From contig CM082582.2 of NCBI GenBank assembly GCA_040954595.2, positions 8,576,425 to 8,640,424 of the forward strand: DNA of 64,000 bases, in the 5' to 3' direction. This document shows positions 1 to 64,000 of the stretch, in pieces. Source of the DNA: Balanoglossus misakiensis. Taxonomy: Eukaryota; Animalia; Hemichordata. A model generated the notes under the pieces. The model saw nothing but the letters and a program-made list of their open reading frames with translations. It ran no database searches and was not told the origin of the DNA. Position 1 is the stretch's first letter. Each line of letters opens with the position of its first letter. The translations under genes were made by a program, and so were the position numbers.

Positions 1-901
1 AACTAGTGACTGTAGTCTGAGGCACTGCGATAGTTTGCTGCGTCTGCACTTTGCCAGGTTCCTGTTTTAGAATCACATGCTGGGGTACACTCGTCTGGGG
101 CTTTGTCACACTGTTCTGTTGCTGGGCCTGGGCAAGTTGTTCCCGCACGGTTAGTTTCCCAGGTGTGGCAATCTTAGTGTTCAGCGAGTGAGCGCTTGTT
201 GTAGGCACAGTTGTTGATACGTTCGTCTGAATACCTTGTGTGGTTACAATTCGCAATACAGTTGGAGTGGAAGAAGTGTTGACAGTGCTTGTATTCGCCA
301 TAACATTTCCTGGGGCGCTAACGTTACTTACAACTGTTCTGGCACCAATAACCGGTGCTGTAGACGTCACCGTGACACCTTTGGTGACGCCGGGGAGGAG
401 GTTCACATTGGCTAAATTCTGTGTGGCCAATACCTGCCTCCCCGAAGCAGTGGGCAAAGTTATTATCCGAACACACGTTGTTGGTGTTGTTGTCCCACTG
501 GTCGCCTGTGCTTGAGGTTTTGTTGTTGGGGCTACTACAGCTGTCGGCGTAGCGCCCACCGATGACACCACGACTGAATTAATCGTCACCGGTTGGCTGG
601 TAGCACTATTTTTCGCCTGATCGACAACAGTTAAGGGAGAGTTCGACAATGAATTACTATTGCCATTTGTGCCTGCTTTTTGTGCTGGCTGTGTCGATTT
701 CGATTGCAATATATTAGCAGTAGAAATCGTTGCGCTACCTACGTGATTGTTGCCAACCGAATTCGTTGAAACTTGGCCTGGTTGTACACCAACACTTTGT
801 GACGCGAGGTGAGCTTCCAGAGAGCCAACCAAGGCATTGACGGCACTCTCATCTATATCTGAAGTAAAAATCTCTTCCAGCGAAGAGTCCGCCGACGCCA
901 T
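1..901 (-). CDS. TAF4: TFIID subunit 4 (TAF4), first coding exon; continues past the window start
   Basis: Minus-strand ATG at 901-899 reads MASADSSLEEIFTSDIDESAVNALVGSLEAHLASQ, resembling the TAF4 N-terminus (human ...EVFFNSEVDEKVVSDLVGSLESQLA). It continues as Q/T/P/V-rich low-complexity sequence. It is absent from the ORF track, consistent with no stop inside the window. Confidence 0.85.
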   Translation of the reverse strand, partial: MASADSSLEEIFTSDIDESAVNALVGSLEAHLASQSVGVQPGQVSTNSVGNNHVGSATISTANILQSKSTQPAQKAGTNGNSNSLSNSPLTVVDQAKNSATSQPVTINSVVVSSVGATPTAVVAPTTKPQAQATSGTTTPTTCVRIITLPTASGRQVLATQNLANVNLLPGVTKGVTVTSTAPVIGARTVVSNVSAPGNVMANTSTVNTSSTPTVLRIVTTQGIQTNVSTTVPTTSAHSLNTKIATPGKLTVREQLAQAQQQNSVTKPQTSVPQHVILKQEPGKVQTQQTIAVPQTTVTS

Positions 902-2278
902 CTTGAATCGGATATGTGCAGTTACTGAATAACTGCGCAGTCTCAGTTCGCAAAGGATGATGGGTAGTCTGTCGTGTGCCCGCCCTCAAGGTCGACCGTT
1001 GAAATATATTCACCTGGATTTTGGGGCGTAATTATTCAAAGTTGCAAACTGTTACCGGCGTTTATGATTTAGCGTCTCTATAAAGTCGCAAATTTCCAAT
1101 TAACCAGCTTTAAATGGGGAACATCGCATACAGAGAAATTATAAAACAATGAATTACATTTATGGTTGTCGCCCATTATCAGAAGGGGAGATTGCATGTT
1201 TTGTAATGCATGTTGAAGCATGTTTCTTTACATTTATACAATATCAAACATGGTCCCTCCTAGTCTAGACTAGGTCCCTCCAGGACCGTGAATTTGATTT
1301 TCTCGAGCGACAGAGAAATGTAAAGTTCAAGTGTTTATTTCCCATGTCGAATCAAATGCAATAAAGATCGATTTACTTTGGAACTTTGGAAGAATCTGAT
1401 AAACATACTACATGTAGTATATACGGACCGCAAAAAAGCGTAAAACTGAGGTCGGTCATAGACAACAGAAGTAATATTTTAGTAAAAGCCGTCCACGTAT
1501 CAATCGTGGTGGTTGTTTTTCCATACGTATTGTATACTGCGAACACAAGCACCTTGATTTTTTAAGGCGCAAAGAAAAATAATCATATATTTCTTCTCCG
1601 TCGCTCAGCCTAGCCGACAGTTATAACTTACGTTTAAAAATCGGCATATGGGCTATCGTTTCAGCTCAAAACAAACTCTTGGAAAATGATCTTATATTTA
1701 GATTTTGAAAAATAAAAAACACAAGTTGGTTATCCGGTTCTGGCCTACTGGTAGGCCTACCGTACTCCAAGTAGATTTTCCCAAGATAGCAAACTTTCTT
1801 GTATGTTATGTTATCATTTATGTGAATCATTCGGGGGAATACAAGGTTTAGATTGGACGAACAGCAAATAATACCACAAAACACTCAAAATATGAAGTCA
1901 TCACAAACTTTCAAAGAATGAGCGCATGACAATGGCATGCGACATGATGAAAAAGTGTAGCAAGAAATAATGTTTCTAGTACTAGTATTTTCAAGACAAC
2001 TTGATTTTTAGTATAAAAATCCTTTGTTTATGGACACATCCTTTGTTTATGCTTCAAACCCACGTGAAATCTCTACACGCCCGGATTATCACGTTACATA
2101 TACGAATAGAATGAAATGTACATGTACTGCATGTAACATACGTAATGGGAAGGGAGACCCAAAGGTATATCCCAGCCTCGATCTCGCCTGTGGTGCTGAG
2201 CATGCGCATGCAATACACATATCGAGAGTTTGAAATATTTCTACGCTACAGCTACAGTCATATCGTGAAGTTGTAATT
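902..2278. promoter_or_regulatory. Head-to-head intergenic/promoter region of TAF4 and CEP89
   Basis: Divergent start codons at 901 (-) and 2279 (+). YY1-like AAGATGGC overlaps the TAF4 ATG. NRF1-type palindrome GCATGCGCATGC at 2200-2211 lies just upstream of the CEP89 ATG. Confidence 0.55.
1252..1281. mobile_element. 12-bp perfect palindrome flanked by 9-bp direct repeats (minimal MITE or footprint)
   Basis: GGTCCCTCC (1252-1260) + TAGTCTAGACTA (1261-1272) + GGTCCCTCC (1273-1281). Confidence 0.55.
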
Positions 2279-10623
<8,345 letters not shown>

Positions 10624-11424
10624 AAAGTGACCAGACCATGTGCCAATGTCAGATGGTTTCCTTAATCCGAGCCAATTTGATTCAATGCAATAAATTATTA
10701 CAGAGCGGCACTTTATAGATCCTGTATAAATTTTGATATTTTATGAAAATGTACATTGAGGAAGTAAATTATCATTTGGTATCCCAGCATTAATATAATC
10801 ATTGGTGACTTAAAAATAAAAACGCCATTTTGCTGACAATCTGTAATTTAATGATAATTAGAACATCTCATGATTTTTGTAATTATAATGGGGTTTTTAT
10901 TTTCTAAGGGGAAAAAAGATTCATAAAAATAAATTACGGTTTTAAAATTCATCATTGAATGTTATCAATACGCAAATTACTCTGGTACAGATCAGGTTTT
11001 GAATCTAGGTTGTGTATTTTGAATGTTATTTTATGTATTTGATCTTGGCATAGTACTTCATCATTCATCTAAGAAACTTTGGCAATGTTTGATTTCCTGC
11101 GAAGCTATTTATTTCCCTATGTGTCTCATCAGACCTGCATTCATATATCAGTCAGTATTAGTCTTGTTGTTCTTATGCTAAAAATGAGAGCGAAATTTGT
11201 GTAAGTTATCTTGTCCCAGTAATGCCTTTCTCCCAAGGGATTACTGAGTGATGTGTTTGGGCTGACACTTTGAAATTAGTCCCCGTACAAGCTGCGATAG
11301 TGTAGATATTGTCATCAGCAGTATTTCAAAAACGAGATGCATCTTCAAAACTTCATTTAGGGTACACTAATTGAAGTCCACATTGTCACTTGTCACTCTC
11401 CGCGCAGAGATTAAAGCTAAACTA

Positions 11425-11465
11425 GCTAGGGGGTCTGACTGGTCGCACCGGTCAGACCCCCTAGC
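11425..11465. repeat. Hairpin with 15-bp arms, MITE-like
   Basis: GCTAGGGGGTCTGAC ... GTCAGACCCCCTAGC. The right side continues AAGGTTA, resembling the AAGGCTA in the arm of the 22435 element. Confidence 0.55.
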
Positions 11466-12537
11466 AAGGTTACAACTGTAAAATGACTGCAGACTTGTGC
11501 GTGGCAGCCATCTTGTCACTGCCAATTGTTGGCCAGGCAAAAACTCATGTGCTTAGTGCCTGTAATTTGTTCCTTGTCACTTCACAGAAGTGTAGGAGTG
11601 CATGATTTTAACATGCCTGTTTTGTTCCCTCACTCAACTGAAATAAATGTCTTACACTTTTCTTGCCTTTTGGTTTAATATGGACCCGTCCTATGCTATG
11701 GTGGATCATCATGCTAGCATCTTTCGTGCCCGTCATAACACTCTCATTAGCTTTGGTCACAATACTGCAATAAATCAAACTTAAATTTTTATGTTGCCAA
11801 TGATGATGTATTGGAAATACCGTGCTGTATATTGTCGTATTATAAAAGTGCACACAACGCGACAGGCCAATCCGCATGGGAAATTAAGATGCTTCGCCTT
11901 TCTCTGAATGGTTTCGGTGTCTTGTTAATTGGTGCATATTGGTGAGCATTCAACGTCAATCGAGTTCCAGGCGTTCTCCGGCTCAATTGGAACTTACAGC
12001 TCGGTTCTGCGGTTGGCGTGAAAGTTACCAGAAACCCGGGCCAGCAAGTCATATGTTGGTATTGACTACTGTCCTGGCATTTGGTATCGATGCATTCACG
12101 AGACCACCCCTTGTTTTGCCTCTTTTCAGCAAGCCCTCTCCCATCGTCACAGACACATCCCAAGACAAGCTTATACGAACACAAGAGACGAATGACTCAA
12201 ATTGCATACACGACCATGCGTGTAGATAATCAAAGGAAGAAAATGAACTTAATAGACAATTTATTTCCAATACAAGCCTAGCATCAATGAATTATATAAA
12301 TCGATGAATTTTTCATCAGACGAGACAGGCTTATGTTCTTATCATTTATTTATACACGATTCGAGAAATACTAGCGAAACCTTTCTTGGGTAATTGGCGG
12401 ATGACGAGTCCGACAGCAACATGTATTGAACACGTCCCATATTTGTCACTCATAGATTAGTTGAAACCTTTCTCGCGAGAAGACACTTCTTTAATTTTTT
12501 TGTACTTTTTGATGAGGATCCTTCCCCATCGGTTGCA

Positions 12538-15500
12538 ATGGAAGACGAAACTTCCATTGGGTTAGACCGAGCGCAGGGGCGGTTAGACCGAGCAGGCGTC
12601 ACCCGAGTCGCACCAACGCTGGCGCAGGCGACAGCAAGCGCAGGCGACGGATGCACCAGGCAAAAATCGACGCACAAGAAACTCGCCGAACACTTCATCG
12701 CCAGCACCTCGGCGCACGGACTGCCGAAAATCTTCGAAAAGCGGAACGGTGTCTTGACTCTCTTTTGGACGCTGATCTTCTTGGCGGCAATCGGTGTATC
12801 GACGTGGCAGATTTACGAATTGATTCAGCAGTTCTTGGGGAGAGATGTCAACGTCAGGGTAAGACATTTTACAAAATTTCACAGCTAAATATACTTTGAG
12901 CATATATATACTTTGCATTGGATATTTCCAAGGCCCTCTCTGAGAGACACACACGTTCGACATTAACGAAGTTCACTCTTGTACATTTGAACTTCTCCGT
13001 ATAGGTTGAGGTGAAAACGGTCCCAAGTCTCACCTTCCCGTCCGTGTCCGTCTGCAATACCAACGCACTGAGAAAATCGGCAATAGAAAAGTCGAAATAT
13101 CGTCGGCTGCTCGCAGTGGATACCGAAGTTGTCAGGCCGTATTACGGTATAGCATCGTCCCACTTTCCCGTCCATTTTTAGTAAAGTTAAGCCTTCTTTT
13201 AGTAAAGTTTATAGTTGAAGGCTAATGAAGACATACCACACATTACCAATTACAGGTGTTAACTTAGTGATTGGCGACCATTTTGGATTTCAAATTTGAG
13301 ACAATTGTGCTGTCTCATTCAAAATTTTGGACATCGGTGACGGGTAAATTTTTATTCCCAATTTTAAGACGAAATAATCTAGAGTTGCCTTGAGAAATGT
13401 ATGAGAAAGGGTTAGAGGTTTCGAGGCGCAATGATCTAACAGGGTCATGTGTGTCATATGATTCTGTCTCAGCATCCCAATGTCTGGAGGGCGATTTCCG
13501 TTGCAACAACACTGGTTGTATAAAGAGTTACCTGAAGTGTGACGGGTATGATAACTGCAGAGACAGAAGCGATGAAGTTGGTTGCCAATATGGTAAGTCG
13601 TGGTTTCTACTCTGGGGTGGTCGGCTGTTCCACAAATTATTGTTAGTTGCCTGACTAACACAAATATACTTATTTGGGGAAATGGTATGTTTCCATGCAA
13701 CTTCGGAAGCCTGTTCAGTGAAAGTAGAAATGAGGCAGCGGGTGTTACAGTATTTCAGTTTGTGGTGATGTTGTTCTTCTTGTCCAATAAAAGGTAAATG
13801 CAGCAGAACTCAATTCAAATGTACAACTGGCAGTGACATGGGTGTGTGTATCGACCGAAAACGGAAATGCGATCGAATTTTAGACTGTTATGGTGGCGAA
13901 GATGAAGATAAGTGCGGTATGTCGTTTCGCGATTGTTCCTAATTTTCTCGCAAAATTACACCCTCCGCGGTAGATGGTGTATGTGCCAGATGCTCACGTC
14001 CATACCAACGCAGATGGTGAAGGTATGAGCGAGTAATATGACAGAATTACTCCATGACCTCTGCGCACGATCCTGCTTTATTCATTATCTCAAAGCTCAA
14101 GTATTTTTGTGATTCTAAAGTCACATTTATGTTAATGTCATATCAGATTGCAAAGACAAAAAGGAGTTCAGCTGTGAGACAAGTGGGCGATGCATTCCAA
14201 ACGACAAGCTCTGCAATGGCGTCGAAGACTGTCCAGACGGTAGTGACGAAAGCAGCTGTGCGTAGGGTTTTTCTCTACTCGAGTGATGATTTTGTGTACA
14301 GATTTTGCTTCCTATTCCATTTTATTGCGTCAGAGTATTTTTGAGTATTTGTTAACGTTTTTGTTTATCTTTTTTTTAAATCAAGGAATACGTTAAACCT
14401 CTGACCTCGTTGTATGTAATGGAGGGGTCGGGGTATTCTCACGTCGCTTCATATCCATTCGTGTCCACAGGTACTGGTTCGGGGACATTCTGTACGGACC
14501 AGTCCTTCAAATGCGATAACAACAGGAAGTGCATAAACCCGTCTTATCAGTGTGATGGGGAGTACGATTGCAGTGACAAGACTGATGAAGAAGGATGCGA
14601 CAATCAGCCTGACGGTCAGACACATCACTTTGACTATATGTTTAATTTGTTTGTTCGTTTATTCCTTTGTTTGTTTGTTCGTGTGTTTCTTTAAAGTACA
14701 TGTACCTGTCCTACCTACGTAAACACCTCTTTGTATGCCTCCGCCCGTTTGTTGCTAATCCAACCACGGACCAAAAGCATATTCACCCAGCTACCCATTG
14801 TAAATTCTATTATTATGTGAAGTCGAGAAAATGTAACTTTTGCCATTTTCCGTCACAGTTCCAAAGGAATGTGCAGATTGGGAGTATCAATGCGATGCAA
14901 AGAAATGCATACCATTACGCTATAAATGTGATGGCGAAGAAGACTGTGTGACTGGTTCGGATGAACGTATCTGTTTCGACGACCCTCGGGATTTATGGAC
15001 AGGTAACAAATTGCGTTACGATTAGAGCTATGCTCTGGAAATTTATATTAATACAAATGAGCAATTTCTAAGCCGTGTGTTCTCAAAGTATCTGAAACTC
15101 CACTCTGTGTAAGGCACGATAAATTTGTTAGTCAGATATGAAGGAAATGATTTTTTATTTCCAAATTATGTTTAACCCAGTGATGTGCGCTGACCAGAAA
15201 TTTAATTGTGATATTTTCCGGTGCATCCCAAACTCACAAATCTGTGATGGCGAGGCCCAGTGTTCCGACCAAAGCGACGAAAGTCCGAGCATTTGCGATG
15301 TTCACGGTATGTCTTATTCCTGCTTACCATTCAACTAGGTTTCACGTGGTCGTTTATGAATTTTTACTCGTCTTCATGCATGCATGTTACTGTTGGTGTC
15401 TGTAGTTTCCCGTCTATTGGGGACCTAACCAGCTTCATTTACGACAGACTGCTTTGGCTTTTTAAGGTCAACACCGATACATCACATGTATTGAAAGGGG

Positions 15501-18500
15501 AAGTGCATGGTCCTATGACAATACTCTCTTTGCATTGTTCGATGCAGACCCAACACTGTTTCAGTGCGGCAGCGGCGAGTTCTACCCTTTATCGTACAAA
15601 TGTGATGGGGAATACGACTGTGCTGATGGGTTTGATGAAGACGAAACTGAATGTGAAGGTATGGAAACCAGTTTTGGGGGGATGTCTGTTCAGACTTAAC
15701 ACGCGACATATAGAGACAAGTTTCACTCATGACACGGAAAGTACGAAAAAGAGCCCTTGCAATGACAATTTTCGTCGATAGTTAATGATGGCAAGGGCAT
15801 TTCTCATTTGTAATGGGTGATTTATAAATAGATGCTCAGGTCATTTCATTTGGTTCCAGGTCTGTTGTTCACATGTGTCAGCGATTACGTGAAAATCAAA
15901 ATGGATTACAAATGCAACAGTTTCCTTGACTGTACGGATGGATCTGACGAAGCTGATTGCGACGAGGTGACAGATACTACGGACACGCCACCAGAATGTA
16001 CGTCAGGCACCAATCTGATTAAAATCAGATGTAGGGTACGGCGACTTGTGAGGCGACAGCATAAAAAACACAAGTCGCCGTTCCCTACATCTGATTTTAA
16101 TCAGATTGGTCAGGCACAAACTTACTTTGCGTATGAGTGCTCTTTTGACTTAAAAGTGATCAGTAGACTTTTGTGTGCTTGCCCACAGTCTTTCGATGCG
16201 AAGGGAGTGGGGCTCTAATCGACCGCAGCCAACACTGCAACAAAGTTGTTGACTGCGACGACGCCAGCGATGAAACAAACTGTCAGCGAGGTAAGTGCAT
16301 GGCTACAGCAGAAAGTGGCTTTCGTTATTCATTCTTCGATAAGGTTAAAAGTCCGAATGACGTAGTTGTGTCTAGTATGGGCTTACATGACCCCTGGGCC
16401 CACGACACTGACCATTCCCCAATGCATGCCTACCCCTGAAGTGCCTGGACCCCCAAAGCCAGTTATGGGGTGTCTTAAAGTCCCCAGTACAGACAACAGT
16501 ATTCTGTTACCCTCATTCGATGACACATGTCACATTGTTTAATTTCGACCAGGACGAGATGCCTCGCACAGACCAGAAATTGAAGCTCTAATGGACGAAT
16601 ACTCACACTTCGGTGATAAATATCACCTCTTTGCGGATTTTGTGGAATACTACTACGACGACCACATGTTCGGGAGGGTGGCGAGCGAGGACCCGCCAGA
16701 CTGGTACGGCTTCATAACCTACAGCAAGACCCCCGACTACAGCGACCTGGAAGATGTGCTCAAACTCACAAAGGACGAAGTTAGAGAACTCGGACATCAA
16801 ATGGAAGACTTTGTACTGAAGTGTGAGTTTGACGGAGAAAAATGCGATTTGGAGAGGTGAGGAAAGGAAATTCACCCCAATTTCTCATAAATAAATGATT
16901 TCTGATGGCATTAGTGGCATTTGAGTGTGACTTCTCCCTATTTTGACTTACAGCGACACGCAATTCCGCGTGTATCAAGACGAGAAGTATGGCAACTGTT
17001 TTCAGTTCAATTATTTTGATCCCGAAAGTGACGTTTCTGCGCAGCGCACGACAAAACCAGGAGCTAAATACGGTGAGTTTGTCATTATGAAATTTGGGGG
17101 TTGATTTACATACGGGGCTAGATTTTATCTTATGTAATAATCACCAACCATTCTTTCAACTGTAGGTCTTGAGTTGATCTTATTCACCGAGCAAAACGAA
17201 TACATAAGTGTGTATGGTCGACAATCTGGCGCGCGTGTCGTCATCAAATCACCCGGGATACCGACCATCCCATCCGTTGAAGGAATAACCGTGGTTCCTG
17301 GCATGATCTCTTCCATTGGAATCAAAGAGGTAAAGCAACATCGATGGAATTTTGTCACTCATTTGGTATGATAACTCCGACATCTGAAGAATGTGTATTA
17401 AAATGAACGCCTACTATATCTTCCCTTCTTTACAGAAAAGAAACAAGCGAATGCCTTACCCCTTTGGGAACTGCAGAACTGATGTGCAATACAATTCGGT
17501 GTTTGGAGGGAAATACTCGAAAATCGTAAGATATTGTCGTTCATTTGAAAGTTCACGAAACGTGCATGCTATCTCTTGAATGTGTAAACTCTTCGTGAAA
17601 ACACGCGAATAAGAATATAATTCTCTTAAATGCTACAAGAAGGGAAAAGAAAACTTAAATATCCACACTACAGCAGGACTGCCCAGGGGTCGCAAAAGTT
17701 GCAACACGCAAGAGATCATTCCCGCCATCCGGTTCGTATTTCAGGCGTGCGAAGAAGACTGCGTCCAGAAGAGAATGCTGGCACACTGCGGCTGCGTGGA
17801 CACCGTGATGATGAATGAAACCCGATGTACGCTCTTGAACAGGACACAAGGTAGGACAATCATGTAGGATGTGTCTCTTTAAAGCTGTAACATGTATTGA
17901 CCGGGCCAAAGCTGTAGGCCCCGTGAAACCCATCCGCCCATCCTCACAGAAGGGCACAACGAAAATCCAGACACCAGAAGAGACAGTCCCAGACGGACGC
18001 AGACGTGATACATATATGTGTTTCTGTATTTCAGATGTATGTAAAAAGTTGATGTATTACTTACTGGGCAAGAACGAGCTTGGGTGTCAGTGCCCTCAAG
18101 TCTGCGAGTAAGTTAAAAGTCAGAGAAATTTAAAAATAAATATGTATGTTGGAATATTAGAGTGAAATTTTTCGCTGCTTTTGGATAAAATGTCACAAGA
18201 CTATGCACGCTTACACTCAATAGAAACTATATGAATCCTGGGGTACGTTATAACACGCATTTCCACCTATAGTTAATACATGACGGTGCAGACATCAATT
18301 TTCTTCCAGGGAAAGTTGGTATGAAACTACAGTATCCCAATCGCTGTGGCCGTCTGATACATACCTTGTAAGTTATTCCTTAGTTTGATTGACAAAGAAT
18401 GAGCTCCAGCAAAAAAAGCCACGCGTTTGCATAAATTTACATATTGTCCACCATTGCCTTATTCTTAGAAGGCGCGGATCGTATGTATGAAATATAAAGA

Positions 18501-19302
18501 GGACGACTTTACCCACATGATTGATTGGCAATGGTTTAGTAATACAAATGTACTACAGACACACATGCCGTCGTGTTTTTTTTAACATGGTGTGTCTTCT
18601 ACTTGATGTAGACTCCTATCTGCGATGCCTTACATTCGTATCTTTCAAAAAATATTTTGCAGAAACACTTACTGAAGGAGATTCACTTCATCAATAACAA
18701 GACCCGTGACATAAGTGACTTCACATCTGCCAGGTGAGAACCCTGCAATGCGGTCGCTTTGTTTAGTCCATTTGCAACGCATTCACTGTCGCACATTCAC
18801 CTGCAAGATGGTGCCCCATCAACGTCGGTCTCGATAATTAGAATAAACTTGGTATTTGGGCGGCAACCATGGAACGACCGAAAAATGCATGCGTACCTTA
18901 TGATAAATAACCCTGCGCAAAAATTGTTTCGTACAGCAAAAATCTGGTGCGACTTGAGGTGTTTTTCAGCGAACTTAACTACGAGCTGATTGAGGAAATA
19001 CCGGCGATTACAGTAAGTCTGGAAATTTCAATATATGTTATTATGTCCAAGCTTCTCTGAAAGCTGAATTTCAACCAAATGGTATATTATGTGAAACAAC
19101 TTGTCGCAAGAGATGTTCTTAATGTACAATGATCTTGTTTCATTGCGTTGTATAGGTGAAAAACCTTCTGAGTGATATCGGCGGGACGCTTGGCCTGTAC
19201 TGTGGGTTTTCCTTCATAACAGTCGTCGAATTCCTGCAGTTTTTCTGCGATTTGCTGGTCCTGACCTTCGCGAGGGAACGCCGGCAACGAAGAAACAACT
19301 GA
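12538..19302 (+). CDS. DEG/ENaC (amiloride-sensitive Na+ channel family) subunit with nine LDLa repeats in the ectodomain, paralogue A, about 929 aa
   Basis: 21 GT-AG exons total 2790 nt in frame. 12538-12858: TSAHG motif and TM1. 13005-13146: [10 protein letters not shown]. LDLa exons: 13473-13592, 13794-13916, 14147-14257, 14471-14614, 14859-15002, 15181-15306, 15548-15658, 15860-15997, 16189-16290. Then 16553-16856 ([16 protein letters not shown]), 16954-17072 (YGNCFQFN), 17166-17329, 17436-17525, 17745-17850 and 18035-18107 (Cys-rich thumb), 18310-18367 (SLWPS), 18663-18733, 18937-19012, and 19156-19302 (TM2 [16 protein letters not shown]). Confidence 0.93.
16002..16117. mobile_element. 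98-bp palindromic MITE with 9-bp target-site duplication, in an intron of channel A
   Basis: Direct repeat GTCAGGCAC at 16002-16010 and 16109-16117. The element 16011-16108 has 40-bp arms (CAATCTGATTAAAATCAGATGTAGGGTACGGCGACTTGTG and its reverse complement with one mismatch). Confidence 0.8.
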
Positions 19303-20512
19303 ACCGAACCACCACGTGACACGCGCTCAGCTCCGCCACCCATCATGCAGTTCGAACCATCCTTCAACACGTGACATTCAATTGCAGCGAATAGACAACC
19401 AGAGTCAGTGATACGTCATCAGTTCCAAGGATTTCGCTCTCGCCTAATTGGTGATAATCGCGAATGAAACAGGTTTTAATTTATTATCTGCTGGCACTTG
19501 CAGAAATTACATTGATTAATTAGAAATGCACAACAACAACATCTAATATGACAGATCCAAGGATTGAAATTGTCAATGTCACCTTCGTGTGACAGGTCAT
19601 CATTGAGACGTGACTTTATATTCTTCAATTTAAGCAATAAGATATACTAGTAGCTATTTGAGTATTATTAAGTTATTTATAATTCATTGAGCAAAATAAG
19701 ATTGGTAAAAATTGAAAATAATTATTCAACTTTCTAAAGCATTTGTAATTGCATGCGTTAGAGTGTCTTGTACGACCGATAAATATCTCAAGGTTTTAGA
19801 CGAGATTGGCGACTGTTACATTCGAATTTATTATAAATTTTCTACTTGTATGTGTCTGTTCCATGTTTGATAACTAATGTTACTGTAAAATCATTAAAAT
19901 AAGTGTGAAAAAGTACAGTGGCTGGTGATTCTCGTTGATTATTTGACGTAGATATTTCTATCCTATGGACGCAATTTCCATCCACAGGGAAAATTGACCG
20001 TGGACGGTAGAGTAATTAAGATGATCAGCATGCATAATTATCATAATTGTAGTAATTAAATGGCCATCTCTCATGGAACGCTTGAAGCTTTTATGACTTC
20101 GAGCAAAAATTCCACATCTCCCGGGTGGCATGGTAACTGCCATGGATGAAAAGGCACTTCACGCATGGGTTCAAGTAATCAACGATATATGGCTGGATTT
20201 GTCCTTCTTGACAAGATCACACGAACCGAAGCAATTATAATTAGATACCGCAGAATAACAACATGTTATTATGTTGAACAGTTCTTTAAGGTAGTATGCT
20301 CCTTGAAAGCCAAGGTAATACATTTTTTTCATGTTTTACTCAAACTCAAAACAACTGCAAAGAAATCTAAAGGTAAAAAGGGGTATCGAGTTTTCCAACG
20401 ATGGCACTAACAGTGTACTTTTCCACGGGTGGTGAAAGTTTAAATATTTACCTTTGAGGGCCGCTTAGAGAGTTGCGGGGTTCTACCACACCCACCTGAC
20501 TTTGGTTTACAG

Positions 20513-20526
20513 GTTGCCTTGGTAAC
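20513..20526. promoter_or_regulatory. RFX X-box upstream of channel B
   Basis: GTTGCCTTGGTAAC matches GTNRCC(N0-3)RGYAAC exactly. It lies about 250 bp before a putative 5'UTR donor (AGG/GTAAGA near 20775) and 420 bp before the ATG. Confidence 0.55.
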
Positions 20527-20933
20527 GATTATTGAATGTTATCATTTGTCATTGTGGGTGTTGCCATGTCCACACATCTCATTAATCAACCAGCAGTCAT
20601 AATTGAAAATTGGTCTTCGAACAACAGTCGTTATTTGAGTAACTTACTACGTGACTGGTAACGTTGACTTTGTCGCCTTTAACAAGAGCTGCCTCGGCCG
20701 AAAGTAACGCGCCTTTATGGACAGAAGAACAGCGGTGCGTTTGAGAAGAGATTACATTTTGGTCTGAAGTTTAGGGTAAGAAATATACAACTATTAAGCT
20801 CGTTATTTTGATTTATCACAGTGAGGTATGAAACAGAACAGAATTCCTGGTCCACATGTCTTTTTGCAAATACGAGACCAGACCTGGACGCAAAATATCA
20901 ACGCTTTTGCAATTGATTCTCAATATCTAGCTT

Positions 20934-23900
20934 ATGGAAGGATACGGCAAGCAGAACGTTACATACGACGGTACAACGTTGATGGAGTTCGAAGATGGAG
21001 AAACGAGCTTTAGCCGCGTCGGCGTTTCGAGTAACCAGGAGAACAAACCAGGCGAGGGTCCCAGTGCCAAGCAAGCGAAGTCCCGAGAAATGAAGACCCA
21101 CAAGCAACTCGTCGACGACTTCATCGGCAGCACCACGGCGCACGGATTGCCGAGGGTCTTCGAGAAGCGCAACTGGTTCCTGACCCTCTTCTGGACGCTG
21201 GTTTTCTTCACCGCCATGGGGGTGTCCACGTGGCAGGGCTACAGGCTGATCAAGCAGTTTTTGGCGAGGGATGTTAACATCCGGGTAAGTTAGACCAGCC
21301 GGTCTGGTCAAATATTATGCGTTCCGCAACTTTGGCGCAATTTGATTTCAGGTTTTGGACATTCTCGAGTTTGAAGATGGGCACTTGCGTGGCGTATGGC
21401 CAGGTCGTCAGACGTTAGACCGTACGCCAACAACCCCTTTTGGGGATAACCCTGATCTTCAACCCTTTACCTCAGACGGATGTTCGTTTTCCGAATAAAG
21501 ATTCGAATGTTCTCTGTCAGATTGAAGTGGTGACGGCGAGCAGTCTGACTTTTCCGTCGGTGACCATCTGCAACACGAACAAACTGCGCATGTCGGCCAT
21601 CAAGAAGTCACCGCACCGGCAACTCGCTGCTGTCGACACAGAAATCGTCAGACCATACTACGGTAAGGGTCTGCGACTAGACTTTGCACGTCAGTCCTCT
21701 GGGCTTATATCAAGGGGTATTTTGATACAAAGTGAATCAGTATAAATAATCTTACAAACCCCACCAACATGTGTTGGTGGCCTCTTCGATATATCGGAAA
21801 TTGTCTAAAGTGGCCCACCCTATAACCTTTCTCAAAACACAATAATTAACCCTTGTGCAAATTTTGTGCGTAAATCGCACTGTCTTGAACTCAGAAAATT
21901 ATTTGTAGTAAAATTGATTGCCACATTCATTCCATCGCATTTGTCACGGACTGCCGATTGCTGAATTAGAATTTAAAAATTCACGAGTTTTTGACACCAT
22001 TGTTCTCGAAGACCGTGACCAGTAATTTGATAATATTACATTGTCAGCATCCAAATGTCTGGAAGGCGATTTCCGTTGCAACAACACTGGTTGTATAAAG
22101 AGTTACCTGAAGTGTGACGGGTATGATAACTGCAGAGACAGAAGCGATGAAGTTGGTTGCCAATACGGTACGTAAGTCGTCGTAAGCTCATCCCATTTGT
22201 GGCACTATTGCATTGAGATAATATATGATTAAGTTTTAAAAAAAAATTAAATAAATCGTTGGCAGGTGACTGTAACACGGACAAATTCAAATGTACCACT
22301 GGCAGTAACATGGGCGTTTGTATAGACATGATCTACACGTGCGATCGACATCTTGACTGCTACGGTGGCGAGGACGAAGACGATTGTGGTGAGTTGACGT
22401 CTGTCAGCTGATTATTAGAATGCGTGTCCATAAGTAGCTGAAATAATTGTAGCCTTGGTGGGCTGGCTGGTTGGTTGGCCGGATGGACCGTCAGCGCGAT
22501 CCAGCCTCCCAACCGGCCAACCAAGGCTACAATTATTGCAGCTAGTCCATAAGGACCTTATTACGTAGTTTGCATCGTTTCAGTTGAAAACTGGGTTTAG
22601 GCTTATTGTGTCATTGCTTAGCCGGCCGCCATAGACGTGCTACCGTAATTCATTTCGCCAACATAATAATGGAGATACCTACACGACAGCGAAAGCTAGC
22701 CCAGTGTACTTACAGAGGACTATAACTGTTAACTGTTCCGACCAATTTCAGAATGCAAGGCAAAAACGGAGTTTTCCTGCTTGAAGAGTGGTCGGTGTAT
22801 TTCCACCCTACGTTTATGCGACGGCCGTGCAGACTGCCCTGATCGGAGCGACGAGGTTAATTGTAAGCGGAAACAGTTCTTTTTACATAATGACGGTGAT
22901 AAAGAGATTTATAAATTACCAAATAACGCCAATGCCAGCGAACATTCCGTCACAGCGCTGAAGAATGGCGAGCAAACTTTCTGTTTTTGCGAAACGCATT
23001 TTTCGGCCACATATGCACCTGGAAAACGTCAGCCTAGCAGGAATTAATTTGGTCCGATTTACTTGTCTCCATGCAGGTACCGAGTCTGGGATATTCTGCG
23101 GGAATGGTTACTTCGAGTGCGACGGCGGCAGAACGTGTATCCCGCCGTATTGGAAGTGTGACGCCTACGCCGACTGCAACGACCAGTCAGACGAAGAGGA
23201 CTGCAGCACTTCTTCGCCCGGTAAGCAGCTTGGCGACCGATTTTAACACTAGTGAAGTTTTAAGGGCATCAGAACGCGGGAGAGTACTACTGAAACATAT
23301 ACTGCTAGGCGGTCGTGCGATAATTGCTTTCACTCAGTCTGCTTCATATTGGATTGTTACGATAGGGGGCTACCCAGATGCAGTGTGAGGTTGCCACACC
23401 GCATAGCTTTATATATTAAACGCTGTTCTAAAATTGCATTAATCCTTTTTGGTGGAGGAATGGCGGAAAGGAAAGCTGAACCCAATGCTAATAGTAAACA
23501 CTATGTTCCTTTTTCAATGTTCTTATAAGGAGGAAGTCCAGTATACTGCTCAAGCGATGAATTCCAATGTGATGCTATGAACTGCGTACCGGCAAGTTGG
23601 GAATGTGATGACTATAAAGATTGTATGAGCGGCACTGATGAAATGTACTGCAATGGCGGAAGTAAGTGTAAACTCTGTATGTCTGTCTGTACGTGCATGT
23701 AAAAGGCGTGAATAAACGTGTAGAAATTACGTTCCCGCGACGCTCAGTCATCGTTTTGATTTCGGAACGGTGGATACTGTGGCTTAACTCTCACCAGGAT
23801 CGGACGTCCAAACAGCTCTCCGGGTTTACCTGTTTTGTTTTTTCTCTCAAATAGTTTGTGACACGGGTGAATTTGACTGCGATGACGGTGACTGCTACCA

Positions 23901-26900
23901 CAATTCGATGCTGTGTGATGGCGTAGCCCAATGCAACGACGAAACTGACGAAGATACTGGGACGTGCGGGGACGAGTCCAGCGGCTCAGGTGCGTCATAA
24001 TGTTATCATCACGGTTACCGTGCCCTATGCATAACAATTTTGAAACCTGCCCTTTGATCTTAATTTCTACTCGGTACTTAGGTTCCGGTTCCGGTTCAGG
24101 CTCATTCACCTGCGACGACGGGGAGACGATTCCGGAGTCTTACATTTGTGATGGCTATGATGATTGCGAAGATCTTTCCGACGAAGACGATGCAGCCTGT
24201 GCAGGTATGGGAATATAGTACTACTTTACGGTTGAAATCTATACTTACGAACATTTTGTATGGTTGTAACATGTGGTTCTGTTTGATGGTAGGTTTGTCT
24301 TAACCGCCATCTTGGAAACAAGGTGCGTTGTGGGATAGAATCCCAGATGGCGGTTAAGACAAACCTGGCCTATAGGGGGCCATACAATGTAGTGTACTAT
24401 CTTGTTTTCTTCTGCAGGTAGATTTGCTTGCGATAATGGTACGAGGTATCTATCAAATGACACCATCTGTGATTCTGTCTACGATTGTGATGATGGATCT
24501 GATGAATTCAACTGTGCCAATTTCACCGGAAACAGTTCCTTAGCAGGTCATTAATATTTACATTTTTTGAATATAACCACTATAGTGACGTATGAAGTTG
24601 CCAAATAATTGTCTTGTTGTTTCGTTACGTAATAACGGAGTGACGTGCGAAAAAGTGAAACGTCGAAACATTGACACGAGCACGTACGGTATTCTAATGT
24701 TTGGTATGATTTTACACGACGGTTATACCATTGCAAAATTTCAAGTATAACCCTGACGCGCCTTGGTGTGGGGTTGGGATGAGGGACAGGGCCGGGATTT
24801 TGCAATGTCCACTTGCAAAGGCTACATGTCCTATACACTTACAAGTTGCTGTGTTACACTTTTTTTCCCCACAGAGACATTTACATGCGTCGAGGATTCC
24901 ACGTTGATTGACATCACCCAACGCTGTAATAAAGTTGTGGATTGCGTGAACGCAAGCGATGAGTTGCACTGCCCGAGCGGTGAGGAGATTTTTCATCGAT
25001 TAACCATATTAGGAGTTGCTCGATAGCATAAAAATTAATATCTCATTAATATGCATGCGATCTGGCCAATGACGCCGTTTATCACTGGGACCAATTTTGT
25101 ATGTGTCCTTTGGGAGGTCGCGAAATGTATTAACATTAATTTTCCTGAATGCACTTGTTTCGACTTTCTTAGGACGGAATGCCAGCTACACGCCGGACCC
25201 CTACGAGCTGTTAGAGCAGTACTCACAATATTCCCACGACCCCGCACTCTACCTGGAGTTTGTTAACAGTTACTATGACGACCACATGTTCGGGAGAGTT
25301 TCCAGCGAGGACCCGCCGGACTGGTACGGTTTTATAGCCTACACCAAAACGCCCGACTACAGCGACCTGGAACGGGTGCTCAAACTACGCAAGGAAGAAG
25401 TCGGGGTTCTGGGTCACCAGATCGACGACTTCATACTGGATTGCAGCTTCGACGGAGCCAAGTGTGATTTGAAAAGGTGAACTTGTTGTTGGCATTAATA
25501 TTATACATGTACTTTATACAATAACCCCCAAATCATTGACATGTTTCCAAGTCGAGAAAGTTGATGTCTTCGTCCAAAATCCTGATTATTGGCAGTATTG
25601 CGCGGATTAAATCTTTTTCTCCTTTCTCTTCCTCTAACAGAGATTTTCGCACTTATCAGGACGAAGTCTATGGTAACTGTTTCCAGTTCAACTATGAAGA
25701 CCCAACAAACGATACTAAACGCCTCGAGACGACAAAAGCGGGTGTCAGCTACGGTGAGTATGGTGTCGATTTTTTAAATATATTTTCCCACCTTTCTTTG
25801 GGGTTTGATCACACGTCCCTGAATGTTCTCTTGACCATCCTTATGCTTATGATTCTGTACTCGGAAATATTTTTCGACCTTCAGGTCTGAAAATGACACT
25901 CAACACTGAACAGGACGAATACATCAGCGTTTACGGGCGGCGTTCTGGAGCACGAGTGCTTGTCAAAACCCCCGGCATACCATCTATACCATCTGCCGAA
26001 GGAATCACGATCTTGCCCGGTGTCGCTTCCTCGATTGGTCTCAGGGAGGTAGGAATTTTATAATACCTCTGCATGAAACCGTGAAAAAACTTTCTCAAAG
26101 CAAACAAGTAACTTTTCTACCACATTTTCACGTTATTGAAACTGTTTTTAAAACTATTTTTTCACAGAAAAGAATCAAGAGACAACCCATGCCTTACGGG
26201 GACTGCATGACGGAATCTAACTTCCCATCGGATTTTGGCCACAGATATTCAAAACAAGTAAGATGAGATTTGATTTTCGATTCAAAGCAAATGCATGTCC
26301 CAAACCCCCTACTCCACGTGTTGTGTATTCTACAGCGGTTGTGATAATACGCGTATTGGCCTCCGGGGTCACAATTTCTGCAACATGAGGTGTAACTTTT
26401 CCATTCGGTAACATCACGTTTGAATTATATTTGCAGGCGTGTGAAGAAACTTGTGTCCAGACAAAAATGGAACAGCACTGTGGATGTGTTGACAGCATGT
26501 TAGTCGACCGGCAACAGTGTATGCTGCTCAACAGAACGCAAGGTATATAAATCACTGCAATGGTATACGTTGAGTTGAAACCACACAAAGAGAGGCGGTC
26601 GTCCCATCTGCGACTGCGCGTATATACCTTGTATAACACACAGCACATAAAGCATGGCAAACAGAATGCTGTCACCTTTTACCACGTGTGGCGCTTCTTG
26701 GTACAACATCTTGACATTTAAAAAATGGGTGGCTTCTGTTCTGACTGGTACTTTTATCTTTTGGTAGACGTTTGCAAACAATTGATGCATTACCTCTTAA
26801 ACAAAGATAAACTCGGATGCGCCTGCAAGAAATCCTGCGAGTAAGTACATTTGAATACAGTTCACCTGTGACAGTTGCTTTGGAATAGATGACTTATATG

Positions 26901-28118
26901 GTCACTTTGCAGATAGAGACAGCCTTCTCTCAATGGGGAAACGTAAGACAAACATAGAAAAGCTAATTCTAACGTGAAATTTGTCTCATTTTTTGCTTTT
27001 TACTGTTCAAAATTTCCTGTATCAACACAGTTCTATTTTTTAATCTTCAGGGAAAGCTGGTATGAAATCAATATTTCTCAATCGCTTTGGCCGTCCAAGA
27101 CCTACTTGGTAAGTCGATTGTGTGATCGCATACAGAACCGAATCGAGATTAAGCATGGTTAAACCATGCCTAATAATCTCAACTTTGCAGACCGTTGTAG
27201 TTGTCCAGTTTAGTGATGTCACTGACAATGATGTATCTTTCTATTTATATAGAAACATTTGTTGAAGCAGATTCATTCCAAAAATGACAAGATGCGGAAG
27301 ATCAATGATGCCACTTCTGTCAGGTGAGTTTGATTGATTTCCCGAGCGGAAATCGATGAAAAGGGAAAGAGAAAGAGAGAGAGAGTGAAAAATAGAAAGA
27401 CATCGGACGGAATCTAGGAGCAGTAAGCTTATTATCAATGTAACACGCAGAAGCACAACAACATCTAAATTTTGAAGTACGTGACGTCAGAATAACAATT
27501 GACCAGTTGTAAGGGAGTAAGCAGAGGAAATCTATACGTTTGATACAAACCACGGAAAAAAGTGAACTTCCGCAAGGAAATAGAATAAAGAATGCTAGTA
27601 AATGTCTACAAATGTGCGGCTGAACTCAGTCGCCTTTTTACGATACCACTGTTGGTCTTCTGTTTTGTTGTGGACAGTGAGAATTTGATCCGACTTGAAG
27701 TGTTCTTCGAGGAACTGAACTACGAGAGCATCGGCGAAATACCCGCCATAACGGTAAGTTCTTGAGATCTTCGACGGATCTGTGAATTCAGTTGAATATA
27801 TTCCAAATTTTGACTAGAAATCTGTAGTTACAATAGTTCAATTGAGTATTACATGGGTTGATGTTTCGAACTTGGGCCGCGCACCCCCTGTATGAGGAGT
27901 ACCACCCCCTGGGGTTCACGGCAGATGAGATAATTACGTTGGTGTACATGTACGTCTTTTTTCAGGAGGAGAGTCTTCTGAGCGATATTGGCGGGACTCT
28001 CGGTCTCTACTGCGGGTTTTCCTTCATCACCATGGTTGAATTCCTGCAGTTCTTTACGGATTTGGTAGTTTTGACTTACTTCAAATACATCCACCGACGA
28101 ATTAATCCAAAGAAGTAA
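20934..28118 (+). CDS. DEG/ENaC subunit with nine LDLa repeats, paralogue B, about 940 aa
   Basis: Same 21-exon structure, 2823 nt in frame. 20934-21284: TTAHG and TM1. 21521-21662: FPSVTICN. LDLa exons: 22048-22167, 22266-22388, 22752-22862, 23077-23220, 23530-23661, 23855-23989, 24082-24204, 24418-24546, 24875-24979. Then 25173-25476, 25641-25753, 25885-26048, 26168-26257, 26437-26542, 26768-26840, 27051-27108, 27253-27323, 27678-27753, and 27966-28118 ([16 protein letters not shown]). AATAAA at 28667. Confidence 0.93.
22426..22553. mobile_element. 110-bp MITE with TAG...CTA termini and 9-bp target-site duplication, in an intron of channel B
   Basis: Direct repeat GTCCATAAG at 22426-22434 and 22545-22553. 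Terminal inverted repeats of 25 bp: TAGCTGAAATAATTGTAGCCTTGGT / ACCAAGGCTACAATTATTGCAGCTA, one mismatch. Confidence 0.8.
24291..24366. repeat. Intronic inverted repeat with 22-bp perfect arms, MITE-like
   Basis: AGGTTTGTCTTAACCGCCATCT ... AGATGGCGGTTAAGACAAACCT. No target-site duplication recognised. Confidence 0.6.
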
Positions 28119-28917
28119 GACTGACTTCAGCACATGATCTCTCCCCGTCACTCAAAGCGAGAAGTCGTCCAGTGCGGACAAGATTTTTGCGCAGCGTCGT
28201 GAAGCTCAGATCTGGGGCTGCAGGACGAGAACAAAGGTCGTCCGTAACCAACAGACACCAACTATAGTCTGGCAACGTGCACGCGTTCTCGATATGTGTT
28301 CTAAGATTGAACCAAACTGTTGTAAACTGTCATGTGTACGATGCATGATGAGCCTATGTTAGGTTCTCACATAGAACGACTACCTTAATTGCCACCGATT
28401 TTATAAGTCATATTATTCTCCCCATATCTGTGCGTCGATCTATCTGTGTCTGTCTGTCTTCCCGGGTTTATCCCAGTGTGGTTAAATTTTTGAATGCTAT
28501 AAATTTAACTTTTTATTATACTACGCAGCTTCATGATTAATTGCACGTTAAAGGATTTTTTACCTGACGATCAAACCACCACCACGCAACGACGACGTTG
28601 ACGACGACGATTTAATTCATGTTTTCAACGAATGTACATGTAGATCTCTTAGCTATATGTTAGCTTAATAAATCCATTCTATCGTAACACCCAAATATCT
28701 TCATGTGCTATAGCTTTTTCAGATATCATGCTTTGTGTCGGTCGTTCTGGATGGGGTTTTATTTGCCATTAGGGCGCATGCTCGACCGAAAGTAGGCCTC
28801 TAGCCTAATTTACGAAACTCCGTCTGCAAACATAGCGGTAACTGGCATATACACACTTGCGAACTTGGTTGTCGAGCGCACGCCCTTGCAGTCTTGGGAA
28901 ATCGAAAAACGACCGCC

Positions 28918-31900
28918 ATGGAACCAGAAAAGAAAGAGTTTCGGATAAAGAGGAAATTGACTCTGATAGACAGTTCCATGCTCATCGTAGGGACGATGAT
29001 CGGCTCAGGTATATTCATCTCTCCAACCTGGGTTCTCTACTATTCCGGCTCGGTGGCCGTGTCGCTACTTGTCTGGTTGGCCTGTGGCATATGTTCTATG
29101 CTGGGAGCTCTTTGCATAGCCGAGCTCGGTACAACCATACCAAAGTTTGGGGGTCATTACATCTATCTCTATGAAGTGTTCGGTCGCTTGCCGGCTTTTC
29201 TGTACGTCTGGGTTTTGGTCACTATACTGACACCAAGCTCAATCGCCATTGTCTTACTGGTGTTCGCCGAGTATATCTCGTATCCCGTTTTCATTGGCTG
29301 CACAGCAAGCCCCCAGATGGTCAACCGTCTTCTTGCAGTGGCTGCAATAGGTAGGTTCAGCGATATTTTCTTGTTTTCGTCCACTATACTACCGATCATT
29401 CAGAACAAAAGTCGACGACCTCTTATAAGTGCAATAACGGTGGCTTTATCGTAAAAAATCTACTATATCAATGACAAACATACGTATGGTAGACTTCACC
29501 TATATACCTTCAATTCCGATTGTCTCGGAGAACTTTATGGCCGTAGCATGAAGATTGGAAATCGCGATAGAAGCATGGGTATCGTAAATCGGTCCGACGT
29601 AATCATTCAGGGTCACAATGCAAGCGTTCGATTACGCCCAGTTTACCAATCGCTTCAACATACATGTTGAATCGCCCCAGCCTCATTTACCATATATATC
29701 GACAATCCGCTTTCTTGTATTTGACTGTTTCCATTTTTCCAGCAATCCTGACATATCTCAATTGTGCGAGTGTAAGATGGAGCGCAAGAGTAACAAATGT
29801 CCTTTCCTACACGAAACTTTTTGCCTTGGCCACCATCATCTCTATCGGGCTGTACTATCTTGCAAAGGGTAAGGATGTGGATTTTTCTACTGCGGGCAGA
29901 TTGTTTCCCCATTGTGCACTTAAGATTGTCGGTTTCTTGGTTTGCTATGGGAGGCATACAATTCTGGCCATCCGTTTCTGATAGGATTGTGCAACTTACA
30001 AAACTAAATACCCACCGATTCCCGATTGAGAGATTGGCCGTCATGTTATGCAATGCACGAGACGCCGAGGCCATTTGCGGCACAAATTCAGTCAACAAAA
30101 TGTACATAGATGTTTTACAAACAAATGTGATCAGATGCCAGATTTGAATGCCCGTTTCTTGCGTAAGTTTCACAAATATTAAAACACACCGACAGAGTCG
30201 TGGTCTGCACAGTATATAGCGGACATGCATGTACTCAAAACCCCGATAGCTGCCGAAAGCAATATTTTGCATCAGAACAATTCTCAACATATTTCATACA
30301 ACTGCCGCCAGTCAAGTTCAAGTAATGATGCTGTACATTCGCCTCTTCTGACTACAGGGAATACAGACAGCTTTGAAGATGGCTTCGCAAACAGCACAAC
30401 TTCCGTTGGTAATATCGTGTTTGCCATGTATTCTGGACTCTGGGCATTCACTGGTTTGTACGTTCAATAATTTCCCTACAGTTGTTCGGTAATTACGTAT
30501 TCAAAGGACAACAGCTGTATATTTAGTATATTCTAAAGAGCACACACTTGCTATAGGCTATACCCGCATTTTGTTGAATTTCTAACTCATCATGATATTT
30601 TTGTATGCATGTGTCGAGACATCAAAAGCATCTGTGTGACGTAAAGAGGGTAATCGACAAATTTCCTTCATTTGTAGAGCTAATTTGAATAGCGTGACCG
30701 AAGAGATTAAGAACGTTTCCAGGTGAGATTTTGTTATATTAAAGACCGGGTTTCATCAACTAAATTCATCTCGCTGTCAATTGCTTTTAAAATAGTTACG
30801 GGTCATTCACATATGTCTATGGATATTCACTATTATTTCTACTTAGAACTTTGCCACTTGCCATCATCTTGTCAGTTACTATGGTAACAGTCGTCTACAT
30901 GCTGACAAATATCGCTTATTTTGCCGTGTTGTCGCCTGCAGAAATTCTCTCAGCCGACGCCGTCGCTGTTGTAAGTGGAAACAATACCTATGGAAATATC
31001 TGCAACAGGCCACTTTTAAATTCATCTACCGGTACCATGTGAAATTTCCCATTTACCGTATTTTTAGACCAAGAGGTCAAGGTGTCTCATAACATGGTCG
31101 CATGGGAATAAACAAATTTTTGTAAAGCATGATAGCATTATTTGTGTACCGCGCCATTTTTTTCAAGTTGGTGTCCTGCTTATTTCTTACCTCGCCTATA
31201 ACTCATTATCAATAATGAACTTCTAGTGTTATCATTGCGTTCATATCACAAAATAATAGAAAAATGGTTTAGAAAAACACATTGCAAAATTGCACAGTCG
31301 AGTCTGTTAACATAGACTTGTACGTGTGTAATCCAAAAGTGATATGATAGCGTGTTGTTCACCAATTTCACAAATTGTTCATTCTGCGTCTTTTCAACTT
31401 CCAGACATTTGCAGATTCTACAATGGGCGTGGTTGCGTGGATGATGCCAGTTTTTGTAGCATTGTCTACGCTCGGTTCCGCCAGTGCAATATTCTTCGCT
31501 TCCGGCAGGTTAGTCCCCCAGTATGGTAAAAGTGGTTGAATTGAAAGATCTCCATTGGAAACTACATCATCTTGATGATGTAGTCATGTAAACATCGCTT
31601 TCCATACTGTCTGACTGACTGAAATTTTACACATTTTTTCTACACTTGACAGAGTAAGCTTTTCTGGAGCTCGAGAAGGTCAACTTCCCGACTTGATTGC
31701 AATGATTCACGTCACAAGATTTACTCCGATTCCGGCGCTCTTACTAAACGTAAGTACAAAATCACTGTCATTAAACACATCGCCTTTGTAAGTCTAGCCA
31801 CAGTTACCAAGGAAACTTGAAATCTAGCCAGTCACAGTCTTTCAAACACTGATACACGCCCTTTTGACTACATCGTTTAAATTTCTAGGCTGCTTTGGCT

Positions 31901-32719
31901 CTTATCATGGTTCAAGTGAGCGACATAGAAACTCTTGTCAACTACTTCAACTTTGTCAGTTTTTTGGTCGACCTGGCAGTAGTCTTGGGCTTGCTGTGGT
32001 GGCGCTATAAGAAACCAGAACTTCCTCGACCTTTAAAGGTGCGTACAGCATACATCGTACGAAGTATAACACTTCTATATACGCAATACTCCAGACATCT
32101 AGTGGATATTTGAATCAGTCAGCCCTCCAATGAGGGTATTTTTTCAATATTTTTGTTTTGAGTGTCAACTCTAGACTTAATACACATGAAAAAAATACTG
32201 GTGAAAAGCCAACAGTTTAATTGGTCGACGTGATGAAAAATTCTGACATTATATTTTTTTATTCTAGCTCAATTTGGCAATCCCTATATTGTACACATTG
32301 ATCACTTTGTTTTTAGTGATCGTACCGCTGTACACTGATCCCATCGTATCCATGATCGGTCTTGGCATCACGCTCATCGGTGTACCGGTCTACTTCGCGA
32401 CAGTTGTCTACAAGAAAAAGAGGCCCAAAGTACTGGCAGAGGTTTTCGGTAAGGGATCTCCAATTAGCATGTTGTATAGTGCACATGTTATATTGTACCG
32501 CTGTGCAGAGTAAACGGGAGATGATCTGCAATGGTTTTATACAAGTTGTTGCATAGTCCGGAAAGCGTTACTTAAATATCTGGCCAGGGCCATATTTCGC
32601 ACTTATCACTATTTAACATGGCGAATCTGTATTTTTTCCTTCCAGGTCGAGTCAGAGTATTTTTTCAGAAACTGTTTCTGGTATCGCCGACAAATACCGA
32701 ACAAGCACCTGGTTTTTGA
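28918..32719 (+). CDS. SLC7 light-chain (LAT / b0,+AT / y+LAT family) amino-acid transporter
   Basis: Kozak ATG at 28918. TM1 [14 protein letters not shown], then [11 protein letters not shown] and the heavy-chain-linking Cys after TM3 (VFIGC). TM6 [18 protein letters not shown]. Later motifs GAREGQLP and [11 protein letters not shown]. Stop TGA at 32717-32719. Confidence 0.9.
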
Positions 32720-33242
32720 CATTATCAAGTCTTCAATTGACTTAAAGTGCAAGCCCCATCAATATATACATGTAGGCTTACAAGTCAATAATAGTAAACA
32801 CAATTTTGAAGGAGATATTTTGCCTGTGCACGGAATTATTTTGGGGAACAAAAGGGAATTGGGGTCAGCAATGCATTACATGTATTAAACGACTCAAACT
32901 CAATTGATCAATTACTTAATCTATTTTTGTGTGTGAAGGTGTGTACGTGTTTTATACTGAATAAGGATAACGTTTGATGTAACATGATGCTAGCTGCAAA
33001 CACTGACTACAGACACTGTCTGCAGTATTAGGTTTTCTGGTGTTGCCGTACAAGAAACCAACCCATCACAGACAAAAGGTCTATTGTTTATATCTACAGA
33101 AACTTCCACCACAAATATACGCTTTTAAACTTCCCAAACCTAGTAATTTCGATCTGGCGTATAAATAGTTTTAAGAGATGTATTTTGTCTGTGTGGTTCA
33201 AAACTCTACACCAGAAGGACTCTAAAACAATGTTGCCTAAAA

Positions 33243-35913
33243 CTAATCAGTCACTGCAGTTTCTGCTTTTGTTTGGCTATCTCTCTTCGGGTCAACATCG
33301 CTGAATTCGCTGCCGGAGTTCGGTGGACTGTCACCTTCTTCTGCAAATGTGTCGTCGCCCAATTCCGTCCTGTCTTCCTCGACATCCACAGGAGCTGTGC
33401 CATCATCCTCTGCTGTAGCTGTGAAACCAGAACACACAGAGAGAACTTTCAAGCCATGGAGATTTCAGTGATACACTGAGAGGTGTTTGCAAATCAGACG
33501 CCATGTTGGTCAGGGGAATATTAAAGACCCATGTTTCTTGACGTGGGCACTCCTATAGAAATAAACAATAGTCTTTCTGTCTGTTGGGAAACAAAAGAAA
33601 AACAAAAGACTGACTGTGCATTGACATGCCCCTTTAAACTCTTTTCCACACACCTTGATCCTTGTCAGCCGATGTTGCCTGGTCGCTTGCACCCTCCGGT
33701 CCCAAGAACGCGTCTAATTCGTCCTTGTCCATGACATCATCGAGGTCGACGTCTTCCACCGATGCTACAGATGATGTCTGAGTTCTATAAATAGGACCTG
33801 GGTGTGGAGAGAAATTGTACTGTGATGGAAGGTATATGCAAGCACTGCATGTACAGTGAATAGAGTACTATGTCTGCTATCTGCTGATATTGGACAATGG
33901 TTAGACCTTTTCTCAAGGGGAACTGGGAACACAGAAGATTTGAGAGTGAATACTCACGGTTCATTTCGCCGCTTTCCTTGTAATGTTGCATGTCCTCGTT
34001 GAAGACGTCCTGAAAGGTCTTCTGTCTCTCTTTCATCTTCACTTGTTCTGTCCTTTCCACTTCTTTGACTTTCTGGTTGTACTCGGCCAGCAGTTGGGCT
34101 TGGAGAGCATTTACACCACATTTCATATCATTGCTTCCAAAAGCGGACAACTACACTGAACCCTGATAACGTCTACAGTCAAACCTATCTATAGTGGCCA
34201 GTCAAGGGAATAAACTGGTCCCAATTTAATACTGCATGAAGGATATTGAAGAAATTATAAACTTACCTCGAAGTATTTCTTCTTCTTGCCTGAATATTGA
34301 AAGGAAACAACACTTCAACTTTAATAAGCCTTCACCACCGTACACTAGTTATTTTCAACGCTATAAAATCAAAAGATGCAACATATCAATTTGTAACTCA
34401 CCTTTTGATTTCTCTGTATGCCAGCATTTGATTGCTGTGCCCCAGTTTGTTGTTTTCAAACTCTTCTTCATCGCAGAGTTCCTCTAGATATATCAACATT
34501 CCTTCTATTTCTTCAAAGGTTCCTTCCAGCGAACCTGTTTGCAGGAAAGAATAAACAATCACAATGTCATGACAATAATACAGTTGGATAGAATACCCAC
34601 ACCTTGTTCTCTTTGCAGGGTCTACGGGTAGTATCTATTAATTTTATTTGTCCGTATTTTGGCAGAGAATAGATGTTCTGTGTCTTACCTATGACGACTG
34701 TCACTGCCTGAATGTCCTCTGCTAACTTTGGCAGCGCTGCCAACTGAGAATGGAACTGTAGTATCGCGTCCGTCTGCTTCTCACATTTCGTGACCAGCTT
34801 TTGGACTTCATGGTCCGCATCCTGGAAGAGCGAAGTGTTGGCATGGTTACGTATTTGTCTTACAGCATAGCTGCAAATGAAGTGACTAAAATTGTCAAAG
34901 ATATCGAATGAATAATTACTTACAATGGCCTTCTTTGCACTTTCGTCAATGCTCTGATGCAGTGCAATCCACTGCTGTTGAAATCTATATGAGAGAGAGA
35001 GAGGGGGGGGGGGGGGGGGGGAGAGAGAAGGGAGAAAGAAAGGGTTATGTCAATGTCATTTATTCTACAAACATGAAATTCAGTGGAGGACCTTGAGATG
35101 TAGCAACTGATGTTCTGAATATCTAAGTAAGCTATTCATAATCAAGTGAAACAAAAACACACAAATAAAATAATAAAAGGTACCAATCCCATCTCTTCAA
35201 AAACACATTAAAGATATACATACTTGTTCAACAGTTCGGCACCTGCATCTAACGGTGGCTTCACAACAAATTCTGGACTGTATGGTGGGAAAAAAAGACA
35301 AAAAAGGAAATTTACGTTAGTTGCAAACTGTGCTCTTTCAGTTAACTTTCTTTGGTATAAATATTTTCCATTTTTGAATTTTAAATGCAAATCTCTACTT
35401 CCTCATGTGTTATATATAGCAGAGCACTGTTAGTGAGTTAAAGGGCCTCAAATGGCACCCTCTAGTACATCATTTAGTAGCAAAGTGTACAAAATATTGA
35501 CAATATTTTTTTACCTGCTGGGTAAGTCTGATTTGCGACCTGTTTTGCCGACTTCCTTTGCTTTGGCTGTCAGTGTCTTCAAGCTGTGATAAAGGAAAAT
35601 TACGACAGTGCCAACGACAGTTAGGAAGCTGACCTTAGACAGTAATAACAAGTGCCCTTGGTCTATTCCCCTCCCAAGTTCTACGTGCGTGTTCGTGAAA
35701 GGTGGGGGTATATCTTCGCATCATTCCGTGAAAAAAGGTAAGTGTACAAGTGCGGGTATTCGGCCTTAACATACACAGCATCAAAACTGGTTAATTTTTT
35801 ATGGTACGTACATATAGTTCAGTTGATGTGATGGATAACGATGGAGTGGTCACTTACCCTTCCGAGAGATCATGTTGGACGTTATGAAGGCGTTCTCTCC
35901 AGTTATCAAACAT
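33243..35913 (-). CDS. DTNBP1: Dysbindin (BLOC-1 subunit 8)
   Basis: Start MFDNWRERLHNVQHDLSEG/LKTLTAKAKE (human MLETLRERLLSVQQDFTSGLKTLSDK). Later motifs AGAELLNK, KMKERQKTFQDVFNEDMQHY and DKDELDAFL. Acidic last exon 33419-33243. Confidence 0.9.
34990..35040. repeat. (GA)n / poly-G purine tract in a DTNBP1 intron
   Basis: GAGAGAGAGAGA, a G-run of about 19 nt, then further GA-rich sequence. Confidence 0.8.
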
Positions 35914-36432
35914 TTTGCTTGGTCCAATGCCCCGTGTTACACCTCACATTCTACCCTAAGAACACCAGAATTCGACCCTTTCGAAAATAAATTGATACGA
36001 TGCACACTTTTGACCTCCACAGATAGCTGTAGTTCGCAGGGCACTTCCCACTTTTTCACTTCCGCATATTGACACCAACGTAGGTGGCGCTCGCCATAGG
36101 GTCATGTACGGTACACGGGTTCGTAGTTTCTGAAAAATGATTTGCTATACAGTATATGTACACATATGACAACAATGCAGTTTATGTTAAAAGTATAACT
36201 TTTATTTTGACCTCTTTATCTGATCACAAATGCCTTCCTCTTCAAGGTGGCAACTTTAGAGCAGAATGAAAGTTACACATTTACTTTTAATCTTTGCATA
36301 ACAACTTTTGCAAAGTCAATCACATAACTAATACAAAATGATATGACAACCGTCCAGTAATTATCTCATCTGACAGTCTCTGAATATGAAGTCCTTGTCG
36401 AGATTTAGGCTCCTGGAATTCCCAGATGAGCT

Positions 36433-39400
36433 TTATTCGGCCACTGCTTGTGTTGCACTTGTTTCATGTAGTTTGTCTAGGATCTCAGAGTAGACAGTGT
36501 TCATCTACAAATAAAACATGAATGAAATACATTTGTATTGATGTCTCATATAGGTGAAGTTATTATCAGATAACCGGTGACTCAATAAGGATTGAGATGT
36601 ACACAGGGACACGAGATGAAAGGTCGCATTTCAAAAAACAGCTTGTTATAACCATCTGTTCAATACACAAATCTTTCTAGCATTCAGACACATATAACAC
36701 CCACCTGCTCTTCATAATTGGACTTCAGTGTTGTCAGATGTTGAAGTAGATTGATTGCAAAGCTACACCACTTTTCAGCTTCTGTATACTGGCATAAACT
36801 GGAAAAGTATAAATTGCAGATTTTTCAAACCTCGGAGCAAGACCGACATTTCCTTTTGATTTTAAGATCATGTTTGAATCACTCCGCATTGTGTATAACT
36901 TTTCAGACTTTCTGAGATATTATTCCAAAAAACTATAATGAGGATGGCATGAACAATAAGACCATGCATGACCATTGCGTGTACATGTACTTACCTGTAC
37001 TGGTGTATGCCACAGTTCCAAGCTTTGGTCATCAGCCACAAAATTTCCATCTCAGGATACTGCTCCTGAATAGGATCCAAACACACATACACACAGATGT
37101 TATATATAGTTTATATAGTTATAGCTTGGATGTACTACACTTGAAAACTGGAATGTAATCTCTGCATATTCCAGATATAAATTTAGCTCACCTTTGCTTT
37201 ATTTCCAATGATATCAACAACCTCACTATAATACTGCCAGGTTTCTTCATTGTTACTACTGCTGCCTTCCAAAGACAGTTGTATCAAACTATGGTAAGAT
37301 TTGCTGTCAATTAAAAAAAAAACTTATGTTAATTCGTACTTCAAAGTCACAATTATACAGGTGAAAGATAATTTTTGGAATCAAGCATTCTCAAGTACAT
37401 GTACAGGGAGGCAAAGGAAAAGATATAACAAGGGGTGTGCATTAATTACCTCAGCTTATTATAGTCAAGTGATTTCTTCTGCATAAACTTCTTGATGGCC
37501 ACTTTTAAGGCTCTCATACTGACTGCCTTGTGTTTGAAAGACGGTTCCATGGCGAGACCTAATAGCAGAAGACATGCAGAATTGTTACAGAAGGCATACT
37601 TTTGGACGAGGCGTAGAGACTTGAAAGAATTGGGAGATTAATAGTTATACCAACACTGGTGTAATTTGAACCACATACCTGCTAATGTCTCGAAAGTCTT
37701 TGGCTCTGCAAATGGTAACGACAATGCTTTATCTAAGAGTGTTGTCAGCTTATCGGTTCTTCCGAGTCTTGCGTAGGCTTCAAATTCATACAGAATCAGC
37801 AGAATCAAAGTTGTGTCTTGTTGGCCTCCTGAAAAGATATACAGCAATGACAGGTACAGCCTGGAGTTTGAATGGATCACAGTCAGTATTGGATAAAATT
37901 TGTCATGAGTCTATGTACATTGTAATTATTATGTCATACTGCTGAATAACACATACCAGACTTTGAGTCAGAAAAGTGTCCTCTCTCTTCAAGCTGTCCA
38001 CATATTTGTCTACATTCTTCAATATGGCTCAGTGCAAGATGAAAACTTCTGTCCTGGAGCATCAAAATACAATAATACTGGCATGTATATTGTTATAATC
38101 TGACCAAAGTTGCATACGGAATTCACAGCTATGACAAGATAATTTCCTAACTATACCAGTACCTTCTGCTTACAATAGACATTTTACAGTAAATTTTAAT
38201 TAGACACAAAATAATTAACAGAATAACATGATATTAAATGCCCCTACTTTTTCTTCTGTGTCATCTATGTCCTTTGCCATCTGCAAACACGAAGCAGCTG
38301 CCATCAGTCTGCAAGTCTTCTGTTTGAGAAGGTTTTCAGTGTCCACTGGGACAAGATTTGCAAACTGCAAGATAATTGATGAAATATCAATTTTCATACA
38401 AGGCAATATCTAAGTATCAGGAATGACTGTCATCCTTGATTGACACATACATGATTTGACTAAATGAGATACCAGGCTTAATCACTTCATTACATGGAAG
38501 CCTAAATTGGGCTATGGTATGCATGATTGTTTTCTAAACAATACATTTAACGGGGGTAGTATGTTTTGCACATTACATAAATTGTATCTTATTGAAAGTG
38601 CAGAGATAAACTTACTTTACAACAGTAGTTGAAAAATTCATGCATATTTCGACTTGAATCCACACTTTGAAGACCAAGGTTCCAAGCTGTCAAAATGGAG
38701 AATGATTTCATCAGCACTTGCCATTTTTGATGCATTTAGACAAGACAACCATGTGCAAGTTCGCATTGAGACAAAACAGTTGGATGCTGAACTCAACAAC
38801 CTGGATAAGAATCTATTCTTGCAGTATCTCGTTACCTATTTTCATAAACCACACCGACTCTTGCTGTATGCAATCTTCACTCATCACCCCCTCGTCCTTG
38901 ACAGTGTGAAGTTTCAAATAGGCTGCAAAGAGAATACAGATTTGGTTGTAACAAACTGATGAAATCTACAAGTCTCTGTAAAATATTAAATTGTACTGGC
39001 ATGGTATTCTTGCTTGCAGTCTTTTGATAAACACTCTTATGACTGTATTTTGAGGTAACGCTTGATAATGGAAACCTTACCCGTTTTGATGTCTAAAAGA
39101 ACACTGCTCTTCTCAGATCTGGAAATGATGCACAAACATGGCATAGTTGTTACTCCGATAATAAAAAAAAACTTGTAACTGTAAGTCTTGATTTTCAAAA
39201 GCAACAACATAAAGTACACTGGTGTAAATATTAGATATACAGCAGTATTTGTCCATCATGCAGTGTACAACTGGCTGCGTTTACCTGGAATTTTCCTGTG
39301 AATCCATGTGTGCCAGCTTCAGCCTAATCAAGCATCTAAGTGCTGTCAGTATCTGGGTGTCGTTGACTGAAAATTCCACGAGACCCTGCAAAGCTTCCAC

Positions 39401-42400
39401 TGCAACTTCACGGTTGCTTTTCTAAAACAAAACAAAACAAATCATCAACAACAATGACAACAAGAACAACAACAAGTCTAAAAACCCTACATCTCTTAAG
39501 CAGTTCTTTTCATTCCTTTATGTCATAAAACAAAATCTGTAATCTGCGATGACTACTAAGTGACTCTGCCAACCTACTTCAAAAGCTAACTGTGCAGCTA
39601 AGCTCATAAATCCATGAATACTGGTATCATTGCTAGATTCTCTCGGTTTACTGTCTCCAGCCTGACCACTACATCTATCACCTCCTAGCATACAAAGCTT
39701 CTTCAGGGCATCTACAGCTGAGAGAGGGGAAACAAATAAGCAGTTAATAAATAGCAACATCCACTGACACTGCAGTAGGGAGATGCTTAAATCCAGTCTA
39801 TTTGACAGACAGCTTAGTTACCTTCCTTGTTGTTATTCTGCAGTATTGCGATCTTGAAGAGCAAATACTGAGTGTGTGGACAATCACTTTCACGCTTGTC
39901 AGCGTCTTTGGCAGCAGTCAAAGCCTGAAATTGAAACATATTCAATAGTTAATAGTAAATTTCAATTTTCAAAATTGATCCAGTGAAGCATGTCATACGA
40001 GAACTCTCGCCCAAAGAGCTCAAGCCGACATCATGTTTGTACACTCACTAAAACATCAAACCTATAGTCATTCTGAAATCAACCATGCTATACTGTCTAT
40101 ACACTACCTCGTCTAGGTTGTCAAGTCCAAGGAAACAAGAGGCCCTGTTGCGTTGTAATTTGGCCAGAGACTTCTGGTTGTCGTCATCGCACTTTGAAAA
40201 CAGACTCAGAGAGTAGTTGAACCATTGCAGAGCATCACTGAAATCATTTTTCTGCGGAGGAACAAGGAAAAACTGTTTCATTTCAATGGCTCTTTCAGTG
40301 GGTGTACATGTAGATTAATTTATAGAAATAGGTTGCAGAGAGTGGCTGATTCAATAAGCATCAGTGGCTATAGCTTTAGCCAGTGCCTGTTCTGTAGGAT
40401 TCATGTACATTTATGCTTCTTCTATAGAGAATAAGTTGACCAAACTCACTATCCACTGTAAAAACATAATGTCATGTCAAAACTACATGAATACATACAA
40501 ACCTCATATTTCTTTGTCGCTTGGTCCCACAATAATAATTGGAATCTTTTCATCACAGTTTTCTCCATTGGTTGACTCTCACATTCTGCAAATATAACAT
40601 CACATTAAGTATGGCACAAACCATGGGAAATATTGAAAGGGCAGCACACTGTATACATGTAGTGAGAAAAATATGTCATCATACATACTGTTCAGACAGA
40701 CTTCTACAAAGTCCTTTGCCTTTTCTTCATCCCCAGTGTGCAAAACTAACTCAAGCTGCAACAAGTGGATTTTTCCCACTTCAGAGGAATTTTCAAATCT
40801 ACTGGTCAGCTGGGTCAGGGCTTCCATAGTGAGAGTGTGCCTGCAACAATCCACAACCAAAGCAGATAAAGTCTGAGTTAGTCCTTACTCGACACATGCT
40901 CTTACATGTCTCTTTAAGTACTGTTTAGTAACAAGAGCATCAGGGAATCAAACTTACCTGTCATAAGACATCATCAGTCTCAGTGCATTCAAGCCCATAT
41001 CAACAGTCAAATCTGGATGGTGCAGGAGGTCATTGACAGCTATGCATGGAACACGAAAATTGGTCATGTTAGTGTGAGATTTGAGTCTTACTTGTATTCA
41101 GAAACACTGTACATACTTTATCCTTTCCTTTATAGACTCCAGGCCAGTTACTTGTGATTTCTGTGGAGTTATAGCAGCAGATGAGCCAAGACTGAGAGAC
41201 ACTTACCTGACTGTAACCTCTCGCCATCAATTTCTCCAATCAAGAATGTCTTCACTTTTAAAAACAGACCCGCTGGATGAGAGTGCTCCTGTGGATGAAG
41301 TTGTTTGTGAAAAAGAAAGACATTTTGGGGTAAGGCTATTTTAATATATACAAATACAAAAATTGCAAAAGCACACTATCTAGGATGATATTGATCTTTC
41401 TCTGAGTCTACTTACAGCATTTGCCAATCCTATTGCATTCAATGCTTTCTGCCAGTGCTCTTTACTGTTCCACTCAAGGTAGACATTTGCAAGCAATCGC
41501 AAACACTTCGCCTGGGAAGAAAGACAAAAAAAGACGGTGATTTCTCTTGCAGCCATGAAGATTTCTTGTACATTAAATTCAGATTTTGAGACATCATGGG
41601 TAGCTCAATCATTTTTTTCTTAACTTACATGAGTACAGTAATACTTTACCTGATTCTTTGGACCGATACTTTCAATTCCCTTTCCAAGCTCAAAACTTTC
41701 CCTGTCAATAGAATTACGTTAAACTTAGTGTTGTAAAATAATCTGTGTAATCAGCCCGATACTTTCATCATGAATAGCACATTTTCTTTCCGTTTATTCT
41801 TCGATTTTTGTCCCCCCCCCTACACACACACTGATCTTCCTTTGTCAGATGGTCACACAGAATGACTGACAAATATATTTTGAAGGTATCTGTTAATATA
41901 ATGGTATCAGTACTTACCTCAACCAAGCAACACTTTCTTCATAGTTTTTCCAATGGAATGAATCCACACCAAAGTTGTAGCAGAGCATGCACAAGAAGGG
42001 TGCCTGCAAAGGAAGCGATGACTGAACTGACAAAAAATAGCAGTTTCCAAGGCAGAAATACTCTTATCACTATCATGCCAGGAACATTGTACATATAAGA
42101 TCTCTTCAGGTATATCCTTTGTGGCCATGTTAGGAGTTAACCAAACATTATATGCAACAGAGAAAAATGCATGCATGTTTTTGTTATTTATTTTGAACCA
42201 AGAATCCTCCATAACTTTCAGTTAAAGTGGTTTAAATTTCCACCATCACTTGCCCATGGTCACTCCACAACACTGCAAGTGCAAACGGCGTATGCAGAAA
42301 AACAATTACCTCCTTCGGAAGTCTCTGAAGTAATTCTTTAGCTTTCTGAATCAGCTGAAATGCTTCACCATGATTGCTGGCATCTTCACTGACATTCTGC

Positions 42401-45138
42401 AAGACAAATTATCAAATATCATTTTCAAGGGCAGCACTCAATTAAACCGGTAGAAGTTATGCAAGGTCTGGGAAATTTTTGAATCACAGAAAAATTCTTT
42501 GTAATATCATAGATTTAATTTCAAGCATATTATAAATCTGGTATAGAAATTGTAGTAAAATGTTACTCTACTTCCTAATTCAACACACATAAAATTAATT
42601 CTCATAAACCTTTCCGACAGAAGTGAAATGAAAATCTGATTATATTTTACAGTTTGATTACGTACACATTCAGCTTTGTAACAGTACACTTTGAAGAAGT
42701 CTTTCTCCAGATCCAGTTTGTGTTTTCCCACATCCTGGAGCCTTCCCTCGTTTGCTGCAGTGATCACCTGCTCCTGCAGTTTTTCCAAACACTGCAAGAG
42801 AATATTAACCAAAACAAAATTATATGAACTTGTTAACTCCAATTCTGGGGCTCTATTAAGAGCATTCTTTACTTTCACAAATCCTTGATATCTTTCACAC
42901 TGACATTAAACAGAACAGTACAGAAATCTCGAAGCCATGCTTCAAACCTGTTGAGCCAAGGCCAGGGAACTGTCCGCCATGCCACTGTTGTTGCAGTCTG
43001 TCGAGAGAACAGCAAACACAACAATTTTGAACAATTACCTGAATGTGCTAGTAAATTCAAATGTTCACATTCTAACAAATAGGGTCCTGTATCAGTGTAT
43101 GTACAAATCACCACGTTCTGGTCAGAAAACAAAATAATGTAATTTTCTTGATTACCTACCCAGAAATGCTCTTCCTGTTTTGATACACATCTACATAACA
43201 AATGAAATTATAAGTCATCTAAAAATCTGTTCAAATACATGGTTTGTTGGTAGTTGTTAGTTTAGATGGAAACTTTTGCTCACTCTCTATCACTACACTA
43301 TCACTCTTCCTCTTTTCAGTTAGGAAAAGTAATTTTTTAGTTATTTATTAGTGCGTTAGATACGTTAAATTCTTTTATTATAGTGTGCAAAATAGGACTC
43401 CAAAAAGTAGTCAGATATGTCTATTGTATCTTTATAAAGACTGAGCAATGTACTATATAGTATTCAGGGAAATTTCCTGTTGGATAACATCAACCTCATC
43501 AACTTTGACCTCAAAGTTGACTGACCTGTCTGACGAAAGTGACGTAAAAAAAATGTCTCGCGGAGGCTTAAAGTACCAGAAAATATGGCACATGTTTAAA
43601 ATCTTCACTCAAACGCCAAAGAAGCCAAACTCAATGAACTATGTTGTGACGAGGGGCATTAGCCATGGGGCGAATGGCTGCAAGGTATATAATACAGGTA
43701 TGTTAATTCAGTGTATGAGTAACGAGCGAGTGAGCTTTCATTCTCGAATCAATCACTGTCAGAATGTCAAAACTCAAATTTTCAGTCTTGATTTGTGTTT
43801 GACTTTCACAAATTCAATAAAATAGCAGATACTGTTCAATGTTTTGATAGACCCGAACATAATTTTGAAATACGATACGTCTATACTGAGGTCAACATCA
43901 TAGCAGGGAGTCTCTCCAAGGGCAATTGTAGTGCACTGACCTAGATAGAGCTACAAGCTTCACACTCACAACTAGGCCAACCAAAGATAAATATACTTCA
44001 CATGCACTATTCTTACTGGTTCATAAAAGAATGAAGCTTTCTTCTTAAAAGATATTTTATCGCATAAAATACAGAAACACACAAACACAATCATGTTTCC
44101 ACTTTAAATCAGAAAAATTTGATATAAACAAGACAAAAATCATACCATAATTTGCCTCCTTAGAATTAGTTCATCAGAAGCTGCTGGGTTTGCAAGGAAG
44201 GTAAGTTTACAGGCAAGATTTCGCACTGTCAAAAGAAAGAGATGAACATTTTGAAATAGTGACAGTGTTAATTTTTATTTAAACAAATAATTGATGCTAA
44301 CACTAGTTTTTGAGTGTGTGACTATAAACATATATAAATGGATTAGCATTAAAAAAGTAACTGGCCATCTCTCAAGAAAAAAACTTCTATATTTGTTGTC
44401 TTTACCTTTAGCATTCAGTGAGCAACTGAAGTTCTGGCTTGTCTTCCTAGCCACAGTGATGTTCCACAGTACAACAGCCATGCTTTGAATCTGTGAATGA
44501 AAGGTAAAGAGTGTGCTGTATGGTCTGTAAGATCTCTGAGATACGTCTTGATGAGGGTCACAGATAAACATACAAATCAAATGATACATAAAAGCCAAAA
44601 CAAAATAAACATACATTTTAACATAAACTTACATACCTGTTTGTTAAGATTTTCAGATTCTATGTTGACATCATGTGAGAATCTTCCAACCACATCATTC
44701 AAGGAATTAAAAAGTGTCTCTGTTTTGCTTTGATCATTTTCTTTTTCAAACTCAGACACCAAAGCTGCAGGAATTAAAAAAACCGTACATGTACATGTAT
44801 ATATCGAAATTTCCCACTACAAAGCAGTCTTATGCGCGCCCTTCGAAACTAACACGTAACGTGATTGATTTGTGATACATTTCAGATGTTGGTTTCTTAA
44901 TTGAATTTCCACACAGCTGAAATGTCGACAAAGCTGCATTATGACCAACTATTGGTCGTAGATCGCATACGAAAGACGGTAAGAGTAAGATTAGAAGCAG
45001 ATCGTAGCTATCTGACGACTGGTGCAGTCGACTGTCGTCTGCAAATTGTACGTGATGTTTGTTGTTTGTGGGAACCGTGCAGTTTTGCTCACCGTGCAAC
45101 TTCGCTACCAAACAGGTAGCTTCGCTTCTGTCATTCAT
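36433..45138 (-). CDS. TEX11: Testis-expressed protein 11 (SPO22/ZIP4 family meiotic TPR protein)
   Basis: Exon 1 MNDRSEATCLVAKLH. Later segments AVVLWN, MCIKTGRAFLDC, DALQWFNYSLSLF..LAKLQRNRASCFL, LLILYEFEA..EPKTFETLA. C-terminus WCSFAINLLQHL..NYEEQ/MNTVYSEIL matches TEX11. Stop TAA at 36435-36433. Minus-strand AATAAA at 36206-36201. Confidence 0.9.
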
Positions 45139-45717
45139 AATTTGACGTTTCCTTGTTATGATGCTCCGGTGTAAATCAGTTTCTAAGACATTTTATTAGA
45201 CACAATCGCGAGAACTTCCATCCCAGCTCTTGGTCTTCCGCGCGTTTTTGGTCTGGAACCACAGCGCCCTCAAGCACGTGTAGCAGCCAAAAAGATCTGG
45301 GATAATTTCATGGCAGTTCCTAGTCCTGACAGTGTCGTGAATAATTCGAATAAAGTGAAAATGACACAAATACAACTAGAGAACATTCTTCTCTAGGGGA
45401 AATAGCCAGCTTTTTCATGTACATGTACTCGAAATGCGTGTGTTGGTGGCGGACCGGCTCCGCACACACCCTCCACTTCACTTCACTGATTGGCTCCTGA
45501 GTGGTGACGCAGTGTCGTGCCCCCACCGACGGCCAATCAGAGTGCGACCTAGACAGAGTTGTCACAACGCAGCAAGAAAGTCGCACTCGTCAGACCTTTT
45601 TCCCTGTTCGCCACCGCTTTGCCGCCAGACGCAGTTATTATCGACTTCTACAAGTATAACGTACTTCAAGAAGATCGACAATAGTTTCCAGATATTGACA
45701 TATCCGAGGAATTTTAG
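45139..45717. promoter_or_regulatory. Divergent promoter region for TEX11 and TAT, with a probable non-coding first exon of TAT
   Basis: CpG-rich. CCAAT boxes at 45489-45493 (reverse) and 45533-45537, TGACGC half-CRE at 45505, CACGTG near 45275. Plus-strand splice donor AG/GTAAAT at 45717/45718. Confidence 0.5.
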
Positions 45718-46384
45718 GTAAATGGCATCATTGTAACGTAGATTGCATTTTTAACCGTGACCCATATCCTGCGCACGTCTATTGCAATGGTATCGACATA
45801 TTGCGTTTCAGGTGCGATCGATGTCGCTCGTGTGTGCCCTTGCTTATTTTATGTGGCGTTATCTAGGTTATAAAGTGCGTCAAACATAATGTGAAGTGAC
45901 AGATCTTCATATCACAGTTTCATAGATAAATACGGCGCCCGGCAGTGATAATACACCTACTATAAAACTGACAGTAACTAACGAGTTTAATTATAACGGT
46001 TGGTTTGTTTACAAATTGAAGTGTCCTCAATCTCACGGCTGTTTCGCACGTAATTTGTTGCCGCTGCTGCTCAGGGGTCGGCCGGTGATAACCAGTCGTC
46101 CTTCACCTTCTAGTTTAGTTTTAGGATAGCCGGTGCGTGACCTTGACAAAAGTCCCCATCCAATGTGACTTACGAAACAGATGTACTCCACATTGAAATT
46201 GACACCCCAGCGCGCCGGTGTTCTTCATAACATGATACGAGGACATTGATTACATTACACTTCTGGCATCCAAGTCTGCCTTGTCGTGGCTCTTTCTGTT
46301 TTGCCGTGGGTGCAGAGCCAAGAAATGACAGACCAGATCTTTGGCTACCAGTAGACGGACACGTGGACGATTACATATGCATGG

Positions 46385-46514
46385 TTCTTTCGTAAGTCCA
46401 AATGAGGTCACGAGCGTACGCGCGAGGTCAACAAAAGCTTCTTTCGTAAGTCCAAATGAGGTCACGACGCGCGAACGCGCGAGTTAAAACAAAAGGATCT
46501 TCCGTAGATCCAAT
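46385..46514. repeat. Tandem repeat with a unit of about 54 bp, two copies plus a degenerate third
   Basis: TTCTTTCGTAAGTCCAAATGAGGTCACGA at 46385 and 46439. Degenerate TCTTCCGTAGATCCAAT near 46498. Confidence 0.75.
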
Positions 46515-46685
46515 CGTTAGCGTGGCCGCTCAGTACTGTACTAGTATTTTGCCTTTTCTGCACCCTCTCAATATTTCCAATCTACTTCATAATCATCCCG
46601 AATGACGTGCTCCCTGATGATTTGGAGAAAGCACGAAAGTGAAATCAATTTCTTCATAGGGGATTAGGGTCATGGGGTGTGGCCA

Positions 46686-46736
46686 GGTTTGACCATAGAC
46701 CCTAGAGAAAGGGGGTCTAGGGTCTATGGTTTGACC
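46686..46736. mobile_element. 33-bp hairpin flanked by 9-bp direct repeats
   Basis: GGTTTGACC + ATAGACCCTAGAGAAAGGGGGTCTAGGGTCTAT + GGTTTGACC. Confidence 0.65.
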
Positions 46737-49620
46737 CATCCGAACGTGATGGTTTCTAGGTCACAGGGTTCAATAATAGCGTTGTAAAAAGTGTCTGCTG
46801 TCAATGTAAAAACATATACAAACATGCCGTAACATGATAAATATTACACTGACTCTATAAGTAGGACATTTGCAGACAAATTTAACCAGAAATTCTGGCG
46901 CTTACTTTCCACTCCATCCCACCCAAATGTATAGGCTTTTGGTTGGGAGGGAGTTGGGGAATGTCGTGAAATTATAATATGATGTCATACATCTACAGTT
47001 AACAGGCCTGGGTGCTGGAAATTAATAAGGCAAATCAATGCAATTTCCACCTACTTGACAAGAAAAAGGTTAAAATTGTTCAATACAGTATTTTGTAATT
47101 TACATAACAATACAGTTAATCGTTATGATAATAAGTTTCTATTGTTTTCCCCACAGTTAAAGAGTATCACCTGATACTCTTTAGTTGTTCTGGGGAGAAC
47201 AATGAATGTTGTTTACATTGTCATTACATCACCTCATGAGTTGTAATTCTGGCAAGATGCCAAAGGGTCTGGTCAATAGCATGTCCACATTGGTGTTTTT
47301 TGAGATGACTTAACCCAACCCAATCACCTGTGTGCAGTTCAATTCAATTTGATACTTTCTGATAAGCAGTACATGCAATGTGTAACAGACTGGCTGTACA
47401 ACTGAGAAACACAGTGAGTGATTTTTTTGACAGATTAGGCCACTTGACTTGCGTAATGTCTGAACAAACCCTCAGAAGCTCATAAGAAACAGTCATGTCT
47501 TTAATAGCTTATTCAGTAATTGGTATTGTCAGTGGTGTTTGCCGTCGTTATCAAAAGCAAATAGTGGCACATGACTCTAAAGTAATCAGTCTGCCTGATT
47601 ATGAAGTCGTGTGAGTTTAATTTTTACAGCAGAGTCCTTTAGGGCATCGGGCTACTGGTGCCAGGCTGTGGAGCGATAATCCTTATCCTTGCATCAAGCG
47701 ATTAGTAGTTATGATTTCGGCATCGCCCGACTGTCTTATCGTTTGATATCTGCTAAAGTTGGAAACACTTCAAACTAACACAGGCTAGGGTCTTTTCACC
47801 GTGTCAGAAATGGTCAAAGTGACAAATATAAGCCTGTCAATTGATAACTTCTTGACTTTTTCAGATAACAAAGTTTGTGATGTTTGCCTTGGCTGTCTGT
47901 GTGTACGTGCACATGTGTATGTCTGAATGACTGAAGCCAACTTTGTCGGTCCTCTAGATTTCATGCAATTCTTGCTTCTGTGCTGGTGATATTCTTTCAC
48001 AGGTGCATCAAACCAAACAGGATGCACTGCAGATAGTCTGTGTAGGTCATCACACCTTGGTCATGGTGACCCAAAAGTCAAATTTGCATAACAATAGAGT
48101 GGACCAAGATCTCCCTCCAGTGTATATGTGTAGAAGGGATCCCTCTGTGAATTGTTTATCTGCATGACTCCCCAACTTTGCTGACATTGTCATGTTGTTC
48201 TGACCCTGCCTTTAAAGGTCATATCAGCATAAATGGAAAATGTAATAGGCTGGTGGGCATTGCATGATACAGTCAGGGAGAACCGAACAAAAACTTAGAA
48301 GCATGTAAAAATAAACGTAGTTTGCTCTTCATTTGAAAATGATACCGACTTTTTAAAAAGTTGGTTTGCCTTTTAATTCTGCCAGTAACCCTGATCATAA
48401 ACCCTGATCGAGGTTTATAGCATTGTCCCGTTGACAGCCGACAAAAGGGCTCATTTGCATAAATTTGATATTTGGCCAGTGCTCTCCGAATAGGAGGCTA
48501 GGGATACCTGAATTCGAAACACTATAAAAACCTGGATATTTATGTAAAAGCATCACAGAAGACTGAACCTTTGCTGTAGCATCATTCAGGCGTCTCTGCT
48601 GTGTATTGTTCCAGAAAATTACAGGTAATTTGTGCATCGTTCAACATGTTAACTATTATCCAGCAAATCGGTAGCCTGATTTTAAAAAAGTGATTTTTAC
48701 TAGCATGACAGCCTTAAGTGATAATAATAATAGTTTTCTTCTGGGTATTGTGGTTTTTGGCTACCAGCAGAATTTTTACATGGTATAGTGTTAGGAAAAA
48801 CGAATCTTTGAAAGTTCATGGTGTGTACATGACACGCAGCAGATATATGATAGAATAAGATTTTATGGTGCTATGGATTCAAAATTTTATTGGCTTCTGG
48901 TATGCATATCATGGGTTCATCTCAGAGGGTACGTGTAACAATCGGACTGCACTGATATGCGTTTGGAGCTCAGAGTGTTGGTATCTCATGCAGCTCCTGT
49001 GAAGACACATACGCATGTATAATTTCTGAAGTTTTATTTTGCGAAATTGTACCATTTCATTCAAAATTTCCAGTAGAATAGACAGTGTATGAGTCCATAA
49101 AAGCTGAAAAACAGGACACATAGATTAAATCCCAGCTGAGCAGATATGTTTGCGAACAAGACAAATGTTGATAAGATGAATTGTTTCAAGAATGTAAAAG
49201 TCAAAGGTCATCTTCAAATGAAAAGCTTCACGGCTTGTACATATGCATTGTCTTGGTACTGATAATAATCTGTAGTGTGAGTCTTCCATGTTTTGACTCA
49301 AAATCTTGACTCTTCAGCAATAGAATAGACTCTCTATGCTGGGATCAGCAATTTTAAATCACATCGGTATCACATGTGGAACTTTCTGTAATCATAGCTT
49401 GTAGCACTGTTTGCAGTGGGCCTTTCTATCTGGTGATGGGCACTTTACACTTCATTCGCACAATTACAAAAGACTTGTCTGAAGCAAATTAAAAAAAAAT
49501 TTGTGGAGAGACAGGTTGTGGCATGTGCCATGTTCTGAATGTTCAACCAATGTACTGTTTTTTGTACACGCACATTACTCATATATATTTTTTGGTTTGG
49601 GTTTGTCCCTTTTTTTAGGC

Positions 49621-52600
49621 ATGAATACCTCTCCTTGCAACAAAGCGAAGAAATCAACATGGAGCGTTCCGGCATCGGACATGGCTCGGAACACTTTCAA
49701 TCCCATCCGAGACATCGTGGACAGTATGAGGATCGAACCGAACCCAGACAAGGAGCTGATCGCGCTCTCCATTGGTGAGTCTGTCTGCTATGTGTATATT
49801 TGAACTTTTGTCTGTCTGCTGTATCATTTCTTTTTCGAACATTCTTTTCCATTGGACTTTGGAAGCTCATCTGCCGCGAGTTTTGAAAAACACATCAGGC
49901 TATGCTGTTCATCCATGATTTTTCCATCCTCAAAACAGGTGATCCCACGGTCTTTGGTAATCTGACTCCGTCGGAGAATATTGTGGACGCGGTTGTGCAT
50001 TCCGTGAAGACAGGCTCAGCCAACGGATATGGGCCCTCAGTGGGTAAGTTGGAGAGATCAAATCATTAGAAAAGGGACAGTGGTTTTTTTTCAGTGTTTT
50101 GTTCTGTCAAATGAATCAAGCTAGCTTACCCCTTTCACTGTAAAGGTTTGGTCCAAATCCATTGTTTGTGTTGTAACGTTGAACCGCTATGAGGAAAACG
50201 GGGGTGAAATGGTTAGTCAGTTATGGTCCACTCCTATTAGTCATTTTTGACAGTGCAGCCCAGAGACACACCATTTCATGCCAACTGTTTTCCATCCCAT
50301 CTTCTGCTCTCGGTTGCTAGGTTACGTGGAAGCGAGAGAAGCAGTTGCCAGGGCCTACGGCGATGTAGATGCTCCAATCGAAGCGAAGGATGTCATTTTG
50401 ACCAGTGGTTGCTCTGGTGCAATAGAGCTGGTGATTTCCGTCTTGGCCAATCCGGGACAGAACTGCCTGATCCCCCGACCGGGCTTCTCCATCTATGAAA
50501 CCATCGCCCTGTCGCTGGGAATTGAAGTGCGCAGATATGATCTCCTGGTAAGTTGAGTCGAGGAAAAAGAAAGTGAGATGCCCTTCCAGATCAGTGTGAC
50601 AATTTTTCGTGTAAGCCACAGAGATGACAAAGGTTATTGACATTGCCAGAAAATGGTGCATTCATTGAGGATATGTTTGTCAAATAGTTTTAGGAAATGC
50701 AGGTACCAGATAGCACTTGATTGACACAAATTTTCCTGGTTTATATCTCTAATTTTTCCACAGCCGGAAAAAGACTGGGAAGCGGATATCAGTCACATGG
50801 AATCGCTCATCGATGAGAACACAGCATTCATTACTGTGAATGATCCGTCCAATCCGTGCGGCTCGGTGTATTCCAAGGAACATTTGCTGGACATTTTGGC
50901 CGGTGAGTTTATCCTCTTGTTGTACTTGGAGGAAAAACTACTTGAACTTCACTTGTTTACATCGGGTGACCTTGACCTTGGTACAGAACGGAAACACTGA
51001 CATTGAATCTTCCAGTTAAACAGCCTACTGTCTAAAGCTATGCACACCACAGACTTTGATTGTGTCAATGTTGATCTTCCAGTTGCTGAAAGAAACAAGC
51101 TTCCCATAATGTCGGATGAGATTTATGCGGATTTTGTCTTTCCCGGAGAGAAGTATTACAACCTTGCGTCGCTGACAAAAGAAGTGCCAATACTGGCCTG
51201 TGGAGGGCTTACAAAAAGGTAATTAACACAAAACTACAGATGCAAATTTATGTGAATTTACACATGAATTCCATAGAATGTGAAGAGCTCCATATCGAAA
51301 CATTCACCAGTGCTATTTTGTGAGAAAAATCCCCCAAAATATATGCAGCATGTTGATCGTGTAACTATAGAAAAATGTGTGCCATTCTGCTAAACTACAG
51401 TACAATGCCCCGGAGATCGGTTTTCACAGTTGAATATCAATTGTGCTGTATAAATAGATATTTGCAATAGCTGCTAACTGATTTAGTAGTCTGGCTTGTC
51501 ACACCAAAAATAAACCTGTATCGTCTAAATTTGCGATATCAATAGCAGCCGAAACTACCAGTTGATTTCTGATTATGTACTAGTATTTTTCCTGTCTCGT
51601 AATCCTATCCATCTTGATTCAGGTATCTCTGCCCTGGTTGGAGAACTGGCTGGATTATTATTCATGATCGCAACAATGTCTTTGATAAAGAGGTATGTTG
51701 AATTATTAGGTCATGTGCTCCCACTCCACAATATTTGCACTGTTGGTCAACCTGCCTCAGCAATGATGTTTCAGTGACCTAACCCCTATGAGCACCTTTT
51801 TACTGAAACACTTTTCATATTGTTTTCTCAGATCCGCGATGGCCTGCTGCGCCTCTCTCAGCGAATCCTTGGACCAAACACTTTGGTACAGGCAGCTATG
51901 AAGAACATCCTGGAAGAAACTCCACAGACTTTCTTTGAGAAGACAATCGAAGTTGTCAAAGTACGTATCCCCCCCCCCCCCCCCCCCCAGTTTTTTATTC
52001 AACATGTCTGCTTTTATCATGTCAAGGCACTCAAAATGAGTTGAATGATGCGACTGCTTCAATTTAAAGTACTTTTGTCCTCTGAGTTATGTGCTGGTTT
52101 CGAAGTCTTACGATAAAATACCTTTGTTTTCTTACAGAACAATGCACAGGTTACATACAACAGGATAAAAAATGTCCCTGGGTTGACTCCAGTGATGCCT
52201 AGGGGAGCTATGTATATGATGGTGAGTGTTTACCCCTAAACAATGAAACAGTAGCAAGACATGACGAAGTGGTCCAACCAGTTCTTTTTCTGTCCGGATG
52301 GACCAAGTCATTGTATTATCACCTAGAAATACGGTGTAAAAAAACTGTATGAATCCATTGCTTTCAGTTTTGCTGTATACATGTACATTTTCATGTCTTC
52401 TCTGTTATTTCCCCCCGTAGATTGGCATTGACATTGACAAATTTCCAGACTTCAAAGATGACCTTGACTTCACCAAACGGCTCATCAGTGAACAGTCCGT
52501 TCTCTGCTTGCCAGGAAAGGTAAGAAATTAAACTTTGAAATCCAGAGGATTTACTGAGACCATACATACAGTACAGTCTTCATCGTCATGTTAAAATCAA

Positions 52601-52842
52601 AGCCTGTCCCTGAGGTATGTACTACCTTAGTATACAAACATGGGTAGCACTTGAGTAAAGGAAGAGCTAAAAATTAAAATTTCCACTTTTTTTCATTTTT
52701 CCCTCCACAGTGCTTTAAGTATCCCAACTTCTTCAGGGTGGTGTTGACCATCCCCCAGCATCGGATAGAAGACGCCTGCAACCGCATTGAGGAATTCTGC
52801 AAACAGCACTACATCACAGACAATGGGAAGTCCTCACATTAA
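49621..52842 (+). CDS. TAT: Tyrosine aminotransferase (PLP-dependent, class I)
   Basis: [79 protein letters not shown]-lysine motif [18 protein letters not shown]. Later PRGAMYMM and EQSVLCLPG. Ten coding exons; stop TAA at 52840-52842. Confidence 0.95.
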
Positions 52843-54010
52843 GGAGATTTGTGAGGCCGCGCCTGAAACTCCACGAGGTGGATAAGTGAGTTTGGCGTAG
52901 AAAACTAGAAATAAGTCTTTCCAAATGTTTCTGTTTTGTTTTTGTTTTTCTAGGAAACACCGAATGGCTAAAATGGTCAGTTTTGTGTACACGAATCCAA
53001 TCTGACCAGGTGGTTTTTCTCTCTGAGAGAACAATGGGTTGGGCATGTTTGTACTTTTTTTCAGTGGCCTGGGGAGTAAGATGTGACAGTGTGTCTGACT
53101 GACTGATAAAATCCAAATCTTACAATTTTGGAATAGTCAAATACCAAATACGCCCTTGTTTGGTCATCGACCCTAAACTTTTGCAAGTCTCTCCTTGCAT
53201 ATTACTAACTGCTGTTTCAATACAAAATGCGAAGCACTCTCGTATTTTAAAATATAAAAAATTGGTTTTAAAAATAGAGTGTTTGAAATTGGTTTTAAAG
53301 TAATCTCGGGAATAGATATCTCACTCAACAAAGTCAAAGTCCAGGTACAGTGTTACAATGCAGCCCCAATGTGTGACCTTTGACCTTCATATCTGGAAGC
53401 TGATTGGTAGCAATAATTTACTTACTGAAGCATGTTCAGTAAAAACGTTCAATAACTTGGGGGTTTTAAGAGCAAGTGTTCAACGTTTCCAAGTAGTGGA
53501 AATGATATTTTGTCTGATTTCTTTGTGTAAGAGATCAGAAAGAAGAGAGTTTTTCGTTAAGGTATCAAAGAAATGTGTTGTTTATGATTCATCTTGTGGA
53601 TGATATTTAGACGTGTAGGAATTTAGCTTTATTTTCTCCTTTTAGTATGGTTTTGTTTTTGTTTTGTTTTTAATATGGTGCTACCTGCTTGTTTTTTTTT
53701 CATGGCTTTGAGGATTATCTAGTTGGCAATGTTGAAAAGTGTAAGTTACAGGTTCCAGTGAGTTATTGTAACATCCCTTAACAATTGCCAGCTATAGTGT
53801 CACCCTATTGTATCCATTGATTGGGAGTGACCAATGTGCCAGATTGTAGGGGTGGATAGGCTTCACTGTGGACTAAGTAACTCGTCTGCCAAGTTTTTCT
53901 TTCTGAAATGTTTATGTGAGGAACCAATGCATCAACGATAGCAAGTACGGCCTTTTTTAGTACATTGTGCTGTGTTCACAAAATAATTATGGTGGCTATA
54001 TTCCAATGGA

Positions 54011-54016
54011 AATAAA
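54011..54016 (+). terminator. Probable TAT polyadenylation signal
   Basis: AATAAA at the end of an AT/T-rich stretch of about 1.2 kb after the stop, just before CpG density rises. Confidence 0.45.
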
Positions 54017-57000
54017 GATATATAAACTTCAGCATCAGCTCTGGCGTATTGGAGCAATCAGTTACTGAGTAGGTAAATATAAAAACTTTCCTGCATCAGT
54101 ACATCTCCAAATTATGCCAATAACCTTATTTCACTAAGTCGACCTGTTGAGTATACCGCAGCGCCCCCATCGGACAATGAGCGAGTCTATGCAGGCTTTG
54201 TCCCATTCTCCGCCGCTGGCTGCGCTACGCTAAAAGAATCTTGCGCTTCGATAGCCCAGGACCATCAACCAATACTCGGGTGCAAGTTGCCCTAATAAAA
54301 ATCACGTAACTTCCACGGAGCAAATCTATTTTTCTCATCGGGTCCTGATCCACCGTACGGTAGTGCCCAACACACACGGCTTAGGTTTTAGACAAACGCT
54401 TTCATTCACGATTTGTTTGCTCTCAGTGGAAATCTTTCGGCAAGTTTGTTTTCCTGCAGTAATTAAGTGTTTGCATTGTGTACAGCGGCCGTTCACAATG
54501 ATATCCACTTAACTTGAGGATTCTGTTGACAGGTTGCAGGGCACTGCACCTCAATATTCAGATCGACGTGGGTTGTGTTTCAATATATGGGGGAGGGGGC
54601 GTGCAGTGATTGTGCTCATGTGCGATTGTATGCAGCTAAATATTAAATCTTCGTTATACAGACTTGAACAGGTCCAGATTAAGTTCCGCGGACGATTGAA
54701 CAAGTGTGCCTCCGCTCTATTCGAAGCAAAAAGTCAACTTAGTCGCCGCTCTTGACAAATGCACCGAAGACAAAAACATGTCAAAAGTTACCCGTTGGTT
54801 TCCAAATTAAAGCTTGCGCAGCAACGGAACATTTTAGTGGGCGAACAATGGGCTACAGGCGAGAACATCAGTAAGATTCAAATGTTTGACACCTTTCAAT
54901 TCTGCTTCGTGGTGCGCGGCGCTGTGTTTAATATTCCCATTGTTGAGATGCACTCCCCGAGGCGACAATATCCCGTCTTTATTTGCGCAGAGAATGGTGC
55001 AAGAAAGCGTTCGGCAGCCGGGACATGCCTGGACCTGTCGGGGTCACAGCCCTGTGTTCTTCCTTCCCATTTCTCCGCGTTGTGAACATGCCCAAGGCCC
55101 GAATTGTTGCCATCGGTGGCAAATCGTCCTGACAACGTCACTGTGTTTACAAGTGTCCCACCAGGCGCACTTCGATTCAAAGGGGGAAAAACAAACGATA
55201 ATATATAGATCTGAAATTCAAAAGGCAAAATGCCGGGTCTGTATTCGTGTTAAATCAAGTTAACTGGTGAATAAATGTTTATCGGCGGAGACAGGAGATT
55301 GGACGTTATTTTAAATTCACAGCGGACACCTGTGTATTTGTTTGGATTTTCTGACGTCTGCGCTATAGCGGGACAACAGGTTTGTCGCTATGGACTTTGA
55401 AAGTTAGCCACCTGTTAGCAGGTACAATCTTGTCGGGCCGGTCATATTCCTGTGCGACGCGCTGGTCACAGGCGATAAGGGGCTATCTCAAATGACTGGG
55501 TACACGTACACACCGCTCTATTTTTTTTACAGTCCGTGTGAACCGAATAACTTACAAAGTGGGTGACTATTTCACCGACACGGGTTACTGACAGACAAGG
55601 GTGCAATTACCGAAGGCACTTTTCGCGTGAACAGATGAGCAGCGACGCGTCCACAAAGTGTGTGGACGCGAAAAAAAGGGCCCTTCACCACCCACCCCAC
55701 GTATACCCATTTCTCCACACATGGGCCCAACCACGCCGATTAAAAACAGAAGGGTTCGACCATTCCTCGGGAATAATTGGGTGAGATCCTATGTCGTCAA
55801 ATTGGCAACCAGCATTTCAACTTTAACTGTGGTCATTTATATACTACAACCGACGACAAACTTGGTTTTCATCACGCTTTCTAGAATAAAAAACTACTGG
55901 AATGTGGTTTGGGATGCATGTACAAGATTTCGGATTCAATGGTCTTTTTCTATAATTGCACGCACGAACAACGATGTACACTGCATAATATATTTTACTG
56001 CTTTCTCCACAGCGAATCAATGCTGGCAAGTGTCCGCCAAATTTTCTTTTCGCGATCACTGGCGCCAACCAACGCGACGATCGACAATTAAAACGTCGAC
56101 CAACAAGATAAAACATATCTCGCCTACCTGCTATGCAGAGGAAAAAAGTCATACAAAAACGCGTCTAATATTATGGCATTTTGAACAAATTGTCATTTAT
56201 ATTTTATGAGGGAATCTGATTTTAGACTATCTCGCATACTATCGGACACGATCGCCGTTTCCCTGGCTAACCATACAACGTGCTCGGTGACATTTGACCC
56301 CCGCGGTGTCTTGAGAACGGCTCAGCCCATGGGCGCTGCGATAGCTACGCTCGGCTAGTCATTTCCATGGGAACCACTCACAACTAGTCAAACAGAGCGC
56401 GGCACTTGATGTCACTCGAAATAAAGATCCCATTAAATCGAGAGTTTATACACCTGTTGACGCCGTCTTGAAGGGATCCTACGAGACGAAAAAGCGCTGC
56501 ATTGAAATGAAACAGAGAAAAAATACCCCTACACGACTGTTGTTTTAGACTCTAGAATGCATCTGTAAAAATGCAAATATTCCATACCGACGGATCGACT
56601 TTCAAAACAAATACCGGACGTTCGCTGATTTATTATCGCATACTCAACTTCTGTGCAAGGGCGAACCAATCATTGAAATGCGTTCAGCTGCCTCTTAGAA
56701 ACGCACACGTATGGTACATGTCAATTCCAAATCAACTTGTTCTCCAGTTGTCTGCTTTCATTGCCGGCCATGCGCTCAATCGGACCGGGCCACAGTTAAA
56801 CACATTTTGTCCATTCCAATTTTGACACACGCCCTTCAAGAATTTTGCGCATATCATACGATTGGCGGTGAGAATTGAATCGATTCAGCGGCGAAAATAT
56901 GGAACACGGCGATTCATTTTTTTTCAAAATTCTACTTTACCGAATTCTCGACAACTGTCTCTGAAATGTCTTTAATTACATGTTACAGTCTCAATCATTG

Positions 57001-59739
57001 AGCCCAGGTGTTAATATATGGGATTTGGACGATAAAGGAAATTGTGTATGTGTTACTATCGCTCGTGTACTAGTATGTGGTTTATACCTCCTCTTCGAGT
57101 AGGACGTTAGTTTTCTGTATCTCAGACAGGTAAACCCCACATTAACCTCTGACAATCCGTGCATTAATCACTATTCGTTGTGGCCACGGCCACCGACGAA
57201 ACGCGGCGGTGACTCCACTAACCCCACTCCCGGCCTTCGGTGTCATGTACCGGAGTATAAAGAGGTCAAGCCCGTATTTACCTACAACCGTAGACAGTAT
57301 AGTCAAATACTTGCGTGTTGACAAAACCCTTGCCTGTGAATGTCGACGATTGTGCCGCGTTGAATGGCGCACCTGACCCGATGTTGACTCGGCCATTAAA
57401 AAAATGGGTTGCCACATGCTCCGCGCGTATCCACGCCAAGTTATCTCCGAATTACGCATGTCTACGTTGCTCGGATACTCGGACATAAAACACTGCTATT
57501 TCCTCGCGCGGTGCCTGTTATAGCTTCATCTACAAGTTGCCATTGTTCTCGACGACTTTAAGACTCGTTTCACCCTAGTATGTGAACTGGTGACGCACAA
57601 GTGTGGAAGGCGATCGAACAAAGAAAGTCAGAAAGAGCTAAAACAAGACAATTACCCAAACTTGTGGGATTTTATTTGACTTTATTTGTGTGAAAAATGA
57701 ATTCATTGATTGGTTGGTTGATGATGTCTAAGAGATATAAAAATATGCAATGCGTGTTTTTATCAGAAACACAATTCTTGGTCGGCATTTCAATTCCAAT
57801 TGAAATTGTATAAAATATATCCAGGTCTACAGTGCGGTTGCGAACCAAAAAAAAAAAACACTCCAAAGCAGTTTCTTGAAACCTTCTTACCACAGGTGGC
57901 GCTGTTTTGGGTACGCCGCCTACCAAGGCTGAGAGCATGGTTTTCTGTGGTCGCGTTGTCGTGGTTTTACGGTCGAAATCAACCCCCAGTACCTGTCGTA
58001 TCTCTGAACACCTCTCAACGCGGCGTGGAAACAAGGCATCTCTATATGTACCTCACACGGGAAGGGAGGTGTTTACAAGTCGTAATCCGTCAGTAACCAA
58101 GTTGTAAGCTACTTCACTAATCGCTTGTACGTCGCGGCAATTTTAATAATAAGACGTCACATCTTCGTCACCGGGTTACTTTTAACTGCTGTGACAATGA
58201 GCACGCATCGGCACTTGAGTTCCGATTTCTCATGGTTGCCATAGTTTGGGGAAGTAAATCTTTGCAGAAGAAGAAGCAAAGAAGAAGACGAGAACCCATC
58301 TTGGCGTGATTCCAGTGAACGAATAAATAACAGTTATAAACGATTCCATTGTTTGTTTATACCGAACCGTACAGAGTGGCCACAAAGGGCCGCATTTATC
58401 ATCCATGGAATTGGTTGACTCAGGGACGATTTATTGATGTGTCGCAACCTCCGTCGACGCCCATCCATCGCTTATTCATGTTCCGTTTTGCTGTTTAATA
58501 AAACGCGATATTGTCCCCCCTTCTTTTGAAGGGCTGGTGTGTCTCTATTGGCAAATTCTCGCTTCTTGTTAGATTTTTTTTGTCCCATATATACAGCAAC
58601 CTGTTGTTGTTGGTGGTGGTGGGATTGATATATACACAGTGAAAGTCAAACAACCTGTGCATTGGTCCGGTCAAACCTGGCACCCGAAACCGAGAACCAC
58701 TCTCTGTTTTGACCATGCTCGGTCAAGATTCCCTGGCCAAATAAACACCATTTCCAATTCGAAAGAGAAGAATCCAGCGGAACGACCAAGGCGCGGACTA
58801 TATTCTGAAGTCCGACCGAATTTGTTTTTATTATTGCGCTGAGCAGGATTATTGTTTGTGTTGGGCGGACTCTCGACTTTGAAATCAACGGTGACATTTC
58901 ACTACACCCGAAAAAAGGACACCCCACCGGGCCAAATCATGTGAAAACATGAACAGGAAAGTCGGAAAAGCGCACACACAAACACAACACGAGTAAAATA
59001 TATGTCCATGGAGCCATTCAATGCAACCCTTTCTTTAAACACTCATTAATTTTCGTTTACTTGTTTTATTTTCGACTTGAATGGGGTAGTTTGGGGACCT
59101 AGGCAGAAACTTCTTGCTCGAAAGAATCTCGCAGGATCTTGTTCAAGTACGTCCACGCTCCCGTTCTTCGACCCCCTTTGTTGTCCCCGTCTGTTGTTCC
59201 CCCAAGTTCCCTTGTTTTATATTGTTGCCTCGCCCACACCCCTCCCTTTTCAGAACGCGTCGCTTGTTTCACAGAGAGTCTGACGTTCGCAGTTATAATG
59301 TCACGCTCCGATTGCCATTGACAAGTCCGAAGAGAAAAAGAACCTCCGTCGAAACTTTGAAAAAAAATAAAGAGCTACATTGTAAATATCTATCAGTCCT
59401 TGAAATCTAAGCAAGAATCAAAGTGAGTGGTTTATTCAGTAAGACTTTGATGACGCTGTATGTTTTTTTCCGGCTCACCCTTTCAATCAGAATTTCTTCG
59501 TATACTGGTACAGAAACACAAGTTCAAAAGAGACAATTCCAGTCATAAAGTGTTTACATCACCCGGGCTAGAAGTCAACAGCAAGCAATCACAAAGTTGG
59601 GGTAACCATAATTGTTGTGCAATCGTGTCATGTTTGACAGAATAACTAAAATTGTTTAGGCCTAATCACTTTTGATTGAGAACAATTACTTTGTTTTCAT
59701 TGTTTAAAGGAGATATTATCAGAAAATAAGATGATAATT

Positions 59740-59816
59740 TCTCTCTCCCCTCCGTCTTCCCACTCCCTCTCCTTCCCTCCTTCCATCTCCCCCTCCCCCC
59801 CTCTCTCTCTCTCTCT
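59740..59816. repeat. Polypyrimidine / (CT)n tract
   Basis: About 75 nt almost entirely C and T, ending in (CT)n. Confidence 0.75.
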
Positions 59817-62800
59817 GGCATGCAAGCAATGTATCAGGTTCAATGGATACTTAATACAATTACATTTCTGGGCAGTTAATATTTACGACAATCCTCTGTA
59901 TACACAATTACGCGTCGTAAGGTTCACGGCACGCCGGAATTTGCATGAAACCACAGTAATACATAGATGCCGTCAAAGGGTGGAAGAAAAGTTTTAACTG
60001 TCATGGGATAACTACTGTTCTCGTATTCCCGGGCCAACCGTTCGGAACGGTGTAACAAATATGTCGTAAAAGGTCACCTCAAAGCGTCATCAGGCCGGAG
60101 AAATAAGGCCGCGGTGTCGATACCTGTGCATTGTCCTTGAGTACGCGGGGAAGGGGGGGGGGGGCTTTCTCAACGCTGCGGGATGGCCATAATGAAATTA
60201 CTCCGAAGAATTCATCAAGACCTAAAAGAGATGCCGGTGGTATGGTTCACATGATGTATTTGATGGCAGTTGACGACGACGCGCTCATCTTGCATGTGAC
60301 CATGTACTGCGCGCATCATGCAGATGTGCACCGCGTGCACTGCCCCGGTGATAGTACACTTGAACTTGAAAAGTCGCATAGTGCAACGCCAAAAACATCC
60401 CCAACTATGTCCCAAAGTGTGACCATACTATAAATCTGACGCTTCTTTTTAACAGCTGAACACGGACACCTGTTGATTGCAAGGAAGACCGACAGACGAA
60501 GAAGAACGCGGCAGTATTTCAGAGACTATGCCGCGGCGTTATGTGTCCCCACAACGGCTCCATCGGGCCGGGGCGTTCCACTGGCACAACTTCGACCAAA
60601 CCTGCCTTCCCATGCATGCGCTGACCACCCTATGCCCCGCTGCCCCCAGTTTAACAGGTGACCTGTTCCACTTCCGCTGGAAAAGAAAAAAAATCATTTG
60701 TCCTTGTCTCTCTTTTTACTCCCCTGTTTTGATGAGTGTGCGAAAGACCATGCGGACCAATTACAGTTAGATTTTTATTTGTTTTCTTGAGTGCCATGAC
60801 CCCAGCGGCGGAAGTTTTGGGGCGGATAACTTAACAGGTCTTGTGTGAGACTTAGCGTGCACCTGCCGGATTCCGTTGACAAATTTTCAATGAAGTTTTC
60901 AGCTCGGACATAAAACGTAATTATCCGCAGTAACGTCCGGCCAAGCGTTACGATACCTTCTTAATGCGCATCCCCACCAAACAACCACGCGGTCAACAAT
61001 GCAGTGCCCCCCACTTCCCCACGCGGTGCGAAAAGGGAACACAGCGGTGTTTTTCAGACAACGTCCATCGGAATGCCAAGCGGACGGAGTGACATTGAAG
61101 GCCACGGCTGACGTCCACTGTCACGGGCGCCGGAGTTTCCCACCTGTCCCGCTGGCCGGCCGGGAACTGTCGCGTGCTATGCCTCTCGGCCAGCTATCAA
61201 TCAACTTTACATCTCTGTCTCCGACTCTATCTTCTTCAGATTTTCCCACGACCCTACCGGACGACGCCATCGACGATTTATCGGTTTCAGCCTCACGGCG
61301 ATAGGGCGCCGTTCTTTTCCCACGAACCCCAGCCGGGGCAAATTGGGATAGACAAAAAAAAAGAAAAGAAAAAAAGAAACGGTACTTCGAAATTTACACA
61401 GCGTCTAAAAAACCGTGACTAATGAATTAGAAACGGTGAGAGTTTAATGGTCGCGTTTATTAGTGGCGTTCGGACACCGTTTGGAAATCTAAAGTGAACT
61501 GCCAGGGCCCGGGTGTTGATTTAGTGACTTTTGGCCCACGTTATCGATGGGTTTGTGCAACCGAACAATCAAATATCGACGTGAGAGAGCTTGTATGAAA
61601 AGGACACCATTTGTCATCTGGTGGTGATACTGTTTGTGTATCCTGTTGACGACGATGTAAGGTGTTGAAAGCACGTATGGCACTTTTCGCGTCGCACTGC
61701 TACGAGAATGCATGGGGAAAGAGTTCTTTCATGTCGAACAGGTGGGCTAGCCTAGCATATTGTCGCACTTGTTTGCCAGGAGTCGACCCCAGCGAAACTA
61801 CCCGCATACATCAGATACATCAAACCGAACAGCGTTTTGCATCTGAGGAAAATTACATTGATTTGTTCTTGTTCCAAACTCCAAGCTCAATCAGAGAAAC
61901 TTAAGAAATCAATTTTGATTGCACTCTCCGTTTAATCGACCCTGAACTCTAAAGGCCAACGTTTCCTGGGCTTAGCCTTTTGTCGTTGACGTCCCGTATT
62001 ATACAAACTATTTGCACAGGGTACAGTAAAAATTTCTGAACGCTACACTACCGTATTATAGCTGCGGGCGGACCGTATAGAGAGGAGACCCGGTGCTTCA
62101 ACCTCTTAATTGTGGTGTCACACCACCGTCACAGATGAGAGCACTACTGCACAGCGCCCTCTACGAGTGGCCATGAGGGTTCACACGCGCGATCCTCGAC
62201 GCGCGCGACGAGCCGCGGCAGCTGGTTGCTGAAGGGCAGGTGTGTTGGAATGCGAGCTTCAGAACGTCGAAATTCCCGCGCCGACTCCCCCTCTCTCTCG
62301 CAAATGCACCCTTTTTCTTTTTTAATGAAAACAGTATTCAGCAAACGATTGTGTATACGTACGCTCTACACAGCCGACATTCAGGGCACCACCTCCGGGT
62401 GTTGGTATGTTGTATTTGCGCCATTCACGCGGATTTTAAATAACAAACTCGCTTTGTTGGCGCAACGACAGGTGCCCTACAAGAAATTGAAGCTATTCGA
62501 CATCGCTCGGCGAACGGGGCAGCTGGCTAGACCTCTTATATAAAAGAACGACAACGAACTGCCAACAAGAATCTTTCCAGACAAAACAGCAGATGCGGGG
62601 ATCCCATTTTCCTTCCGAAAAAATCACGCCGATTGTACTTTCACCGCGTCAGTTGTCCACTCTTTTTAAAAAAAAAACATGATCGATTTCAAAAGAAACG
62701 TCCGATCTGAAAGAGTTCGAGACCCCCATCCAAAAAGAAAACGAAATGGTTCTGCACTTTTGAGAGACACAATGATTCTTCGGAAGTTGGAGATCTCCCT

Positions 62801-64000
62801 CCGACGGAGGGTCAACACCCCGAAATCAAACATTAGCGGCTCACGCCACGAATAGAAACGGACACCGCACAGAAAAGAAATTGAAACTCTCCGCTTATCC
62901 TGATCGCTGGACGTCTACGGATGTGCAGTTATGTATTTAATGAAAGGTTCTGGCCTTTTCAGCGAGCACGGAGCGCCCGAGGGGGGTAGCCTCGACTATA
63001 GTGTTAGCTCTAAACGGGAGGTAGCTAGCTGACGACTGCTTCTGGGAGTTTCACAATGAAGCCAGCACAATGGCCCATACAAAACCGTTGGTTTCAAGAC
63101 CCCTTTTCATGGGTGGGGACAAAAGCTGACCCTAACTGGCTACACAAGCAGAGGATTACGTGTGAATAGAGTTCCGTTAAATGCCGTGCGATGCAATGCT
63201 AGAATGACGCTCATCACTGGCTGTAAACACATCCTTTCGCATTTTTTTTTGTTTTTGTTTTAATAAAAATAATATTTTCTATTGTCTAAAATAGCCGATC
63301 ATGAGCAAGGTACTTTTGTTATATATACGATGACGGTTGCTAGGGCGTGTATGTTATTCGATAAGTAGACAAACAGCAGGTTTTAGGATTAGACTATTAA
63401 GTTGTCTGTAATGGAAGCGTTAAGAGTTTCGACTAACATCGAACGTAGGGATCTTGTGTGGAAGGGGAAGGAAAATAACCTGACACCCACAAAAGCCACG
63501 TTTATTAAGATCGTGTTGGTATAATCTGGGTGCTTTCGACGCCATGCAAACTAGCGCCACTGTTGTCCCGATCGCATTAAACGATGAATAGGGCACTAGA
63601 AATGGAGATTACGTCCGAAGACTGCTTTTAATACACGCCTCTCCCCCCCCCCCTGCCTCGCAACCCCCCTCCCTCGGCCCATGACGACCCGAGACACACG
63701 CGCGACTGGTCACGACACCTATACGTGCACCCCGCGCAGTTGAGTCTCAGACACAGGTGAGGCGTTAACCCAGTTGTGAACGGTGTAGATTCAATCAGTC
63801 TATCCCCGCAAGGTGACCACCACCACACACACACACTAATAACTTCGCGCCGTCCGAACTTCCACCTGCAGTGGTCCCTTGCTTGGCTGTCCCAGCTGTC
63901 TGTTAATTCACCCACCGACAAATGCCCTTTGTGGGTGGGTAAATAAAAGACGGGCGTCTTTTCTCCCCCAAGTAGCCACTCCAACAAAACAACGGCAGGT

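What the first reader, a model, noticed from the sequence alone, without database searches (positions are those of the whole stretch)
12538..28118. Tandem pair of receptor-channel chimeras: DEG/ENaC subunits each carrying nine LDL-receptor class A modules in the finger domain
Seen in sequence: both genes splice in frame from the HG motif, TM1 and FPxVTxCN, through nine LDLa exons (CDxxxDCxDxSDE-type acidic motifs, about 373 aa), back into finger, palm, thumb and TM2 with no stop. Established knowledge: DEG/ENaCs are trimers; the finger is their variable gating region, where ENaC has its protease-sensitive GRIP domain; LDLa arrays are Ca2+-dependent protein-ligand-binding modules of LDLR/LRP. 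Inference: a trimer would display 27 LDLa modules directly over the gating machinery, giving a channel gated or tethered by an extracellular protein, lipoprotein, peptide or matrix ligand. Vertebrate ENaC/ASIC lack this architecture. Predicted LDLa-bearing DEG/ENaCs may already exist in invertebrate databases, so novelty needs checking.
Basis: partly seen in the sequence, partly recalled or inferred. Interest (0 to 1): 0.92.

Follow-up and report, generated by a model that had tools for sequence, protein, structure and literature searches.

The report
Sodium channels carrying LDL-receptor antennas
Two neighbouring genes, likely from an acorn worm, are predicted to encode ENaC-type sodium channels with nine LDL-receptor modules built into the region that controls gating, and because their relatives carry many other binding modules at the same spot, these channels likely respond to a protein outside the cell.

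Summary
Confirmed. Two tandem 21-exon genes (A 12538-19303, 929 aa; B 20934-28118, 940 aa) model in frame with all GT-AG introns. Nine LDLa exons (373/374 aa) sit in the DEG/ENaC finger. The fusion is old: Ptychodera flava has a nine-LDLa orthologue of B.

The pair belongs to an acorn-worm and echinoderm clade. Members share the base LDLa modules; between them lies a variable cassette of LDLa, kringle, PAN, F5/8C, CUB, TSP1, SRCR or HYR domains. Gastropods appear to have gained finger LDLa independently. The 12 non-LDLa exons match vertebrate ENaC genes in number, and eight match in frame, four of them exactly in size.

Database isoforms of relatives skip LDLa exons. No RNA was available for this genome.

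The architecture is already in RefSeq as uncharacterised or generically named proteins. Nine answered literature searches found no description of it. Likely mechanism (inferred): an extracellular protein binds the middle modules and gates the pore through the finger and thumb.

The parts
12538..19303 (+). Gene A, 21 exons, 929 aa DEG/ENaC subunit with nine LDLa modules
   Evidence: 59% identical to P. flava XP_070575721 over 939 columns
12538..13146 (+). A exons 1-2 (12538-12858, 13005-13146): N-terminus, HG motif, TM1, beta1-beta2, first finger helix
13473..14257 (+). A LDLa1-3, conserved base modules (13473-13592, 13794-13916, 14147-14257)
14471..15997 (+). A LDLa4-8, variable middle modules (14471-14614, 14859-15002, 15181-15306, 15548-15658, 15860-15997); pocket signature in 4, 5, 7; modules 7-8 have four Cys
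16189..16290 (+). A LDLa9, last module, four Cys, no pocket signature
16553..19303 (+). A exons 12-21: rest of finger, palm, beta-ball, thumb, knuckle, TM2 (16553-16856, 16954-17072, 17166-17329, 17436-17525, 17745-17850, 18035-18107, 18310-18367, 18663-18733, 18937-19012, 19156-19303)
20934..28118 (+). Gene B, 21 exons, 940 aa; orthologue of P. flava XP_070575721
   Evidence: support 99/96
20934..21662 (+). B exons 1-2 (20934-21284, 21521-21662)
22048..24979 (+). B LDLa1-9 (22048-22167, 22266-22388, 22752-22862, 23077-23220, 23530-23661, 23855-23989, 24082-24204, 24418-24546, 24875-24979); pocket signature in 2, 4, 5, 7
25173..28118 (+). B exons 12-21 (25173-25476, 25641-25753, 25885-26048, 26168-26257, 26437-26542, 26768-26840, 27051-27108, 27253-27323, 27678-27753, 27966-28118)
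13469..13598 (+). Likely gene-conversion tract, A side (LDLa1 exon), 97% identical to 22044-22173
22044..22173 (+). Likely gene-conversion tract, B side (LDLa1 exon)

Best explanation
A and B are predicted DEG/ENaC channel subunits whose finger carries nine LDLa modules, and they likely work as receptor-channels in which an extracellular protein binds the middle modules and would move the finger and thumb to gate the pore. Shown: two intact genes, the insert position, and conservation of the fusion in acorn worms and echinoderms. Also shown: conserved base modules, a variable middle cassette, and the pocket signature concentrated in the middle modules. Inferred: the base modules and the last module form a stalk fixed to the finger. 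The middle modules would bind a basic (Lys/Arg) surface of a secreted or matrix protein in a Ca2+-dependent way. That load would be passed on by the finger-thumb route described for FaNaC. A and B may form homo- or heterotrimers with different binding preferences.
For: Fold: the AlphaFold2 model of the orthologue (mean pLDDT 68.8) aligns to ENaC, FaNaC and ASIC at Z 27-29, with the LDLa array between the helix at 148-154 and the helices from 558 on. Finger role: PMC11026163 (passages) places peptide binding, protease sites and proposed matrix tethers in this finger corner and describes finger-to-thumb coupling. Family: 25 of 26 hits carry LDLa; other members add kringle, PAN, F5/8C, CUB, TSP1, SRCR, HYR and ShK, all extracellular interaction modules (functions recalled). 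Base modules: the first module best matches A-LDLa1 in 20 of 20 relatives, the second matches LDLa2 in 19 of 20. Pocket signature (aromatic two residues before Cys4 plus two acids; definition recalled from LDLR-ligand structures): 27 of 46 middle, 11 of 64 base, 1 of 22 last modules. Pore motifs are intact.
Against: There are no functional or expression data for any member that I could find. P. flava isoforms skip LDLa3, LDLa1+2 or LDLa1-3, a Patiria isoform lacks LDLa2, and P0008 has only two modules, so the base is not strictly required. Linkers between modules are low-confidence in the model, and a flexible string may not transmit force. Only 3-4 of 9 modules keep the pocket. P0007 and P0009 lack the HG motif, so some members may not conduct alone. 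The last module is less clearly one lineage: it best matches A-LDLa9 in only 8 of 20.
Confidence: 0.5

Rival explanations
1. Mechanical tether: the modules anchor the channel permanently to matrix or mucus, and force on the anchor gates it. This builds into the channel the link that nematode MEC-4 gets from separate matrix proteins.
For: The tether model is proposed for MEC-4 and ENaC (PMC10148893 passages). Cassette types include matrix- and glycan-binding folds. The model resembles gamma-ENaC closely (rmsd 3.3-3.9 A in Foldseek).
Against: Very different cassettes in paralogues of one genome fit varied ligands at least as well as one tether. There are no localisation data.
Confidence: 0.2
2. 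The modules do not gate. They localise, cluster or traffic a constitutively open or otherwise gated channel, or recruit a partner such as a protease.
For: Skippable, symmetric exons. Variable module number, 2 to 12. Acceptors around the LDLa exons score lower than channel exons (2.9 vs 10.3 bits; the latter is inflated because it is the training set; random AG -5.1).
Against: The insert lies in the subdomain that controls gating across the family. LDLa1 is the most conserved exon of A (85% vs the orthologue) and near the top in B.
Confidence: 0.17
3. Autoinhibitory cap: the acidic array holds the channel shut, like the ENaC GRIP domain, and is relieved by proteolysis or a fall in Ca2+.
For: The array lies between the exons that correspond to SCNN1 exons 3 and 4, the region of GRIP (GRIP position recalled). 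The insert is strongly acidic (88 D+E vs 40 K+R in A).
Against: No R-x-x-R site lies within the insert of A or B. The only furin-type sites are in the palm region (A 725; B 731, 734), and they are absent in 11 of the 15 proteins checked.
Confidence: 0.09
4. Prediction artefact: the LDLa exons are skipped or belong to a nested gene, and the mature channels are ordinary.
For: Exon 2 to 12 joining is in frame. P. flava has split annotations, including a 268-aa 'LDL receptor-like' fragment.
Against: The fusion recurs in at least six named ambulacrarian genera. A cysteine of LDLa3 is split across an intron in both genes. The 268-aa fragment itself runs from LDLa modules into the channel finger. B has only 8 open codons and no Met upstream of exon 3. 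None of the six isoform pairs that differ in the finger removes the whole cassette.
Confidence: 0.04

Closest known systems
Vertebrate ENaC (SCNN1A/B/G/D)
   Same: 12 non-LDLa coding exons, as SCNN1 exons 2-13 (PMC8662647 section 5). Exons 13-20 are 119/113, 164, 90, 106, 73, 58, 71, 76 nt against beaver SCNN1D exons 5-12 of 89, 164, 99, 118, 79, 58, 71, 76: 4 of 8 identical and 8 of 8 in the same frame. The fold is tied for best with gamma/beta ENaC.
   Different: LDLa array in place of GRIP. No furin sites in the finger and no PY motif. The intron at the insert is phase 1, whereas SCNN1A intron 3 follows c.684, phase 0. About 25% identity.
FaNaC/WaNaC/MGIC peptide-gated channels
   Same: Ligand gating through the finger (PMC11026163). 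Z 25-29 to FaNaC.
   Different: The ligand pocket is made of finger helices. The MGIC preprint and the FaNaC family paper contain no mention of LDL or lipoprotein.
Uncharacterised RefSeq LDLa-DEG/ENaC proteins of Ptychodera, Saccoglossus, Glandiceps, Patiria, Acanthaster, Anneissia
   Same: Same insertion site, same base modules, shared finger motif, one clade. XP_070575721 has the same nine modules.
   Different: Module number and cassette type vary. These are automatic predictions without a described function.
LDLR/VLDLR/LRP ligand-binding arrays
   Same: Tandem LDLa modules on phase 1-1 exons with acidic Ca2+-cage motifs.
   Different: No EGF or beta-propeller domain was detected. The array is a loop with both ends in a channel subunit. 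Three modules lack one disulfide.

Membership tests
DEG/ENaC superfamily | Two TM helices around a large Cys-rich ectodomain matching PF00858 | tested here: met
   Pfam on exons and on the orthologue, 264 bits. TM helices in the model. A simple hydropathy cut-off missed TM1 of B.
DEG/ENaC superfamily | Pre-TM1 HG, FPxVTxCN, thumb cysteines, TM2 GxS filter | tested here: met
DEG/ENaC superfamily | Palm/beta-ball/thumb/finger/knuckle fold | tested here: met
   Orthologue model, Z 29.4, rmsd 4.0 A over 343 residues to gamma-ENaC
DEG/ENaC superfamily | Trimeric, amiloride-sensitive cation current | not testable with these tools
   needs expression
Vertebrate ENaC (SCNN1) subfamily | SCNN1 exon-intron plan | tested here: met
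   Downstream eight exons match in frame, four in exact size. The intron at the insert differs in phase. Whether this plan is older than ENaC was not tested.
Vertebrate ENaC (SCNN1) subfamily | GRIP domain with polybasic cleavage sites; C-terminal PY motif | tested here: not met
Vertebrate ENaC (SCNN1) subfamily | Phylogenetic nesting with SCNN1 | tested here: inconclusive
   No named vertebrate ENaC in the trees. phmmer scores do not separate ENaC (123-157 bits) from ASIC (143-157).
LDL receptor class A module | PF00057 match with acidic DxSDE-type motif | tested here: met
   18 of 18 exons above cut-off
LDL receptor class A module | Six cysteines | tested here: not met
   Met in modules 1-6 only; modules 7-9 of both genes have four
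LDL receptor class A module | Aromatic-plus-acidic lysine-binding pocket (definition recalled) | tested here: inconclusive
   Signature in 3 of 9 (A) and 4 of 9 (B); binding untested
LDLR/LRP receptor family | EGF and YWTD propeller domains, single TM | tested here: not met
   Orthologue scan shows only ASC and LDLa

The most novel reading that the evidence does not exclude
These genes represent an undescribed class of ionotropic receptors for extracellular proteins and glycans. An ENaC-like pore has a finger that acts as a socket for exchangeable binding cassettes (LDLa, kringle, PAN, F5/8C, CUB, TSP1, SRCR), diversified by exon shuffling and alternative splicing. The design arose more than once in animals and occupies the slot where vertebrate ENaC has GRIP.
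Probability: 0.4. Interest if true: 0.9.

Novelty: new variant of a known kind. Interest (0 to 1): 0.72.

Why it matters
The DEG/ENaC gating stimuli described in the papers read here are protons, small peptides, proteases, force, bile acids and heat; none has a built-in array of receptor domains. A channel with a genetically encoded, exchangeable antenna makes two old questions testable with simple deletions and swaps: whether a tether on the finger can gate a DEG/ENaC, and what occupied the GRIP slot before vertebrate ENaC. It also gives a handle on many orphan ambulacrarian channels, which PMC10507113 lists only as uncharacterised clades.

Tried and rejected
No whole genome is held for this window. 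No RNA holder was listed, so no reads were laid; this is no evidence either way. The single-sequence fold of P0008 failed (pLDDT 34). The complex prediction of LDLa1-2 against the channel body gave no verdict. ESM Atlas feature searches gave only ASC clusters at 0.84; the Atlas covers only clusters of 50 or more. Exon 12 matched nothing in Pfam and only chance antibody hits in the PDB. tblastn with seven family proteins found no further piece outside 12500-28200 or on the minus strand. My recollection that MGIC carries LDLa domains found no support in the preprint's text. The Xenoturbella paper hit was spurious, a match inside the word Xenacoelomorpha. A search for a paper defining the LDLa lysine pocket found none, so that definition stays recalled. 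Three answered look-ups of earlier scan findings were empty. Furin-release was considered and down-weighted. A single origin for gastropod and ambulacrarian LDLa channels was rejected (with a caveat given in the full report).
Full report
Observation. Six-frame motif scans and splice-site inspection gave two hand-built gene models on the + strand: A, 12538-19303, 929 aa, and B, 20934-28118, 940 aa. Each has 21 exons, all 40 of 40 introns are GT-AG, the phases are the same in both genes, and there is no internal stop. A and B are 58% identical. Exons 3-11 are all phase 1-1 and 18 of 18 pass the PF00057 cut-off. The insert is 373 aa in A and 374 aa in B, with 48 Cys each: modules 1-6 have six Cys and modules 7-9 have four. 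The last Cys of module 3 is split across an intron in both genes. HG, FPxVxxCN, 14 ectodomain Cys outside the insert and G-F-S in TM2 are present. Skipping exons 3-11 would also be in frame, and no RNA holder was listed, so inclusion had to be tested by comparison.

Relatives. Three homologue searches returned only acorn-worm proteins. In one search, 25 of 26 carry both ASC and LDLa; the exception is annotated as partial. P. flava XP_070575721 (P0002, 950 aa) has nine modules and is 59-62% identical. In a 29-row tree of the channel core it is sister to B (99/96), and A, B, P0002 and a P. flava fragment group together (98/96). The window is therefore likely an enteropneust close to Ptychodera, and the duplication predates the split from it (inference). 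The cassette varies: 2-12 LDLa, with or without kringle, PAN and F5/8C domains.

Wider range. An HMMER search of 1.84 billion representatives with the post-insert core of P0002 gave 5815 hits; the best 150 were listed, 138 of them new. I scanned 59 of the 138 with Pfam, chosen for length or LDLa motifs, and named 20 of the 138. Eighteen of those 20 carry LDLa: nine acorn-worm, five echinoderm (Patiria, Acanthaster, Anneissia), one acoel, two gastropod and one unnamed protein. Further modules were CUB, TSP1, SRCR, HYR and ShK. A Branchiostoma channel has F5/8C and kringle domains but no LDLa, and other hits carry Xlink, PAN or a C-type lectin. In a quick 155-row tree (LG+G4, midpoint root, 12 short rows dropped, 29 isoforms or fragments left out beforehand, no named vertebrate ENaC) the ambulacrarian LDLa channels fall in one 60-row clade with SH-aLRT 92, which is not starred; an inner 38-row set has 96. 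Of its 34 database members with the beta2 motif, 29 show the LDLa1 pattern right after the first finger helix; by eye two more have it, two start with another LDLa, and one (P0095) has PAN domains only. The two gastropod proteins sit elsewhere, and forcing them into the clade is rejected (AU p 8e-73). The clade list was taken from the tree, so the test is less strict than it looks.

Anatomy of the cassette. The first module best matches A-LDLa1 in 20 of 20 relatives, the second matches LDLa2 in 19 of 20, the third matches LDLa3 in 14 of 19, and the last matches LDLa9 in only 8 of 20. A lysine-pocket signature (an aromatic residue two before Cys4 plus two acids; recalled, and one search found no paper to cite) occurs in 27 of 46 middle, 11 of 64 base and 1 of 22 last modules: in A modules 4, 5, 7 and in B modules 2, 4, 5, 7. 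This suggests a conserved stalk and a variable binding region. Against a strictly required stalk, RefSeq isoforms of one P. flava F5/8C-type gene skip LDLa3, LDLa1+2 or LDLa1-3, and a Patiria isoform lacks LDLa2. That RefSeq isoforms rest on RNA reads is recalled; if so, they show that modules are spliced into channel transcripts and alternatively used. No compared isoform loses the whole cassette.

Position and affinity. An AlphaFold2 model of P0002 from a 31-sequence alignment (mean pLDDT 68.8, pTM 0.48) places the array between the helix at 148-154 and the helices from 558 on, with low confidence in linkers and in 587-617. It aligns to gamma/beta ENaC and Aplysia FaNaC at Z 28.6-29.4 and to ASIC1 at up to 28.0, so structure does not separate them. 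The Atlas's best structural match was a delta-ENaC cluster (TM 0.71 by target). Gene structure is more telling. Without the LDLa exons each gene has 12 exons, like SCNN1 exons 2-13 (PMC8662647, section 5 read). Exons 13-20 are 119/113, 164, 90, 106, 73, 58, 71 and 76 nt; beaver SCNN1D exons 5-12 are 89, 164, 99, 118, 79, 58, 71 and 76 (supplement rows). Four of eight are identical and eight of eight share frame (for the frames with exons 11+12 fused). SCNN1A introns 4, 8 and 9 follow c.875, c.1360 and c.1439 (PMC10665068 passages), phases 2, 1 and 2, as after exons 12, 16 and 17 here. The array thus lies between the counterparts of SCNN1 exons 3 and 4, where GRIP is encoded (recalled), although that intron's phase differs (1 here, 0 in SCNN1A). 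Whether this exon plan is specific to ENaC relatives or older was not tested.

Gene conversion. Exon 3 is 117 of 120 nt identical between A and B, while the other exons are 51-74% identical and the flanking introns are unrelated. Synonymous codons differ at 2 of 39 sites against 247 of 494 elsewhere (binomial p about 3e-9). This is a likely recent conversion confined to the LDLa1 exon.

Mechanism. PMC11026163 (passages) shows ligand binding in the FaNaC finger pulling the thumb to open the pore, and notes protease sites and proposed matrix tethers at the same corner. PMC10148893 (passages) reviews the tether model. I favour ligand-dependent gating through the middle modules (0.5), over a permanent mechanical tether (0.2), a non-gating role (0.17), a GRIP-like cap (0.09; no R-x-x-R site in either insert) and an artefact (0.04). 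All steps beyond the architecture are inferred.

Novelty. The architecture is already in RefSeq and UniRef under automatic names, so it is not new to databases. Ten literature searches of an open-access library were answered; two searches served other questions. None listed a paper describing LDLa or kringle domains inside a DEG/ENaC. Term look-ups for LDL and lipoprotein in five DEG/ENaC papers found no occurrence (10.1101/261990, PMC9822975, PMC9949801, PMC10507113, PMC9234716; passages only). PMC8791634 (passages) mentions only uncharacterised ENaC-like proteins. Subscription journals, figures and the supplements of these papers were not seen and could mention the domains. I rate it a new variant of a known kind, interest 0.72.

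Noticed in passing
window 13469-13598 vs 22044-22173: The LDLa1 exon is 97% identical between the paralogues while everything else has diverged; likely recent gene conversion limited to one exon.
   Followed up: yes
window ~3600-10624 (+) and 28921 onward (+): The channel pair lies between a coiled-coil gene that resembles CEP89 (recalled; no Pfam hit) and an amino-acid permease of SLC7 type (PF13520). From memory, CEP89 and SLC7A9 are neighbours in human, which would be old microsynteny with the channels inserted between them.
   Followed up: partly
window 33785-35049 (-), ~37600-44630 (-), ~49550-53000 (+): Dysbindin-like gene (PF04440), a gene recalled as TEX11-like (no Pfam hit on the five pieces scanned), and a class I/II aminotransferase resembling tyrosine aminotransferase (PF00155).
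   Followed up: partly
window 16009-16110, 22435-22544, 24291-24366: Near-perfect inverted repeats (26-44 nt arms) in introns of the LDLa arrays, MITE-like; the first begins 12 nt after the weak donor of A exon 10 and might affect splicing.
   Followed up: no
P0064 (Branchiostoma), P0070, P0083: DEG/ENaCs with F5/8C and kringle (one with Xlink) domains in the finger and no Pfam LDLa match, in the sister group of the ambulacrarian LDLa clade.
   Followed up: partly
P0153, P0160 (gastropods), P0108 (acoel), P0142, P0152: DEG/ENaCs outside the ambulacrarian clade with one or two LDLa modules (two also with CUB) in the finger; repeated recruitment of LDLa to the same site is likely.
   Followed up: partly
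P0007, P0009 (Saccoglossus): These LDLa-plus-kringle paralogues have lost the His of the HG motif and have C in place of S in the TM2 filter, so they may be non-conducting or modulatory subunits.
   Followed up: no
P0059, P0104: Predicted proteins with an fn3 domain far upstream of the channel part; may be fused gene models.
   Followed up: no
window 12560-12600: Short tandem duplication in A exon 1 giving a repeated LDRA motif in the cytosolic N-terminus.
   Followed up: no
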